DNA of 64,000 bases from a bacterium (GTDB lineage: Bacteria; Bacteroidota; Ignavibacteria; UBA10030): the NCBI GenBank assembly GCA_043803945.1, contig JAZDJN010000012.1:32001-96000 (forward strand). The letters run 5' to 3'. Of this stretch, positions 1 to 64,000 are shown in pieces; within the stretch, counting starts at the first letter, position 1; each line of letters starts with the position of its first letter. The position numbers and the translations under genes were made by a program. Below the pieces are notes generated by a model that was not told where the DNA came from, searched no databases, and worked only from the letters and a program-made list of their open reading frames with translations.

Positions 1-1
1 A

Positions 2-430
2 CAGCCGGAGACCAACGTGATCCCGCTTCCAACCGGACGTTACCGAAAAGTGGATTTGGTCACACTGCCGCTTCTCTCATCGGTACCCGGCGGCGCGCCA
101 AGTCTGATTTTTCACCCGGACTATGTAGAGAAGTACATTACCGTTGATGACATCAATGATTCGAGCGCCTTTGCCCTTGAAGTAAAAGGCAACAGCATGG
201 CACCGCGCATTGAAGATGGAGACATTATTGTGGTAAGTCCAAAGTTCGATGCGCGCAGCGGCGACATTTGTGTTGTGCGTGTGAACGATGAGGACACCGT
301 GAAGCGCGTAAAGATCGAAGAGCATTACCTCCATCTTATTCCACTTAATCCAGAGTATGAACCGATGGTTGTGAAAAAGAGAGATGTCTCGTTTATCTGG
401 AGAGTGGTGAAGGTGATTAAGAGTGTGTAG
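2..430 (+). CDS. LexA/CI-like S24 peptidase-domain repressor, 5' truncated by window edge
   Basis: S24 catalytic motifs VKGNSMAP (Ser) and TVKR (Lys). Frame is open back to position 2. Confidence 0.85.
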   Translation, partial: QPETNVIPLPTGRYRKVDLVTLPLLSSVPGGAPSLIFHPDYVEKYITVDDINDSSAFALEVKGNSMAPRIEDGDIIVVSPKFDARSGDICVVRVNDEDTVKRVKIEEHYLHLIPLNPEYEPMVVKKRDVSFIWRVVKVIKSV

Positions 431-545
431 GAATATGAGAGTGTGAGAATGGGGGAATGTGGGAGTGTTGGGAATGGGAGACGAGAGGTAGAGTAACGAA
501 TTTGCGATTGCCAATTGCAGAATGAGGAAACAAAGAGCAGAATGC
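422..545 (+). repeat. Degenerate 8-nt/7-nt periodic purine-rich tandem repeats
   Basis: gagtgtga gaatgggg gaatgtgg gagtgttg, followed by cgattgc caattgc. Confidence 0.5.
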
Positions 546-626
546 AGACAGCAGAAAACGATAACAAATCAAAGAGCAACGGTTCAATGAATCATTAGAT
601 CGTTGATCTAAGTTTATTCTTAAATC

Positions 627-721
627 TCTTGGCGTTTTTGGCGCCTTGCCTGCCTGCGTGCCGAAGGCACTTCCGCCTACACAAAGCTTCGGCGGACAAG
701 TCGGCAGGCAGGGCGGTTAAA
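627..721. repeat. Nested REP-like palindromes
   Basis: cctgcctgc(649)...gcaggcagg(712) encloses tccgcctacacaaagcttcggcgga (672-696). The whole block sits inside ttggcgccttg|gcggttaaa. Confidence 0.65.
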
Positions 722-737
722 CATCTTTGGAGGAACA

Positions 738-998
738 ATGGACAAATCATACAAAAACTGTCAGAGCTACGGCATGCCGATTAAGAAAGATCCCAAGAAC
801 GGCGGAACGAATGCAGACGGTACAAAGAACCTGATGTATTGCAGCTACTGCTATGCCGATGGAAAATTCACTCAGCCGGATTGGACAGCACACGACATGC
901 AGCTGTTCGTTAAAAAAACAATGAAGGAGATGGGCTTCCCGGGATTAATCGTGGGATGGTTTACAAAAGGGATACCGAGGTTGGAGAGATGGAAATAA
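738..998 (+). CDS. Putative zinc-ribbon protein (Zn_ribbon_2-like)
   Basis: CQS(Y)GMP...GGTNADG...YCSYCY.DGKF...IPRLERWK. RBS ggagga precedes the ATG. Confidence 0.85.
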   Translation: MDKSYKNCQSYGMPIKKDPKNGGTNADGTKNLMYCSYCYADGKFTQPDWTAHDMQLFVKKTMKEMGFPGLIVGWFTKGIPRLERWK

Positions 999-1185
999 GA
1001 GGAAAGAGGGGAAGATGGGGAGACTGGGAGAGAAGGTGAAGGTGAGAACGTAAGAGGGTGTGAATGATTGTCGATTGACGATCGGGAAAGTTGAGTTCAG
1101 ATAACAGGCAGCAGATTGCAGGTGGCAGACAAGGATACGCTTGCATGCTAACAGCCAAAGGCCAATTGCTGAGAGCTGCAGCAAA
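995..1185 (+). repeat. Degenerate 7/8-nt periodic repeats
   Basis: atgattg tcgattg acgatcg; caggcag cagattg caggtgg cagacaa; atgctaa cagccaa aggccaa ttgctga. Confidence 0.5.
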
Positions 1186-1205
1186 CTACTATTCACCAGA
1201 ATGCT

Positions 1206-2972
1206 TCAATGAATTTTTTCCAACAATGCCATAAAATTACGCTTCTTCTTGTGAGTCGTACGCAGATCGGCCAGATAGTTATTCCACTCTTCTACCTTAC
1301 CAAGCCGTCCAAAAAGTACACCAATCTTTTTTACCAATGCTGACGCGTCACGATAGGCTTCATTATTCATCTGCCTTACGATTGGCTCAACTAACGACCG
1401 ATAGACTGTTAAAGCATCCTCGGGATGATCGTTCTCACGCTTCACAGCAAGCTCGCGCCACAGCGATTCATGGCATCCTCCCTCTTGAGCTTCTCTCCAC
1501 GCCACATCGATATCTTTTTCCCACAGATAGATTCGTACCAGTTCTGAACGATCGTCGGAATTCCAAATCCATTGATTACTCCTCGCCTTGCGTTTAGATT
1601 CTTTGATGCGGTCTCGAATGAGCGGAAGTGCTTTCTCTCTCCACATACCCCATGCTTCATGGCCACCTGCCTGCTCAGCATGAATCTTGAGAAGCTTATA
1701 TTTTTCTAACTGAGGTGAATCGGAAACCTCTGCCCAAATTAGCTGCATTGCATCGTCATGCCTCTTGAGCCAATGGTATTCTTTCGCCAGAAACTTACGC
1801 AGCCGGGAGTCTGTCCGTTTTGGAAAGACCCTTACACCCTCTTCGGCCCACTCCAATGCCTTATCCCTTTTGCCTGCCTCCTTATAAATTTCAGCAATCG
1901 TCAAATATGAGTAGGCATGCGAGAGATCTTTCTTCTTCACAGCGACCAGTTTCTCAACATCTTTTGTTTTCGAGGCAAGAGCCTCCATAATACTCGTAAT
2001 GCGGTATCGATTTCCAGCGAAGCTCTCTCTCTCCTGTCCCGGTTTTAATGCGGGAATTTTTACCCATTCCTTTTCTGCAAGCTCTGCATACACGCTTAAG
2101 CCTTTTTTGCCTAACACCCCTGCATATCGTGTTGATGCTCCATAAAACACTTCCCATTCGCTGTGAAGCTCCCAGTCAAACAGCTTTCGAGCTAATTGTT
2201 CTGGATCGGGTTTTACTTTTACACACGCCTTATAATGAAGTTCCTGAGTATCAGTGAGAATATCGCTCATAGCGCCGTCGGAATCATCCACCATATCCAT
2301 TTGAGCTTCCAGGCTCTTGAGGAAATATTCCGAGATCTCAATAACTGCCAGGGCATGGCCCTCGTGCAGAAGATCATCCAGAGACTCGATGATCTTTTCA
2401 ATTCCCTCTGAGTACTCATACATCGATTTGTAATCGACATAATCCCCCGAATCCACTGCCCGATCGATCTCTCTTTTGAACGTTGGAATTGATATTTTAT
2501 TTTCGCTCTTACTTGCTTTTAGATAAAGGTCGGATCTCAGTTCTTCATTTTTCTTCACACTCTGCATCAACATTGCTATAAGTGTTGTTTTATCCTGCGA
2601 CTCCAAATACGTCTCAACATCTTTTATTTTCAACGGGCTGCCGGATTGTGTCTCTTTAGGCTGAAGAGCACCTTCTTCATGTTTCTTGGACTCCAGGAAC
2701 GCTAAAGCAACAGCGACGCAATGCTTGCAAAAAACCTTATTGTCCTGATGAAATGGACAGGTACAGGAATATTCTAACTTATCCTTTTCTTGCCAAAGCT
2801 CTACTCGATAGACTCGTGAACCATGAACCTTTGCGTAGATTCTCTCATCGTCGATCTCGATATTCTTCACTCTTCCTTCTTCGAAATACTCCTTGCCACG
2901 TGAGTATGATGGCTCACCGACTGATTTTCGAAGCTGGTCGATGGTGAGAAGTTGGGAGATGTTTTTATGCAT
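1206..2972 (-). CDS. SWIM zinc-finger protein with long helical C-terminal region
   Basis: RG..Y...G.V start, CTCP...FCKHCVAV SWIM motif, and C-terminal HKKKRNFM motif. Confidence 0.85.
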   Translation of the reverse strand: MHKNISQLLTIDQLRKSVGEPSYSRGKEYFEEGRVKNIEIDDERIYAKVHGSRVYRVELWQEKDKLEYSCTCPFHQDNKVFCKHCVAVALAFLESKKHEEGALQPKETQSGSPLKIKDVETYLESQDKTTLIAMLMQSVKKNEELRSDLYLKASKSENKISIPTFKREIDRAVDSGDYVDYKSMYEYSEGIEKIIESLDDLLHEGHALAVIEISEYFLKSLEAQMDMVDDSDGAMSDILTDTQELHYKACVKVKPDPEQLARKLFDWELHSEWEVFYGASTRYAGVLGKKGLSVYAELAEKEWVKIPALKPGQERESFAGNRYRITSIMEALASKTKDVEKLVAVKKKDLSHAYSYLTIAEIYKEAGKRDKALEWAEEGVRVFPKRTDSRLRKFLAKEYHWLKRHDDAMQLIWAEVSDSPQLEKYKLLKIHAEQAGGHEAWGMWREKALPLIRDRIKESKRKARSNQWIWNSDDRSELVRIYLWEKDIDVAWREAQEGGCHESLWRELAVKRENDHPEDALTVYRSLVEPIVRQMNNEAYRDASALVKKIGVLFGRLGKVEEWNNYLADLRTTHKKKRNFMALLEKIH

Positions 2973-3155
2973 GATGAATGTTCTGGTTTCGCGTAAGGTT
3001 ATTGAGATTTCATTGATTACGTATTGAATGTAAAAATTCTCATCGAAATTTAAGAGAATGTAAACGAACCTCTCATAAGATATAAAGTCGTCTTTTGGGA
3101 AAATTGATTTTCAATTTCTCAAACCACACATCGAGAGCGAACAAGTGCCGATCCT

Positions 3156-3263
3156 ATGAAGAAAAATCCGGTTGTTCACGAGTATTTTTCCATTGACATC
3201 GATCTCGTATGGCAAATTACCCCAAAAAGCCTGCCCGACCTCAAGATCAACTTACAACATTAA
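3156..3263 (+). pseudogene. Remnant C-terminus of HepT/DUF86 (HEPN) toxin
   Basis: Own translation gives MKKNPVVHEYFSIDIDLVWQITPKSLPDLKINLQH*, resembling the R-N-x3-H-x-Y..ID...VW......LP.LK tail. The N-terminal part is absent. Confidence 0.65.
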
Positions 3264-3592
3264 AGGATCTTGCAGGGTAGCCCCCGATTCATAAGCTGCG
3301 ATTTCTTTTGGGAATCATCTCTCAGCGTCATCTGCGAAATTACCATATATTATTGTGTACAAATATATACTTTTGTATATGAAGTACAAACACATGGCCA
3401 TCGTGCCAACGGCACAGAATTTCCCAAATTTCCATGAGTTTGATCTTTTCGAATGCCATCTGTCAATCCTCCATAGTGATGAAATAGCGATTAAGCCAAA
3501 GGCTTATGAGCCTTCGGCTCAGAGGAGACAAAGTATGGCTGTTCCTAAAACAGAATCAACTCCGGGTGGGGTAACTTTGACAGGGGGTCAGT

Positions 3593-3673
3593 GGGGAATG
3601 ATCTGACCCTGGAAACGGGGAATCATCTGGCCCTGAAGGCCTCTAACATGGGGAATTGTGGTGACCCTTGACA
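3593..3673. mobile_element. Orphan IS21-family-like terminal end with subterminal repeats
   Basis: GGGGAATGATCTGACCCT (3593), GGGGAATCATCTGGCCCT (3617) and GGGGAATTGTGGTGACCCT (3650), ending in TGACA. The reverse strand reads TGTCAAGGGTCACCACAATTCCCC. No istA/istB in the window. Confidence 0.6.
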
Positions 3674-3972
3674 GATATAAAAATAATCATAAAAAAAGCC
3701 TTTTTTGTATCTCGATGTGCGCGTTTGGTTTTGTTGTTCTTCTTACTAGTTCTTCCAGACACTCCCCGCCATAATGATCAGTAGGTTTACTCACCATCTT
3801 GTTGGGCGGGCAAGCCGCGACAGAATCAAACTTATCTCCTGAATTATACATCCCTGCAAAGTATCTCCTTTACACTCCTCTACCAACAGCTGATAAATCT
3901 CTTCCTACATATGCTTTGTTTTCACAACCGGAATTACTGAATTCTATATTATCAATACTAATTATGTATTCT

Positions 3973-4695
3973 TCATCCCGCTTTCTTCATTCTCGGCATT
4001 TCATCCCAGGTTTTACCTTCAAGCAATCTGCCCGCTTTTTTCTTGTTCGTACCTCCCCATTGCTTGAAGAAGAATGGAACACGATTATTAAAACATTGGT
4101 CGCGGATATCTAGCACCCAGGCTTCATCCATTGGCCGCGCTCCAGGACCTGATTCTCCACCTACGATCACCCAATCGATCTTCTTGAGATTCAGTTTGCG
4201 AAGTGGTCCAAGCAGCGGTTCAAGTGAGAGGAACTTTACAAGAGCACCTGTCGCCCTCAAATCATCAATGCGGTGTATGTAATCCTGATTCTCGACACTG
4301 ACACCCATCCAGATGTTTGGTGTCCACTTCAGCAGCGGGCTGAGTTCTCGAAGCCGTTCTGAGCGTTTTGTCAAAACTTGAAAACGATGCCAGTGAGTCT
4401 GTCCCATCACGTCAAATACTTTTTGGATGAATGCAAGCGGAACATCTTTATGGAATAAGTCACTCATCGAATTTACAAAGATCGTTTGCGGCTTCTTCCA
4501 CTGGAGCGGAAGATCCACCGCATGGTCGTGCAACGTTAGTTTGAATCCATTAGTATAGTTCGCCTGTCCCATTCGCTGTAAACGGTATGCCATACGTTCT
4601 GCATAGCAATGCTTGCAGCCCGGACTGATTTTATTACAGCCAGTAACCGGATTCCATGTAGATTCAGTCCATTCGATCTGTGATTTTTGCGCCAT
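3973..4695 (-). CDS. DUF5131 family (phage Gp37/Gp68-like) three-Cys-motif protein
   Basis: [63 protein letters not shown]. Confidence 0.95.
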
Positions 4696-4696
4696 G

Positions 4697-5572
4697 TTAT
4701 TCTAATATTTCTTGTGCAATTTTAATTGCGGTTTTTGCTCCTTTTACGTTCGCTGCTGCGAAACAGAGCAAATAAAGAGGAATATTTTTCCTGTTTAGAA
4801 GTAGAAGGGGATTAGAAGCGACTCCAGGAAATATACTTGAAAGTCGATTCACAAAATACTCAGCAATCGAATCAAAATTGCAGTTCTTTATTGTCAAATT
4901 TTCCTCACCAAAAAGATTCTCTTCTCTCGTTTTCTTATAGAATGCTCGGTACCACCCCGATGAACCGAAGACAACATTCAACCGCTTGCGAACTGCTGGA
5001 TTTATTTGCGCATCTCGTCGAAGCAACCGATTAACTGCCACACCCAGAGGGAAGAGAATCCAGAGATCGATGGCTTTAGTTTCTGCTATCGCTTCTATTG
5101 TATTCCACGCGACTTGCATACCGTATGGATCAAGAAAGAGCACTGCCCTGTTCTTTTTCCAATCATAATTCCGGCATCTGTCTTGAAGCCATTCGTTTGC
5201 GTCTTCATTGACAATTGAGACATCTTTGGAAAGTTCGGGATATGAATTGCGTAATGCCTCAAGTTCGACAATCTTGTTTGCATTGCGTTCAATGAAAATA
5301 TACTTGGAAAACCGCGGCTTCACTTCCAATGCAATTCTGGCGGAGCCATCAACGAATGTCCTCGTTTCAGGTTCCAGTAGTTCCGGTATGGCTAATTGCA
5401 ATTCATTTTCTTCTGGAGAAATTGTTCGATAACCCGTTCCCGCAAACGCATCGATAAATGCAAACCTAAACGGCTGCTTATTCATGATGGTTGCATAGGC
5501 AACAAGATACTTCTTCAGCCTCAACAACTTATCATTTGTCCAATCGCCGCCAAAGCTATGATGAGATACCAA
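4697..5572 (-). CDS. tcmP: Three-Cys-motif partner protein (SAM-dependent methyltransferase fold)
   Basis: [20 protein letters not shown] and LFLDPYG motifs. Lies 1 bp upstream of DUF5131. Confidence 0.85.
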
Positions 5573-5682
5573 GGTGCTTTCTCCCGTATGATTCTACACC
5601 TTCTCCGTCCCCTGATTGAGCAGGTACTCCTGAAACCGATCAAGTTCTATCTTGATCTTGGTCATGGTCAGGAAATTGATAA

Positions 5683-6108
5683 TTACATCGAATGAATCAA
5701 CCGCGTGAATCCTTCCTGCTCGAAGTGATGATCGCTTGACAATACTTCTGTTATCGCATTCTCATTCATCACTTGCATAGAAACACAATCAATGAAACTA
5801 GACTCTTTATCCAAACGAGATTTGTAGAATGAGACACTTCTGACAAATAAATCTCGCGTCTGTGGGAATACTCTCACATTAGGATTCTGGAGAATCTTAT
5901 TTACCGCTTCAGCAGCTTTTAGTCTCCATCCTTCTCCGAACCTCGAAAATAGATTAAGAACTTCTCCAAGGACGAATTCTGTAGTTATATACAACACTGG
6001 ACCATGCTTTTTAAGTTCTTCGTCGGCTCGCCTTGCTGCAAGATGGTGCTGATCTTGAGTATCAAGTATCGCAACCCAAAAACAAGTGTCTGCAAAAACC
6101 TGCTTCAT
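5683..6108 (-). CDS. PIN-domain (VapC-like) ribonuclease toxin
   Basis: VFADT, TTEFVLGE, SFIDCVS and SSDHHF supply the PIN acidic residues. Confidence 0.9.
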   Translation of the reverse strand: MKQVFADTCFWVAILDTQDQHHLAARRADEELKKHGPVLYITTEFVLGEVLNLFSRFGEGWRLKAAEAVNKILQNPNVRVFPQTRDLFVRSVSFYKSRLDKESSFIDCVSMQVMNENAITEVLSSDHHFEQEGFTRLIHSM

Positions 6109-6113
6109 GAATG

Positions 6114-7010
6114 CTAACGGTTGTAGAGGTACTTATCGTGACTCGAAGAGAAATCTTTGGGTAATTTCTTTATTTCTTCCTCAGGGATATCTGCCACAAG
6201 AGACAGAAGCTCATCAACAATAGACGGCGCTTCTATACTGAGTTGATTTTCATCGCTTGTTTCCTCCAGTGAATCAACTCGCACAATCTTTTTCAATGTA
6301 CCATCTGGATTGAATTCGCCCCACCCTCTCACGCGAAGTTTCTTAGATCGATGTTCTTTAAGAGCAGTTGTCACCGTCTCTTCAGCCTCTACCGGAAACG
6401 CTACAGGGAAGTTTATACCCTCTCCTTTATAGAGTTGAAAACTATTATGGACTACATCCGCTGCTCCAACCATACCCACGATATCAACTATGTCTTCAAA
6501 GCTTTTTTCTGCAAACTTTAAGATACGAGCCCGAACCTCGGGAGTGTATTCAACAGCTTTCGATTTTGAAGGGTGAATATGGAGCTTTTCATTCTCTCGC
6601 AGTGTCGAGCCGAGCTTACCAAAAAGTGGGATAATGTTCTTCGGTAAATTTTCCGGTAGCGGCGAATCTTGTTGGAGGCATTCTATGGTTCTCCCCGTCA
6701 ACTCAACAGCTTCCACGACCGGTTCCTCTTCAAATACTTCTAATTGTACACCATCTTCAAAATAGGCTTCTAATGGAAGTACTGCGCTTCCATCACCGAT
6801 ATGCGTAAAACGAAGGATTGTTCTCTGCTCGAAGTTGCGAGGTATTCTTTCTCGCTCTGGATGTTTTCTCTTATACAATTCAACAGCAGTCTTGGTAACG
6901 AGGCTTTGATATTCGATTAGCTCTGATAGCACATCAAGTGTGAGGGCGTGACCTTCGAATCTCTGACCTTCCAGCCTTAGCTCAACTATTTCTATCCATT
7001 TGCCAGCCAT
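6114..7010 (-). CDS. 298-aa protein ending in an antitoxin-like tail, putative PIN antitoxin
   Basis: Lies 5 bp upstream of the PIN gene. C-terminus LPKDFSSSHDKYLY resembles the P.D.S..HD.YLY tail of small PIN antitoxins. Confidence 0.6.
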   Translation of the reverse strand: MAGKWIEIVELRLEGQRFEGHALTLDVLSELIEYQSLVTKTAVELYKRKHPERERIPRNFEQRTILRFTHIGDGSAVLPLEAYFEDGVQLEVFEEEPVVEAVELTGRTIECLQQDSPLPENLPKNIIPLFGKLGSTLRENEKLHIHPSKSKAVEYTPEVRARILKFAEKSFEDIVDIVGMVGAADVVHNSFQLYKGEGINFPVAFPVEAEETVTTALKEHRSKKLRVRGWGEFNPDGTLKKIVRVDSLEETSDENQLSIEAPSIVDELLSLVADIPEEEIKKLPKDFSSSHDKYLYNR

Positions 7011-7083
7011 CGAAATAAACCCTGAAGTATCATTTAGGAAGGATATTCATGTTCAAATGAATCAGTGCAACTTGACGCTGTTA

Positions 7084-7112
7084 ATATTAGGTAATCGAGA
7101 GTGTAAAAGCAA
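7084..7112 (-). promoter_or_regulatory. Predicted sigma70 promoter of the antitoxin-PIN-tcmP-DUF5131 run
   Basis: TTGCTT-17 nt-TAATAT on the minus strand. Confidence 0.45.
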
Positions 7113-7320
7113 CCGCTAACCCTGGACCGGATTGATTCATAATAAGAAGGAGAATGGGAGGCAGAATCGGCCCGACTTAGAATAAAAACATCTTATATTT
7201 ACAGCCATTTTAACGTCTTTCTTCTTTCATCTTACTGATTCAGGTCGGGAGGAGACCTCCCTCCCAGCATTGATAATTAGAAAGTCTTCCATTTCCCGTT
7301 TCCGCCTCCTCTCTTAATGT

Positions 7321-7460
7321 CGTCTGCTCTCTACGATCTGTAGTCTGACGTCTGCAGTCTGTCTTCTGCCATCTGCAATCTGCCATTACCAATCCCCCCA
7401 TCACTCCTTCTCCCACTCTCATACTCTTATACACTCTTACCCTCTTACGCTCATACCCTC
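7321..7460. repeat. Heptamer (NNTCTGN x9) then octamer (TCNTACNC x6) degenerate tandem repeats
   Basis: cgtctgc tctctac gatctgt agtctga cgtctgc agtctgt cttctgc catctgc aatctgc; tcccactc tcatactc ttatacac tcttaccc tcttacgc tcataccc. Confidence 0.8.
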
Positions 7461-8088
7461 AAATCTTTTTCCACTCTTGCCTAAACACAAACACTCCGCT
7501 CTGCCATATCTCTTCCGGCGATGTGTTTGATGGATGTGTTGGAGTTGTGAGAATTTCCTTGCCAATGTTTTGATAGCACAGACGTACGAATGTTGCACAT
7601 TGAATGGCATGCTTCATATCGAAAATATTTTTCTTCGATAAGGCCTTTGTGAGTATCGCCCAGAGCGTGCCGAAGAGTTCACCGACCGGATACCGGTAGT
7701 GGTTCTCATCATACGCCAACTCGAGAGCTTTCCTTAACATTACCTCCTGCTCCTGCTGTGAAAGAGGTAATCCAAGCACACCGGCATAATCGAGATCGTC
7801 TCGGCACCACTTCACGATGCGGCTCTCCATCAAACCGTTCTTCACCTCCCAGTCCTTGACGCTCACGTGAAGGTCGCTCTCGAAGATATAGATGCCGCCG
7901 TCACCGCGACCGTCATCGCGGCACGGTCCCATTATAAAGACATGGTTAAACTTCGACGGTTTCTTATCCGGTGTTATACCGCTCTGCGCTTCACGGATAA
8001 GCTTATAGACCGGGTCTGAGGATCCAATAAGACAGATACGTCCCGGCGCATAATGCTGCCGGAAGAAGTTGAGGACTTGTGTGTTCAT
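7459..8088 (-). CDS. Permuted papain-like NlpC/P60 enzyme (YiiX/YaeF-like)
   Basis: His precedes Cys: FNHVFI...IFES...Y...IQCATFVRLCY...TSPEEI. Confidence 0.7.
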   Translation of the reverse strand: MNTQVLNFFRQHYAPGRICLIGSSDPVYKLIREAQSGITPDKKPSKFNHVFIMGPCRDDGRGDGGIYIFESDLHVSVKDWEVKNGLMESRIVKWCRDDLDYAGVLGLPLSQQEQEVMLRKALELAYDENHYRYPVGELFGTLWAILTKALSKKNIFDMKHAIQCATFVRLCYQNIGKEILTTPTHPSNTSPEEIWQSGVFVFRQEWKKI

Positions 8089-8127
8089 AGAGTTGCTCCT
8101 TCTGTTATAGAAATCAATCAGTCTCGA

Positions 8128-8678
8128 TGCACCCTTCGACTTCGTCCCGACTCATCAAGATGAATCGGGACTGCGCTCAGGGTGACAGGATTAAGTTTTC
8201 AAAGATAATAGTCAGTCTGAGCGCAGTGAGTGCTTTCTACGAACGAAGTCGATGACCGCTGTGAGGAAATAATGCATTTTGCATCCTTCGACTTCTCTCG
8301 TCCCGACAGGTCGAGCCGAGCTGCCTGCCCGCCAATTTGTGAGCAAGAATGGCAGGCGAGCGCTCAGGGTGACAGGATTAAGTTTTCAAAGATAATAGTC
8401 AGTCTGAGCGCAGTGAGTGCTTTTTACGAACGAAGTCGAAGACTGCGGATAGGAAATAATTCATTTTGCATCCTTCGACTCTATCCTGATTCATCGAAAT
8501 GAACCGGAATTGCGCTCAGGATGACTGGAGTTTTTAAAGTAAGAACCATAGTCAGTCTGAGCGCAGTGAGTGCTTTCTACGAACGAAGTCGAAGACTGTG
8601 GATAGGAAATAATTCATTTTGCATCCTTCGACTCCATCCCGATTCATCGAAATGAACCGGGATTGCGCTCAGGATGAC
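8128..8678. repeat. BIME-like array of alternating inverted REP-type units (4 forward, 3 reverse)
   Basis: A units ccttcgact...cgctcagg(g/a)tgac at about 8128, 8281, 8468 and 8621. B units gtcagtctgagcgcag...gaagtcga(a/t)gac at 8211, 8398 and 8551. Spacers are conserved. Confidence 0.9.
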
Positions 8679-8986
8679 TCTCTCTTTTTTCGTCTTTCAA
8701 CCATTTCCTTTGATTGGGCAAGTTCATGGATCAGATCAAAGTCTCCTTTTATCAGTGCTTCCTTCTTTTTCCGCGACCAGCCTTTGATTTGCCTCTCCGC
8801 GCATATTGCCTGGTAGATATCCGGAAATTCGTCCGACCAAACCAGCTTGACAGGTCGACGCCTCGAAGTGTAGCCTTCATAGATTCCTAATTCATGCGCA
8901 CTTATTCGCGTCTCCGGCTGAGTCGTACATCCGGTGTAATATGAGCCATCAGAGCATTCGAGTATGTACACCCAGGCTTTCTTCAC
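8669..8986 (-). CDS. Small GIY-YIG nuclease (UPF0213-like)
   Basis: WVYILECSDGSYYTGCT...R...H..G...YT..RRPV.L...AI.AERQIKGWSRKKKEALI. Confidence 0.92.
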   Translation of the reverse strand: MKKAWVYILECSDGSYYTGCTTQPETRISAHELGIYEGYTSRRRPVKLVWSDEFPDIYQAICAERQIKGWSRKKKEALIKGDFDLIHELAQSKEMVERRKKRESS

Positions 8987-9089
8987 ATCTATTGTTCCTG
9001 ACCATCACCATCACAAGCGATGACTTTTTTGAAATCATTGTCTATGTTTCAACGGAGGTTATTATGATATTCATTTTTTGCTTCAACGT

Positions 9090-9129
9090 GTGAAATCAGT
9101 GTAATCAGTGAAATCAGCGTAATCAGCGG
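9090..9129. repeat. Nonamer tandem repeat overlapping a stop codon
   Basis: gtgaaatca gtgtaatca gtgaaatca gcgtaatca gcgg. Confidence 0.75.
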
Positions 9130-10685
9130 TCATAGTTTTCCATAAACGCCTTCCGTATATGCGCCACCGCCGTATTCACACGCCACTTGAATTGATTCTC
9201 CCAGCACAGCCGCGGATTGCGATTCTTCTCCTTGTAGAGCACATTGCTGGCTTTGATCTCCTTTTTATCAACTGCAATTTCGTTGTGGTGAGGCAATGTC
9301 CATCGCTTCGGAAAGTCCTCCTTCTCCTCCATGCCTTCCGGGATATTGATCGCCGCTTCGATCGCTCCATCCGGAACACCTCGATTGATAATCTTCCAGA
9401 TCGTATCGGAATCTCCCTTCTGCGCATACCGCCCGGAGATCACTTCACCTTCCCACATTGCGGGGATATCAGTCTTCGGTACCGTGTTCTTCGCATTCAC
9501 CGAAAAGGAGGGAGATGTAAGATCGAATGTTGCGTCTTTTATATACACCGGCAGGTTCGCAAAACACCCGCTCCTGTTGTTTGGATCGTACAGCATCGCT
9601 CGTTCATCCTTGCCTGCCCCTGGATTTTCGATACGCGCAAAGTGGCAGTATGATGTATGTGCATAAAAATCGGCAATAGCATGGGCAGCGTATGCAAATG
9701 CCTCGATGTTATTGTTATCCTTTTTAAACACGTCCAATCTCTCCTGGATTTGCTGCCACCCCTCATTGATATATCCATTATCAAAGTGATCGAAGGGATG
9801 ATACGAACGCACGTCGATCTTATCGAAAATCGCAACAGCATGGACGAAATATTTCTTCAATTTTTCCTTGATCACGTCGGGCGCAATATCTTTAAGTGCC
9901 CGCTCTAAAAGGATGATCTCGTGCCACTCTCCGGCAAATTTTGGATTAATGCGACGCCATTGCTTTTTCAGAGTAAACGAAGAAGTCGAGGTGTTATCGT
10001 CGTGAAGCACCGACCAGACATGCCGATCGTTGAAGACATAAAATGGAACGTACTCAACAATCCGTTTCCGGGGAATTCGCCGTTGCCCGACTTGCTTTCC
10101 ACGCGCTTTCGGAATCACCGGTTTCAGTAACGGCTCTATCAATCGCCATTTGCCAATTTCGGTTTTATACATTACCCACATATGATCGTACTCCTCAGGC
10201 TTCGCCTTGCCAACGGTGTCCCGTACTTTTCCAAGAACAAGCCGGATATTATATCCACTTATCCCGCCCGCAAGCATGAGCGATGCAATAACGAATGAAA
10301 TATCTTCGCAGTCGCCAGTTTTCAGTGCGAGAGTTTCGTCCGGAAATTGCCATGCATCGCGTCCCCGAGCACTCTTATACCTTATAGTCTCTGAGATATA
10401 TGCCCAAATAATATTAGCCCGATAATCGAAGCTCCCCGATCTACGCTCGAGAAACTGATTCCAGTCGCCCCCATGTTTCTGAACATAGGCTTTGATGTTT
10501 TCGAACAGCTCCCGATGAAGCACGGTATTGTTTTCATGAACGAGAAATTCCCGCACGTCAATATCATACTCCTTGTCCGAGCCAACGGCAGGCCTTGAGG
10601 ATGGCACAATAGCATCGTGCAATATGACATCACCATCCCAGTTCCATTTGGTGATCCCTTTGATGTTTGAATACTTGAGGCACAT
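9123..10685 (-). CDS. Transglutaminase-like cysteine protease domain fused to a HET-C/Zn-phospholipase C-like domain
   Basis: N-half: WQFPDETL..KTGDCED, DHMWV, W..IEP. C-half: GEWHE, DHFDN, AHAIADFYAHTSY. Confidence 0.7.
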   Translation of the reverse strand: MCLKYSNIKGITKWNWDGDVILHDAIVPSSRPAVGSDKEYDIDVREFLVHENNTVLHRELFENIKAYVQKHGGDWNQFLERRSGSFDYRANIIWAYISETIRYKSARGRDAWQFPDETLALKTGDCEDISFVIASLMLAGGISGYNIRLVLGKVRDTVGKAKPEEYDHMWVMYKTEIGKWRLIEPLLKPVIPKARGKQVGQRRIPRKRIVEYVPFYVFNDRHVWSVLHDDNTSTSSFTLKKQWRRINPKFAGEWHEIILLERALKDIAPDVIKEKLKKYFVHAVAIFDKIDVRSYHPFDHFDNGYINEGWQQIQERLDVFKKDNNNIEAFAYAAHAIADFYAHTSYCHFARIENPGAGKDERAMLYDPNNRSGCFANLPVYIKDATFDLTSPSFSVNAKNTVPKTDIPAMWEGEVISGRYAQKGDSDTIWKIINRGVPDGAIEAAINIPEGMEEKEDFPKRWTLPHHNEIAVDKKEIKASNVLYKEKNRNPRLCWENQFKWRVNTAVAHIRKAFMENYDR

Positions 10686-10729
10686 AGATTATCCTTTCAA
10701 GGCTGTAACTCCTTAGTTGATAAAAGATT

Positions 10730-10860
10730 GAACACTGATGACGCAGAAGAATACAAGATTACCACAAAAACATTGTTGTATTGATGGAAGAAGTATATTC
10801 AGAATTATTCATTAAGCTTCATCTGTGATTATCAGTGATTTTCTTGTGTTATCTGTGTTC
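10730..10860. repeat. Inverted pair of degenerate 9-10 nt repeats
   Basis: gaacactgatgacgcagaagaatacaagatt ... atctgtgattatcagtgattttcttgtgttatctgtgttc. Confidence 0.55.
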
Positions 10861-10906
10861 TATTCTTGATGTTCCGTATGTGGAAAATTGTATGTTGAGC
10901 AGAAAC

Positions 10907-12112
10907 TCAAGACCCTGAAAATATTTTCAACAACTTTGCTATGCTCTGGTTGACCTCTTTCGAAGCTGTCTGATTTTGCTGCTGCAACCAGGTCTTGATC
11001 CGCTGCTTTATTGCCGTATTTGAGTTGTAGGCAAATCCCTCAACAACCTGAAGGAGCAGTTTTTTTGAGAGATCGTTCTTTGCAGGTTGATAGGATCGAA
11101 ACACATACGGCAGTACCCGTGCATCCTGAATCCTCCGCAGAAGAATTGTCATGGTCCGGTTCTCCGTTTCAACGCCGCTGGTAATATAGCCCACTGCTTT
11201 CTCATAAAATTTATCTGTCAAGATCACAGCATATGTTCCCGATGAGCTAAGCTGACCAACAGTCGAAAAATTCGCAAGCACTTGTGCATGGTTGATGGCA
11301 TCGATCCGGCGGTTCTGAAGAACGTCCTGTTTCAACTCTTCAGCAACCATCACCATATATTCATCACCAGCCCGGTCTAATTCTTTCTTCATGGACATCT
11401 GATTAATCGGATTTTTTGACTCCTTATATGCCTCATACACCCTTCGAGCAGAATCGAGAGAGAGTTTTGGTTTTGCCTGCGTTGTCGACTTTGTTTGCGC
11501 CCAGGCTGACGGTATCAGCCATGACGAAGCATAGCCCGGTTGTTCCGTCATCGCCGAGTCTTTCTCAGGCGGCACAACGAGGCTCAAACTGAGAAAATCG
11601 TTATCAACTTCCAGATGCGGTTTTAATGCAGGCGCATTGGCGATGAACATCGATGGATAAATATCTCTTTCGCACAACGTGGTGTAGATTCCTTTTTGTT
11701 GTGAGTACCTCACAAAGGCGAATGGGATGGGTGTATTGACCTCTGATCGTTTGAGCTTGATAAGCCACTCATACACGAATCGTTGCGAGTAGTGGTGTGT
11801 TGCCCGTTTGTGAACATAGACATTCTCACCAATGAGCTCGGTGTGCATCAGAGAATCCGGAAGCCCTCCACCATTGGGCGCTTTGATACAGCCGGTAATT
11901 TCAATTTCATCCGACACAACTGTCGGATTCCCTTGCGGTCCGACTGTCCAATACAATGTCCACACGATACCGAAAGAGACCAATCCAACCATAATAAAAT
12001 ACACGATGATTTGTACCCACCGGGGCATCTTTCTAAAGTTCGCGACAACGACCCTGTCAAGTATAGTCTGTAATAAACCACCGACTCCCGTTGGTTGTTT
12101 TTCCTTTCCCAT
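10907..12112 (-). CDS. Single-TM hypothetical protein, beta-rich domain plus HEAT-like helical C-terminus
   Basis: 401-aa ORF with RBS aggagga, hydrophobic segment IIVYFIMVGLVSFGIVWTLYW, and helical repeats such as DARVLPYV. Confidence 0.7.
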   Translation of the reverse strand: MGKEKQPTGVGGLLQTILDRVVVANFRKMPRWVQIIVYFIMVGLVSFGIVWTLYWTVGPQGNPTVVSDEIEITGCIKAPNGGGLPDSLMHTELIGENVYVHKRATHHYSQRFVYEWLIKLKRSEVNTPIPFAFVRYSQQKGIYTTLCERDIYPSMFIANAPALKPHLEVDNDFLSLSLVVPPEKDSAMTEQPGYASSWLIPSAWAQTKSTTQAKPKLSLDSARRVYEAYKESKNPINQMSMKKELDRAGDEYMVMVAEELKQDVLQNRRIDAINHAQVLANFSTVGQLSSSGTYAVILTDKFYEKAVGYITSGVETENRTMTILLRRIQDARVLPYVFRSYQPAKNDLSKKLLLQVVEGFAYNSNTAIKQRIKTWLQQQNQTASKEVNQSIAKLLKIFSGS

Positions 12113-12226
12113 AGTTGTTCCTCCTTATTGCGTTGATCCACTTATATGAAATTCAAACTACATCGTGATGTATCTATGAATGGTTTACTCCTCCAACAAT
12201 GGAATGAAGTATCCCCACCTTCTCTC

Positions 12227-13315
12227 TCATAGTTGGCTGATCATTTCAGGCAAACTCCAATGGACGGAAAACGATGTAGAGAGCGTCGATTGCTCGATGC
12301 CGCGCTTCTCAAATCCCAGACTAAATTCCACCCATGAGCTGCTGATGACATTCATCTCACCCCCCAGACTCACCAGTTGATATGATGATGAATTACTCAT
12401 CGACCTGATCTGCACCTCTCCGAACATTTTTAGCCGGTTCGATCCGGCGTAGAATCGGGCCGTCATGCCGAAGCTGCTCGAATCCATCCTTCCCGAAGCA
12501 TTGCGCTCGAGTGTACTAGAGAGGCCAAAGAGGAATTGCCCATACGAACCGATTGGCCAGGAAGCCGATAGCCATCCTGCATACTTGCCAACCCGCACAC
12601 CGCGAATAAGCGAGTCGGGTGAATGGTATTTCGCCGCAGTTCCCCATTCGATGACCGAAGCGTTCCAGAGACTATCCTTCCGCTCTGTCCGTAAGCGATC
12701 TACCAGATCTTCATACTTCTTCATCTGCTCAGATGAGTCCTTTTGTATCCGCCCGGATGAACCTGAGAAACCGGTATTGGTGGCACGAACGTCCTTAACG
12801 ATCTTCAGTGCTATGCCGGAGAGTTGCTCGAGATACTTCTGATCGCACCGCGGGTCGGCATCATCGAAGAGCGTCATCCGGAAACCGATCGATGCCTCGG
12901 TACCGCCGAGGTTATCATCCAACCGCCTGCTTGCCGCTGAAAACCGTAAGCGATAGAGAAAGGGAGATTCTCGATATTGCGAGAGCGTCAGCGACGATCC
13001 ATAGAGAATCATTGCCGGAGCAACCTCGACAGCAAATGTTTTCGGCAGGACTCCGCCCGATTGTGCAAATCCGGCAGCGAGTAACGCAACCTCCTGCATC
13101 GTTCCCGGCCTCAGAATATTCGAAGGATTATCGTCGAGAATCTTATAAGCGGGGGCATCGGGAACAGCAAGATTCATACGTGCTTCGGCAGTGCTCTTTT
13201 TCAGCCACTCACTTCCCGGATTTTGGGCGAGAACCGTGTACACACCACAGATTAATTCCGTCAGGATGAGTAAACCGATGACACAACCGCTCCTCTGCTG
13301 CTGTGTTGTAACCAT
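12227..13315 (-). CDS. Exported hypothetical protein, probable outer-membrane beta-barrel
   Basis: RBS aaggag before the ATG at 13315, signal peptide ...TVLA|QN, and amphipathic beta-strands ending STSFSVHWSL. Confidence 0.6.
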   Translation of the reverse strand: MVTTQQQRSGCVIGLLILTELICGVYTVLAQNPGSEWLKKSTAEARMNLAVPDAPAYKILDDNPSNILRPGTMQEVALLAAGFAQSGGVLPKTFAVEVAPAMILYGSSLTLSQYRESPFLYRLRFSAASRRLDDNLGGTEASIGFRMTLFDDADPRCDQKYLEQLSGIALKIVKDVRATNTGFSGSSGRIQKDSSEQMKKYEDLVDRLRTERKDSLWNASVIEWGTAAKYHSPDSLIRGVRVGKYAGWLSASWPIGSYGQFLFGLSSTLERNASGRMDSSSFGMTARFYAGSNRLKMFGEVQIRSMSNSSSYQLVSLGGEMNVISSSWVEFSLGFEKRGIEQSTLSTSFSVHWSLPEMISQL

Positions 13316-13326
13316 AGCGTTCTCCT

Positions 13327-13704
13327 TTAACAAACAAGTTCAACAACTAATCGTATTTGAACCGACTTTGTATCGATGGTTCCTTCATCGTATTCCCTTC
13401 CTCGCTCTATTCCATCCTGAGAGATTACCATATCCACACGGTACCGTTCCCCCGGCTGCGGATTTGGTGCAAGAATACTTGCGAGACAATCGAGGAATTT
13501 TCCTTTGAGAGAATCCACCGGCTGAGGCAAAAAATATTTATCAGGAATCTGATCGGTGTTCACGCCTTCACCGATAAAAGTTTTGGTCTTTTGATCTCCA
13601 TTCCAGAGTTGAAGGGAATATGCTCCCACCTGAGCATAACTAAAAACGATTTCAACGGTCACAGGACCGGCGTTCGCGTTAAGTGTAATTTTATTGAGTG
13701 GCAT
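13327..13704 (-). CDS. Small beta-sandwich-like hypothetical protein
   Basis: 125-aa ORF co-oriented in the operon with alternating beta-strand patterns and no signal peptide. Confidence 0.7.
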   Translation of the reverse strand: MPLNKITLNANAGPVTVEIVFSYAQVGAYSLQLWNGDQKTKTFIGEGVNTDQIPDKYFLPQPVDSLKGKFLDCLASILAPNPQPGERYRVDMVISQDGIERGREYDEGTIDTKSVQIRLVVELVC

Positions 13705-13742
13705 TGCTTTTACCCTTTTTCTTTTAGATGTCTGTAAGAGAA

Positions 13743-14606
13743 TTATACTGCTTTCTGCCCCTGTGTTGCATCATTCGGCTGAGCTGGTGCAGACTGAGAG
13801 GGCTGAGTCGGTGTTTTAGGTGATGGCGATGACGATCCCACCATCACGGGACTGGGTGGAGACGATGGTTGTCCACCTCCTAGAATAGCCGTAATAACTT
13901 TATCGATTGCCTGGATAAAGAATCGTTCACTGAATCCGCCCAGAAATGCAACGAGCAAAAGCGGCGTCTTGTTAAGAATGTTTGTGTTTCCTTGGAGTGT
14001 AATGAATCCTGCCTGCACCACAAACACGAGCACGATCCCCATAATAGCGCCTATAGCGGGCTTCAGGAAGTACCAAATGGCAAACGATCCATCGAATGTC
14101 AGGTCGGTGGCGTGCTTGACAATCCCCCACCAGACAATGGTCGTTCCACCGAATAATCCGAGCCACAGATACTGGAACGAATCTTCTGGTACGAGCTTGA
14201 GAGAATGAACTCTGAAGGGCATCCACGCGACGAACATCTCAATCAAATAAAGGAGGATGATCCAAAATAAAGGAGCTACTGCGAGACGGAGACGCAACAA
14301 TTTAAGAGATTCACTGGTAATGGCTCTGTTCACCAGGACGCTCATCTCGGTGGTGTACTGCTGGGCGAGAAACCAATTCTTATCCACAGCGGCAATATAG
14401 GCTTGCTGTCTGAGAAGCATTAAACGCTTCCAAAAATCTTCATTTGAAGAAAATGACTGTGCACGTTTGGTGATCGAAGCGATCGTCTCTTCGAACTGTT
14501 CTTCGCGGAGCTTGCCGCTTACTTGTCGAATAAATTGTTCAACGCTGACATAGTCGGGCGGGACATCGGATCCCACAAAAAAGTTTTTCACTTGCTTCAT
14601 TTGCAT
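13743..14606 (-). CDS. Four-TM membrane protein with WY..KP..GA..G and AFLGGFSER motifs
   Basis: Helical N-domain, four hydrophobic segments and a P/S/Q-rich tail. Confidence 0.75.
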   Translation of the reverse strand: MQMKQVKNFFVGSDVPPDYVSVEQFIRQVSGKLREEQFEETIASITKRAQSFSSNEDFWKRLMLLRQQAYIAAVDKNWFLAQQYTTEMSVLVNRAITSESLKLLRLRLAVAPLFWIILLYLIEMFVAWMPFRVHSLKLVPEDSFQYLWLGLFGGTTIVWWGIVKHATDLTFDGSFAIWYFLKPAIGAIMGIVLVFVVQAGFITLQGNTNILNKTPLLLVAFLGGFSERFFIQAIDKVITAILGGGQPSSPPSPVMVGSSSPSPKTPTQPSQSAPAQPNDATQGQKAV

Positions 14607-14707
14607 CGTAATATCCTTTCCTTATACAAGACCCTTGTTGGTTTTCATGAAAGTGTATCGATAACGAACTATTGCATGGCATGATCCTTTTTTTCATTTA
14701 ACCAATT

Positions 14708-14761
14708 GGGAGCATCTCCAGATTGTCAACGACAGGCGTTGGGACGATTGAAGATGCTCCC
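14708..14761. other. Intergenic hairpin
   Basis: gggagcatct...agatgctccc 10-bp perfect arms downstream of the C1 peptidase. Confidence 0.5.
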
Positions 14762-14798
14762 GTGAGTATGAAATGGGAAGAATGAGTTCTGGTCCTTG

Positions 14799-15713
14799 TT
14801 AGAATCCGAATTGCCCTGTAGCAACCCACTCATTCTTGAGCAGCGACCACCAATCGGTTGCCAATCCTTTCAAGACATAGTCATAGGGCAACCAACCATA
14901 CCCACTTTGCCCCCACGCTGTGCTCCATGAATTCCTTATAAGCAGTGCACCTGTGGTCTCAAGTCCACCTGGATTGGTGTTTTTAATCTTCATGGAATCG
15001 TCGTATCCTACAGCGACGATCGCGTGACCACCTGTAACCCGATCGGCTGGCGCAGGGAATGGAATCTTTCCGGTTGTGCCTGCCTGAGCAATCGAGTTGT
15101 AGACAGTGAAGCCGAAGATCGAAGGAAGCTTGGCTGCCAAATTCGTCTTAATTCTTTCGAGCAAGAGGGTTTGAGTTGTCCCAATCGGATCCAGGCGATA
15201 GTATGTGATGGCCTGATAATTCTGGGCAAAGGCATAGAGAAATGCCGATGGCTCCTTGTCATAATTTGCCACAACGTAGGGCCAATATTTTTCCGGCGGA
15301 ACGCCAAACAACACTAATGCACCCATGGTAGTCCGAAGAAATGCTCCGGTGTCTCCGGTCCAGTTGAGCAGATTTCTCGTAACTTTGTATAAGAAGAGGC
15401 GTGAGGCATCGATATGCGTCCCAAACGCACGCCGCTCGAAATATTCAACCATACCAACGCCCGCATGGGCTGTGCATGATCCAAGCCCATCCTGATCTTC
15501 TATCGCTGTACACCAGGGCCGCAAATCGGCCGATGGTGGCAGTGCAGCCGATGGCTTATCAATTCCAATTTTTCCGAGCATCTGTTTGATAGAATCCGTT
15601 TGACCTACCGATTTCAATTTGAGCGAAACTTCATGTTGTTCCATGGAATAATCCCGGAGGTCAGGATAGTCTGGTAACCATCCCATACGATATTGTTCTT
15701 GTACGTCTGACAT
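14799..15713 (-). CDS. Papain family (C1A, xylellain-like) cysteine peptidase
   Basis: GWLPD.PD.RD, EDQDGLGSCTAHA, GGHAIVAVGYDD and IRNSW motifs. No signal peptide. Confidence 0.95.
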   Translation of the reverse strand: MSDVQEQYRMGWLPDYPDLRDYSMEQHEVSLKLKSVGQTDSIKQMLGKIGIDKPSAALPPSADLRPWCTAIEDQDGLGSCTAHAGVGMVEYFERRAFGTHIDASRLFLYKVTRNLLNWTGDTGAFLRTTMGALVLFGVPPEKYWPYVVANYDKEPSAFLYAFAQNYQAITYYRLDPIGTTQTLLLERIKTNLAAKLPSIFGFTVYNSIAQAGTTGKIPFPAPADRVTGGHAIVAVGYDDSMKIKNTNPGGLETTGALLIRNSWSTAWGQSGYGWLPYDYVLKGLATDWWSLLKNEWVATGQFGF

Positions 15714-15917
15714 TGTTGTTCCTCCCTTCGAGGAAGTGATACAAGTGTTAAGATGGAAATCGAATGAGGTCTTTGTTCAAACCTCATGCCGGTAGAAGTA
15801 GCTATCTCATAGTTCTCATCACCTCCTGTTCGATGACAATGCACTGTCGAGTTCATTGTTCCGCATTGCATTTCCTAACCTTGACTGCTCTTTTGAGAAG
15901 CAGACAGGGATCATGAA

Positions 15918-16892
15918 TCACTTCGTGAATTCCAATTGAAGAACAATCGGGAAATGATCCGAATACCCATTCCTGTCGTAGGATATCTTTTGTGCCGGCC
16001 GGCCGAACCGGCGAGGTGTACCGTTTCGTTTCTGCATGGCTTTCGTACGATAGATGGTTACACCTTCGGGGTGAAGCGTTAGAGGAGAATCCTTCTTGAG
16101 AAATTCTTTCGTCACCATACATTGATCGAGCATGTTCCACTCGGATCCATAGTAGAACGTCCCAGAAGGTACCGTGGACATCAACGGCCACATACAATTC
16201 CAGAAGAGTGGATTCTTTGCACGCACAACCTGCTTTGGATCTCTCTTTGCGAGAAGGTATTCTTGAATCGACCGATTGAACGGTTCATCATTAAAATCTC
16301 CCATCAGCAGTACGGGGAATGGTAGTTGGCTGCCTGTGGTGAGATGTTGATGAGAGAGCAGATAGCTGACAGTCTCAGCGGTGAGCATACGGAATGGTTC
16401 TGTTTCATACTGACCGCCGGACCGCGAGGGCCAGTGATTCCCCGCAACAATGAATGAAGTGCCGGTTATTCGATGTGTTATTGTTGTCCAGAAAATATCA
16501 CGCGTTGCCGACCGCTTAATGATAGAGTGAAATCCCGTGTTCGAGCACGAGAGGATTTTCTTATCGTAGATGAAAGAGATTTCGATACCCCGGAGATCTT
16601 CCGTATCATGCGTCAAAACAGCGTACGATCTATCGGGCAATGTGAGCCGATCAACGAGAAGTTGCACGACCTCTTCGTTTTCAACTTCGCATATTCCAAG
16701 AAAATCAGGCCCCTGATTTTCAAACATTGATGAGATGACAGATGCAAGCTGGTCGAGTTTGCGGTCGCGAACCTGAACGGTCCAGCCCTTTAGTTCATTC
16801 TGCAACCTCCGTGCAAGATCAGGATGCCTCGATGCATCTTTATGATCAAACAGGTTTTCTACATTCCACCAGGCAAGTCGTATAAGACCCAT
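15918..16892 (-). CDS. Endonuclease/exonuclease/phosphatase (EEP) family nuclease
   Basis: WNVENLFD, CEVEN, NHWPSR, MGDFNDEP, LDQ and GYSDHFP motifs. No signal peptide. Confidence 0.92.
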   Translation of the reverse strand: MGLIRLAWWNVENLFDHKDASRHPDLARRLQNELKGWTVQVRDRKLDQLASVISSMFENQGPDFLGICEVENEEVVQLLVDRLTLPDRSYAVLTHDTEDLRGIEISFIYDKKILSCSNTGFHSIIKRSATRDIFWTTITHRITGTSFIVAGNHWPSRSGGQYETEPFRMLTAETVSYLLSHQHLTTGSQLPFPVLLMGDFNDEPFNRSIQEYLLAKRDPKQVVRAKNPLFWNCMWPLMSTVPSGTFYYGSEWNMLDQCMVTKEFLKKDSPLTLHPEGVTIYRTKAMQKRNGTPRRFGRPAQKISYDRNGYSDHFPIVLQLEFTK

Positions 16893-17118
16893 AGAATCGC
16901 CCTCCAGAAATGATCGGAAAGACGCTGAGGAGGAGGGGGCAATAACTCGTTCCTCTACGTGATGTCACTTCAAATCAACCGAAGACGCGCAGTAGACGGT
17001 CATACCTTTCAGGCACTAGAATATGAGAGATGCAAGGTACGGCTGAAGGATTGTTGGCGAGTTCGATACAGCGGTAAGGCTATGACGCATATATGCTAAA
17101 ATTCGCCACAAACCTCGC

Positions 17119-17151
17119 GCTAATATTAGCTAATTTTAAAAGTGTTGTCAA
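17119..17151 (-). promoter_or_regulatory. Sigma70 promoter with overlapping palindromic operator
   Basis: TTGACA(17151-17146)-17 nt-TAATAT(17128-17123). Perfect palindrome GCTAATATTAGC at 17119-17130. Confidence 0.65.
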
Positions 17152-17246
17152 GAACTTTTTTTCACTTTTGAGGATATTACAGGAGTAACCAGTATCTTTG
17201 AGCCAACAACCACTTCTCACTACGATATTCATCGAGGAAGACAGCC

Positions 17247-17969
17247 ATGTGTGGACGGTACGCCCTGACTAAAACACAGCGGGATATCGAATCAGAAGAA
17301 CTCTTTAGCCATATCCGGTCCGTTGACGTCGCATTTGATCAGCTTCCCCACTATAATATCTCGCCAATGCAGAAAGCCCCTGTCATTGCTATACGGGATG
17401 GTGAGCTTGTCCTCCAGAATATGCAGTGGTGGCTGATACCACACTGGTCGAAATCGAATAAACCCTCGTTCTCGACCTTCAATGCAAAATCCGAAACGCT
17501 CGACCAGAGTAAGCTCTTCGTCAGCTACTTCAAAGGAAGCCGGTGCCTTGTTCCTGCCGATGCGTTCTACGAGTGGCAAAAGGTAGCCGTTTCCTCATCT
17601 GAAAAACCGCAGAAGAAGAAAGAAGAGAAACAGCCCTGCTGCATCCGGATGAAGGACGAATCATTGTTTATGTTTGCCGGCTTGTTTTCAGTCTGGAAGG
17701 ATGCCGAAGGGCATGAACTTCCGACCTTTACGATTCTTACAACAGAACCGAACGACCTTATGCGCCCCATCCACAACCGGATGCCCGTTATCCTTCCCCC
17801 CGATCAGTACGAACCATGGTTAGACAGAACGAACAAGGATATCGAGACACTCAAAAAGAGTCTTGTCCCGTACGCACCTGACAAGATGAAGGCTTACCAC
17901 ATCTCTAACCTTGTGAATTCACCGAAGAATGATTCAGCGGAATGTTTGCATACCGTGGAAAAAGACTAG
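17247..17969 (+). CDS. SOS response-associated peptidase (SRAP/HMCES family)
   Basis: MCGRY N-terminus, YNISP, FNAKSET, RCLVPADAFYEW, IHNRMPVIL. Confidence 0.95.
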   Translation: MCGRYALTKTQRDIESEELFSHIRSVDVAFDQLPHYNISPMQKAPVIAIRDGELVLQNMQWWLIPHWSKSNKPSFSTFNAKSETLDQSKLFVSYFKGSRCLVPADAFYEWQKVAVSSSEKPQKKKEEKQPCCIRMKDESLFMFAGLFSVWKDAEGHELPTFTILTTEPNDLMRPIHNRMPVILPPDQYEPWLDRTNKDIETLKKSLVPYAPDKMKAYHISNLVNSPKNDSAECLHTVEKD

Positions 17970-17976
17970 GAACCTA

Positions 17977-18897
17977 CTAACGCGGTGGCCGGAAGAGTTC
18001 GGGTTCAACACGCTCACCGGGCATGCTGATGGCTTCCAGGAGAGGAAAGGCTTGTAACGTTGTTGCGGGAACAATCACTCGTTGATCATTTTGCAGCCGA
18101 TAGCGCAGTTGTAAACCGTTGACAACGGAATTTGCTTTTGGATCGTTGTGAAATACGGCGAAGCGCGTGTGAGCGACCTTAAGAATGGACTCAATCCTTT
18201 TGGTAATATCGCTAAGTTCTTGTGCGGAGTAGAAATAGTCATACCGCTCCCCCTCCCCTTTCCGATCCCATGTCCTGGCATTTCTTCCCATCATACGAAA
18301 GTACGCGAAGCCATCCCATGCCGATTTCCGAAAAGGCATGTGCTGCTTGATTTTCGGCAAATCGACATTGACGAGATGGAAGTTCTGTTCCTGGAAGAAA
18401 GAGGTCAGATCACTTTTATTCCATGAGTTGTTCCGGAGCTCGAGGAAGAGAGTGTGCTCACCGAATGTCCTGCTGAGTTTTTGAAGATACTCCTGCCGCT
18501 CGCTCGTTCGGGTAAATGAATACGGAAACTGAATGACAACGCCCCCGAGTTTGCTATCTGCCGCAAGCGGTTCGAGCATGCGCAGAACCGCAGTAACATC
18601 TCTGAGCGTTGCGTCGAATGTATGAGTGAATCCACGAAACAATTTTACAGTGAAGATGAATTGCTCGTTCGATGCAACATCGATCAACCACCGTTTTGAT
18701 TGCCGTGCAGAGAGCGAGGTATTATAGAAGGTTGCATTCACTTCCACCATGTCGAAGAATTGAGAATAAAATTCGAGCTTTCGAAAGTCCTTTGCCTGCC
18801 TGGCCGGATAGAATCGTCCGTCAAACGGCGGCAAATCCCACCCACCCATACCGACATAGACGACTGGTCGTTCAGAACTTTTACTGGAAGTAATCAC
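17977..18897 (-). CDS. DUF72 domain protein
   Basis: VG..GW, VEVNATFY, FTVK, QFP.SF, ELRN.SW, YFR..GRN and RYDY.YS motifs. Confidence 0.92.
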   Translation of the reverse strand: MITSSKSSERPVVYVGMGGWDLPPFDGRFYPARQAKDFRKLEFYSQFFDMVEVNATFYNTSLSARQSKRWLIDVASNEQFIFTVKLFRGFTHTFDATLRDVTAVLRMLEPLAADSKLGGVVIQFPYSFTRTSERQEYLQKLSRTFGEHTLFLELRNNSWNKSDLTSFFQEQNFHLVNVDLPKIKQHMPFRKSAWDGFAYFRMMGRNARTWDRKGEGERYDYFYSAQELSDITKRIESILKVAHTRFAVFHNDPKANSVVNGLQLRYRLQNDQRVIVPATTLQAFPLLEAISMPGERVEPELFRPPR

Positions 18898-18943
18898 GGG
18901 ATATGGTATGTTGTAAAAATATGGTAAACCCGGCCGTTCCCCT

Positions 18944-20266
18944 TCACTCTGAAGCCTGTTCTTTCGGAGATGCAGGTAATGGATGTCGATGGACTCGCAC
19001 TTTCTCTATAACCCGGTCTTTCACCTGCTCAACAGTAAACTCCGTGCTGTTGACGTGAATGGTCTCTCCTTTTTCAGGAATATGACCCAGGTTTTCAATG
19101 ACGAATCCGCCTATGGAGAGAATATCCTTCGGCGATAACTCTCTGTCGATTAACCGTTCCACATCGTTCGTCGTCAGGGTTGCATCGACAATATACTCGC
19201 TCTCACTGATCTTGATAATATCAGGCGACTCCCGATCGTATTCATCCTGTATCGTTCCTACCAATTCTTCCAGAACATTCTCGAGTGTCACCAGTCCCGC
19301 GGTTCCTCCATACTCATCGGCAAGGAACACCATATGCGTTTTCCGTTGCAACATGGTCTCCAACACCTTTTCGAGTTTTGCCGTTTCGGGTAAGAACACC
19401 GCATCGCGCTGCACCGATTCGAGCGAAAAGCCCGGCTGGTGATCCTTTTCATACTTGAAAATATCCTTGGTGTAGACGATACCAATAATATTGTCAATGG
19501 TTTCCTTATAGATCGGGTAGCGAGAAAATTTATTGGCACGCATGGTCGCCAGGTTATCCTGAATGAGTGCAGTGATAGAAAGCGCTACGATTGACGGACG
19601 AGGAATCATTGTATGCTTCGCCAGCTTTCGGCGAAAATCCATCGCGTTCAATACCAAATTCCGGTTTGTGACCGTCACCCGCTTATCCTGAGACAACAGG
19701 ATGCGTAATTCCTCTTCCGAGTGCATCAGCTCAGACTCACTGACTACTCTGAATCCTAAAATCTTTAAAATGGCATTCGCAACGGAATTCAACGACCAAA
19801 TAATCGGCCGAAAAGCCAGGTAGAAGAGGCGTAGAGGGTAAGCGACCCACAGGGTTGTATGCTGTGCTTTCTGGATTGCAAGCGACTTCGGAGCTAATTC
19901 CCCTAGTATGATGTGAAGGAATGTAATGATGGAGAATCCGATCCCAAAAGACACGCCATGGACAATCTCTTCCTTTACTACTCCCACCTCAATAAGAACA
20001 GGGCGGACGTGGCTTGCGACAAACGGTTCACCGAGCCAACCGAGAGCGAGGCTCGTAATTGTAATTCCCAGTTGAGTTGCTGAAAGGTAAGAATCTAAAT
20101 GGCTGATAATTTCTTTCGAAATTTTCGCGCGAAAATCACCCTTAGCAACGAGGGGATCAATTTGCGTTGCGCGTACTTTTACTATTGCAAACTCAGCCGC
20201 GACAAAAAAACCATTGAGGAATACAAAAAAGAAGACGATAAATATTTCTGTGATTATTGTCCACAT
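18944..20266 (-). CDS. Hemolysin/CNNM family protein (DUF21-CBS-CBS-CorC)
   Basis: NGFFVAAEFA, QLGIT..SL.LGW.GEP, GELAPKS and DEYGGTAGLVTLE motifs. Confidence 0.95.
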   Translation of the reverse strand: MWTIITEIFIVFFFVFLNGFFVAAEFAIVKVRATQIDPLVAKGDFRAKISKEIISHLDSYLSATQLGITITSLALGWLGEPFVASHVRPVLIEVGVVKEEIVHGVSFGIGFSIITFLHIILGELAPKSLAIQKAQHTTLWVAYPLRLFYLAFRPIIWSLNSVANAILKILGFRVVSESELMHSEEELRILLSQDKRVTVTNRNLVLNAMDFRRKLAKHTMIPRPSIVALSITALIQDNLATMRANKFSRYPIYKETIDNIIGIVYTKDIFKYEKDHQPGFSLESVQRDAVFLPETAKLEKVLETMLQRKTHMVFLADEYGGTAGLVTLENVLEELVGTIQDEYDRESPDIIKISESEYIVDATLTTNDVERLIDRELSPKDILSIGGFVIENLGHIPEKGETIHVNSTEFTVEQVKDRVIEKVRVHRHPLPASPKEQASE

Positions 20267-20483
20267 GCCCGATATTGTTTGGTGTGTTCACTTGTGTTAA
20301 TATACCCTTTAATCGAGAGCTGTTCAAGATAAGCTTCTCTCCTGAAGATCGAATGCACTCAAAGTGTTGATTTTTGAAAAATTTCGCCGGAGTAATTTCC
20401 ATACTCCAAGGGATGAAACAGTAGCAATAAGGGGAAGAGTGAACGAAATTATTGTTGCAGGGAATCTACTCCCAAGAGCCGTA

Positions 20484-23366
20484 CTATTTTCTCAATTGCT
20501 CTGAAATCCAGCCCAGGTACGATTCCATTTTGGCGAGAAAATTGAGATAGGCTGTCGACCATTCAGTTGGGTTGGCAGGCTGGGATTTTCCGAGACATTC
20601 CTGGAACACTTTTGAAACCGATGTTGCAATTTTGTGCTTCCCTTCCTCGATTGCTGCTTCGACATCAGAGGAGTAGAATGCTTTCAGGCTATTGATATCC
20701 CATCGGACACGTGTCTCGGGTGCATTTTTAGCGAAGAACGATAAATCTGTCTTGTTACCCCCCGACATTTCGAAGATGAGAAGATTCCATTTTTCCATAA
20801 TCTTTCTAAACTCATCTTCATTCTGGCAATTATCCATCGGCAGCCGCGCAATAGCAAGCTCGGTTAACAGGGAATGCCTGAAGAGAAGATCGCCTCCGAT
20901 CGTTTGAGAAAGAAGGTTCACATCTTTTTTCATCCCCAAAACCCGATATACTGCAAAATACGTTTCCCGTTCAAAATTTCTGCCTGTTTGTTGCGGCTTC
21001 GCGGGCTGCTGCTTCGCCATCATTTTCATTTTCATGGCAAGCTCGGCATCAACCTTAGCTGGCGGTGCAGGCTCCTGCAGTACAGAATCCTCCGTTGCCT
21101 TCCCTCTCGTTGCGGATCGGGTCCCTTCGAGGATCGCCAGGCGTTTATCCCAATCGATCCCATCAAACTGTTTCGAGGCATCTGTAAATATTGGATTCGG
21201 ATCGGCCTGAGCTTGCAGCAACAATAACATTCTTGTTAACAGCCGGTCTTTATAAATATTCTTGAAATGTGAGAGATTTGCCACGATGTACAAATCTTCC
21301 TCAACGCAGGAAAAGACCGAGTTGAGGATTCGTGCGAGGCGATGCTCGCCGACCTTTCGATCGTCTATCTGCCTGAGTGTATAATCCAGACCCGCTACAG
21401 TTGTATCGAAGATGACGGCTTTCTTGCGGCGGTTGCGGAACGATTGGGGAGTGCCAACTTCTACATTCCGAAGGCCATTCAAGCGCAACTGAAGCTTCGC
21501 AAAGAGCGTGGAGCCCGAAAACGGCACGATTATTCCGACATCCGCTGCAACACGCTGCGGGATCATTAACGCATGCTTCGTAAACTCAACCGATCGCTTC
21601 ATTTGAACTTCATTGAAGGGGATGATTTTTTTCCGCCCGATGTACTGCTTGCAGTTGTGGCCAATTTCACTGGTATCAATAAAATAAATTTTCCCTTTTG
21701 CATGAGGCGAAACAAAAACATTAATCTTATCATCGAAGAGAACAGATGAGACAAAAAGAGACAATTTCGGTGTTGTTGCAAAATGGGATGCAAGGAAAAT
21801 ACACCATTGGGAATTTTGTTGAGCCCAATCGAACAATTTCTGCAGCTTATCGGTCCCGGAAACATGGAGGAAGATGTCCTGCTGCAACCAGGTCTGTGCG
21901 AGGTCACTGTTGGAGAATGATTCTGGGCCAAGCTGGAAGGGATCTCCTGCAACAACCATTCGATCCTGGGCAATCATGGAGAGGGCTGCAAGCGACGGCA
22001 TCTGGATCGTTTCTGCATCATCGACAATCACAAGGTCGAATTGCATGTTGTGCATCCGCGGATCGGAGAGTGCCGTTGAAACCGTAGAAGCAACAAATCG
22101 TTTTGATTGTAGCAGGGCAATCTCATCGATAGCGATAAACTCTTCAATGCTGTTCCCCACCTTTTGGATACCGCCAAGCTCATTAATGCGCTTCAATGCA
22201 GCGTTAAATTCACGAATCTCTTCGCTGGGAATTGGGGTTTGCGCTTCAAGCTTGACAAGTTCTTTTGTCAATGTTTGCTGCATCAGTTGCTGTTTTTTCA
22301 GCGATGCTTGTTTTTCCGCAAATTGTTTCTGGGCATTGGCAAGCTCTTCTTTGTAACTCTTTTTGAGTTTCTCGAGCATAGAGGCATTCTGCGCACGGGT
22401 GATCGTATCCTTATGACCCGAAATTTCTTCCTGGAGTTTCTCTACCAGTTTCTTATTCTCGTTGGATCGATCCCGGAAGTCTTGCAGTTTTGCGTAGTAG
22501 TCTTCATATAAAAATTGCTGGATTTTCGTTTTCCAAAACTTCTGGAGAAGGGTTACACGCTCCTGAAATACTTTTTTCTTTTCGCTTTTCTTTGTGCCAA
22601 TTTCAGAATCGAGGCATATCTTGGTGAGTTCCTCTAACTGATAATTCACCGGATACCCGACACGGGTAAATAGCTCCGGTTTGACGAAATCGAGATTTTT
22701 GCTTTCAGTGACCACCCTGAGAATCATTTGATCGACAGTTTCACTCGTTGGAGAAACGAAGAGCACACGTTTCCCCGCTTTTAAATAATTAAGCGCCGCT
22801 ACAGCCAGAACGTGGGTTTTTCCAGAACGAATCATGCCCCAAACATATGAGACGCGATGCTTAAAAATCTTCTGCAATGCCTCTTGCTGCTCGGGGGGAG
22901 TTATAGGGGTCGCTGCCGGCTGGAATGTGGCAGGAAAATGGTTATCCGGCGCTGCCGGCTGAAAGAGGAACGATGCAACCGTCTGCGATACGGTAGCGCT
23001 TTTCAGTTTCTCAATAATCGGTTTGAGATGATCTTCATGATTCCACACACAGCGGATCTCTGGAAGCAACTGGCCAAAATCGATCGGAAGCGCTATCGTG
23101 AGATATTGGTTGTGTTGAGCCACAATCCAACCGTTGATTGTTACCGATTGTAATTGGCTGAAGATAAAGGAGGCGCGTTCAATCTCGTTAAGGTAAATTT
23201 CTTCCGGGATTTCAAAACGATAATAGAAGTGCTCGGCAAAGGCACCGAGATATTCACCGCTGAACAGGGTGAGTTCTTTTCTCTCTGTCCTTAGTTGGTC
23301 GGATTCAGCCTGAAGAGCTGCGGCAAGAGTACTCTGGAGTTGTCCGTTCTCTGATTCTTGGGCCAT
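20484..23366 (-). CDS. UPF1-like SF1 helicase homolog with coiled-coil insert and degenerate motifs
   Basis: WGMIRSGKT, IVDDA, AGDPFQL, GIIVPF, VGTPQSFRN and ILNSVFSC occur at SF1 motif positions. Confidence 0.8.
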   Translation of the reverse strand: MAQESENGQLQSTLAAALQAESDQLRTERKELTLFSGEYLGAFAEHFYYRFEIPEEIYLNEIERASFIFSQLQSVTINGWIVAQHNQYLTIALPIDFGQLLPEIRCVWNHEDHLKPIIEKLKSATVSQTVASFLFQPAAPDNHFPATFQPAATPITPPEQQEALQKIFKHRVSYVWGMIRSGKTHVLAVAALNYLKAGKRVLFVSPTSETVDQMILRVVTESKNLDFVKPELFTRVGYPVNYQLEELTKICLDSEIGTKKSEKKKVFQERVTLLQKFWKTKIQQFLYEDYYAKLQDFRDRSNENKKLVEKLQEEISGHKDTITRAQNASMLEKLKKSYKEELANAQKQFAEKQASLKKQQLMQQTLTKELVKLEAQTPIPSEEIREFNAALKRINELGGIQKVGNSIEEFIAIDEIALLQSKRFVASTVSTALSDPRMHNMQFDLVIVDDAETIQMPSLAALSMIAQDRMVVAGDPFQLGPESFSNSDLAQTWLQQDIFLHVSGTDKLQKLFDWAQQNSQWCIFLASHFATTPKLSLFVSSVLFDDKINVFVSPHAKGKIYFIDTSEIGHNCKQYIGRKKIIPFNEVQMKRSVEFTKHALMIPQRVAADVGIIVPFSGSTLFAKLQLRLNGLRNVEVGTPQSFRNRRKKAVIFDTTVAGLDYTLRQIDDRKVGEHRLARILNSVFSCVEEDLYIVANLSHFKNIYKDRLLTRMLLLLQAQADPNPIFTDASKQFDGIDWDKRLAILEGTRSATRGKATEDSVLQEPAPPAKVDAELAMKMKMMAKQQPAKPQQTGRNFERETYFAVYRVLGMKKDVNLLSQTIGGDLLFRHSLLTELAIARLPMDNCQNEDEFRKIMEKWNLLIFEMSGGNKTDLSFFAKNAPETRVRWDINSLKAFYSSDVEAAIEEGKHKIATSVSKVFQECLGKSQPANPTEWSTAYLNFLAKMESYLGWISEQLRK

Positions 23367-23638
23367 GGGGACACGGGGTTAAGCATTCCATCCCAAGTAA
23401 ATCACTCGGAATTGCCTCGGACTGGATGCTGCTTTATTCTTCCTTCGGTTATTGATTTGCTTACGTCGATGAAATCTACAAGAATTCACCTAAAAAACCA
23501 ACCGTTCATAAAAATAATTCGATGCTTCCCATTTCCGTTTCAGCATGAACCGGCAAGAACGATCGGGTGATCTGTTGGAATGCAGAGAATTCAGGTTACA
23601 GGGGAACATGAGGAAGGTTTTTGGTAATGCGCTGTTCT

Positions 23639-23812
23639 CTACGGTTTATCGGGCAGTTCTTCGAATGCGTCGCCAAACAACTCATCGGCCACCGCCGAGG
23701 AATCGAAAAAGCTATTAAACTCTGTGCCGATTAACCGCTTTCTTCTATAGTAGAGCGCCAGCACCGAAATCGTCAGGCCAGCAAGCAAACCGATGATGAC
23801 ATATTTTTTCAT
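23639..23812 (-). CDS. 57-aa small membrane protein (absent from the ORF track)
   Basis: Own translation MKKYVIIGLLAGLTISVLALYYRRKRLIGTEFNSFFDSSAVADELFGDAFEELPDKP*, with RBS ggag. Confidence 0.65.
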   Translation of the reverse strand: MKKYVIIGLLAGLTISVLALYYRRKRLIGTEFNSFFDSSAVADELFGDAFEELPDKP

Positions 23813-23942
23813 TCAATTCTCCGTGTAAAGTATCGCGTACGTATTGATTGATAAGGCTATGAGAATATATATTTTTAGGAGAACTTGTTCTACGCTTCCA
23901 GAATTAAAAATCCTCAATGATTCTTTCAGAATCCAAAGGAGT

Positions 23943-24000
23943 AAAAAAAAGAATCCGATTACCTCAATTGCAAATCAATGGGAGGCAACCGGATTCTTTT
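23943..24000 (-). terminator. Intrinsic terminator after the histone-like gene
   Basis: aaaagaatccg...cggattctttt stem with a T8 tract on the minus strand. Confidence 0.7.
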
Positions 24001-24024
24001 CGGATCAAGAATCTAACTCCCTCT

Positions 24025-24243
24025 TTAGTTTGTTGATTGCTCTTCAGTCTCGGGGGTTTCGGTACCTGTCATCTTTGCTTTAACATCTTGTACTTCGTTA
24101 CGAATATCCTGTGCTTTTCGTTTCAATGTTGCCATGTGTTTCCGTACGCGCGTACCGGCAGATTTGTTGCCCTTCACGAAGAATTTTTCGAAATCCTTTT
24201 GAAATGTTTGAATAAGATCCAATAATTCTTGATGACGATTCAT
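24025..24243 (-). CDS. Histone H1-like (Hc1 family) small basic protein
   Basis: DFEKF..KGNKSAGTRVRK.M..LK..AQ.IR motif, with RBS aaagga. Confidence 0.85.
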   Translation of the reverse strand: MNRHQELLDLIQTFQKDFEKFFVKGNKSAGTRVRKHMATLKRKAQDIRNEVQDVKAKMTGTETPETEEQSTN

Positions 24244-24852
24244 CGGAGAATTCCTTTCTATTGATATGATGATTGTACTAAATCGTTTCTATCATTTAAC
24301 CGAGTACTACAATTCACTTTGGGCCAAGTAGGAAATATTCCTTCCTCTTGCCAAACTTCCCCCGTTTGTCGACCTCACAACCATGGCAAGCTTATCATAC
24401 TTCATCAAATCCTGAAAGCAGTGGTTCCATTGATAATTCCAAGATCCATGTTGCAATACCATTATCACGGCCTAATCATTGTCACTTACCAAAGCTTTCA
24501 ACTTTCACTGCTCAATCACCACCGGTTTAGTAAAATTATCAATTTTCGATGGTGGTTTTTTCACCATTTTGAGCAAATATGAGTGATTGGAGTAACTTGC
24601 TACTTTTCGTGATTAGCAATATTTCAAAGAAGATATCGAAAACAATCCAATTTTCAGGGGAAATATAAAGAAAAAGCTAAGGAAATCAAATGAAATTCTT
24701 AATCTAGAAGTAGTTAGTCCCTTGTGCTTCTTTTTGATGATCTTCTCTCGGAATGAATGACCCTGCGGCATGCCATAGGGAATTATCAAGTCAAAAAACC
24801 ATTTTGGCTTGAATTTGTTTACTTCCTGTTCTTGAGCGCAAACTACTGCCCG

Positions 24853-25611
24853 TTATCCAAAGAGTATGCTTCCACCATTAACATTCAGAACAGCACCAAC
24901 CATGTGGTTGGAAAGATCTGAAGCGAGAAACAGTACTGGACCGGCAATATCATCAGGAGAGCCTACGCACCCTCGCGGGATAAGTCGATTGATTTCATCC
25001 TGCATCTCCGGATTGGATAACACATGGGAAACCATGTCAGTGTCGACCCACCCCGGCGAGACACAATTAACATTAATACCATCCCCAGCTAATTCAGCAG
25101 CTATGGATTTGGAAAAGGCGATTAGTCCACCTTTCGATGCAGCATAGTGGGAATAGTACGCCTCCCCTCGCTGACCTGCAGTGCTGGCAATATTAATAAT
25201 TTTGCCATTGTGCTGCTTTTTCATCAAGGGCGCCACTTCTTTGCAGAAGAGAAACACACTCTTAAGATTTATATCCATCGTTTCGTGCCATTGTCTCTCA
25301 GTTATTGAACTGATTGGTCCTCGTTTCCAAATACCTGCATTATTCACAAGAATATCAATCTTCCCGAAATGGTTCAGAACTATCTTTATTGCTTTATCAA
25401 CTTCTTTCTTCTCAGAGACATTGGTTTTTATGATCAGACATTCGCCCCCTTGGCTGGCAATCTTGTATGCTGTTTCCCGTGCTTTCTGCAATTTGGTATT
25501 ATAGGTGATCGCCACACGTGCCCCAGCTTTGGACAAGTGAAGCGCAACTGCCGCACCAATTCCACGTGACCCTCCTGTAACCAAAGCCGTCTTACCCGAT
25601 AGATCGATCAT
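24853..25611 (-). CDS. Short-chain dehydrogenase/reductase (FabG-like)
   Basis: TGGSRGIG, VNNAG, YAASK, PGWVDTDM. Confidence 0.95.
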   Translation of the reverse strand: MIDLSGKTALVTGGSRGIGAAVALHLSKAGARVAITYNTKLQKARETAYKIASQGGECLIIKTNVSEKKEVDKAIKIVLNHFGKIDILVNNAGIWKRGPISSITERQWHETMDINLKSVFLFCKEVAPLMKKQHNGKIINIASTAGQRGEAYYSHYAASKGGLIAFSKSIAAELAGDGINVNCVSPGWVDTDMVSHVLSNPEMQDEINRLIPRGCVGSPDDIAGPVLFLASDLSNHMVGAVLNVNGGSILFG

Positions 25612-25776
25612 TTTACCCCCTATGTACTTGAAGAACTAATAATTTCTGAACAGAACCTTCTCTGTTGTTATATTGTTAATAATTTAAAATATGCTGATCT
25701 TATTTACAAGAAATTATCCGTTTCTGGAAAATAGACGGCTTTGTATGGATGAGAGAAAGGATTGATCCGGACAATA

Positions 25777-26025
25777 ATGACAAAAATAGGTTTTCCCCTA
25801 GACCAGGTGAGGAAAGGCAGCCAAGTCATTATTGTTGAACTACCTCAAGATAAGCACCAGGCAAAGCTAATCCGATTGGGGCTCCATAAAGGGCAGACGA
25901 TCAAGTGCCTGGAAAAATTACCAGGCGGCACCATTATCATCCAAAAATCAAGGCAAGAAATTGCCCTTGGAGTATCTCTTGCACGGACAATCCTCGTAGC
26001 ATATACCCATACTGAACATCGATAG
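25777..26025 (+). CDS. feoA: Ferrous iron transport protein A
   Basis: PL..V..G...I...KLIRLGL..G..I...IALG..LA..I.V pattern, directly upstream of feoB. Start uncertain (TTG 25762 possible). Confidence 0.9.
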   Translation: MTKIGFPLDQVRKGSQVIIVELPQDKHQAKLIRLGLHKGQTIKCLEKLPGGTIIIQKSRQEIALGVSLARTILVAYTHTEHR

Positions 26026-26034
26026 GTGTATTGA

Positions 26035-27909
26035 GTGGACGTAAAACAACCTGAACATATTGAACATCACAAACATATCAAGGCAACCCTCCAAAACAGG
26101 GGATTGGGTAGAATGAAAGTCGCTCTCGTTGGCAATCCCAATGTGGGTAAATCTCTTTTTTTTAATTATTTATCGGGATTGTATGTTGATGTTTCAAACT
26201 ACCCGGGTACAACCGTCGAATATACCAAAGGTCAATTCAAACAATTTGAGATTTATGATACACCGGGTGTCTATGGTATTTCTTCCTTCAGCGATGAGGA
26301 GTGTGTTACACAGGAGGTTGTTCTCGAGGCAGATATTGTATTGAATATTGTCGATTCAGTCCATCTGGAACGCGACCTCTTCCTCACACAGCAATTAATT
26401 GACATGGGGAAAAAGGTCTCGGTCGTATTGAATTTTATGGATGAAGTGCATAAAATTGGTCTTGAACTCGATGACAAATTGCTCTCCAGCTACCTTGGTG
26501 TACCCGTCTTTAAGACAACAGCTACCTCGCATGAAGGATTTGACCTGCTTGAACAGGCAATCGCAGAGGCACGCCGGGGCGAGCAGGATCCGGCCTTACA
26601 CCACGCCCTGCATCAGATGCTGACTACCATTGGCTCGGAAGCAGAGGGATTACTGATTCTTGAAGGGGATGATCTGGTAGCCAAAAAGCATGGACTCACC
26701 CCGGGCAATCAACGTGAACTATTATATATCGAACGGCGCAACCGTGTGAATCTCATCGTCGAGGCAGTATTCTCCGACAAGCACGCTCAGAGCAGATGGG
26801 CAACACTCCTCGGCCGGTGGTCGGTGAACCTCTGGACAGGAGTTCCGATTGTTATTCTTGTCCTGTACCTTATTTACCTCTTTGTCGGCAAGCTTGTGGC
26901 TCAGGAATTGGTAGCATTCATGGAAACAAAGTTTGGCCATGAATTATGGGAACCATGGATTCGAGGTATTGTTACTCAGCACATTGCACCGGATTCATGG
27001 TTGAACATACTGCTGGTTGGCGAATTCGGCGTAGTCACAATGACGATAACCTATTTGCTGTTCCTTCTTCTTCCTCTCGTTATCGCTTTCTATTTATCAC
27101 TCGCTTTGCTGGAGGACAGCGGGTATCTTCCGCGGCTTGCAACACTTGTCGATCGGAGCCTGAACGCCATCGGTTTAAATGGCAGCGCGGTCATTCCTCT
27201 CATCCTTGGTTTCGGGTGTGTAACAATGGCGACGGTAACAACACGCATCCTGGGAAGCGATCGGGAGCGCACCATTTCGAATGCCATTCTGCAGTTTGCA
27301 GTGCCATGCTCAGCACAAATTGCTGTTGTTGCGGCAATGCTGACAGGAGCAGGCTTTAAAGCAATTCTCATCTATTCGTTTACTATCCTGCTCATGTTTA
27401 TTCTAATCGGAACAATACTTCACCGATCATTGCCTGGAACTTCATCGCCGCTTCTTCTCGACCTGCCCCCCATGCGATTTCCACGATTGGATAACGTTGT
27501 ACGAAAGACCGCATTTCGTTCTTATTACTTTATGAAAGAGGCAACGCCATGGTTTTTCGCCGGCGCTCTCGCCATCGGCATACTGCAGATCACCGGACTA
27601 CTCACAGTCTGGCAGCAACTGCTGGTGCCGCTCACAACGGGATGGCTGCAATTGCCGCGTGAAGCAGCGACAGCGTTCGTGATGGGACTAGTACGAAGAG
27701 ATTTCGGAGCCGCCGGTCTCTATGAACTGTCACTTTCTCCGGAGCAGGTGATCGTCTCGTTGGTCACCATTACACTCTTCACTCCCTGCGTCGCTTCACT
27801 GATGGTCATGATAAAGGAGCGCGGGCCAAAGGAGGCGGCGCTGGTCTGGTTTGGTACGTGGGTCGGTGCGTTTCTTGTCGGTGGAATTCTTTCTCAGATT
27901 TTGATATGA
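26035..27909 (+). CDS. feoB: Ferrous iron transport protein B
   Basis: GNPNVGKS, SNYPGTTV, DTPG, LNFMD, LEDSGYLPR, GFGC, PCSAQ, PCVA. Confidence 0.97.
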   Translation: MDVKQPEHIEHHKHIKATLQNRGLGRMKVALVGNPNVGKSLFFNYLSGLYVDVSNYPGTTVEYTKGQFKQFEIYDTPGVYGISSFSDEECVTQEVVLEADIVLNIVDSVHLERDLFLTQQLIDMGKKVSVVLNFMDEVHKIGLELDDKLLSSYLGVPVFKTTATSHEGFDLLEQAIAEARRGEQDPALHHALHQMLTTIGSEAEGLLILEGDDLVAKKHGLTPGNQRELLYIERRNRVNLIVEAVFSDKHAQSRWATLLGRWSVNLWTGVPIVILVLYLIYLFVGKLVAQELVAFMETKFGHELWEPWIRGIVTQHIAPDSWLNILLVGEFGVVTMTITYLLFLLLPLVIAFYLSLALLEDSGYLPRLATLVDRSLNAIGLNGSAVIPLILGFGCVTMATVTTRILGSDRERTISNAILQFAVPCSAQIAVVAAMLTGAGFKAILIYSFTILLMFILIGTILHRSLPGTSSPLLLDLPPMRFPRLDNVVRKTAFRSYYFMKEATPWFFAGALAIGILQITGLLTVWQQLLVPLTTGWLQLPREAATAFVMGLVRRDFGAAGLYELSLSPEQVIVSLVTITLFTPCVASLMVMIKERGPKEAALVWFGTWVGAFLVGGILSQILI

Positions 27910-28109
27910 GCACAATCAGAGAGAAACTGCGCAGCGAACATCGCACCTGCCCCACGTGCGGCAATGGTATTGAGAATCCATTTTCCGAACGTTGCCCGCG
28001 ATGCCTGACCCTCATTCCTGTTCTTGATCCGGGGTGTGGCACTTGCATCCACGGCACAAGCTGTCCGGTTTCAGCAGAAAAGACAAAGCATCAGCGGAAC
28101 CCTTCATAG
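27906..28109 (+). CDS. 67-aa Cys-rich protein coupled to feoB
   Basis: ATGA overlap with the feoB stop. CPTC...CPRC...CGTCIH...C (7 Cys). Confidence 0.7.
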   Translation: MSTIREKLRSEHRTCPTCGNGIENPFSERCPRCLTLIPVLDPGCGTCIHGTSCPVSAEKTKHQRNPS

Positions 28110-28141
28110 GATTGCCCGGACTTGTCAGGCATCTTACACAA

Positions 28142-28912
28142 ATGCACAAACGCATCCAACGATTTGCAGTGGCACACATTTATCATCGAATTAAGCCCTT
28201 CATAAAGAGCGCTCGATTGTTGCTCCGGGGAATATTCTATCTCGGAACAACCTATCACTGTCCATGTTGTGGATGGAGTGTCAGAATATTCCTTCCGGGA
28301 GGAGACCAACGACGGCCCAATGCTCAGTGTCCACGCTGCGCTTCATTGGAGCGGCATCGTTTACTCTGGCTCTTTTTAAAGAACAGAACAAATCTGTTTT
28401 CTGCGAAACTCAAGGTTTTACACATTGCTCCTGAACCGGTATTCCAGCGAATATTTCAATCATCAGAATTGAACCTTGAGTATCTGAGCGCCGACCTTCA
28501 CAATCCTCTGGCGATGATGAATATCGATATCACCACCATCCCCTTCGCAAACGCGACCTTCGATGTCATTCTTGCCAACCACGTCCTGGAACATGTCGTG
28601 GACGACCGAAAAGCCATGAAGGAACTATACCGGGTGTTGCGGAATACTGGATGGGCAATTATTCAATCACCTATCGACGAAGGGCGGCAATCAACATTTG
28701 AAGACCCCGCAATTACCTCGCCCAACGAACGTGCGAGAATCTTTGGCCAATCGGACCATGTGCGGATCTACGGGCGGGATTATTCGAAGCGTCTTGAAGA
28801 AGCAGGATTTATCGTAACCGTTATCGACGTTGCGGCTGAGATCGGCGAGAACGAGGCGAGGCGGTTTGGGTTGTTGAAGGAAGAAAAGATTTTTCTCTGT
28901 TCCTGCAGGTAG
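28142..28912 (+). CDS. Class I SAM-dependent methyltransferase with N-terminal Zn ribbon
   Basis: CPCC...CPRCASLERHR, LHIAPE, NHVLEHV.DD and FGQSDHVRIYG motifs. Start approximate. Confidence 0.88.
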   Translation: MHKRIQRFAVAHIYHRIKPFIKSARLLLRGIFYLGTTYHCPCCGWSVRIFLPGGDQRRPNAQCPRCASLERHRLLWLFLKNRTNLFSAKLKVLHIAPEPVFQRIFQSSELNLEYLSADLHNPLAMMNIDITTIPFANATFDVILANHVLEHVVDDRKAMKELYRVLRNTGWAIIQSPIDEGRQSTFEDPAITSPNERARIFGQSDHVRIYGRDYSKRLEEAGFIVTVIDVAAEIGENEARRFGLLKEEKIFLCSCR

Positions 28913-29032
28913 AGACTCTTTCACGTTCTCTTTCCCAAAGATATCCTTCTCGTTCTGCATCAGATAACTCTCGCTGTGCGCCTATCGGACGCTCATCAAG
29001 CAGTTGTAGGCCAAGCACAAAGAAACGAGAGA

Positions 29033-29710
29033 TCACTTCAGAGCATTTCGTAAACCCGTGCCATGAAAGAGCTGCTCAATTGAGGCAAGCCCCGACTTAA
29101 GTTCTTCGCGGGGGAGGTTCCCTCGTTCAAGTTCCTCATCAGTTTTTACCGCCAATCGATTATAGAATTTCTTTGCCTCGTCATAATACGAGGCGTCCAT
29201 GCCGAGAAGCTGGAACAGGGTATCCTCTGCCCTGGCAAATTGCCCTTGCAGTTCATAGTAACGAACAAGGCGCCATTGCAGATCGGCAGGCAGTTCAAAC
29301 TCAGCAAGTGAGGTGATCAGTTGGGAAACACGAAGAGAGATCTCTTTTGGTAGAGTATCGCGAAATTCCGAATGTAATTCCAAATACAATGTCAGCGACC
29401 GGATCAATCCGCGGACCCCTTCTGCCTCATGCTGTTGCAGCATGGCAACCTCTCCCCGCTCCCTCAGCAACTCTGCCATGAGAAGACATTTTTCAATATC
29501 AAACCGATCACTTAACCTCAGCAACCGGATAAGCTCGTCTGTCGAGAGAGCATCGAGAAATGCCGGATCGGCACCCAGTAATAATTTCCCGGCGGCCGTC
29601 ATATCCCGTTGGGCTTCATCGTAGCGTTTGTTCTCTTTATGAAGCAGCACCTTTGAGAGCACACGCGCAAGGTCGTTGATTATTCTGAGAATGTAATCTC
29701 GTTCTATCAT
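29033..29710 (-). CDS. DUF6483-like helical protein
   Basis: MIERDYILR.I..L...L start, YYE..G.FA.AED.LF, and L..GNLPREE. Confidence 0.75.
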   Translation of the reverse strand: MIERDYILRIINDLARVLSKVLLHKENKRYDEAQRDMTAAGKLLLGADPAFLDALSTDELIRLLRLSDRFDIEKCLLMAELLRERGEVAMLQQHEAEGVRGLIRSLTLYLELHSEFRDTLPKEISLRVSQLITSLAEFELPADLQWRLVRYYELQGQFARAEDTLFQLLGMDASYYDEAKKFYNRLAVKTDEELERGNLPREELKSGLASIEQLFHGTGLRNALK

Positions 29711-29895
29711 AGAATCGTTCTTTCCATCATCATACAGAAAGTAGCGACAGTTGAGACAAAATCCAAAGCTCCGAGCATCATACACCTATCTTTTTGTTTC
29801 AAATCTCGAAACTTCTACCGATCATGAGTAAGTTGCTAACAGCAGCATCATGACATACTGTTGGCTGAATCCAGCAAAGAACAATATTCCATAGA

Positions 29896-30552
29896 ATGAA
29901 AATTCTCGCTTTTTCCGATATTCACGGCGCACATCAGAGAGTGTTTGAACTTGCTTCGGCAGAATGCCCCTTCGATGCTATGATTATTGCGGGTGATATC
30001 ACGACCCATGGAACTCCCAGACAAGCTTTGGATGCCATCGAACAATTTCAGTCACTGGGGAAACCTCTCTTCGTCGTGACGGGTAATATGGATCCTGTGG
30101 ATATTGGACGACGCATTCAGGATCACGGTAGTTCCATTGATGGAAATGGAATCGTCTGGAACGACGTTGGATTCTTTGGTGTAGGCGGCTCACCATTTAC
30201 TCCAATGCATACGCCCAATGAATTGCCGGAAGAAGAGATCACCCGTCGATGCGAAGAGGGATGGAATAAGGTGAATGATGCACGATGGAAAATATTTGTA
30301 CCCCATGCTCCGCCGTACAAGACTACAATCGACAGAATTATGACCGGAAACCATGTTGGAAGTACTGCCATCCGGATATGCATCGAACAGCACCAGCCTC
30401 ACGCTGTCGTGTGCGGACATATTCACGAAGCGCGAGGAACCGACCGCCTGGGAACAAGCCAGATGGTCAACTGCGGCCCGGCAGGATCGGGATCATACGC
30501 CGTAATCCGGATTGAAGACACACTGACGATTGAACTTCGAGGAGGTTATTGA
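29896..30552 (+). CDS. Calcineurin-like metallophosphoesterase
   Basis: SDIHG, AGDIT, GNMD, HAPP, CGHIHE. Confidence 0.95.
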   Translation: MKILAFSDIHGAHQRVFELASAECPFDAMIIAGDITTHGTPRQALDAIEQFQSLGKPLFVVTGNMDPVDIGRRIQDHGSSIDGNGIVWNDVGFFGVGGSPFTPMHTPNELPEEEITRRCEEGWNKVNDARWKIFVPHAPPYKTTIDRIMTGNHVGSTAIRICIEQHQPHAVVCGHIHEARGTDRLGTSQMVNCGPAGSGSYAVIRIEDTLTIELRGGY

Positions 30553-31157
30553 TGAGTGTCGGTTTTATCGGCCTTGGTATTATGGGAACTCCGATGGCCG
30601 CACGCTTTTTGAACAGTGGCAATACTCTCGTTGTCTCTAACCGGACCCGCGCAAAAGCAGAAGCATTGATTACTTGTGGATCTCAATGGTGTACAACTTC
30701 TTCGGATGTTGCAAGGCAATGTGAGGTTGTTTTCACCATGGTTTCAACTCCCGATGCCCTGCGGCATGTCGCTCTAGGGTCAGAGGGAATCCTTTCCGGT
30801 TTCACTTCCGGTGGAATTCACGTCGACACCAGCACAGTCTCGCCGATGCTGACCGAAGAGCTGGAGACAGTGTATCAGAAGAATGGTTGTTCATTTCTTC
30901 ACGCGCCGGTCCTTGGCAGCATACCACAGGCCACAGAGGGCACTCTGCTTCTTTTTGTAGGCGGGAACAACAAGGCTTATCTACGCGTTCAGCCATTGCT
31001 TCAACTCCTCAGTCAGAAGATCTGGCGTTTTGAGCAAGCCTCCCAGGCTTCCCATATGAAGCTGTTGTGCAATTCCTTTATTGCCGGGATGATTACGACA
31101 CTCGCTCAAGCTATCGTCTATTCACTTGAACAACGACAGAACCAGGGAGCAGTATGA
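30549..31157 (+). pseudogene. 3-hydroxyisobutyrate dehydrogenase-family oxidoreductase lacking most of its C-terminal domain
   Basis: GFIGLGIMG, DTSTVSP, APVLGS and KL..N are present, but the ORF stops about 30 aa after the catalytic Lys (202 aa). Confidence 0.6.
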
Positions 31158-31798
31158 ATAAACCCGTAGTTGTTATCTTCGACCTCGGCAATGTTTTAGT
31201 CCACATTCACCCTGAGTGCTTTCTTCAGTCGCTTGGTATCGATTCGCCTGAGAACCGCCGCTATTTCCAACCCTTTGTCATTGAGGCAGTTCAACGCTAC
31301 GAACGTGGTGAAGAAACAACGGGCCAATACCTGGAACGAATTTCTCAACTTGTCAATATTCAGGCAAGAGAACATCAGCCATCACTCTCATTGCCAAAAC
31401 ATCTTTTCACGCGTGAGCAGCTTGTCCAGGCCATGAAGAGCATCATAGGGGATCCCATTCAAGAAATGGAACAACTTGTCCACAGCGTCGCGAAGAATTA
31501 TCAAACCGCTCTTCTGAGCAACACCAATCCTCTCCATTACGATCATTGTCTTGAACACCTCCCTGTGCTCCATCAAATTCCCCAGCACATTCTTTCATAC
31601 AAGTTCCATTGCCTCAAACCTGGTTCACTCATTTTCGAAAAAGCTGCTCAATATCTCCACGCCGACCCGTCCGAGATCCTTTTCATCGATGATGCAGCAG
31701 AGAATGTTCGCGGGGCCGCTGAAATAGGCTATCGATTCATCCAGTTTCAGGGAAAGGATGCGTTGGAGTCCAAATTGAGAATCCTTGAAATCCTGTAA
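31154..31798 (+). CDS. HAD-superfamily phosphatase (YihX-like)
   Basis: FDLGNVL, LLSNTN, KP...IF, FIDD..ENV. Confidence 0.93.
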   Translation: MNKPVVVIFDLGNVLVHIHPECFLQSLGIDSPENRRYFQPFVIEAVQRYERGEETTGQYLERISQLVNIQAREHQPSLSLPKHLFTREQLVQAMKSIIGDPIQEMEQLVHSVAKNYQTALLSNTNPLHYDHCLEHLPVLHQIPQHILSYKFHCLKPGSLIFEKAAQYLHADPSEILFIDDAAENVRGAAEIGYRFIQFQGKDALESKLRILEIL

Positions 31799-31928
31799 AA
31801 ATCGATATCGACGAATCTTCGGAGTTCGTCATATCAAAGTGGGGAAATCTTCTGCCTAACGATTTTGGTGATATAAAGCACTGAAAACGACGAATTTAAA
31901 AAACCCTTATTTTCCAAGCATTTTTTAC

Positions 31929-31990
31929 TTGACTTTGTAACGCGATTCCATAACTTTCCATGCCGTGTGGGGAAAAGTGGGGAATCTGGG
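31929..31990 (+). promoter_or_regulatory. dcw promoter with MraZ-binding repeats
   Basis: TTGACT-16-TAACTT, followed by TGGG repeats at 31968, 31978 and 31987. Confidence 0.75.
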
Positions 31991-32039
31991 AGAGCAATTT
32001 CCTCGATATTTCAAGGGTCATATTTAGAAGGCACTTCTT

Positions 32040-32489
32040 ATGTCGTCATTCAAGGGTCGTTATTCATATTCCGTCGATAATAAAGGGCGGATTGCGCTGC
32101 CGGCAAAATTACGGAAAAATGTGTCTCCGGAAGCGAATGAGACATTTATCATCACCCGCGGGTTTGAACAGTGCCTTTTTGTTTATCCTCAAGATGAATG
32201 GAATAAAGTTGAGGAATCCATTCGCCGCCTCTCCTCGACAAACCCCCAACATCGTTTCTTTATTCGTACGCTGCTTCAATGGGCTACAGAATCTCAATTG
32301 GACAATCAGGCCCGCCTTTCCGTTCAGCAGGAGCTTCTGAAGTTCGCCGGTATCGAAAATGAGGTGATCATTCTCGGCGTCCTTGAACGGATTGAGATCT
32401 GGAATCCAAAAGTCTACGAAGCGTATATGAATAATCAGTTGGCAACCTATGAGACTGTTGCCGAAACGATTTTAAAACCGATTCAATAA
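32040..32489 (+). CDS. mraZ: Transcriptional regulator MraZ
   Basis: DNKGRIALP, RGFEQCL, DNQARL, IEIW. Confidence 0.97.
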   Translation: MSSFKGRYSYSVDNKGRIALPAKLRKNVSPEANETFIITRGFEQCLFVYPQDEWNKVEESIRRLSSTNPQHRFFIRTLLQWATESQLDNQARLSVQQELLKFAGIENEVIILGVLERIEIWNPKVYEAYMNNQLATYETVAETILKPIQ

Positions 32490-32499
32490 CCTGAGTGGT

Positions 32500-33438
32500 A
32501 TGACTGGGCGTTCAACGCAGTACCATACGCCGGTCCTCAGTAACGAAGTTCTCTCGTACTTGCTCACTTCACCGGGTGGAGTCTATGTTGACGCCACGCT
32601 TGGTGGCGGAGGTCATACGGAAGCGATACTGGCTCATTGTTCCTCAACTGCAACAGTTATAGGAATCGATGCAGACCAGGATGCTCTCCGGTTTGCCTCC
32701 GAACGATTACAGCGCTATGGAAATCGATTCCAGGCCATTGCAGGAAATTACGGGAGATGCGGAGAACTTCTCAAGGCTGTGGGACTGAGTTCTGTATCAG
32801 GATTTCTTTTTGATCTTGGAGTATCCTCGTTCCAGCTTGATGAACCATCGAAGGGTTTTAGTTATCGTGAACATGCACCGCTCGACTTGCGAATGGACGC
32901 AACACAACCACTTGACGGACGATCGGTTGTCAATAATTACTCAGAACATGAACTTGCAACGCTGCTCTGGCAGTACGGCGAAGAACGGGCTTCACGGCGA
33001 ATTGCACGGGCAATCGTCAGAAAGCGGGAGCAGGGGTCGATTCAGTCAACAACGCAGCTCGTTACTCTTGTCAAAGCAAGTGTTGGAGAGCAACACCTTG
33101 TGAAATCGCTCGCACGCGTATTTCAGGCGCTGCGAATTGAAGTGAATAACGAACTGGAGAATCTCAAGCTTGGATTGGCCGGAGCTCTGGCTCTGCTCAC
33201 AAGCGGCGGAAGGATCGTTGTGATTTCGTATCACTCCCTTGAGGATCGAATTGTTAAAGAGGCATTCAAACACGCGGCAGCGAAAATAAAACCGTCAGGA
33301 CATAAGCTTGTGCCCGACGAGATTCTTCAACCAACGGTAATGATCGTAACAAAAAAACCGATCGAACCGTCAGTAGAAGAAATCCGGATTAATCCTCGTG
33401 CGCGAAGTGCAAAATTACGGGCGGCAGAAAAGATCTAA
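32500..33438 (+). CDS. rsmH: 16S rRNA m4C1402 methyltransferase
   Basis: HTPVL, DATLGGGGH, DLGVSS.QLD, SYHSLEDRIVK, NPRARSAKLR. Confidence 0.98.
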   Translation: MTGRSTQYHTPVLSNEVLSYLLTSPGGVYVDATLGGGGHTEAILAHCSSTATVIGIDADQDALRFASERLQRYGNRFQAIAGNYGRCGELLKAVGLSSVSGFLFDLGVSSFQLDEPSKGFSYREHAPLDLRMDATQPLDGRSVVNNYSEHELATLLWQYGEERASRRIARAIVRKREQGSIQSTTQLVTLVKASVGEQHLVKSLARVFQALRIEVNNELENLKLGLAGALALLTSGGRIVVISYHSLEDRIVKEAFKHAAAKIKPSGHKLVPDEILQPTVMIVTKKPIEPSVEEIRINPRARSAKLRAAEKI

Positions 33439-33462
33439 GCGTGACATTCCAATATTCAAGTG

Positions 33463-33496
33463 CAGAGCAATGCAACATCCGTGCTGCATTGCTCTG
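33463..33496. repeat. Intergenic REP-like hairpin
   Basis: cagagcaatgca-N10-tgcattgctctg. Confidence 0.6.
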
Positions 33497-33537
33497 ACTG
33501 ACTCATTATCCGGGTAACGGCAAATTCAAATAAAGGT

Positions 33538-34071
33538 ATGATGGCCAAGGGAAACAAAATGGGTGCAGAGATCCTTGCAGAGCGGGCAATGGAACCGGAG
33601 GTTCCTTCCCCCGGACAAGGAGCAAGCCGGCCTCGGCCTTCTTTTTCACAGGATGAGCCTGCTGAACGCCGAATTTATGGAGGCACGATGCCTAAGCCAC
33701 CTGAATCAGAAGGGATGCAGGACCGGCAACAGCCATCACAGAACCGAAGGGTGGCAAACCGGAAAGTTTCTACGTTCAACATCATTTTAATGTTAATGGG
33801 TACAGCAATACTGACAGTACTCTACGTTGGCAATATTATTGCGGTTGATCAATTGACGAAGGAAATCGGAGTACAACAGGCAGCGCTGACAAAAATCCTC
33901 AATGAGCAGGAACTGTTGAAGGCAAAAATAAGCCAGATGTCGAGTCTGGAGCGGGTGCGTACACGAGCCGCCGATGAAATCGGCCTGCGGGATCCGAAGG
34001 AACCGCCTCGGTGGATTTCTGTCGATTCAGAAAAAATCCGAACATTGAAAGAAAATTCAAAACGAGACTAG
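33538..34071 (+). CDS. ftsL: Cell division protein FtsL-like
   Basis: Lies between rsmH and ftsI. Single TM, coiled coil and SSLERV...A...IGL..P motif. Confidence 0.8.
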   Translation: MMAKGNKMGAEILAERAMEPEVPSPGQGASRPRPSFSQDEPAERRIYGGTMPKPPESEGMQDRQQPSQNRRVANRKVSTFNIILMLMGTAILTVLYVGNIIAVDQLTKEIGVQQAALTKILNEQELLKAKISQMSSLERVRTRAADEIGLRDPKEPPRWISVDSEKIRTLKENSKRD

Positions 34072-36269
34072 TGACCGAACCAAAGAACATACCGTTTCAG
34101 GAATCGGAATTACCAAACGAGAGTGCACGGAAACAATTCGGCCGGCGATTTATTGTGGTGAAGCTCTTCCTTGCCCTGGTCTTCTTGATCATCACGGCCC
34201 GGCTGGTTCAAATCCAGATTATCGATTCGGCAGACTATCAGGCAAAGGCCCGGCGGCAGTATGAACAAAAGGTCATTCTGAAAGCGGTCCGTGGAAATAT
34301 CTTCGACCGCTCTCATAATGTCCTTGTCTCGAATTCAATGTTTGTCTCATTTGCTGCCGATCCGAAAAATATCGAGGATGAAGAGAACTATATCGCCAAT
34401 AAATTCTCACAGATCTTCGGAAAACCCCGCTCGGCCTACCTTCCCCGTTTGAACGCAACAACAGCATCGGGCGCTCCAAAGCGGTTTGTGTGGCTTGAAC
34501 GGCAGGTGCCTTCCGAAAAAGCGAAAAAGATCCAATCCTACACACTTCCCGGTGTCGTTGCCTTGAACGAGCCAAAACGCCTCTACCATTTCAACGAAGT
34601 GGCGGGAACCATCATCGGGTTTACCGATATCGATGATAGAGGGATCTCAGGCATTGAGCTTCAAGTCGATGAATACCTGAAAGGGAAAGACGGTTTCATC
34701 GTCATGCAGCGTGATGGTCTCGGCCGAGCACGGCCATCGGTCGATTACCCGCGGCTGGAACCGGTTGACGGCAACGATGTGGAACTGACGATCGATCTCG
34801 GATACCAGTCAATTGTAGAGAACGAGCTACTGAAGGGCGTTCAGAAGAATAACGCCGATGCCGGACTTGCCGTAATGCTCAATCCAAAAACAGGCGAAAT
34901 TTTGGCGATGGCCAATGTCCCCGGGATTGATCCGAATTCATTTGATAAATTAAACTTCAATGCCGCACGCAACCGCGTTGTCACAGATATGTTTGAACCC
35001 GGATCGGTGTTCAAAGTGGCAACAGCCTCTGCTGCTCTTGAACATAACCTGTTCCCGTTCGACAAGCGATTCTATGCGGAACGAGGTGAGTACATCGTTC
35101 CCATGAGCCAGAACCGAACACGATCGATTAAAGATACCCACGAGTACGAATGGCTCTCGTTCGAAGAGGCTATTGTTGTCTCAAGCAACATCGTGATGGC
35201 TAAGGCAAGCGGCGTGATCGGTTCGGAACGGTTATACAGGCAGGCAAGGAATTTCGGGTTCGGAATACTGACCGGTGTTGATCTTCCCGGAGAAGTACGG
35301 GGTATTTTGAAAAGGCCCAATGAGTGGTCCGGAACAACATTAATGACACTCTCCTACGGATACGAAGTAGGCGTTACACCGTTACAGATCGCATGTGCCT
35401 ATGCAGCAGTAGCAAACAACGGTGTGCTGATGAGGCCGTACATTGTTTCAGCAATTCGGAATCGCCTCGGAGAAGAGGTTATGGTGCAACAACCTCAGAA
35501 GATCCGGACAGTGATTTCTCCTGCCACGGCAGAGTTGTTGACACGGGCGTTTGAGGGCGTGGTCGAGCGGGGCACGGCAAAGGATGCACGGATTGAAGGA
35601 ATGCGGATTGCAGGTAAGACGGGAACCTCGCGCAAAGTAATCGATGGACATTATGGCAGCGGCGAGTACACTACTTCCTTCGTCGGATTTTTTCCTGCGG
35701 AGAATCCGCAAATCGTTTGCCTCGTGATGATGGATAATCCAAAAAGCGGGAGCTACTACGGCGGACTGACGAGCGCACCGGTGTTTCGTGCGATTGCGGA
35801 ACGCATCATTAATACAACCGGACACTTCACAAAGACTCCCCAATCGCAAGGTCAACCCACTCCGCAAAATGGCATTCGTGTTCCCGATGTTCGAACACTC
35901 CATATTACGATCGCAAGTAAAATTTTAGAGGTTGAGGGGCTGAAAGCGGAATCGATTGGCAAGGGAGAAATTGTTGTTCGCCAGGTCCCGGAACCGGGCC
36001 AGCGCCTCGAACAGGGTGATGTCGTTCAACTCGTGGCCAAGGATGACACAGAAAGAAAACAGGATGGGTTGGTCTTGATTCCAGAGCTCAGAGGCATGAG
36101 CCTTCGGCGTGCGATCAACCGACTGGTGGTTGAAAATCTTGATATGAAAGTACGCGGTTCAGGTGTTGTGGTGGATCAATCTCCGGCAGCAGGCCAGAAG
36201 GTTGCCCCCGGTACCACAGTTCAAATTCTCTGTGAGCCCAAAACCAGCGTCTCTGCAGTATTGTATTAG
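34071..36269 (+). CDS. ftsI: Class B PBP (FtsI) with two PASTA domains
   Basis: RGNIFDR, EPGSVFK, SSN and KTGT motifs, plus VPDV/IPEL PASTA repeats. GTG start inferred. Confidence 0.95.
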   Translation: MTEPKNIPFQESELPNESARKQFGRRFIVVKLFLALVFLIITARLVQIQIIDSADYQAKARRQYEQKVILKAVRGNIFDRSHNVLVSNSMFVSFAADPKNIEDEENYIANKFSQIFGKPRSAYLPRLNATTASGAPKRFVWLERQVPSEKAKKIQSYTLPGVVALNEPKRLYHFNEVAGTIIGFTDIDDRGISGIELQVDEYLKGKDGFIVMQRDGLGRARPSVDYPRLEPVDGNDVELTIDLGYQSIVENELLKGVQKNNADAGLAVMLNPKTGEILAMANVPGIDPNSFDKLNFNAARNRVVTDMFEPGSVFKVATASAALEHNLFPFDKRFYAERGEYIVPMSQNRTRSIKDTHEYEWLSFEEAIVVSSNIVMAKASGVIGSERLYRQARNFGFGILTGVDLPGEVRGILKRPNEWSGTTLMTLSYGYEVGVTPLQIACAYAAVANNGVLMRPYIVSAIRNRLGEEVMVQQPQKIRTVISPATAELLTRAFEGVVERGTAKDARIEGMRIAGKTGTSRKVIDGHYGSGEYTTSFVGFFPAENPQIVCLVMMDNPKSGSYYGGLTSAPVFRAIAERIINTTGHFTKTPQSQGQPTPQNGIRVPDVRTLHITIASKILEVEGLKAESIGKGEIVVRQVPEPGQRLEQGDVVQLVAKDDTERKQDGLVLIPELRGMSLRRAINRLVVENLDMKVRGSGVVVDQSPAAGQKVAPGTTVQILCEPKTSVSAVLY

Positions 36270-36275
36270 GTGGAT

Positions 36276-37778
36276 ATGAAGCTCGCTCAACTGCTTGAAG
36301 GAATTCCGGTGACAAAGTTTTTCCATACACACTACGGAAGATTTGTGCCGACACAGGATGTTGAGATTCATCAACTTCAGTATGACTCACGCAAGGTGGA
36401 GAAGGAAGATTGTTTCATTGCGATCCGCGGCACAGGTGCTGACGGGCATCACTACATTGGAACAGCCATTGAACGTGGCGCCAAGGTGATCGTCCTCGAA
36501 AACGATCAGGTGCTGCCAGACTCGTACTTCATGCATGCCGGAGTCGCCAAAGTCGTGGTGCCTGATTCACGCAAAGCACTTGCCCTGATGGCGGCAACGT
36601 ATTACGGTCATCCATCGCGCAAATTAACCATGGTAGGCGTTACCGGCACAAACGGAAAAACAACAACATCGCATATCATCAAATCGATTTGCGAGGCGGC
36701 GGGGAACAAAGTCGGATTGATCGGCACAATCGAATATATGATCGGGAATGAGCGCAGACCGGCAACTCATACAACACCGGAATCGCTCGAACTGCAATCA
36801 TTGCTCGCACAAATGGTGGAACGTGGGTGCACCACCGTGTCGATGGAAGTATCATCGCATGCACTGCATCAATCCCGCGTTCATGGTGTTGAATATACGA
36901 CCGCTGTTTTCACCAATCTGACGCAGGACCACCTTGATTACCATGGATCGATGGAAGAGTATTACAGAACAAAAAACATACTCTTTGAGAGTTTATCCCC
37001 TGCCGCAAGCGCAGTGATCAATATTGATGACCCCTGGAGTTCCCGATTCCTCACATCGACCAGGGCAAGGGCTGTACGATTCGGCAGCACTCCCAACGCA
37101 TCGGTCTATCCAACAGACATAGAACTCTCCATCAACGGGACAAACCTTATCATTCATTACGAGGGAGGATCCATCGCACTTGCCTCATCCCTTGTTGGCC
37201 GGTTTAATGTTTCGAATATTCTTGCTTCCTTTTCGGCGGGATATTCACTTGGCTTTTCGGCGGAGACGATAAAGCACGGAATTGAACAGGTGAAGAATGT
37301 CCGTGGTAGATTTGAGCGTGTGGCATCACCGGCGGGATGGTCGGCAATCATCGACTATGCGCATACACCCGATGCACTGGAAAAATGCCTCATGACGCTT
37401 CACGATGTCCTTCCCTCCGATCATCGGGGAACGATTATTACTGTCTTCGGCGCAGGCGGCGATCGCGACAAAACAAAACGTCCGTTGATGGGCACTGTGG
37501 CCAGCCGATTGAGTGATCTAACCATTGTCACTTCAGATAATCCGCGCACAGAGAACCCGGAGCAAATAATTGATGATGTTATCAGGGGCGTTGTTCCGTC
37601 TGCACAGGTTCTGCGGGTGACAGACCGGCGAAACGCTATTCAGCGCGCGATTCAACTGGCACACCCCAGTGACACAATTCTGATCGCAGGCAAAGGGCAC
37701 GAAGAGTATCAGGTGATCGGCAAAGAAAAACTTCACTTCAGTGACCGGGAAGTGGTTGAGGAGTTGATGCACAGATGA
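36276..37778 (+). CDS. murE: UDP-MurNAc-tripeptide synthetase (meso-DAP type)
   Basis: GTNGKTT, HTTPES, MEVSSH, DYAHTPDA, DNPR, AGKGHE. Confidence 0.98.
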   Translation: MKLAQLLEGIPVTKFFHTHYGRFVPTQDVEIHQLQYDSRKVEKEDCFIAIRGTGADGHHYIGTAIERGAKVIVLENDQVLPDSYFMHAGVAKVVVPDSRKALALMAATYYGHPSRKLTMVGVTGTNGKTTTSHIIKSICEAAGNKVGLIGTIEYMIGNERRPATHTTPESLELQSLLAQMVERGCTTVSMEVSSHALHQSRVHGVEYTTAVFTNLTQDHLDYHGSMEEYYRTKNILFESLSPAASAVINIDDPWSSRFLTSTRARAVRFGSTPNASVYPTDIELSINGTNLIIHYEGGSIALASSLVGRFNVSNILASFSAGYSLGFSAETIKHGIEQVKNVRGRFERVASPAGWSAIIDYAHTPDALEKCLMTLHDVLPSDHRGTIITVFGAGGDRDKTKRPLMGTVASRLSDLTIVTSDNPRTENPEQIIDDVIRGVVPSAQVLRVTDRRNAIQRAIQLAHPSDTILIAGKGHEEYQVIGKEKLHFSDREVVEELMHR

Positions 37779-39199
37779 AACTTGCCGCGACCGACATATT
37801 GAATCTGCCCCACGATCGGGCTGTGGGATTCGAAAAAGGGAAACGTATCGAACTCACAGGGGTTTCTACAGATACCCGTTCCGTGAACAAGGGTGATCTG
37901 TTTATTGCACTCCGCGGTTGCAAATTTGACGGCCACGATTTCCTCACTAAAACAGTAGGATCCGGAGCCCGAGCTGTTGTCGTCGAAAAGAAATGGGCTG
38001 AATTCAATTCCATTCTCCTGTCAAGCCTCTATATTCCCGCTCTCATCGTGGAAAGCACACTTCATACGCTCGGCGATCTCGGGCGGATGATTCGCCGCCG
38101 GTTTGATATCCCGATTTTGGTCGTAGCGGGCAGCAACGGCAAGACAACAACAAAGGATATGATCGCCAATGTGCTCGGGATGAAATATCGGGTGCTGAGT
38201 ACACAAGGAAACCTGAACAATCAGATCGGCGTACCGCAGACACTCTTCCGTTTGGAGGAAGATCATCAGATTGCCGTTATCGAGATTGGCACCAATCACT
38301 TCGGTGAACTTGCTTATCTCTGCACTATCGTCGAACCAACGCATGCGCTGATCACCACAATCGGTCGTGAACACCTCGAATTTTTTGGATCGATCGAAGG
38401 TGTCGCACAGGCGGAAGGCGAAGTTTTTGAATGGTGTAAATCGAATGGGACAACATCGGGATCGGTGTTTGTGAATGCCGACGACCCATTCCTTGCAGAG
38501 CAAGTAAAAAGCATGCGCAAAAAAGTGACTTACGGATTAACAGCCGAGCACCCCGATGTCATGGGAAGAATTCTTACGGTCAACAATCGAGGGTGTGTTA
38601 CCCTCAGGGTAAAACCCACAGGCAAGCGGCCGATCGAAATTGAACTTTCAGTACCCGGACAACACAATGCACTAAATGCTCTTGCGGCAGTCACCGTCGG
38701 ACTAACATTTAAAGTTCCACGAATTAAAATACAGGAAGCCCTGCAGTCGTTCACGGCATCGAGCAAGAGAATGCAGATCGTTACGATGAGAGAAATTACC
38801 GTCATTAACGATACATATAATTCCAATCCCGATTCTGTTCTCGCAGCATTTTCAACATTGAACAGTATCAGTTCGAGCGGGAGGAAAATCGCCGTGTTAG
38901 CCGACATGCTCGAATTAGGAGCGAGGGCTGTTGAAGAACACAGCAAGATCGGTTCGGCAGTCGAAGGGGCGGGAATAGAGTGTCTTCTCACCTTCGGCCC
39001 CCTTTCGAAGAGCACTCATGACGCTGCAACAATTGAACACAAAATTCACTTTAATTCGAAGGCCATGCTGTCCGAGCATCTCGCCGGCCTTGTCGCTCCC
39101 GGCGATGTCGTACTGGTCAAGGGGTCCAATAGCATGAAAATGGAAGAGGTCGTTCTCTTCCTTGCAGAGCATGCAAAAGCTCAGGCGCAGACAGTGTAG
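37775..39199 (+). CDS. murF: UDP-MurNAc-pentapeptide synthetase
   Basis: GSNGKTTTK, NLNNQIGVP, NDTYNSNP, DMLELG, VLVKGS. Confidence 0.97.
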   Translation: MKLAATDILNLPHDRAVGFEKGKRIELTGVSTDTRSVNKGDLFIALRGCKFDGHDFLTKTVGSGARAVVVEKKWAEFNSILLSSLYIPALIVESTLHTLGDLGRMIRRRFDIPILVVAGSNGKTTTKDMIANVLGMKYRVLSTQGNLNNQIGVPQTLFRLEEDHQIAVIEIGTNHFGELAYLCTIVEPTHALITTIGREHLEFFGSIEGVAQAEGEVFEWCKSNGTTSGSVFVNADDPFLAEQVKSMRKKVTYGLTAEHPDVMGRILTVNNRGCVTLRVKPTGKRPIEIELSVPGQHNALNALAAVTVGLTFKVPRIKIQEALQSFTASSKRMQIVTMREITVINDTYNSNPDSVLAAFSTLNSISSSGRKIAVLADMLELGARAVEEHSKIGSAVEGAGIECLLTFGPLSKSTHDAATIEHKIHFNSKAMLSEHLAGLVAPGDVVLVKGSNSMKMEEVVLFLAEHAKAQAQTV

Positions 39200-39213
39200 G
39201 AAGGGATCATTCG

Positions 39214-40338
39214 GTGCTCTATTACCTCTTAACATATCTTGACAAGCATTTTCATCCTCCCGGATTCGGTCTTTTCAAATATATTACCTTTCGGGCCGGA
39301 GCCGCTGCAGTAACCGCTCTTATTATTGCCTTTTGGATTGGACCAAAGATCATTCGGATGTTGAAGGCACATCAGATCGGCGAAGCGGCAAAACTTGAAG
39401 CTCCGAAAACGCATTTGAGCAAAGCCGGTACACCAACCATGGGCGGATTGATCGTTCTGGCCTCGCTCCTTATTCCAGTACTTCTCTGGGCAGACATCCT
39501 CAATGGCTATATCATCTTAATTGTGTTTGTGACAACCACACTCGGTGCAGTCGGATTCCTTGACGATTATCTCAAGGTGGTTAAGAAAAAACCAAAAGGA
39601 TTAATCGCCCGATATAAAGTTGTCGGACAGGTATTTGTCGGATTGGTCCTGGGATATATCGTCTACTTCCATCCCGAGTGGATTCACTCATCGCTCGTTC
39701 AGGTGAGTTCAAAAACCACGGTTCCGTTTTTCAAGAACCTCGAGATCAATTTTGGAATTCTGTATATCCCGCTGGTCATCTTCATTATTATAGCAACGTC
39801 GAACGGAGTGAATCTGACCGATGGATTGGATGGATTAGCGATTGGAACGGTAGGCATTGCCGGCTTCACCCTGGCAATCATCGCCTATGCTTCGGGTCAT
39901 GCAACTTGGAGCCGGTATCTTACAATTCCCCATCTGTTAGGTAATGGCGAACTGGCAATTTTCTGTGCCGCCCTGGTGGGAGCGGCATTGGGATTCCTCT
40001 GGTTTAACAGTTACCCGGCACAGGTCTTCATGGGAGATACCGGCTCCCTGGCACTCGGGGGTATCATCGGCGCTATGTGTGTCCTGATCAAACAGGAATT
40101 TCTGCTGCCGGTGCTCGGCGGAATCTTCGTAATGGAAACGGCATCGGTCATCATTCAACGGACCTATTTCAAGTACACGAAAAAGAAATGCGGCGAAGGG
40201 CGCCGTGTCTTCCGTATGGCGCCAATTCATCATCACTTTGAATTGCTCGGTTGGCCTGAGCCTAAAATTGTGACACGATTCTACATCATTGCAATACTCC
40301 TGATGATTATCAGTTTGGCTACGTTAAAAATACGATAG
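39214..40338 (+). CDS. mraY: Phospho-MurNAc-pentapeptide transferase
   Basis: KAGTPTMGG, GFLDDY, NLTDGLDGLA, FMGDTGSL, MAPIHHHFE. Confidence 0.98.
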   Translation: MLYYLLTYLDKHFHPPGFGLFKYITFRAGAAAVTALIIAFWIGPKIIRMLKAHQIGEAAKLEAPKTHLSKAGTPTMGGLIVLASLLIPVLLWADILNGYIILIVFVTTTLGAVGFLDDYLKVVKKKPKGLIARYKVVGQVFVGLVLGYIVYFHPEWIHSSLVQVSSKTTVPFFKNLEINFGILYIPLVIFIIIATSNGVNLTDGLDGLAIGTVGIAGFTLAIIAYASGHATWSRYLTIPHLLGNGELAIFCAALVGAALGFLWFNSYPAQVFMGDTGSLALGGIIGAMCVLIKQEFLLPVLGGIFVMETASVIIQRTYFKYTKKKCGEGRRVFRMAPIHHHFELLGWPEPKIVTRFYIIAILLMIISLATLKIR

Positions 40339-40354
40339 GAAAACGGATTCACGA

Positions 40355-41713
40355 ATGCATAGTGCAGAACTACACGATCAACCGGTAAGTATCATTGGCG
40401 GTGCTCGCAGCGGAGTCGCTGTTGCGAAGCTGCTCCGGTCGCATGGGGCAATCCCCTTTCTGAGCGATGCACAATCATCCGAGAAGCTTCGCGGGAACAT
40501 TCCGGAATTGGAACATGCCCGTATCGCCTATGAACTTGGCGGCCATACAGAACGGGTATATCAGTGTTCGCTGATGGTGATCAGCCCCGGCGTTCCCAGT
40601 ACAGCGCCCGTCGTTGTCGAAGCACTGAAGCGTGGAATAACTGTTGCAAGCGAAGTTGAGACAGCAAGCTGGTATTGTTCTTCCCCCATCATTGCCATCA
40701 CCGGCAGCAATGGAAAGACAACAACAACGACCCTCATAGGCCGGATGATGGGCGATGCCCGCAAGGGTCATCGGGTAGCTGGAAATATTGGGACCGCGTT
40801 TTCTTCAATTGTCGGCGATCTCCAACCCGGCGATGCGGCCATACTGGAGATCAGCAGTTTTCAGCTTGATCATTGCTCGACATTCAAGGCGCTCATTTCG
40901 GTGCTATTAAATATCACTCAGAATCATATGGATCGGTACAACAATTCAATGCAACAATATGCCGAATCCAAAGCAAGAATTTTCATGAACCAATCGGGAT
41001 CCGATGTGGTGATTTATAACAGTGATGATGAATGGATCATGCAGATGATTCAGCGTGCAAGATGCAAAACTATCGGATTCAGCATCAGGCAGCCGCTTGA
41101 AGAAGGGGCTTTTGTAGAAAATGGTATGCTCGTTACTTCCTTTAATGGAAAACGAAATGAAATCATTAATACTCATGAAATCAGCATCAAAGGACCACAC
41201 AATCTTTATAACGCCATGGCATCAACATTGACAGCACAACTGATGGGCGTTCACCCGGCGTCGATTCGGGCCACGCTCAGGAATTTCAAAGGGGTTGAAC
41301 ATCGCCAGGAATTTGTCCGTGAAGTAAATGGAGTCAAATACTATAACGACTCAAAAGCGACGAGTATCGACGCCGTATGGTACGCACTCCAGGCATTTAA
41401 CCAGCCAATCATTCTGATGTTAGGCGGGCGTGATAAAGGGAATGATTATCGCCGCATTGCCCAGCTTGTTCAGGAGCACGTCCGTGCCATCGTTGCCTTG
41501 GGTGAATCGGCCGGCAAGGTTGAAGAAGCATTTTCTTCGCTCAAACCGGTAAAGAAGGCATCTTCGATTGACGAAGCGGTACTGCTTGCTCAAAGTCTGG
41601 CACTGAAGGGCGATGTCGTGTTACTCTCACCGGCATGTGCATCCTTTGACTGGTTTGAGAATTATGAACAGCGTGGAAGAGTATTTAAAGAACTTGTGAA
41701 AAATCTGGAATGA
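40355..41713 (+). CDS. murD: UDP-MurNAc-L-Ala-D-Glu ligase
   Basis: SPGVP, ITGSNGKTTT, EISSFQL, NDSKAT, LSPACASFD. Confidence 0.98.
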   Translation: MHSAELHDQPVSIIGGARSGVAVAKLLRSHGAIPFLSDAQSSEKLRGNIPELEHARIAYELGGHTERVYQCSLMVISPGVPSTAPVVVEALKRGITVASEVETASWYCSSPIIAITGSNGKTTTTTLIGRMMGDARKGHRVAGNIGTAFSSIVGDLQPGDAAILEISSFQLDHCSTFKALISVLLNITQNHMDRYNNSMQQYAESKARIFMNQSGSDVVIYNSDDEWIMQMIQRARCKTIGFSIRQPLEEGAFVENGMLVTSFNGKRNEIINTHEISIKGPHNLYNAMASTLTAQLMGVHPASIRATLRNFKGVEHRQEFVREVNGVKYYNDSKATSIDAVWYALQAFNQPIILMLGGRDKGNDYRRIAQLVQEHVRAIVALGESAGKVEEAFSSLKPVKKASSIDEAVLLAQSLALKGDVVLLSPACASFDWFENYEQRGRVFKELVKNLE

Positions 41714-42876
41714 CAAAATCCCAGCGCAACCATATTGACCTGGTAACTCTGGTCGCCGTACTGATCCTGATGGTGCTGAGCCTCGGTGTTGTCTATAGCG
41801 CCTCCGCAACATGGGCGCTGGAAAAACTCGGCGATAGCAGCCGGCTGCTCAATCGCCATATTCTCAAAGTCCTTCTTGGCTTGGTCGCGCTCTTTGCCGG
41901 CATGATGTTGAATTATAACAAGTATAAGAAATTTACTAAAATCGCGCTCATCGCCGCTATTGCCCTGCTTGTCATAACGCTTATCCTGGGCGGCGAAGTG
42001 AAGGGAGCAACACGATGGTTGAAGCTTGGCGGTTTGAGTATCCAGCCGTCGGAATTTGCCAAATTTGCGCTGCTGTTTCACTTATGCACACTCATCGCTT
42101 CCAAAGGTGAGATGATCAAGAATCTAAAGAAGGGTTACCTTCCTATGCTCATCTGGATTGGGATAGTAACCGGCCTGGTTCTCCTTCAGCCAAATTTCAG
42201 CACCGGCTCGATGATCATCCTGATCAGCGTCGTGATGTTGTACATCAGCCGTGCACGGATCAACCATCTCATCCTCACAGGACTCGTTGGAATCGTGCTC
42301 CTTGTTGCAGTGGCCTACACACATCCTCACGTGATGAAGAGAATTGACACCTATATACACGGAGGCACCGGCGAGAGCGGCAGCAACTATCAGCTTACCC
42401 AGGGAATTATTGGCTTTGGGAATGGCGGTATTTTCGGTGTGGGGCCCGGCGAGAGCAAGCAACGCGATTTTTTTCTGCCCGAATCGTATGGCGATTTTGT
42501 GTTCTCCATTGTTGGCGAGGAATATGGTGTTCTCGGGACCATGTTTTTTATGACATTGTTCCTCATCATTATGCTGCGAGGGTTTAAGATTGCAAAGTCT
42601 GCGCGGGATGAATTCGGCCGGCTGCTCGCTGTTGGGATCACAAGCGTGATTACGCTGTATGCCCTGGTCAACGCGGGCGTCACGCTCGGTGTGCTGCCCA
42701 CAACAGGACTGCCGATGCCATTTGTCAGTTACGGCGGATCGTCGCTGCTCTTTACTTCGTTCGCAGTAGGCGTGCTGCTCAATATTTCATCTCAGACCGA
42801 TATGCACCCGCGGCGAACGGTCGAAGAACCCGGTCCGGTCATTGCATCCGAAGACCAGACGGCAAAAGTATATTAG
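41710..42876 (+). CDS. ftsW: SEDS peptidoglycan polymerase FtsW
   Basis: GATRW, QPSEFAK, LPE..DF, PTTGLPMPFVSYGGSS. Confidence 0.97.
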   Translation: MTKSQRNHIDLVTLVAVLILMVLSLGVVYSASATWALEKLGDSSRLLNRHILKVLLGLVALFAGMMLNYNKYKKFTKIALIAAIALLVITLILGGEVKGATRWLKLGGLSIQPSEFAKFALLFHLCTLIASKGEMIKNLKKGYLPMLIWIGIVTGLVLLQPNFSTGSMIILISVVMLYISRARINHLILTGLVGIVLLVAVAYTHPHVMKRIDTYIHGGTGESGSNYQLTQGIIGFGNGGIFGVGPGESKQRDFFLPESYGDFVFSIVGEEYGVLGTMFFMTLFLIIMLRGFKIAKSARDEFGRLLAVGITSVITLYALVNAGVTLGVLPTTGLPMPFVSYGGSSLLFTSFAVGVLLNISSQTDMHPRRTVEEPGPVIASEDQTAKVY

Positions 42877-42884
42877 GAATCCAT

Positions 42885-43985
42885 GTGTCGAGGACAGAAC
42901 CGAGGATACTGATTGCGGCGGGGGGAACAGGAGGGCATCTGTTCCCGGCTCTTGCAATCGCCGATGAACTAAAACGAATGAGACCATCGGCAGAGATTTT
43001 GTTCGTCGGCACTAAAGAAAAAATTGAAACCAGGATCGTTCCCCAGCGCGGGTATGCATTTCAAACGATCTGGATTAGTGGGCTTCACAGAAGGCTGACG
43101 ATCGAGAATCTTCTGTTTCCACTGAAGGTCTGTGTGTCGTTGCTGCAATCGTTCTTTCTCATACGCCGCTTTCAACCGCATGCCGTCATCGGTACTGGAG
43201 GGTATGTCTGCGGACCGGTTTTGTATGTTGCATCGCTTATAAATATCCCGGTCTTCATCCATGAATCCAATAGTTTTCCCGGTGTTACAACCCGGATGCT
43301 TGCCGGACGGGCTGAGCGAGTATACATCGCCTTTGAGGTATCGAAACGATGGCTGAAACGAACCGATCATGTTGAACTTGTGGGAACACCGACGCGGGAA
43401 AGCCTCGGTACAATTCCTGCTGCCGAGGGGCGAAAGTTTTTTCAACTCGATCCCGCCAGGAAAACAGTTCTTGTCATGGGCGGATCGCTTGGTGCCGCCT
43501 CAATTAATACTGCCGTTCTTGATATGCTTGATACAGTCATTGCGGCGGACATACAATTAATTTGGCAGACCGGCAAAGCAGATTTCGAGAGGATTAAGTC
43601 GGTCGTTGGAGAAAAGCGGTTCGCGTGGCTCGGGCCGTTTATTGATACAATGGAATATGCGCTCGGCGCAGCCGATGTTGTTGTGTGCAGAGCCGGTGCG
43701 ACAACGATTGCTGAACTGACTCGGACGGGAAAGCCGGCGATTCTAATTCCCTACCCGCACGCAGCGGCTGATCATCAGACACATAATGCACAATCGTTGG
43801 TGGATGCCGGAGCAGCGCTGATGATAGCCGATACTGAGGTTCGAAGCAAACTCGGTACCGCAGTGCTGCAATTGGTGAACGATCAAAACAGGTTAAGCGA
43901 CATGAGTACGGCAGCTACCCGATTCGGGAGGCCAAAGGCGGCAACAACGATTGCAGAACAAATTCTTAAAGCTATTCAAGAGTAG
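42885..43985 (+). CDS. murG: Lipid II GlcNAc transferase
   Basis: GGTGGHLFP, GGYV, HESN, GGSLGA, RAGATT. Confidence 0.98.
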   Translation: MSRTEPRILIAAGGTGGHLFPALAIADELKRMRPSAEILFVGTKEKIETRIVPQRGYAFQTIWISGLHRRLTIENLLFPLKVCVSLLQSFFLIRRFQPHAVIGTGGYVCGPVLYVASLINIPVFIHESNSFPGVTTRMLAGRAERVYIAFEVSKRWLKRTDHVELVGTPTRESLGTIPAAEGRKFFQLDPARKTVLVMGGSLGAASINTAVLDMLDTVIAADIQLIWQTGKADFERIKSVVGEKRFAWLGPFIDTMEYALGAADVVVCRAGATTIAELTRTGKPAILIPYPHAAADHQTHNAQSLVDAGAALMIADTEVRSKLGTAVLQLVNDQNRLSDMSTAATRFGRPKAATTIAEQILKAIQE

Positions 43986-43986
43986 A

Positions 43987-44484
43987 ATGGTGGAGAAAGT
44001 TTTTAAATATAAACTCGACTTTTACTACATGCAGTCATTATCGTACCTGCTTGTATTTTTTCTCTATGCGGGAGTGAAAGGAAGTTTCTTTGAGGATCAT
44101 TTCATGTTCGTCTTCAAAGACCCGATTGTGTACATCATGAGTTTCTTTGTCGTGATATCGCTGGCAACGCTCCTTCTGAATCTGTTCCGGAACAGGAACT
44201 TGGTGATCACTGAGGACCGTATAACCTTTCGCTCGAGAAAGAAAGAGCGCCAGATCAAGATTGCAGACATTGAGTGGATGTATATTGGCCGCGAGGCTCT
44301 TGTGCAAACGGCGGGACGTTTTCAAATGATCATCCTGAAAAGAAAGAGCCGCCGCCGATTAATCAGGATACGCGTTGGCCGATATGAACACAGTCATGAA
44401 CTCATTGCTGAAATGGAGCGTATTGCCCAGCATGTGCCGAAGGGAACAATGAAATCTTTTGGGATGAGAAGAAGAAAGCCCTGA
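43987..44484 (+). CDS. Hypothetical 2-TM protein with a basic PH-like cytoplasmic domain
   Basis: ATG 1 bp after the murG stop. Two hydrophobic helices, then LVITEDRITF...I.IADI.. Confidence 0.7.
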   Translation: MVEKVFKYKLDFYYMQSLSYLLVFFLYAGVKGSFFEDHFMFVFKDPIVYIMSFFVVISLATLLLNLFRNRNLVITEDRITFRSRKKERQIKIADIEWMYIGREALVQTAGRFQMIILKRKSRRRLIRIRVGRYEHSHELIAEMERIAQHVPKGTMKSFGMRRRKP

Positions 44485-44605
44485 CGAGCTTCGAGGGCAA
44501 GGGCTGAATACCCGTCAGTACACGATGCCTTGATGTGGAAACAGGCAGTATGAAGAATCAATGAATCATAATTCTTTGAAGACGATCTAAGAACACATAA
44601 CAGTT

Positions 44606-45985
44606 ATGTTCTCCTCTATTAAAAAAATACATTTTGTCGGGATTGGCGGAATCGGCATGAGCGGTATCGCCGAGATCCTCATCGATCAGGGATTCAACGT
44701 GAGCGGCTCCGACCGCAGCCTTTCCGAAGTCACCGAGCGCCTCCAACTGCTCGGGGCAACCATCGTTGAGGGCCACAAACCGGAAAACATTGCCGATGAT
44801 GTTGACGCTCTTGTGTATTCTTCAGCTGTCTCCTTTGATAATCCGGAGGTCATCGAGGCCCAGAGGCGAAAGATTCCCATCATTCGGCGTGCCGAGATGC
44901 TGGCCGAGGTAATGCGGTTGAAATATGGCATCGGGATCGCGGGCACACACGGCAAGACAACAACAACCTCGATGATCAGCCTTGTCCTGATGGAGGGGAA
45001 TCTCGATCCCACGGTCATCGTCGGAGGCAAGTTAAGCGGGCTTGGCGGTACGAACGCCCGCCTTGGCCGCGGTGAGTTCATTGTCGTCGAGGCAGACGAG
45101 TTTGATCGCTCGTTCCTTTCCATCACTCCAACGATTGCCGTCTTGACGACGTTAGAGACTGATCATCTCGATTGCTACCGCGATCTGGAGGATATTAAAG
45201 GAGCCTTTGTTCAATTTGCGTCAAAGGTTCCCTTCTATGGCTTTGTTGTCCTATGCCTTGATGAACCTGCGCTGCTCGATATCATGCCGCAGTTCAATAA
45301 GAAAAAGCTTCTCACCTATGGATTGAATCCGCAGGCCGATGTACAGGCGGTCGATATCCGGCACAAAGATAACACATCGACATTCACGGTAACGCGGAAC
45401 AGGAACGACCTTGGTGAGATACTCCTTCAGGTTCCGGGAAAACACAACGTCCAGAATGCTCTTGCGGCAATCGCAGTCGGGCTTGATCTCGGTATTCCGT
45501 TTGAGAAGGTCAAGGCAGGGATAGAAAAATTTTCGGGTGTTTATCGCCGCTGGGAGAAAAAAGGCGAAGTCAACGGTATCACACTGTACGACGATTATGC
45601 CCATCACCCAACGGAATGCAGAGCAACGCTCTCCGGCGTAAAGTCGGGCTGGCGGCGGCGCGTAGTATGCGTGTTTCAGCCGCATCTCTATTCGCGAACA
45701 CGCGATTTTTATGAGGAGTTTGGCAAATCGTTTTTGCTTTCTGACGTGCTGGTGGTAACCAATGTGTATCCTGCGCGGGAAGAGCCGATCCAGGGAATCA
45801 CCGGTGAGTTGATAGCGAATGCGGCAAAGAAATTCGGGCACAAGGAAGTGCATTACATACCGGAGAAGCTCAAGATTCCCAATTTTCTCACAACAATTGT
45901 GAAACCCGGTGATATTGTCATCACCATGGGAGCTGGTGATATCTGGAAGTATGGAGAAAAATTTTTAACCCTCTTGGAAGCATAA
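44606..45985 (+). CDS. murC: UDP-MurNAc-L-alanine ligase
   Basis: GIGGIGMSGIA, GTHGKTTT, EADEFD, DDYAHHPTE, FQPH.YSRT. Confidence 0.98.
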   Translation: MFSSIKKIHFVGIGGIGMSGIAEILIDQGFNVSGSDRSLSEVTERLQLLGATIVEGHKPENIADDVDALVYSSAVSFDNPEVIEAQRRKIPIIRRAEMLAEVMRLKYGIGIAGTHGKTTTTSMISLVLMEGNLDPTVIVGGKLSGLGGTNARLGRGEFIVVEADEFDRSFLSITPTIAVLTTLETDHLDCYRDLEDIKGAFVQFASKVPFYGFVVLCLDEPALLDIMPQFNKKKLLTYGLNPQADVQAVDIRHKDNTSTFTVTRNRNDLGEILLQVPGKHNVQNALAAIAVGLDLGIPFEKVKAGIEKFSGVYRRWEKKGEVNGITLYDDYAHHPTECRATLSGVKSGWRRRVVCVFQPHLYSRTRDFYEEFGKSFLLSDVLVVTNVYPAREEPIQGITGELIANAAKKFGHKEVHYIPEKLKIPNFLTTIVKPGDIVITMGAGDIWKYGEKFLTLLEA

Positions 45986-45995
45986 AGTATCGGGC

Positions 45996-46913
45996 ATGGT
46001 TTCGTTAATCGACATACAACAATTTTTCCGCGGGAACATTGCCCTCAATGAGCCGATGGAAAAATACACCACCATGCGGGTTGGGGGTCCGGCAGATTAC
46101 TATCTGGAGCCGGTCGACAAACATGATCTGGCCGAACTTGTCAAATATTTTCAGAATCACTCCTTCCCTTTCATGGCGCTGGGAAGAGGAAGCAACATTG
46201 TGTTTAGCGATGAAGGATATCGCGGAGCTGTTATGAATCTCGAATCCCCCCTCTCGTCCCTCCGCTTGGAGGGGGAGATTGTCATTGCGGAAGCCGGCGC
46301 GCCATTGACCCGCTTTGTTGATTTTTGTATCCAGAACGGATTTTCCGGCGTTGAAATGCTTGCCGGTATTCCGGGTACCGTTGGCGGTGCCGTGATTATG
46401 AATGCCGGTGCGTATGGCGGAGAGATCTCCAATTATCTTGTCGATGTCGAAGTGATCCGCAACGGCCAGCTTCAGTGCGTCAAAAAAGAAGAGGGGCAGT
46501 TTGTCTACCGGAATTCGGGCTTTGTCCATGATATTGTCCTGTGTGCAACATTCAAGCTGCCGCAGGGGAAAAAGGAAGCTCTTCTGGAACGCCGTCGCGA
46601 ATTGATCTTGAAGCGGAATGCAAATCATCCGCTGAATTACCCTAACTCCGGGAGTATGTTTAAGAATCCACCGGGTAATCCTGCTGCAAAACTGATTGAG
46701 AGCGTCGGGCTTAAAGGAAAACGGGTTGGCAATGCTCAGATTTCTGAAAAGCATGCGAACTTTATCGTTAATCTTGGCGGTGCCAAAGCGGCAGACATTA
46801 TCACGCTGCTGGAACTCGCACGGCGCTCGGTGTACCAGCACAGCGGTATTCTCCTGGAGATCGAAGTGAAGCTCATAGGATTCTCCGAAGAAGTGAGGAA
46901 GCGGATCGCATGA
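45996..46913 (+). CDS. murB: UDP-N-acetylenolpyruvoylglucosamine reductase
   Basis: GGPA, GRGSN, GIPGTVGGA..MNAGAYG, GSMFKNP, KHANF. Confidence 0.98.
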   Translation: MVSLIDIQQFFRGNIALNEPMEKYTTMRVGGPADYYLEPVDKHDLAELVKYFQNHSFPFMALGRGSNIVFSDEGYRGAVMNLESPLSSLRLEGEIVIAEAGAPLTRFVDFCIQNGFSGVEMLAGIPGTVGGAVIMNAGAYGGEISNYLVDVEVIRNGQLQCVKKEEGQFVYRNSGFVHDIVLCATFKLPQGKKEALLERRRELILKRNANHPLNYPNSGSMFKNPPGNPAAKLIESVGLKGKRVGNAQISEKHANFIVNLGGAKAADIITLLELARRSVYQHSGILLEIEVKLIGFSEEVRKRIA

Positions 46914-47656
46914 GCACATCGCGATCCATAAAGTTCGGTATGCTGGGATTGCTTATGGCGGCCATCGGTCTCATCGCATGGGCAAATACCTGGCGAACCA
47001 GCCTGAAGGTAAAGCGAATAACAATTGAAGGGGCGCGGATCGTCGGCAACCAGGAGATCATCAAGCTCGCTCACATCGACCGGAGCATGCAATTACAGGA
47101 TATCGATCTGACAGTCGTACGGAAAAATATTCTCACGCATCACTTCATCAAAGAGGCGGTTGTTCAGCGTGATCTACCCGCAACGTTGATAGTGAGTATT
47201 ACTGAGCGGGTCCCGCTGGCAATTATCAATGCCGGTGAATTGCTCTACCTCGATGAGGAGGGCGTAGTGTTACCGCATTCTATTTCAAAACACATTTTTG
47301 ATTTGCCGGTGTTGAGCGGCATCCCGGACAATTTAGCCGTTGCACCGGGAAAGACAGTAAAGACTGATGATCTTCTGGAGGCGCTCCACATTCTTGCAAC
47401 ATGCAAGCTGGTGAATAAAGAGCTATACCATATGATTTCAGAAGTACACCTGCGCGACGGCGGCGACATCGTTCTCTATACAGCCGATCGTGGAGTGCCG
47501 ATTATCTTCGGTCGCGGAGAAGTTGTCGACAAGTTGGTTCGGCTTGAATCATTCTGGAACAGTGTGGTGCTGACGCAGGGTTCGGAGAATTTAGAATATG
47601 TCGATCTGCGCTACGCCGACCAGGTTGTCGTTCGTTGGAGAGGAAAACAAGGATAA
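46910..47656 (+). CDS. ftsQ: Cell division protein FtsQ/DivIB
   Basis: TM, POTRA region, ITERVP.A, YVDLRY..QVVV. Confidence 0.92.
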   Translation: MSTSRSIKFGMLGLLMAAIGLIAWANTWRTSLKVKRITIEGARIVGNQEIIKLAHIDRSMQLQDIDLTVVRKNILTHHFIKEAVVQRDLPATLIVSITERVPLAIINAGELLYLDEEGVVLPHSISKHIFDLPVLSGIPDNLAVAPGKTVKTDDLLEALHILATCKLVNKELYHMISEVHLRDGGDIVLYTADRGVPIIFGRGEVVDKLVRLESFWNSVVLTQGSENLEYVDLRYADQVVVRWRGKQG

Positions 47657-47725
47657 GAGCAGGCCATTACCTGGGCAAATGGACTGCACTCAGATGAGAT
47701 AATTAACCCAGGAGAGAGATAAATC

Positions 47726-48976
47726 ATGGTAAATAATATTGCTGTTGGTCTCGATATAGGAACCACCAAAGTATGCGCCATCGTCGCATCACCCGATGAG
47801 ACCCATCCGGGCAAATTGAGTATTCTCGGTATCGGGAAGAGCGTTTCGGACGGACTCACCCGTGGTGTGGTCACCAACATCGATAAGACTGTCCGCTCAA
47901 TACAGATTGCAGTTGATGAAGCGCAGAAACAATCGGGTGTGAAAATTACCTCCGTCTCGGTTGGTATTGCCGGGGATCATATTCAGAGCTTTCAGAGCCG
48001 CGGCGTCGTCGCTATCAGCAGGCCGGAGAACGAGATTACCCAGGAAGACGTCGATCGGTTGATCGAGGACACGAAACGGGTTGCTCTTCCCTCCGATAGA
48101 AAAATTATTCATGTCATTCCACAACAATTCATCGTGGATGGACAGGAAGGAATTTACGATCCGGTGGGAATTTCCGGAGTGAGAATGGAGGCAGTTGTTC
48201 ACATCATTACGGGATTGGTGACAGCTGCACAGAATATTTACAAGTGTGTCCAACGGGCCGGCTTGCATGTGAACGACATGGTGCTCGAGCCGCTGGCTTC
48301 CAGTTATGCCGTATTGGATGATGAGGAGAAAGAAATCGGTGTCGCTCTGCTCGACATCGGCGGAGGAACAACGGATCTTGCGGTCTTCGAGGAACGCACC
48401 ATCCGGCACACAGCGGTCATCGGCATCGCCGGTAAAAAGGTGACGGATGATATCCGAAAAGGGCTCGGTATTCTGACGGATCAGGCAGAGCGGATTAAAC
48501 AGGAACATGGTTTTACTTACATGCCCGCCCTGATGCATAATGAACTGATTATTCTTCCCGGCATTGGCGGGCGTGCTCCTCTCGAAATCGACAAGCGGCT
48601 GCTCTGCCAGATTATTCAACCCCGCATGGAAGAAATTTTGGAAATCGCTTCCATGGAAATTAAGCGATCCGGGTACTCCAAACATCTTTCGGCAGGCGTT
48701 GTCCTGACCGGAGGCGGTTCGCTTATTAAAGGCACGGCCGATCTGGCAAAGGAGGTCCTGGGAATGCCGGTGAAAATTGGTATTCCATCGGGATTCGGTG
48801 CCGGGCTGATTCACGAAATCGAAAATCCCATCTATGCCACAGGGGTGGGTCTCGTGATGCACGAACTGCGGCACAAAGAGCGCTCTTCCATCACCTCTGC
48901 AATGCCGGAATCCAAAGGACGCGGTTCTGTGAAGAGCATCTTTAACAGAATGAGGACATGGTTTGACGAGTTGTAG
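47726..48976 (+). CDS. ftsA: Cell division protein FtsA
   Basis: GLDIGTTK, DIGGGTT, VLTGGG, and amphipathic C-terminus RMRTWFDEL. Confidence 0.98.
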   Translation: MVNNIAVGLDIGTTKVCAIVASPDETHPGKLSILGIGKSVSDGLTRGVVTNIDKTVRSIQIAVDEAQKQSGVKITSVSVGIAGDHIQSFQSRGVVAISRPENEITQEDVDRLIEDTKRVALPSDRKIIHVIPQQFIVDGQEGIYDPVGISGVRMEAVVHIITGLVTAAQNIYKCVQRAGLHVNDMVLEPLASSYAVLDDEEKEIGVALLDIGGGTTDLAVFEERTIRHTAVIGIAGKKVTDDIRKGLGILTDQAERIKQEHGFTYMPALMHNELIILPGIGGRAPLEIDKRLLCQIIQPRMEEILEIASMEIKRSGYSKHLSAGVVLTGGGSLIKGTADLAKEVLGMPVKIGIPSGFGAGLIHEIENPIYATGVGLVMHELRHKERSSITSAMPESKGRGSVKSIFNRMRTWFDEL

Positions 48977-49228
48977 AAGCAGGAAGTATAAAGTATGACG
49001 TAAAAAGTAGTAAGCAGGGAATAGAAAGAGTTGGAAGAGCATGCATGATTTTAGGAAACTGGAAGTGTATAAGCGAGCATTGAAATTTACTACGGTAATA
49101 CGGAAGCTTACACTTCGTTTTCCAAAAGATGAACTTTGAAATTATCTCTATGCTCATTGGATTACAAAAGAGTTTATTTAAGTAGACCTCAAATCTATAT
49201 TATACTTAATACTTGATACCTAAAAATT
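48976..49228. repeat. Inverted heptamer repeat tracts flanking a four-helix-bundle remnant
   Basis: Left: gaagcag gaagtat aaagtat gacgtaa aaagtag taagcag. Right: tatactt aatactt gatacct. Confidence 0.65.
49041..49185 (+). pseudogene. Internally deleted four-helix-bundle (23S rRNA IVP / S23-like) gene
   Basis: MHDFRKLEVYKRALKFTTVIRKLTLRFPKDEL* is joined out of frame to EIISMLIGLQKSLFK*. These are the two ends of the family. Confidence 0.8.
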
Positions 49229-49285
49229 ATTTCATACAAAATTAATTCTCACAACAACAACTCACTAACTAAAGGAGCCTGCACC

Positions 49286-50458
49286 GTGATAGAACTTGAC
49301 ACGATGGGGGATCGCGGAGCAAAAATTAAAGTCGTCGGCGTTGGCGGCGGTGGCGGTAATGCCGTGAACAGCATGATCGACAAAGGACTCGTTGGCGTTG
49401 ATTTTATCGCCATTAACACAGATCTCCAGGCGCTGGAGAGAAATAAATCGCAGCATAAAATTCAAATCGGCAAGAGCCTCACGCGAGGTCTTGGCGCCGG
49501 AGCCGACCCATCGGTTGGCGTCCGTGCAGTCGAGGAAAACCGGGAGGACATTGCGCGCTCCATTGCGGGAAGCGATATGGTATTCATCACTGCCGGCATG
49601 GGCGGAGGTACAGGAACGGGCGGCGGGCCGATTGTAGCCAGTATCGCTAAAAGCGTCGGTGCGCTGGTCGTCGGTATTATTACCCGACCTTTCAACAGCG
49701 AAGGGAAGAAGCGATTGGCGCAGGCAGACGGAGGCATTGAGGAGATGAAAAAGCAGGTTGATACCCTGATCGTCATCCCGAACCAGAAGCTGTTGGAAAT
49801 AATCGACCGCAGTACACCGCTGATGGATGCCTTTGATATCGCCAACCAGGTGCTCTATAATGCGACACGGGGCATCTCGGAGCTGATCACGGTGCCTGGC
49901 TTCATCAATGTTGATTTTGCCGATGTCCGAACCATCATGCGCGAAATGGGCGATGCCTTGATGGGTTCCGGTGTTGCCAAAGGCGAAAACCGAGCCGTAG
50001 AAGCCGCAAACATGGCGATCTCGAGTCCGTTGCTCGATGGAATCTCGATTACCGGAGCACAGGGTATTCTCGTCAACGTCACCGGTGGAAAGAACATGAC
50101 GTTGATGGAAGTCGATGAAGCCACAAGTATCATCCATGAGGCGGCTGGCGACGATGCCAATGTTATTCTCGGCACTGTCGTCGACGAGAGTTTCACCGAT
50201 GAATTGATGGTCACAGTGATTGCAACCGGCTTTAACAAGAAAGCAGCCGCGGTGAAACAGCCGCTAAAACCGGCAGCAAAACTGATCGATCGTATTCCAA
50301 CGGGACCGGCAGATCTGCAGAAGTTTGACGAGCCGACATTTTTGCGTCGCGGCATCAGCATCTCACCGACGATGCAGCGGGATATGGCACATGCGGATGA
50401 CAAGAGTGATAAAGTTGATCCGGATAAGCCAGCCTTCCTGCGGAAAATTATGGATTAA
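49286..50458 (+). CDS. ftsZ: Cell division protein FtsZ
   Basis: [27 protein letters not shown]-terminal PAFLRK. Confidence 0.99.
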
Positions 50459-50460
50459 GA

Positions 50461-50746
50461 CTGCTTCTGAGGGCAGGGCCACCAGTCTACCCCGATGAAC
50501 GCAAGGTCATCCGTGCGAGTTTTGCATTAAATAAATTATACTCCGGTAGAACTTCGTTTCTATCGGGCCATTATCATTATTGACTACCTTGGCCGGTACA
50601 CACTGAGGAGGTGCAGTATATCCAGGTAGTATTTCGAAAGTAGAATTCCGGATTTCCCCACACACCCACACAAGAAAGCCGGAGTTCTCGCCTGCCTTAA
50701 CAGGCACACCGACGAGGCGACGATGCAAATCGTCGCCTCCCTTTTT
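50461..50746 (+). ncRNA. Candidate structured RNA or long 3' UTR after ftsZ (family unassigned)
   Basis: Consecutive hairpins with GCAA and CUUCGU loops, a 14-bp stem with a 17-nt CA loop, then a terminator. Confidence 0.4.
50714..50746 (+). terminator. Intrinsic terminator closing the dcw transcript
   Basis: gaggcgacgat-gcaa-atcgtcgcctc followed by ccttttt. Confidence 0.85.
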
Positions 50747-50857
50747 ATATACTCACCGAAAAACATGCCAAGAACGGAATAGTTATTCACTGACGTTACG
50801 CAGGAAGAAGAATCTGTATGATTGGAGCGATTAATCTTGTTTTTGACCTCTCCTTTT

Positions 50858-50880
50858 TCCCCTCCTTGACAAGGAGGGGA
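50858..50880. repeat. REP-like palindrome
   Basis: tcccctcctt-gac-aaggagggga. Confidence 0.6.
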
Positions 50881-51099
50881 TATGGGGTGGTTTGGGGTTT
50901 ACTAATAAGAACACAGATTGATTGATGATTTTTCTTTTTTGCGTAACGTGAGTTATTCACTTATTAATATCGCAGAGCGAAGTGTTACCATGCTTTGCAC
51001 AAGAAAAGCCAATGGAACAGAGGTGAGGGAATAGTAGGACATACTATTGAAATACATCTGATAAAAACTTTTTTGACAGCCCCACATGTGAGATTTGAT

Positions 51100-52914
51100 T
51101 TATTTATCGCGGCCCGCTAATTTTTGTTTTTCTCGAATGTCAAATGCCAATCGAACGGCAGGGAGAATAGCCGTTGCAAGAACCATGGTAAGCACCAACG
51201 ATGCTGCATCGGTTACGATATCATTAACTTGAAATAACCACGCATTAAAATAGAGAGCGCTAATGGTGATTATCATCAACATCAACAATGAAAATCTTAC
51301 AGGAAAGGCTTTTGTGAGAAACATACTTGTCAGAAGAAAGATAATCGATAATGGTAGATGTAACCAAGGGGCTTCTACAAGAAATCTCTTTCCAAGAATA
51401 TTAGCAAGAGCGTCTGCGTGAATACTCATGCTTGAACTACTCTCGCCATATGTCCAAGATTCAGGATTACTCCATACAATAAACACGACCTTTCCTTTAA
51501 AATCGTTTAGATATCTATCGCCAAGCTGGCTTAGTTTCCGGCTGAACATGTCGATTGTTATCGTACTGTAAATTGAATATCCAATCAATTGGTGTCGATG
51601 GGGAAATCGAACATCTCCATCATCGGTGCTAAAAGCATGGATTTCGGAATCTTGCCAGTTTGCTCCTTGCTTAATGAGAAAACCAGCGTGTCGGCTTAGG
51701 GGTATTAAGTCATTACCGTATTGAATGCCATCCATCGTTTGCACGGTCTGTAAATCTGCAGGATATCCCCGGAATTTTTCAATGAGGTGCAATATTGCAT
51801 AATCAGAATGAGGGTTGTCTGTTTCAAAGAACATATGAGTGAATCCCGATCCTCTTATTGCCGGCGAAAATGTTCGGGAAAAAAGCGCGCTCTTGAAAAA
51901 CAGAGAATCAGGTTCTACGTATTGATTCCGACGAGAATATGGAAGCGATGATACTCCTAAAACGGCAATATCCTGGTCCTCAAATTTTCTTCCATAGTCA
52001 ATCATTACCTTGCTATTTGCATATAAAGCATATCGATAATCCACAAACACGGCTTTTGTTCCAACCTCTTTTAGGTTTTTCACGATGGCAAGGCAGCAGG
52101 AGAGATAATTCTGTACATCGCCATCCTTTGTCTCAAGCCGCAGAACTGTAACCACGGGCGCATCGGCCGCTTTGTTTCTTTTCCCTCCAATATTCATTTG
52201 AACGATAACATTATCCAATTCTCGAAAGACTCCTAACGTGTTCAAGAACTCGACAAAAATGAGAATGCCGAGAGAGCAAAGAAATAATCGTACAGTGAGA
52301 CTTCCTACTCTTTTGACAAGTCGTTCTCCTATCCACTCTCTCCATTCCTTCAAGCCCCAAAGAAACAACACTTGAATAAACATCGGATATCGAATCCGGG
52401 AAAAGAAGCGGAGAAGAATCCCACGGATTAAGAATAACCATAATAGTACGGCAATAACACCATACATCGCTGGCTCAAACAATATTGGAATAGGGATATT
52501 AATCCAATAGTGAATTGTAAAGACCCTTATGATATGATGTCGTAAAAATTTTATTGCGAAAATGAAACAACAAACGGCAATACAAACATGTCCCGCCACC
52601 TCCCTCCATGAGAGTTGTGTATCATCCTTCCGGTGTAAAAACTGAATGATGCGTTTAGAAGAAGCGGTGAAACCAACAGTTTTCCTGATCAAATTGAGTA
52701 GAAATTGTACTAAGTGCAGGAAGCCCATGAACATGAGCACTCCAGCCACGACATTTTGAGCTGCGTTGGTCTTCAGGAAGCTTACCGATCTCATCTGATA
52801 AATATATCGTGAGACATGGTCTGTTGTTAATTCAATCGCTACTTCTGTGAAAAATATTGCCAGCAACAGCAGCCAAAGCATTGGTAGGAGTTTTAATTCT
52901 TTTTGCTTCTTCAT
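51100..52914 (-). CDS. Multi-TM protein with CHASE2-like domain and no output domain (module 1)
   Basis: LKEVGTKAVFVD, FKGKVVFI and IHADALANIL, then 3 TM and the stop. Start MKKQK inferred. Confidence 0.75.
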   Translation of the reverse strand: MKKQKELKLLPMLWLLLLAIFFTEVAIELTTDHVSRYIYQMRSVSFLKTNAAQNVVAGVLMFMGFLHLVQFLLNLIRKTVGFTASSKRIIQFLHRKDDTQLSWREVAGHVCIAVCCFIFAIKFLRHHIIRVFTIHYWINIPIPILFEPAMYGVIAVLLWLFLIRGILLRFFSRIRYPMFIQVLFLWGLKEWREWIGERLVKRVGSLTVRLFLCSLGILIFVEFLNTLGVFRELDNVIVQMNIGGKRNKAADAPVVTVLRLETKDGDVQNYLSCCLAIVKNLKEVGTKAVFVDYRYALYANSKVMIDYGRKFEDQDIAVLGVSSLPYSRRNQYVEPDSLFFKSALFSRTFSPAIRGSGFTHMFFETDNPHSDYAILHLIEKFRGYPADLQTVQTMDGIQYGNDLIPLSRHAGFLIKQGANWQDSEIHAFSTDDGDVRFPHRHQLIGYSIYSTITIDMFSRKLSQLGDRYLNDFKGKVVFIVWSNPESWTYGESSSSMSIHADALANILGKRFLVEAPWLHLPLSIIFLLTSMFLTKAFPVRFSLLMLMIITISALYFNAWLFQVNDIVTDAASLVLTMVLATAILPAVRLAFDIREKQKLAGRDK

Positions 52915-53009
52915 CTGAATCTCTTTCCTGACAATCATAGTATTTCTGCAGTGCAAACGTCGGCGTTGAAGGAAGTATAATTCTCTTCGTACGTTTATAG
53001 CCTCTCCAT

Positions 53010-53369
53010 TTACCCACTTCCAAACGAAACCACCGCAGCGACGAAGATAAACCCGAAACACAACATCGACAGAAACAGGAGCAACGATGGTAAAGGAATA
53101 GATACCTCACGTTGGACGAGACGAGCAGATAGAAACCGATCAGAGATTGTCATGTTGCGTACTTTGGGGTTCGGTGGAACAGCTTCGCGCCTCGGCATCG
53201 GAATTGGGAGTTTCTCAAACATGGGTTGAGTATGCCAAAGCATATAAAAAAACTCTCTGCATTCTTTGCATACCCCTAAATGTGAAAAGACCTCGGTCGA
53301 TGCCTGTCGATCCAATTCATGATCGATAAATTTACTGACGAGGAATTGTATATCATCGCATCCCATCAT
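53010..53369 (-). CDS. ZAS (zf-HC2) single-TM anti-sigma factor (module 1)
   Basis: S.FID.EL...HLGVCKEC motif and a C-terminal TM. Overlaps the sigma stop codon. Confidence 0.88.
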   Translation of the reverse strand: MMGCDDIQFLVSKFIDHELDRQASTEVFSHLGVCKECREFFYMLWHTQPMFEKLPIPMPRREAVPPNPKVRNMTISDRFLSARLVQREVSIPLPSLLLFLSMLCFGFIFVAAVVSFGSG

Positions 53370-53926
53370 TATCTCCTTTCACGATAATACGGCATAAGCT
53401 TCTTAGCGAGAGACTTCCGCGCCTTGAACAATCTTGATTCTACTGCGCTGATTGTGTCGCCGGTAATTGCTGCAATCTGTGAATACGACAGTTTTTCTAT
53501 CTGTCGAAGAACAAGAACCTCCCGGTATTCCACCTTAAGCTCTTCCAGGCAGAGATGCAGGATCTCTGACATTTCTTTCTTTACCATCACTTCATACGGT
53601 GTCTCAGTGTCAACGAGATGCTCTTCTTCCTCCGTTAACGAAGCTTTTCCATTGTGACGATGAGATTTCAGATGGGTATAGATGCTGTTTCGGGCGATTG
53701 AGAAGAGCCAATAATAAAACAACTCGGGTTTATCAAGCGAGCCCAGGTTGTGATATACTTTGAGGAATGTCGATTGCACCATATCCTCTGCTTCGTCTTG
53801 ATCCTGGAGCAGACGATAGCAATACCCATACAATTGCTGACGATATTTGGTATAGAGCTGCGTGAATGACTCTTTATTCCCTGCACAAAATCTAGACACT
53901 AACTCTTCATCGTTATAGAGCTGCAT
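53369..53926 (-). CDS. ECF sigma factor (module 1)
   Basis: AEDMVQSTFLKV, WLFSIARN, LSYSQIA...VESRLFKARK. Confidence 0.95.
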   Translation of the reverse strand: MQLYNDEELVSRFCAGNKESFTQLYTKYRQQLYGYCYRLLQDQDEAEDMVQSTFLKVYHNLGSLDKPELFYYWLFSIARNSIYTHLKSHRHNGKASLTEEEEHLVDTETPYEVMVKKEMSEILHLCLEELKVEYREVLVLRQIEKLSYSQIAAITGDTISAVESRLFKARKSLAKKLMPYYRERR

Positions 53927-53978
53927 CTCATTCCACCATCAGGGTGAGAGAATGTTCTGAATTGGTGTTCAAATATAA

Positions 53979-54001
53979 GACTTAAGAAATGAGAAAAACT
54001 T
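53979..54001 (-). promoter_or_regulatory. Predicted ECF autoregulatory promoter 1
   Basis: AAG-N16-AGTC. Confidence 0.55.
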
Positions 54002-54086
54002 GCTGGATGTTTTTAGGAAAAATAATTATTCGCCGAAATGCTTTCGGTTACTCTCTTTTTTAGCCCCAAATATCGTTCACCATACA

Positions 54087-54115
54087 TTGAATTTAACTCT
54101 GATACACTGTATCTT
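54087..54115 (+). promoter_or_regulatory. Predicted sigma70 promoter of the L,D-transpeptidase
   Basis: TTGAAT-17-TATCTT. Confidence 0.45.
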
Positions 54116-54158
54116 CTCTCCCGCATGGAAATTCAGCCGAACAGAATAAAATTCACGG

Positions 54159-55850
54159 ATGAATAATAAAATCAGATGTCATCTGCCTTGGGTACACTGC
54201 TGCCTTCTGCTGCTCAGTATTGTTTTCCTTCTGAGTAGTTTCACCTCCACTCACCCACGGCGATCTGACATCGCCCAAATCATCCAGGAGCTCCTCAACA
54301 ATCCGGAACAGTTCCGAACGGGAACACATCCCATAACGGTATCGGATGTTACCTTTCAATTCTACCGTCAACGTAACTTTGAACCAGCCTGGTGTAATGA
54401 GGATACTGGATCTTCGCTTGTGGACTCGCTCCTGGTTTATCTCAATGGAGCAGCAAACGATGGTTTGAACCCTGCAGACTATCATCCCTCGTTTCTCGAT
54501 TCTTTAAAGAATACTATTCCCTGCAGAGATAGTATAGACACTCGAAATCTTCATCTTGCCGCACTTGATCTTTTTCTCACCGATGCATTTTTTCGGTATG
54601 CAGTACATCTCGCTTATGGCAAACTTAAGCCCGTATCGTTAGGATTAGTTGTTGAGCTTCCAAAAATAGAATTCGATTTTCCAGGATTGCTCGAATCAGC
54701 ATTAGGCTCCTCCTCTCTACACTCCACCCTGGGTGAACTTTCTCCAAAGCACCAGTGGTTTACTGATCTCAACTCTGCCCTACAGCGAGTGAGGAGAATG
54801 GAGAAGCTGACCGCATCATTGAAGTTCCCACGGACAGAGAGATCAAAAGATTTCCAGGCGTATCTTCAAAAACGCCTCACCATTGAAGGCGATTTAGAGG
54901 AAACCGACACAAACCGGTCTCCCCGCCCTCAGGCAGTACTGACGGCTGCCCTTCGAAGCTTTCAGTTACGCCATGGCCTTGAGCCAACCGGAAAGACCGA
55001 CAGCACCACCATCGCAGCACTCCGTATTCCCTATTCAACGAGGATCAAGCAAATTCGTGCGACGATGGAGCGATGGCGTTGGTTTCCTGCTGAATTAGGC
55101 GATCGATGTCTTCTGGTGAATATTCCCGATTTTTCCGTCTCTCTGATTGAGGACCAACAGGTTGTGGCAACACGCAGAGTCGCACTCGGTACTCCCGAGT
55201 GGCCGACACCGTTGATCAGCACAACCCTGACACACGTGGCTATCAATGCCTACTGGTATTGCCCATCATCAATTTTTAATAGACAACTCTTTGACTATGT
55301 TCGCGGCGACTCAAATTATCTGCCTCGCAACAAGATGGTGCTTTTGAGGCAACGCAACGGAACGGTAGAAGTCGTCGATCGGAAATCCATTGACTGGAAA
55401 TCTATTCGGAAGGAAGAGCTTGATGTTGTTCTTCGGCAGGATCCGGGGCCTGAAAATATCATGGGCCAATTACAAATCCGGCTTAACTCAAAGCTTGATA
55501 TCTATCTGCATGACACTCCGTACCAGGATGATTTTTCAAAGCGCTTGCGTCTATTCAGTCATGGCTGCATCAGGGTTGAACGGCCTGCCGAGCTGGCAGA
55601 ATTTGTTTTACAGGATCCGGAACGATGGAACAGGGAAACCATTGAGCATCTCATGAAAAACTTGAAGAGCCGGACAATACAAATTGAGGGAGATTTTCCT
55701 GTTCATATCGTCTATGCAACTGTTTGGGTGGATGCGGCCGGAAAACTTCAATTTCGCGATGATGTCTACGGGTGGGATCGACGGATGGATCGTGCAGGAG
55801 CGCCCCGGACACAAGTCTCAAAGCACTTTTCACGGTTACAATCGCAATAG
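54159..55850 (+). CDS. L,D-transpeptidase, YcbB/LdtD-like (scaffold, PG-binding and YkuD domains)
   Basis: DGLNPADY, FQLRHGL..TG, VNIPDF, IYLHDTP, FSHGCIRVE, FRDDVYG.D. Confidence 0.93.
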   Translation: MNNKIRCHLPWVHCCLLLLSIVFLLSSFTSTHPRRSDIAQIIQELLNNPEQFRTGTHPITVSDVTFQFYRQRNFEPAWCNEDTGSSLVDSLLVYLNGAANDGLNPADYHPSFLDSLKNTIPCRDSIDTRNLHLAALDLFLTDAFFRYAVHLAYGKLKPVSLGLVVELPKIEFDFPGLLESALGSSSLHSTLGELSPKHQWFTDLNSALQRVRRMEKLTASLKFPRTERSKDFQAYLQKRLTIEGDLEETDTNRSPRPQAVLTAALRSFQLRHGLEPTGKTDSTTIAALRIPYSTRIKQIRATMERWRWFPAELGDRCLLVNIPDFSVSLIEDQQVVATRRVALGTPEWPTPLISTTLTHVAINAYWYCPSSIFNRQLFDYVRGDSNYLPRNKMVLLRQRNGTVEVVDRKSIDWKSIRKEELDVVLRQDPGPENIMGQLQIRLNSKLDIYLHDTPYQDDFSKRLRLFSHGCIRVERPAELAEFVLQDPERWNRETIEHLMKNLKSRTIQIEGDFPVHIVYATVWVDAAGKLQFRDDVYGWDRRMDRAGAPRTQVSKHFSRLQSQ

Positions 55851-55873
55851 CAGTTAACCGTTCGCTATTACAA

Positions 55874-55923
55874 AGAAGTCTGTCTTTTTACAGAGATTAA
55901 TCAGCGGCAAAAGACGGACTTCT
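55874..55923. terminator. Inverted repeat between convergent genes
   Basis: agaagtctgtctttt-N20-aaaagacggacttct. Confidence 0.55.
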
Positions 55924-55968
55924 ACACACCCTGGTAGCAAACGGTTAGGTACGACGGCAGTTCAAATA

Positions 55969-56706
55969 CTATTTTTTCTTCTTCTTATCTGCATCGAGTT
56001 TAAATTTGAACGGCACCGTGACCCACGACGCTAACGGTTTATTATCCTTCATGGCAGGCTTGAATTTCCACTTTGCGACAGCGGCTACCGCTGCTTCTCC
56101 GAAATCCCCACGATCTGTCTTGACCAATCTTACCTGAACGGCATCGCCCGATTCATCAACAAGCACCTGCACAACGGCCTCACCCTCAGCCCCCTCTTTC
56201 TTTGCCTGTTCAGGATACACTGCAGGGACACTGTACAGAATCTCAACTTGTTTGTCTACGTTAATTGTTTTTACAGGTTTTACGTTAGAGCTTATTCCTT
56301 TGGCAGACGGTGCTTGAAACTTTGCATCATCTTTAGCCAATCGAAATTTAAATGGGATGGTAACCCACACGGCAACAGGTTTGCCTGCGATTTTAGCCGG
56401 GGAAAATTGATATTTTTTTGCAGCTTCCATAGCTGGTTTATCAAATATTTCGTCCTCACTCTTCACAATTGACACATCGGCGACATTGCCTTTTTCATCC
56501 ACCCACATTTTCAGATGCACGGTTCCCTCTTTCCCTGCCCTTACAGCAAGGTCAGGATAATACGGTCTTTCTTCATGAAGGATAGTGGGATTGGTGGTCA
56601 CTTCTACGTAAACAGGCGGGGGTGGGTTCTTCTTTCCCTGTGCCCACATCAGTACAGGAAACAAGAGAACTGCCACGATGACGAGAATGCAAGTATTCTT
56701 TCTCAT
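55969..56706 (-). CDS. Exported protein of two tandem TonB C-terminal domains (module 2)
   Basis: Signal peptide ...LMWA|Q, then two copies of YP..A...G.EG.V.....VDE.G...F.PA......PF.F.L. Confidence 0.9.
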   Translation of the reverse strand: MRKNTCILVIVAVLLFPVLMWAQGKKNPPPPVYVEVTTNPTILHEERPYYPDLAVRAGKEGTVHLKMWVDEKGNVADVSIVKSEDEIFDKPAMEAAKKYQFSPAKIAGKPVAVWVTIPFKFRLAKDDAKFQAPSAKGISSNVKPVKTINVDKQVEILYSVPAVYPEQAKKEGAEGEAVVQVLVDESGDAVQVRLVKTDRGDFGEAAVAAVAKWKFKPAMKDNKPLASWVTVPFKFKLDADKKKKK

Positions 56707-56726
56707 TGTATTTCTCCTTATTGAAT

Positions 56727-57155
56727 TCATTGCATGAGCGTGTTTGATGATCGCTCAATGATTACTTCCGGCATGACAAAGATTGCCTGGCTTCCATTAC
56801 TCATTTGAGTGTCTGAGGAAAACCACCAAGAACTTAAACCAACAGTCCCTGTTAGAACCATAAAGACAACGATAGCGGCGACCGGCAACGGAACTCGTTT
56901 CTGCCACAGAAGGGAAAAAACGTTTGCTCGTATTTTATGAAATGCCGGTGTTGAGAGAGGCTTGCGACTGTGTGACTCTGGCATCAGCCGTTGCGGTGCA
57001 GCATGGAGGTGCATCCTGAGCTGTATCGCCTGCCTCAGGAAGTCGCGACACTCCTCACATCCGGCGAGATGGGAAAAGAGATGCATCTCCTCGTTTCGGT
57101 CCAACTCTCCATCAAGATGCTGGCTGACGTTGATTCTATATTCATCGTGGTTCAT
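56727..57155 (-). CDS. ZAS single-TM anti-sigma factor (module 2)
   Basis: SQHLDGEL...HLAGCEEC motif, a TM, and a short tail containing MPEVIIE. Confidence 0.9.
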   Translation of the reverse strand: MNHDEYRINVSQHLDGELDRNEEMHLFSHLAGCEECRDFLRQAIQLRMHLHAAPQRLMPESHSRKPLSTPAFHKIRANVFSLLWQKRVPLPVAAIVVFMVLTGTVGLSSWWFSSDTQMSNGSQAIFVMPEVIIERSSNTLMQ

Positions 57156-57172
57156 GGGTAACTCCTCTTCAC

Positions 57173-57269
57173 GGCCTTCCGAAGGTTTGCAAGATATCTA
57201 CCTGTCCTTCGGAAGGCTCTATTCTTTTTAAAGGTTTCAGAGAGTAAGCTCGTAGACCTTCGGAAGGTC
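57173..57269. repeat. Three short REP-like palindromes
   Basis: ccttccgaagg (57175), ccttcggaagg (57206), gaccttcggaaggtc (57255). Confidence 0.7.
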
Positions 57270-57271
57270 GC

Positions 57272-57802
57272 TTATTGATAGTACTGCTTCAACTTTTCCG
57301 TTAATGCACTCCTCGCTTTGAAGATGCGCATCTTCACCGCTCCTTCCGTTGCCGAAACAATCTCCGCAATTTCCGCATAGGAGAGGTTTTCATACTCACG
57401 CAGAACCAATGCCTCCCGATAGTCGGGTTTCAAATTCATTAACAGTTGCTGAACAATAGCGACAGTTTCTTTTGCCTCCAACTGGTGGTGCGGCGTTGTG
57501 TCATCCCATACGCTGTCAGTATCGACCTGCCCGTTCATTCGGCGTTTTCGGATTTTCATCAATGCCTCATTCCGGGCGATGCGGAAAAGCCATCGCTTGA
57601 AGAGTGCCGGATCGCGGAGAGAGGCAAGCTCCTGCTGCACCTTCAGAAATGTATCGTGCACAACATCTTCCGCATCTGCAGAGTTACCCAAGATCCGCTC
57701 GCAATACGCAAAAAGCGGGTGCTTATAGTTCTCATAGAGAGCTTCAAATGCCGCTCCATCATTTGCAAGAAGGTCGTGAACGAGTGCTAGATCCGATTTC
57801 AC
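57272..57802 (-). CDS. ECF sigma factor (module 2)
   Basis: AEDVVHDTFLKV, WLFRIARN, LSYAEIA...VKMRIFKAR. Confidence 0.95.
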   Translation of the reverse strand: MKSDLALVHDLLANDGAAFEALYENYKHPLFAYCERILGNSADAEDVVHDTFLKVQQELASLRDPALFKRWLFRIARNEALMKIRKRRMNGQVDTDSVWDDTTPHHQLEAKETVAIVQQLLMNLKPDYREALVLREYENLSYAEIAEIVSATEGAVKMRIFKARSALTEKLKQYYQ

Positions 57803-57826
57803 TCTGGCTTTCGGGCTTTATTAACT

Positions 57827-57849
57827 GATGCGGAAAGATGCTGAAAGTT
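57827..57849 (-). promoter_or_regulatory. Predicted ECF autoregulatory promoter 2
   Basis: AAC-N16-CATC. Confidence 0.6.
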
Positions 57850-57884
57850 TCCGGGAGAAGGAAGGAATAATTGCCCAGGGATTC

Positions 57885-57931
57885 CGAACCGTTCCCTGAT
57901 ATTCGATTTACAAGAGCAAGGGAACGGTTCG
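57885..57931. repeat. 47-bp inverted-repeat element, copy 1
   Basis: cgaaccgttccct-N21-agggaacggttcg. Confidence 0.8.
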
Positions 57932-57942
57932 CTCACACCCGC

Positions 57943-59406
57943 TTATTGAGTTTCGCCAATTCCGCCCAGGTTATCGAGCTTGATGACAGGTAGAATTAGC
58001 ATGGCTGTAACAATTGTGAACAGAGGATAGAAAATATCGACGAGAATGCACATTTCGTCATAGAGCAATGAACAGAGGATTATTACAGCAATTCCAAAAA
58101 CGAAATTAGCAACAAAAGCATAGAATGGTTTCAGCTTGTATACAATAATCGCAGCAATGGCAATACACAGTATGGATATCCAAATATTCTCCAATTCCAT
58201 TCGTGTGATAATTTTCTTCTGAAGTACACTCTCAAGAATAAAAGCGTCATCCCGAACAGGATTCACAATTACGATCTTCCCTTGAATGTGTTCTCTATAT
58301 TCTTCGCTTGAAAGTCGCCTGGGTGGACCGAAATTGTTCCAAGCCATTCCATAACGGGTTCCGTATTTATAAAGACCATCACGCGAATCCTTCTCCGCGG
58401 CAATTTTCATTGGATTCCATCGATTATCATCCCGCACGTACGCTCTTCCATTGTGATCAACCGGGATTGTGTAATCCCCAAAAATCATATTGTGTCCTGA
58501 TTGTTGTAAGCGGAGATCATCAGGGTAGCTATGATATTTTCTTAACAACTCAATACTCATATTGGGAACGTATCGTTCACCAGCCGGGAGAATGTAATGC
58601 ATTTTAGGACCATATGGTGAACCAGAAGTGTATGTCGTTTGTACAACCTGGTGAAGCGTTGTCTGGAGAACCGAGTCTAGCGGAAAAGCTTTATCAAAAA
58701 GAGGAAGAGTCATAACAAGATTAGGGACTCTGGACAGCTCCTCCACAAATTTCCGATTAATCATTTCTCCTACAGATGCAGAATAATTAAGAAATATTGC
58801 TTTGGGACCCAGCTTACTTAACTCCATGATAAATTCTAATGAAATATTCTTTCTTTCTATTTCCCTAGAAGCTTTGTTCTTCACAACCCCTGTCCATGGA
58901 AATAAGTCAATCCAAACCACCTTCGAAGATTCTGCTTTCAAAAATGTCTTGTTTTGTAAGCCTGAAAGCGTTTCATATACCCTGATATCAATTACTTCAT
59001 CGTCGACAACTTTCATACTGTAGAACATTGTCACAATAAGAATAATAGCACAACCTGCGAGAAAGAGTTTTCCCGCTTGCGAGCTTAGCATGTAATGAAG
59101 TTGGGTAGTCCATAGATTCATCCTGGTTTGAAATCTATCACTGTATGCAACAGCAAGAAATGCCGGCAGAGATTCTTGCTTCGCCAGTTTCTTCAGCATC
59201 TCATGGATTGGCGGAAGCAAACAAAGAATACTGAGGACAATCAGAATCCAGAACATCCAGCCAAGATTGACATGATATACCATGTGCATTCGTTGGATCG
59301 TCAACCCTGTAAGCTTGCTCGCCGGAATGCTCAGGCATGCGAAGAGGACTGCCAGACTGAGGTATATATAGAGTGCAACATTACGCTGGCTTCCATTGGT
59401 CTTCAT
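57943..59406 (-). CDS. Multi-TM protein with CHASE2-like domain and no output domain (module 3)
   Basis: LSKLGPKAIFLN, LLRKYHSYP, IQGKIVIV and ESVLQ, then 3 TM and the stop. Confidence 0.75.
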   Translation of the reverse strand: MKTNGSQRNVALYIYLSLAVLFACLSIPASKLTGLTIQRMHMVYHVNLGWMFWILIVLSILCLLPPIHEMLKKLAKQESLPAFLAVAYSDRFQTRMNLWTTQLHYMLSSQAGKLFLAGCAIILIVTMFYSMKVVDDEVIDIRVYETLSGLQNKTFLKAESSKVVWIDLFPWTGVVKNKASREIERKNISLEFIMELSKLGPKAIFLNYSASVGEMINRKFVEELSRVPNLVMTLPLFDKAFPLDSVLQTTLHQVVQTTYTSGSPYGPKMHYILPAGERYVPNMSIELLRKYHSYPDDLRLQQSGHNMIFGDYTIPVDHNGRAYVRDDNRWNPMKIAAEKDSRDGLYKYGTRYGMAWNNFGPPRRLSSEEYREHIQGKIVIVNPVRDDAFILESVLQKKIITRMELENIWISILCIAIAAIIVYKLKPFYAFVANFVFGIAVIILCSLLYDEMCILVDIFYPLFTIVTAMLILPVIKLDNLGGIGETQ

Positions 59407-59437
59407 GTGTTTACATTCTCCCTTCTCGCTAATTGCC

Positions 59438-59848
59438 TTACCTTGTTTGAGAATTTCCTATTGATGGAGAAATTTCATTTTGTGGTTGTACGACAATGAC
59501 AGAGGTTGAGGCTATAATCCCCACGAAAAGAATAATCATCAGCAACATCGACGCATGAATAAAACGCGAAACTGCCTTCCTGCGTCTTACCCGAGGGTCT
59601 TGTATGGAACGAGCAGCGTTATGTTTCATTTGGTGCAAATATCCATACTGCACTTTCTTAACTACTTCATCACTTACCTTTATTGTTGGAAGCGATTGTA
59701 CACCTGAATGCAGGTGTAACAGCGACTTGAAAAAGTGCCGGCACTCTGAACAGGTATGGAGATGATAAAACAACGCACAGGAGGAGTCTTCCCCCAATTC
59801 ATTATCAACAAGCTGGCTAATTTGATATTGGTATTCTTCGCAATTCAT
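59438..59848 (-). CDS. ZAS single-TM anti-sigma factor (module 3)
   Basis: MNCEEY...SQLVDNEL...HLHTCSEC motif and a TM, with RBS ggagg. Confidence 0.9.
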   Translation of the reverse strand: MNCEEYQYQISQLVDNELGEDSSCALFYHLHTCSECRHFFKSLLHLHSGVQSLPTIKVSDEVVKKVQYGYLHQMKHNAARSIQDPRVRRRKAVSRFIHASMLLMIILFVGIIASTSVIVVQPQNEISPSIGNSQTR

Positions 59849-59892
59849 GGTTTCCTCCACACAACTTAAACGGTCATTGACGCTTCGTCATC

Positions 59893-60438
59893 CTATACTT
59901 TGTAGTAGGGTGTAAGTTTTTTCGTTAATGCTTTTCGGACTTTGAAGAGTCTGGATTTTACAGAGCTTTCTGTCGCACCTGTGATTTCCATAATTTCCCT
60001 GTAGGAAAGCTGCTCAAATTCCCGCAGGAGAATCACCTCACGGTATTCTGGTTTCAAGGACTGAATACACTTCTCAAGCAATACATGCTCTTCCTTTTCT
60101 TCCAAACGATCCAGCGGTGTTTCGCCTCCCCAGCATTCTTCCGATTCTTCGTGAAGTTCATCGAAAAGTTTTCTCTCCCTTAAGATGCCAAAAGCTTCAT
60201 TACGTGCGATAGCAAATATCCATGCGCGAAATGATGCTGATTGCTTAACGTTAACTGCTTGCTGAAAAATTTTGAGAAATGTTTCTTGAACAACATCTTC
60301 AGCCCAATGCTCATTCTGTAATAGTCGATAACTGAATGAATAGATTTTGTCCCGATAGCGTCTTGAAAGGTTTTCAAACGCGCTGGAACTGCCGTTCTGA
60401 ATCAGCATCAATAATTGTTCGTCAGTTAACGATGGCAC
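59893..60438 (-). CDS. ECF sigma factor (module 3)
   Basis: AEDVVQETFLKI, WIFAIARN, LSYREI...VKSRLFK. Confidence 0.95.
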   Translation of the reverse strand: MPSLTDEQLLMLIQNGSSSAFENLSRRYRDKIYSFSYRLLQNEHWAEDVVQETFLKIFQQAVNVKQSASFRAWIFAIARNEAFGILRERKLFDELHEESEECWGGETPLDRLEEKEEHVLLEKCIQSLKPEYREVILLREFEQLSYREIMEITGATESSVKSRLFKVRKALTKKLTPYYKV

Positions 60439-60532
60439 GGTGCATCCGATTGTGATTGGTTATTATTAACATTCCAAAGTTGAACTTTCTTACCATCATA
60501 ATCAATCTCACAATCCAACCCTTCATACTGTA

Positions 60533-60555
60533 GATGGAAAAGGGAGGGAAAAGTT
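60533..60555 (-). promoter_or_regulatory. Predicted ECF autoregulatory promoter 3
   Basis: AAC-N16-CATC. Confidence 0.6.
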
Positions 60556-60579
60556 GCTGGAGAAGTGGGCTAATTCGAC

Positions 60580-60626
60580 CGAACCGTTCCCTACTCTGAG
60601 ATACCTCAGCGCGAGGGAACGGTTCG
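60580..60626. repeat. 47-bp inverted-repeat element, copy 2
   Basis: cgaaccgttccct-N21-agggaacggttcg, with arms identical to copy 1. Confidence 0.8.
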
Positions 60627-60641
60627 ATGCAGTTATATAAA

Positions 60642-60670
60642 TTGACTTTCCTCACCGTATTCTCTACCTT
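60642..60670 (+). promoter_or_regulatory. Predicted sigma70 promoter of the PP2C gene
   Basis: TTGACT-17-TACCTT. Confidence 0.5.
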
Positions 60671-60737
60671 TTTGCCACATTGGGGAAAGAGGGGGGCTTC
60701 ACACCTCCATCATCAGGCAGGTATCAGGAAAAGAGTA

Positions 60738-62123
60738 ATGAGCGAATCCATCATTGACCGAATACAGAAAGCACTCAGGCAGGAGGAAATTCATGCTGAG
60801 CGGATCGCCAATACCGCCCGCATGACCTTTATCGGCATCATGGGCATTGCGGCACTCTTTAATGCACCTTCTGTGAGTATGAAGGTCAACCTTTTCAACT
60901 TCACAGCTCTGAGCTTTGCTGTTCTCTTTGGATTGATTGTTTATATCTCTCTCAAACGGGGCCGGTATGTTCCTTCCATGAAGTATATCACAACCAGCAT
61001 CGACATCGGACTTGTCTTTCTCCTGCTGCTCTATTATGCCAATGTCGAAATCCCAAGCGTCGCTCTCAAAAACTATGTCTTCCTCATCATCTTTCCGCTC
61101 ATTGCTTTGACAGTATTTCGGTACGATCCCAAGCTCACACTCTTTGCCGGCACACTTGCTACATTGTTTTATCTGCTTCTCTTCTTCCTTGTTCTTGGCT
61201 CCCTTGGCGTTGAGTCGGGAGGATACAGCACGGAGCTATTCACAATTCATGTTACTTTGATCGGTCAAGGGACAAAGTTTTTGATCTTGGTCTCTTTTTC
61301 AATTCTCTGCACCTACCTCGCTTATTACACGCGCAGAGTGATCCATCAAACGGTTGAACGGGAGGTGCATCTTCAGGTCAGCAGCGAGTTGGTCGAACGG
61401 GAGCTTCAACTGGCCGCTGAAGTTCAACGGCGTTTCCTTCCCTCGACCTTTCCAGTCATCAACAACCTTGAGCTCTTTGGGAAAGTCATACAGGGAACAT
61501 TCGTCGGCGGCGACTATTGCGATTTCATACAACTCTCTGATTCATCGGTCCTGCTCATCGTGGCCGATGTTTCAGGTAAGGGAATTCCCGCCGCACTCAT
61601 TATGTCTGAAGTCTATGCTGCAGTCCATGCCCTCAGCACCGAGTACGCCAGCCCGGAACTACTGGCACAAAAGCTCAACACTTTGGTCCACAGCAGCACG
61701 GGAAAGAAAGATTTTGTGACCCTGGTCCTCGTTGAAATTGACAGCAAGGTGAACCAGCTTTGCTATTTCAATGCAGGCCACCCTCCTCCGATCCTTTTGG
61801 TAAACGACAAAGCGATCTTGTTGGGAAAAGGGACAATCCCGCTTGGAGTGCTTGAAGAACTGCCGGGAAAAGAAAGCATTACGGTAGATTTTCCGCCGGA
61901 CAGCACATTGCTTGTGTACACAGACGGTGTGTTTGAACGGATGAATGCTGCGGGTGAACAATTTGGCATCGAGCGGATTCAGCAGCTTCTGGTTGATCGT
62001 CAATCAACCGACGCAGTTGCATTCGTCGATTGGATAATCGAACAGGTTAAACTCTTCGGTGATGGACAAGCTCTCGACGACGATTTAACGCTAGCGGTTG
62101 TATTGCGGAAGAATAGGGTGTAA
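60738..62123 (+). CDS. Membrane-bound PP2C/SpoIIE (RsbU-like) phosphatase
   Basis: About 6 TM, EL.LAAEVQ...LP, VGGDY, ADVSGKG, NAGH, YTDG, DDLT. Start inferred. Confidence 0.93.
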   Translation: MSESIIDRIQKALRQEEIHAERIANTARMTFIGIMGIAALFNAPSVSMKVNLFNFTALSFAVLFGLIVYISLKRGRYVPSMKYITTSIDIGLVFLLLLYYANVEIPSVALKNYVFLIIFPLIALTVFRYDPKLTLFAGTLATLFYLLLFFLVLGSLGVESGGYSTELFTIHVTLIGQGTKFLILVSFSILCTYLAYYTRRVIHQTVEREVHLQVSSELVERELQLAAEVQRRFLPSTFPVINNLELFGKVIQGTFVGGDYCDFIQLSDSSVLLIVADVSGKGIPAALIMSEVYAAVHALSTEYASPELLAQKLNTLVHSSTGKKDFVTLVLVEIDSKVNQLCYFNAGHPPPILLVNDKAILLGKGTIPLGVLEELPGKESITVDFPPDSTLLVYTDGVFERMNAAGEQFGIERIQQLLVDRQSTDAVAFVDWIIEQVKLFGDGQALDDDLTLAVVLRKNRV

Positions 62124-62248
62124 ATCGCGAACGCTGGTAAAACAAGATCGGTTTCTCAATCCATGTCCAATCGCTGTTCTCCTTTTCCAAGAAAAACGAT
62201 TCGGTGAGAATACCTTTTTAGAATTCACAATTGATCAGGTTCGATTCG

Positions 62249-63817
62249 TTAATAATTTCCGTGTGTATTAACATCTCCAATGGTTATGAGTGTCTGCCCT
62301 TGCATTCGATGGGCGACGTTTATTGCTGGAAAAACAATCAAAGCAACCCCTACGGAGAGAAGAGGGTAGATAATATCAATGAGGATGTTGAGATGTTGAT
62401 AGAAGAAATACCCGGTGAGGAGTACCCCCATGAGCAGTACTATCATGAGGAGAAAAGAAAGAAATGGCCTCGTATGGTAGGCAATGAGTCCGGCGAGTAC
62501 CAGGGATATGATCGAAAGCCATATGAAACCGGTATCGGTTTTGTGGATCATATGGTCACTTAATATACTTTCAGTAGCAATCATAAGAGCTCGACTCGGT
62601 GTGAATAGGCCACCTTCTCTTCCAAAATTTCCTCCCATAAAAACCACTTTCCCGTTGAATACCGAATGTAATGCAGCCTCGGAAACCTGACTCAGAGGAA
62701 ATGTCTCTCCTTTTACACTATCCAAATAGGATGTATAGTGAAGCAAGGTATCTTCTGATGAGCCTTTATAAAACCATAGGTCTCGCGTGTGAATAGATCT
62801 TTTTTGTGAGTATCCCTCATACCCATGCCCAAATGCCCATGCATTTCCTCTATGGAGAACTATATCACCACCTTCGAAGACAGGACATTGATCCCGAAAA
62901 TACAGAGACGATGTTCGGCTTGAAAGGCTAATTGAAAGTTTTGTATCCCCAATCAATATATCGTTTCCCCACAATCCTACGAATTGGTAGTATGGATAGC
63001 CATAATACTTTCTTAACACTCCATGAAAAAGCGGCCACCATGCCTGCCCATAGGAAATACTGGCAAGTCGTTCACTCGCCCATAAGGACTTTTCATTTAC
63101 CAGCGGTATGAAAATACCCATGCCATTCTTATCACGCAATTCTCCACTCCCATAACGAATTGATTCTCCCGGTGTTGCCAGCACCACAATATCACTATTC
63201 ATTAATTTAACGATTAAGCTATCAAGATCTTTATCTAACGGGAGTTCTTGTAGTGATAAATATACTGCTTTAGCTCCTGCGGCTTTCAGCTTTTCTACAA
63301 TGGTAACACAATCACGAAGGTGTTGTTTTGGATTTGTACTGAAATTCGCGTATGAGACATTTACAACATTCGTGAAGTGTTCAGATTTCTCTCTTGCGTT
63401 GCTGACCATTGATACGAATTCGTACATCTTTCCATTGAGTTCATCGTCAGGAAGTAACCTTGTCCACGATAAGAGCACTAGAACAGAAACGATCGACAGT
63501 CCGGCCAGGAGAAAAAGACCAATCCGACGAAGAGTTGAAAATCGATTGAATTGAATATTATTTAGAAGTGAGGGAAGTACCTTCCTCGTAATTGTGCCAA
63601 GAATTTCCTTAAGCAGGGGTACAACCGAGATAAGAGACAATGTGATAAACACCAAATGAAGCCATTCTATATTGACGCTTTGTGATGCACCTGAAGATCG
63701 TGGATAGCGAACGGTGACTGTCTGTTGGTTAAAAATAATACCCATCGCCGCAAAGAACATTGCCAGGATAAAATATGGCAGAAGCGATTTGAGTTTACTG
63801 TTTGGTTTGTTACTCAT
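62249..63817 (-). CDS. Multi-TM protein with CHASE2-like domain and no output domain (module 4)
   Basis: LKAAGAKAVYL, VLRKYYGYP, FNGKVVFMG and ESILSD, then 3 TM and a short tail. Confidence 0.78.
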   Translation of the reverse strand: MSNKPNSKLKSLLPYFILAMFFAAMGIIFNQQTVTVRYPRSSGASQSVNIEWLHLVFITLSLISVVPLLKEILGTITRKVLPSLLNNIQFNRFSTLRRIGLFLLAGLSIVSVLVLLSWTRLLPDDELNGKMYEFVSMVSNAREKSEHFTNVVNVSYANFSTNPKQHLRDCVTIVEKLKAAGAKAVYLSLQELPLDKDLDSLIVKLMNSDIVVLATPGESIRYGSGELRDKNGMGIFIPLVNEKSLWASERLASISYGQAWWPLFHGVLRKYYGYPYYQFVGLWGNDILIGDTKLSISLSSRTSSLYFRDQCPVFEGGDIVLHRGNAWAFGHGYEGYSQKRSIHTRDLWFYKGSSEDTLLHYTSYLDSVKGETFPLSQVSEAALHSVFNGKVVFMGGNFGREGGLFTPSRALMIATESILSDHMIHKTDTGFIWLSIISLVLAGLIAYHTRPFLSFLLMIVLLMGVLLTGYFFYQHLNILIDIIYPLLSVGVALIVFPAINVAHRMQGQTLITIGDVNTHGNY

Positions 63818-64000
63818 CTCAGCACCTTCCCTCCATAACTTTGAGGATATATCTCATATTGAATTTCTTTGAAGGATTGATCATCAACCGGCATTATTAA
63901 TGTTACTGCAGAGAAAAAAAGACCTGTACTCAAGGCAAGAACAAGAATGAACCCTGCAGTAAGAAATGATCTTATTCCACGCTTCTCGGACAACGCAGTC
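63814..64000 (-). CDS. C-terminal part of a probable fourth anti-sigma factor (cut by window edge)
   Basis: Own translation ...KRGIRSFLTAGFILVLALSTGLFFSAVTLIMPVDDQ...KVLR*. ATGA overlap with the CHASE2 gene, and it resembles the TM region of anti-sigma 3. Confidence 0.6.
   Translation of the reverse strand, partial: TALSEKRGIRSFLTAGFILVLALSTGLFFSAVTLIMPVDDQSFKEIQYEIYPQSYGGKVLR

Follow-up and report, generated by a model that had tools for sequence, protein, structure and literature searches.

The window, a stretch of 64,000 nucleotides from an Ignavibacteria contig, carries nine co-oriented open reading frames on its minus strand between positions 7459 and 16892, as judged from the ORF calls (Table 1). 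The initial annotation read them as an eight-gene system behind one strong promoter, later interrupted by a GIY-YIG gene. The co-oriented run itself was confirmed. A promoter-like site does exist (TTGACA-17-TAATAT, 10/12 matches), but the region holds 14 such sites against 14.0 expected from shuffled sequences, that is, no excess, and the strong promoter could not be upheld. Most genes are separated by 114-221 bp, and the dispersed repeat lying inside one of these gaps has eight further copies in the same genome (72-87% identical).

Table 1. Features of the minus-strand run, with the promoter-like site upstream of it
Feature	Position	Strand	Description
p209	7459..8088	-	leaderless; probable circularly permuted papain-fold amidase (YaeF/YiiX, Peptidase_C92-like)
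GIY-YIG protein	8669..8986	-	stand-alone, between TG520 and p209; Pfam PF01541
TG520	9123..10685	-	transglutaminase-like core (residues 88-185; Pfam PF01841, Transglut_core) and VWA7_N/HET-C-like C-terminal domain
Dispersed intergenic repeat	10705..10900		between tm401 and TG520
tm401	10907..12112	-	401-aa ORFan with N-terminal membrane anchor
sp368	12227..13333	-	Sec-type signal peptide and predicted outer-membrane beta-barrel, 368 aa
sm125	13327..13704	-	leaderless 125-aa Ig-like beta-sandwich, conserved partner of the barrel
TM4_287	13743..14606	-	multi-pass inner-membrane protein, 287 aa; from hydropathy and alignment
C1A papain-family peptidase	14799..15713	-	leaderless, variable partner; Pfam PF00112
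EEP-family (Exo_endo_phos_3) nuclease or phosphatase	15918..16892	-	leaderless; Pfam PF19580
Sigma-70-like promoter match	17123..17151	-	upstream of the EEP gene

Four family assignments exceed the curated Pfam cut-offs and stand as first made: EEP (E 5.6e-55, 187 bits, cut-off 27), C1 peptidase (E 5.4e-11, 43.4 bits, cut-off 20.7), transglutaminase core (E 2.8e-6, 28 bits, cut-off 23) and GIY-YIG (E 6.6e-17, 62 bits, cut-off 22.6). A simple hydropathy check agrees that the four enzymes lack signal peptides. Two other assignments stay at the level of leads. The proposed permuted NlpC/P60 enzyme, p209, finds no Pfam match even at E<=1, but its structural match to Peptidase_C92/YaeF-like clusters of the Atlas (TM 0.65-0.72), an invariant His49 and a Cys164 retained in 5/6 homologues make such an amidase probable; orthologues in three genomes (G019, G026, G314) are 61-69% identical. 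Likewise, the C-terminus of TG520 may be HET-C/PLC-like, insofar as Atlas features of residues 255-520 score 0.94 to VWA7_N/HET-C-related clusters, but the Pfam VWA7_N match (12.2 bits) lies below its cut-off of 27.5. The HEAT-like character proposed for tm401 found no support: the protein has no Pfam match and no homologue but itself. A relation of tm401 to pYEATS was rejected (hhalign probability 0.08%).

TM4_287, annotated as a four-TM protein, shows 3-4 hydrophobic spans by hydropathy, a soluble N-terminal part of about 100 aa and a Pro/Ser-rich tail. It belongs to a family of 35 proteins with a GGFSERF motif conserved in the alignment, and its gene ends 38 bp upstream of sm125. At the level of prediction it is borne out, as are the small beta protein and the barrel described below.

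The barrel and its leaderless partner

The AF2 model of sp368 (pLDDT 86.8), whose start codon is probably the ATG at 13315, shows a beta-barrel preceded by a signal-like N-terminal segment. VIA Z scores of 10-12.4 relate it to outer-membrane barrels, namely OmpG (12.4), the PgaA barrel, a FadL homologue (11.6), FadL (10.7) and porins. The top Foldseek matches are channels for hydrophobic compounds (CymD, E 5.4e-4; FadL, E 1.5e-3), but TM values are low, at 0.2-0.37 overall and 0.2-0.24 for the FadL-type channels. With the FadL/TodX/CymD-type and OmpG-type barrels sp368 shares the predicted fold and a conserved N-terminal segment before the barrel, here with a VPDAPAF motif and invariant columns. 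In contrast to them, it shows no sequence-family match, and those families have nothing equivalent to its long helical hairpin insert or its dedicated leaderless partner. The hairpin would face the periplasm, because strand-connecting turns alternate short and long, with turn lengths taken from the DSSP string of the model rather than from coordinates. The gene is single-copy in its own genome, whereas the family comprises 2528 representative clusters at E<=1e-10 (3421 at E<=1e-3); none of 54 members belongs to a Pfam family.

The partner, sm125, is modeled as an all-beta sandwich (pLDDT 93.6), and none of 47 family members has a Pfam family. Neither sm125 nor its homologues carry a signal peptide; apparent N-terminal extensions are either artefacts of ORF calling or Lys-rich tails. 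Structure comparison gave at best a weak match, to a DUF4425 structure (TM 0.53, E 1.4e-3, VIA Z 7.1). DUF4425 proteins of Bacteroides (PDB 4qey, 3u6g, 2lrg) resemble sm125 in size and beta-sandwich topology, but the match does not rise above generic Ig-like folds, and sequence similarity was not found. DUF4425 has no known function, and the term was not found in the literature searched.

Two lines of evidence connect the proteins. First, the position immediately upstream of the barrel gene is taken, on the same strand, by an sm125-family ORF in 52/58 assessable non-redundant loci (3 more loci, not assessable, stand outside this count) and in 11 of 20 further loci of the class sample; divergent small leaderless ORFs occupy the same position in L101, L103, L106, L108, L111 and L121. 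Secondly, the modeled sm125-sp368 complex scores 0.87, compared with 0.00 for the best of three controls; 116 of 157 solved complexes attain that mark, against 2 of 215 mismatched pairs. At least 75% of the contacts recur from run to run, and the partner has a pLDDT of at least 87. The model places sm125 on the helical hairpin of the barrel, and the interface includes conserved residues of both proteins (Y29 and G47 of sm125, D154 and R156 of sp368). The modeling supports binding of sm125 to sp368. Together the two genes form the only widely conserved unit of the run, and one previously undescribed.

Recurrence of the run in other genomes

It could be hypothesized, as in the initial annotation, that all eight genes form a fixed, protease-gated pathway directed at membranes, in which three papain-fold enzymes, a nuclease and envelope proteins act together. 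Their common orientation agrees with this, and five members (sm125, sp368, p209, the transglutaminase fusion and the 4TM protein) do recur within 6 kb in one other genome of the Ignavibacteriaceae (G019; locus L052, on the same contig as L068), although in a different order; TG520 adjoins p209 and the pair there. The TM4 family adjoins the pair there and in L013 and G098, a p209-like gene accompanies it in L012, and C1-like peptidases lie near sp368-family genes in three other loci (L042, G313, L117). However, no locus examined outside the window holds more than five members, and most of the 83 pair loci contain no other window gene at all. The EEP gene, matched in 74 of 301 genomes, was never found in the vicinity of either the pair or the C1 gene, and tm401 is an ORFan. 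In all six other loci fetched with full-length transglutaminase homologues, TG520 stands alone, with no other member within about 8 kb. The closest orthologue of the C1 peptidase, in G026, has an unrelated gene context, and TG520, C1 and EEP homologues mostly sit away from the pair. Nothing found points to a protease-substrate relation, and no test run supported protease gating. We therefore regard the fixed pathway as very improbable; the eight-gene model is largely refuted.

The nine-gene run is instead a patchwork accessory island around one widely conserved pair. The dispersed repeat and the GIY-YIG gene, whose family has 9 members in this genome (the present one included) and which does not separate the G019 orthologues of TG520 and p209, are insertions, and tm401 is a lineage-specific addition. 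Overall, the observations of the initial annotation are partly confirmed and its interpretation partly supported: a conflict or export function at the envelope is still viable, but centered on a two-gene core that had not been singled out.

Neighbors of the pair

Pfam annotation of neighbors covered all pair loci except the last 20. In tight operons the neighbors are mostly leaderless lipases, nucleases, phosphoesterases, proteases and endolysin-like proteins, often only 1-45 bp from the pair and in many unrelated lineages. Lipases occur in 9 loci (two PLC-type phosphoesterases, PI-PLC, two patatins, LCAT-like, a PLD fragment, Tle1-like and DUF900), nucleases or phosphoesterases in 8-10 and peptidases in 8. 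In 18 loci the pair adjoins a multi-pass membrane protein from one of three families (c9, c4, TM4), among which hhalign detects no kinship (probability 0.2-0.5%). Family c3 is leaderless and carries PG_binding_1; of the two members compared with PHROG endolysin families, that of L025 matches with both halves (9.9e-16) and that of L014 mainly through its PG-binding end. In L024, L025, L028 and L074, c3 starts 11 bp upstream of sm125 and the 3-TM c9 follows the barrel after 22-29 bp; in two of these loci, L074 and L025, the block comes last in an operon that carries Baseplate_J genes (37.7 and 40.3 bits, cut-off 21.1). In the Gemmatimonadales the pair is found with tail-baseplate genes.

Other neighbors bear immune signatures in tight same-strand runs: TIR_2 with a TM segment (L012, 37-bp gap), SLATT_2 (L030, 76-bp gap), patatin, WD40 and MAP3K_TRAF_bd/TPR-S (L032; gaps of 5, 23 and 25 bp), OLD-TOPRIM with CHAT-TPR (L045), trypsin, and pYEATS genes (L013, L057, L059, G019). 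A 2026 bioRxiv preprint describes pYEATS as a ligand-binding domain of conflict systems. These neighbors favor an anti-phage abortive-infection system, in which the barrel and its partner would sense phage attack or envelope damage, a membrane protein would relay the signal, and lipases, nucleases, proteases, TIR and SLATT would serve as interchangeable cytoplasmic suicide effectors. Their leaderless state suits such an arm, as do the patchy distribution of the pair (38/301 class genomes, but 0/17 other genomes of its own family) and nearby defense genes, both in L095 (HsdM, HsdS, SIR2_2) and in the window (PDC-S62, PDC-M41A/B, PDC-M32A). The latter, with a PIN protein, are what was first called a TA island; candidate defense genes is the better term. 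A location in a defense island does not show a defense role, however, and many pair loci have no immune-type neighbor. PADLOC matched none of the nine proteins, except for a weak DndC on the GIY-YIG protein. A leaderless protein with a peptidoglycan-binding domain and a leaderless partner with predicted binding to an exported barrel are also hard to fit into a purely cytoplasmic scheme. Multi-gene conflict systems known from comparative genomics, with interchangeable effectors (TIR, SLATT, patatin, trypsin, caspase-like/CHAT) and pYEATS sensors, do resemble the present one in having a conserved core with highly variable effector-type neighbors (TIR_2, SLATT_2, patatin, trypsin, CHAT-TPR, TPR-S and pYEATS in same-strand runs), but the pair lacks a conserved NTPase or nucleotide-signal generator, and its core of outer-membrane barrel and Ig-like protein has no match among the conflict models of PADLOC or Pfam. 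On balance, abortive infection appears rather unlikely.

Many pair loci are free of hydrolases, with RND efflux, MsrPQ-like, xanthine dehydrogenase, valyl-tRNA synthetase or cation efflux neighbors, and the pair is therefore able to stand alone. Conservation of the neighbors hardly ever extends past close relatives. These observations favor a self-contained envelope module, for example an outer-membrane channel for small hydrophobic compounds with a regulatory or plug subunit, the enzymes being unrelated piecemeal arrivals. The gaps, repeat and GIY-YIG insertion in the window agree with it, as do the mostly separate TG520, C1 and EEP homologues and the CymD and FadL matches, low as their TM values are. 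It accounts poorly for the rearranged recurrence of five window genes in G019, for the close spacing of hydrolase and membrane-protein genes in unrelated lineages, and for the return of the same functional classes (lipase, nuclease, protease, endolysin-like) from differing families. We consider a self-contained module doubtful.

An envelope-breaching module as the favored reading

We favor, tentatively and as a possibility that may well prove wrong, the pair as the core of a module, with variable cargo, that breaches the envelope for lysis or release. Around a barrel predicted to be Sec-exported to the outer membrane and a partner lacking an export signal, different genomes set a single multi-pass inner-membrane protein, here TM4_287, and changing, mostly leaderless degradative enzymes. 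The enzymes here are the C1 peptidase, the EEP enzyme and two papain-fold proteins, p209 and TG520. The membrane protein would open the inner membrane, allowing sm125 and the leaderless enzymes that act on wall and lipids to reach the periplasm. Only then would sm125 meet the barrel, and binding might open or destabilize the outer membrane, leading to lysis or to release of enzyme cargo, for suicide defense or attack on competitors.

The pairing, the binding model, the compartments, the operon spacing, the endolysin-like, tail, membrane and enzyme neighbors and the G019 recurrence all speak for this lysis or release module. Phage lysis cassettes (holin, endolysin, spanin) and the holin/endolysin-dependent type 10 secretion route likewise combine leaderless wall-active enzymes with an adjacent outer-membrane component and multi-pass membrane proteins, leaderless cargo-like hydrolases being close by, and the order of endolysin-like gene, pair and 3-TM protein in the four c3 loci is cassette-like. 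Tailocin and contractile-injection clusters carry release genes after baseplate genes, a position that may be comparable to that of the block in L074 and L025. However, the outer-membrane part of lysis cassettes is a spanin lipoprotein pair, whereas a monomeric beta-barrel takes this place here, its Ig-like partner being cytosolic. The membrane proteins match no holin family, and TM4, with 287 aa, does not resemble the typically small holins. None of the window proteins is matched by a holin, endolysin or spanin model, and PHROGs gave no hit for TM4, sm125, sp368, TG520 and p209. Viral contigs yielded no relative; together with the hydrolase-free loci, the lack of detectable kinship among the three membrane-protein families and the repeat-bearing gaps, this counts against a lysis function, as does the fact that some neighbors (TIR_2, SLATT_2, WD40 with MAP3K_TRAF_bd/TPR-S, OLD, CHAT-TPR) are immune-type signaling proteins rather than lysis parts.

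The degradative enzymes around the pair differ from one bacterium to another, and, if the favored reading is true, the pair may help to burst cells or to release these enzymes.

Linkage of the nine genes

The initial annotation proposed a fixed eight-gene, protease-gated system at this site. Our results do not support this proposal, since the gene for the EEP-family protein is never adjacent to the relevant partners elsewhere, the membrane-anchored 401-aa protein (tm401) is an ORFan, and six homologues of the transglutaminase-like fusion (TG520) stand alone. In detail, of 301 genomes, 74 have EEP homologues, none of which is next to the C1 peptidase gene or to the two-gene pair of sm125 (a leaderless 125-aa protein) and sp368 (a predicted barrel with signal peptide), while tm401 found no homologue but itself among 5.8 billion clusters at the sensitivity of the tool used. 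The six fetched full-length TG520 homologues lack the pair, p209 (putative permuted papain fold) and TM4 (a multi-pass membrane protein) within about 8 kb.

Part of the expected co-occurrence was nevertheless found. An Ignavibacteriaceae genome (G019, a MAG from a different family within the same order) has a run of sm125, sp368, a 102-aa TM protein, a 220-aa TM+pYEATS protein, p209, TG520 and TM4; tm401 would be the positional counterpart of its TM+pYEATS protein. The order in L013 is two pYEATS genes, TM4, 214-aa and 88-aa proteins and the pair; that in G098 is a small ORF, an sp368-like gene, a TM4-like gene, a 372-aa protein and a DUF900 hydrolase. In L012 a p209-like gene precedes the pair and a TIR_2+TM protein follows it. 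Genes for C1-like peptidases closely follow the barrel gene in L042 (BLASTP 2e-6) and in G313; the G313 homologue is broken across two frames (L103, G313:C15, 4494–5268), owing either to a frameshift or to misassembly. L117 has a large ORF with a C1-like region 2.6 kb upstream. The closest C1 orthologue (G026) sits beside a deaminase and opposite a CHAT-TPR gene, and the p209 orthologue of that genome adjoins SLT and RlpA-like genes. At this site (L053, G026:C13, 4585–11290), which may be a conflict locus in its own right, the C1 gene precedes a cytidine/MafB19-like deaminase and faces genes for a 1132-aa TPR-CHAT protein, a TPR protein and an ECF sigma factor. The 372-aa neighbor in G098 was considered as SIR2_2 and rejected, as PF13289 matched elsewhere in that genome.

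Spacing in the window (table) is tight only in the TM4–sm125–sp368 segment, where 38 bp separate TM4 from sm125, and sm125 either overlaps sp368 or lies 11 bp from it; the remaining intergenic gaps are 114–221 bp. One gap contains a dispersed repeat (10705–10900) that resembles a small non-coding mobile element; eight more copies (72–87% identity) are spread over other contigs, and two relatives have matches. The host genome is 5.5 Mb in 118 contigs, the window lying on contig 12. A string matching the single promoter claimed for the run does exist upstream of the EEP gene, but such sites are not commoner here than in shuffles. No Rfam family reached the gathering score over 7000–17400. A search of sequencing runs listed no RNA dataset containing this DNA, and two sediment-metagenome DNA runs contained 0.06–0.07 of the sampled words.

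Genes of the run, its downstream flank, and neighbors of the pair at other loci
Feature	Window position or locus	Strand	Size or remark
EEP	15918-16892	minus	324 aa
C1 peptidase	14799-15713	minus	304 aa
TM4_287	13743-14606	minus	287 aa
sm125	13327-13704	minus	125 aa
sp368	12227-13333	minus	368 aa
tm401	10907-12112	minus	401 aa
TG520	9123-10685	minus	520 aa
GIY-YIG	8669-8986	minus	105 aa
p209	7459-8088	minus	209 aa
Candidate defence genes, downstream flank	1206-7010	minus	PDC-S62, PDC-M41A/B, PIN protein, PDC-M32A
PLC, phosphoesterase-type	L023, L031		
PI-PLC	L030		
Patatin	L032, L064		
LCAT-like	L072		
PLD fragment	L037		
DUF900	G098		
Tle1-like	L092		convergent
Endonuclease_NS + Metallophos	L091		
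SNase + Metallophos	L032		
Lactamase_B+LTD	L064		
Metallophos	L013, L035, L038, L056		
PhoD	L012		weak match
Trypsin-like peptidase	L031, L095, L080		
CHAT	L045		among peptidases
Endolysin-like PG-binding proteins (cluster c3)	L014, L024, L025, L032, L074		
Further PG_binding_1 ORF	L017		
GMC oxidoreductases	L032, L091		

On the downstream flank, a 588-aa SWIM/DUF6880 protein matches PDC-S62, DUF5131 (PDC-M41B) occurs together with PDC-M41A, and a PIN protein is followed by a 298-aa PDC-M32A match. The upstream side (17247–23366) holds an SRAP (YedK-like) gene on the plus strand, DUF72, a CNNM/CorC transporter and a 960-aa AAA_11 helicase with a weak mad8 match. Stretches in the gaps round p209 and the GIY-YIG gene (7318–7408, 8127–8190, 8388–8446, 8550–8680 and 9093–9132) match many short repeats in related genomes, with 20 matches in G002 alone.

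Assignment of the single genes

Four of the nine window proteins exceeded a Pfam cut-off (EEP, Peptidase_C1, Transglut_core and GIY-YIG); TM4, sm125, sp368, tm401 and p209 had no Pfam match, and NCBIfam and PADLOC contributed nothing for the nine. PADLOC-DB 2.0, where the initial annotation expected no hit for a novel system, gave one weak DndC row for GIY-YIG (E 0.0087) and 0 families for the other eight proteins. Three enzyme calls made from the sequence alone stand at family level. The C1A peptidase reached 43.4 bits with PF00112 (cut-off 20.7; E 5.4e-11; residues 59–275), and its translation carries GSCTAHA, GGHAIVAVGYDD and IRNSW, which we take to be the catalytic Cys, His and Asn in the usual order. 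The EEP protein matched PF19580 (187 bits vs 27) and PF03372 (28.8 vs 24.5), and scored 29.9 against the cut-off of 300 of the NCBIfam ExeM/NucH model. The N-terminal half of TG520 matched PF01841 at 28 bits vs 23, and its G019 orthologue at 36.5 bits.

The description of TG520 as a HET-C-PLC fusion survives only as a lead. Its C-terminal half gave VWA7_N scores of 12.2 bits in the window and 15.4 in G019, below the cut-off of 27.5, and no Het-C row appeared in the family HMM search, but Atlas features (0.94) and structure (TM 0.55–0.58) point to VWA7_N/HET-C-related clusters. As a single sequence against solved structures, TG520 returned nothing meaningful. For p209, no Pfam family was found even at E<=1; its Atlas model matches Peptidase_C92 clusters (TM 0.65–0.72), and among its homologues His49 is invariant and Cys164 is present in 5/6, with Ser in L012. 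In circularly permuted NlpC/P60 enzymes (Peptidase_C92, YaeF/YiiX) the catalytic His precedes the Cys in sequence.

The GIY-YIG protein belongs to a family with nine scattered genome members, itself counted, at 25–57% identity; a multi-copy DNA element was rejected for this region, which is single copy at the DNA level. pYEATS, found in L013, L057, L059 and L068, was likewise rejected for tm401, with no Pfam match and an hhalign probability of 0.08% against a 4-sequence pYEATS alignment. Comparing TM4 by hhalign with c4 and c9, two multi-pass membrane-protein families found beside the pair elsewhere, detected no relation.

Family and predicted structure of the pair

A word-index search with sp368 returned 13 proteins, the window copy included. 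Pattern scans, for which the genome pattern came from a 7-sequence alignment, yielded 42 metagenome and 26 genome loci, and a class-level genome sample gave 12 more; collapsing the anchors at 90% identity left 61 loci. In 52 of the 58 assessable loci, the ORF immediately preceding sp368, in the same orientation, belongs to the sm125 family. Among 22 further class-sample loci, 11 have an HMM-detectable sm125 and 6 more a small leaderless ORF at the same position. An exhaustive profile search among 1.84 billion clusters assigned 2528 representative clusters to the sp368 family at E<=1e-10, and 3421 at the looser threshold of E<=1e-3. No convincing Pfam match was obtained for any of 54 sp368 or 47 sm125 members; the barrel family has no Pfam or NCBIfam model, and the window copy is unmatched by PADLOC. 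The pair is accessory here, as the sp368 profile matches in 38/301 class genomes, in 0/17 other genomes of the window's own family and in 5/5 genomes of one genus. A single 6.9-kb contig seemingly carries the closest relatives of both sp368 (P0002) and TM4 (P0163), and no relatives of either were found on viral contigs. In the literature searched on pYEATS, DUF4425 and conflict domains we found no description of the pair, and a preprint relevant to pYEATS gave no pertinent passage on outer-membrane or beta-barrel terms.

Structural models agree with the original calls of an outer-membrane barrel and a small beta protein. The N-terminus of sp368 is hydrophobic and ends in A-Q in nearly all homologues, and its AF2 model (pLDDT 86.8) shows a barrel of 11 DSSP strands with helices at the N-terminus and, at residues 159–215, a long helical hairpin. 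VIA-align Z scores were 10–12.4 to OmpG, the PgaA barrel, a FadL homologue and porins and did not single out any one family; Foldseek TM scores were low. The protein is thus predicted to be an outer-membrane beta-barrel with a Sec signal. The sm125 model (pLDDT 93.6) is an Ig-like sandwich, whose best structural matches, to DUF4425 structures, are weak. Profiles of both proteins against the sequences of solved structures gave nothing meaningful.

Modeled together, sm125 and sp368 scored 0.87, a mark attained by 116/157 solved complexes vs 2/215 mismatched pairs, and the best of three controls scored 0.00. The runs shared at least 75% of contacts, with partner pLDDT of at least 87. In the modeled interface, the sp368 hairpin and the helices between its first two strands pack against both sm125 sheets, taking in conserved residues of both proteins. 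The exported barrel and its leaderless partner are accordingly predicted with high confidence to form a heterodimer. Turns after sp368 strands 5, 7 and 9 have 2–3 residues and alternate connections are longer, from which we infer that the hairpin faces the periplasm. No signal peptide was found among the sm125 homologues inspected, and the predicted partners would therefore begin in different compartments.

Neighbors of the pair and possible roles

Same-strand neighbors of the pair are often only 1–45 bp away; their Pfam annotation reached as far as L103, before the last 20 loci (L104–L123). Enzymes recur among the neighbors (table: lipases from PLC to Tle1-like, nucleases and phosphoesterases from Endonuclease_NS to PhoD, then peptidases), most of them leaderless as judged by simple hydropathy, and so do membrane-protein families (c9 in 8 loci, c4 in 6, TM4 in 4). 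Such surroundings are consistent with an envelope device of two conserved genes, whose membrane partner and mostly leaderless degradative enzymes can be exchanged. Ordinary neighbors only were found at many other pair loci, and these plain loci are accounted for if the enzymes are simply unrelated neighbors, an explanation that we consider unlikely overall. L032 (35–16833) is a roughly 17-kb single-strand run with gaps from a few to about 116 bases, containing TIR_2, Metallophos, two GMC oxidoreductases, an endolysin-like protein, SNase, the pair, patatin, WD40 and MAP3K_TRAF_bd/TPR-S.

In L074 and L025 a block of an endolysin-like gene, the pair and c9 closes an operon containing Baseplate_J genes, which points to a gene cluster for a tail-like particle that includes genes for its release. 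The order in these Gemmatimonadales loci (12–11953 and 221–8805) is Baseplate_J genes, a 720-aa protein, DUF6519, the endolysin-like protein, the pair and a 3-TM protein. Two c3 members were compared with PHROG: that of L025 matches the phrog_9589 endolysin (9.9e-16) over residues 135–256, outside its PG-binding part, and that of L014 has endolysin matches mostly over the PG-binding end. No window protein matches a PHROG endolysin family. TM4, c9, c4, sm125 and sp368 match 0 PHROG families, which leaves the holin and spanin of a holin-endolysin-spanin cassette without a counterpart among them.

We tentatively favor a lysis or release module of the pair and its neighbors, at less than even confidence, because it alone covers together a leaderless protein with predicted binding to an exported barrel, the leaderless PG-binding endolysin-like neighbors and the post-baseplate position. 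Immune-type domains also occur near the pair (TIR_2, SLATT_2, WD40 with MAP3K_TRAF_bd/TPR-S, OLD and pYEATS). They are better accounted for by a defence system in which the pair acts as sensor at the envelope, a role that we consider as unlikely as that of unrelated neighbors.

A more novel reading, which we consider unlikely, is a new compartment-split outer-membrane device. Here sm125 would be a cytosolic Ig-like key and the lock would face the periplasm on the outer-membrane barrel, the two being held apart by an intact inner membrane. Once that membrane is breached, whether through a dedicated channel protein or through phage attack, the key would be delivered and would then open or destroy the outer membrane. 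Such a device could have been reused across FCB-group bacteria and Gemmatimonadota as a release or suicide arm serving interchangeable leaderless lipases, nucleases, proteases and tail-like particles.

Whether the pair acts in release or in defence, the eight window genes should not be catalogued as a single unit, and the predicted heterodimer of an exported barrel and a leaderless partner poses a clear, testable topological question. If the pair is a defence envelope sensor, the trigger would be based in the outer membrane, a kind not known to have been described. If it is an outer-membrane lysis or release step, it would account for how bacteria of these phyla that lack known spanins let out leaderless enzymes and tail-like particles, and would be a new component class for lysis and type-10-like secretion. 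The compartment-split device, if true, would be a third solution for the outer-membrane step of lysis, beside spanins and disruptins.
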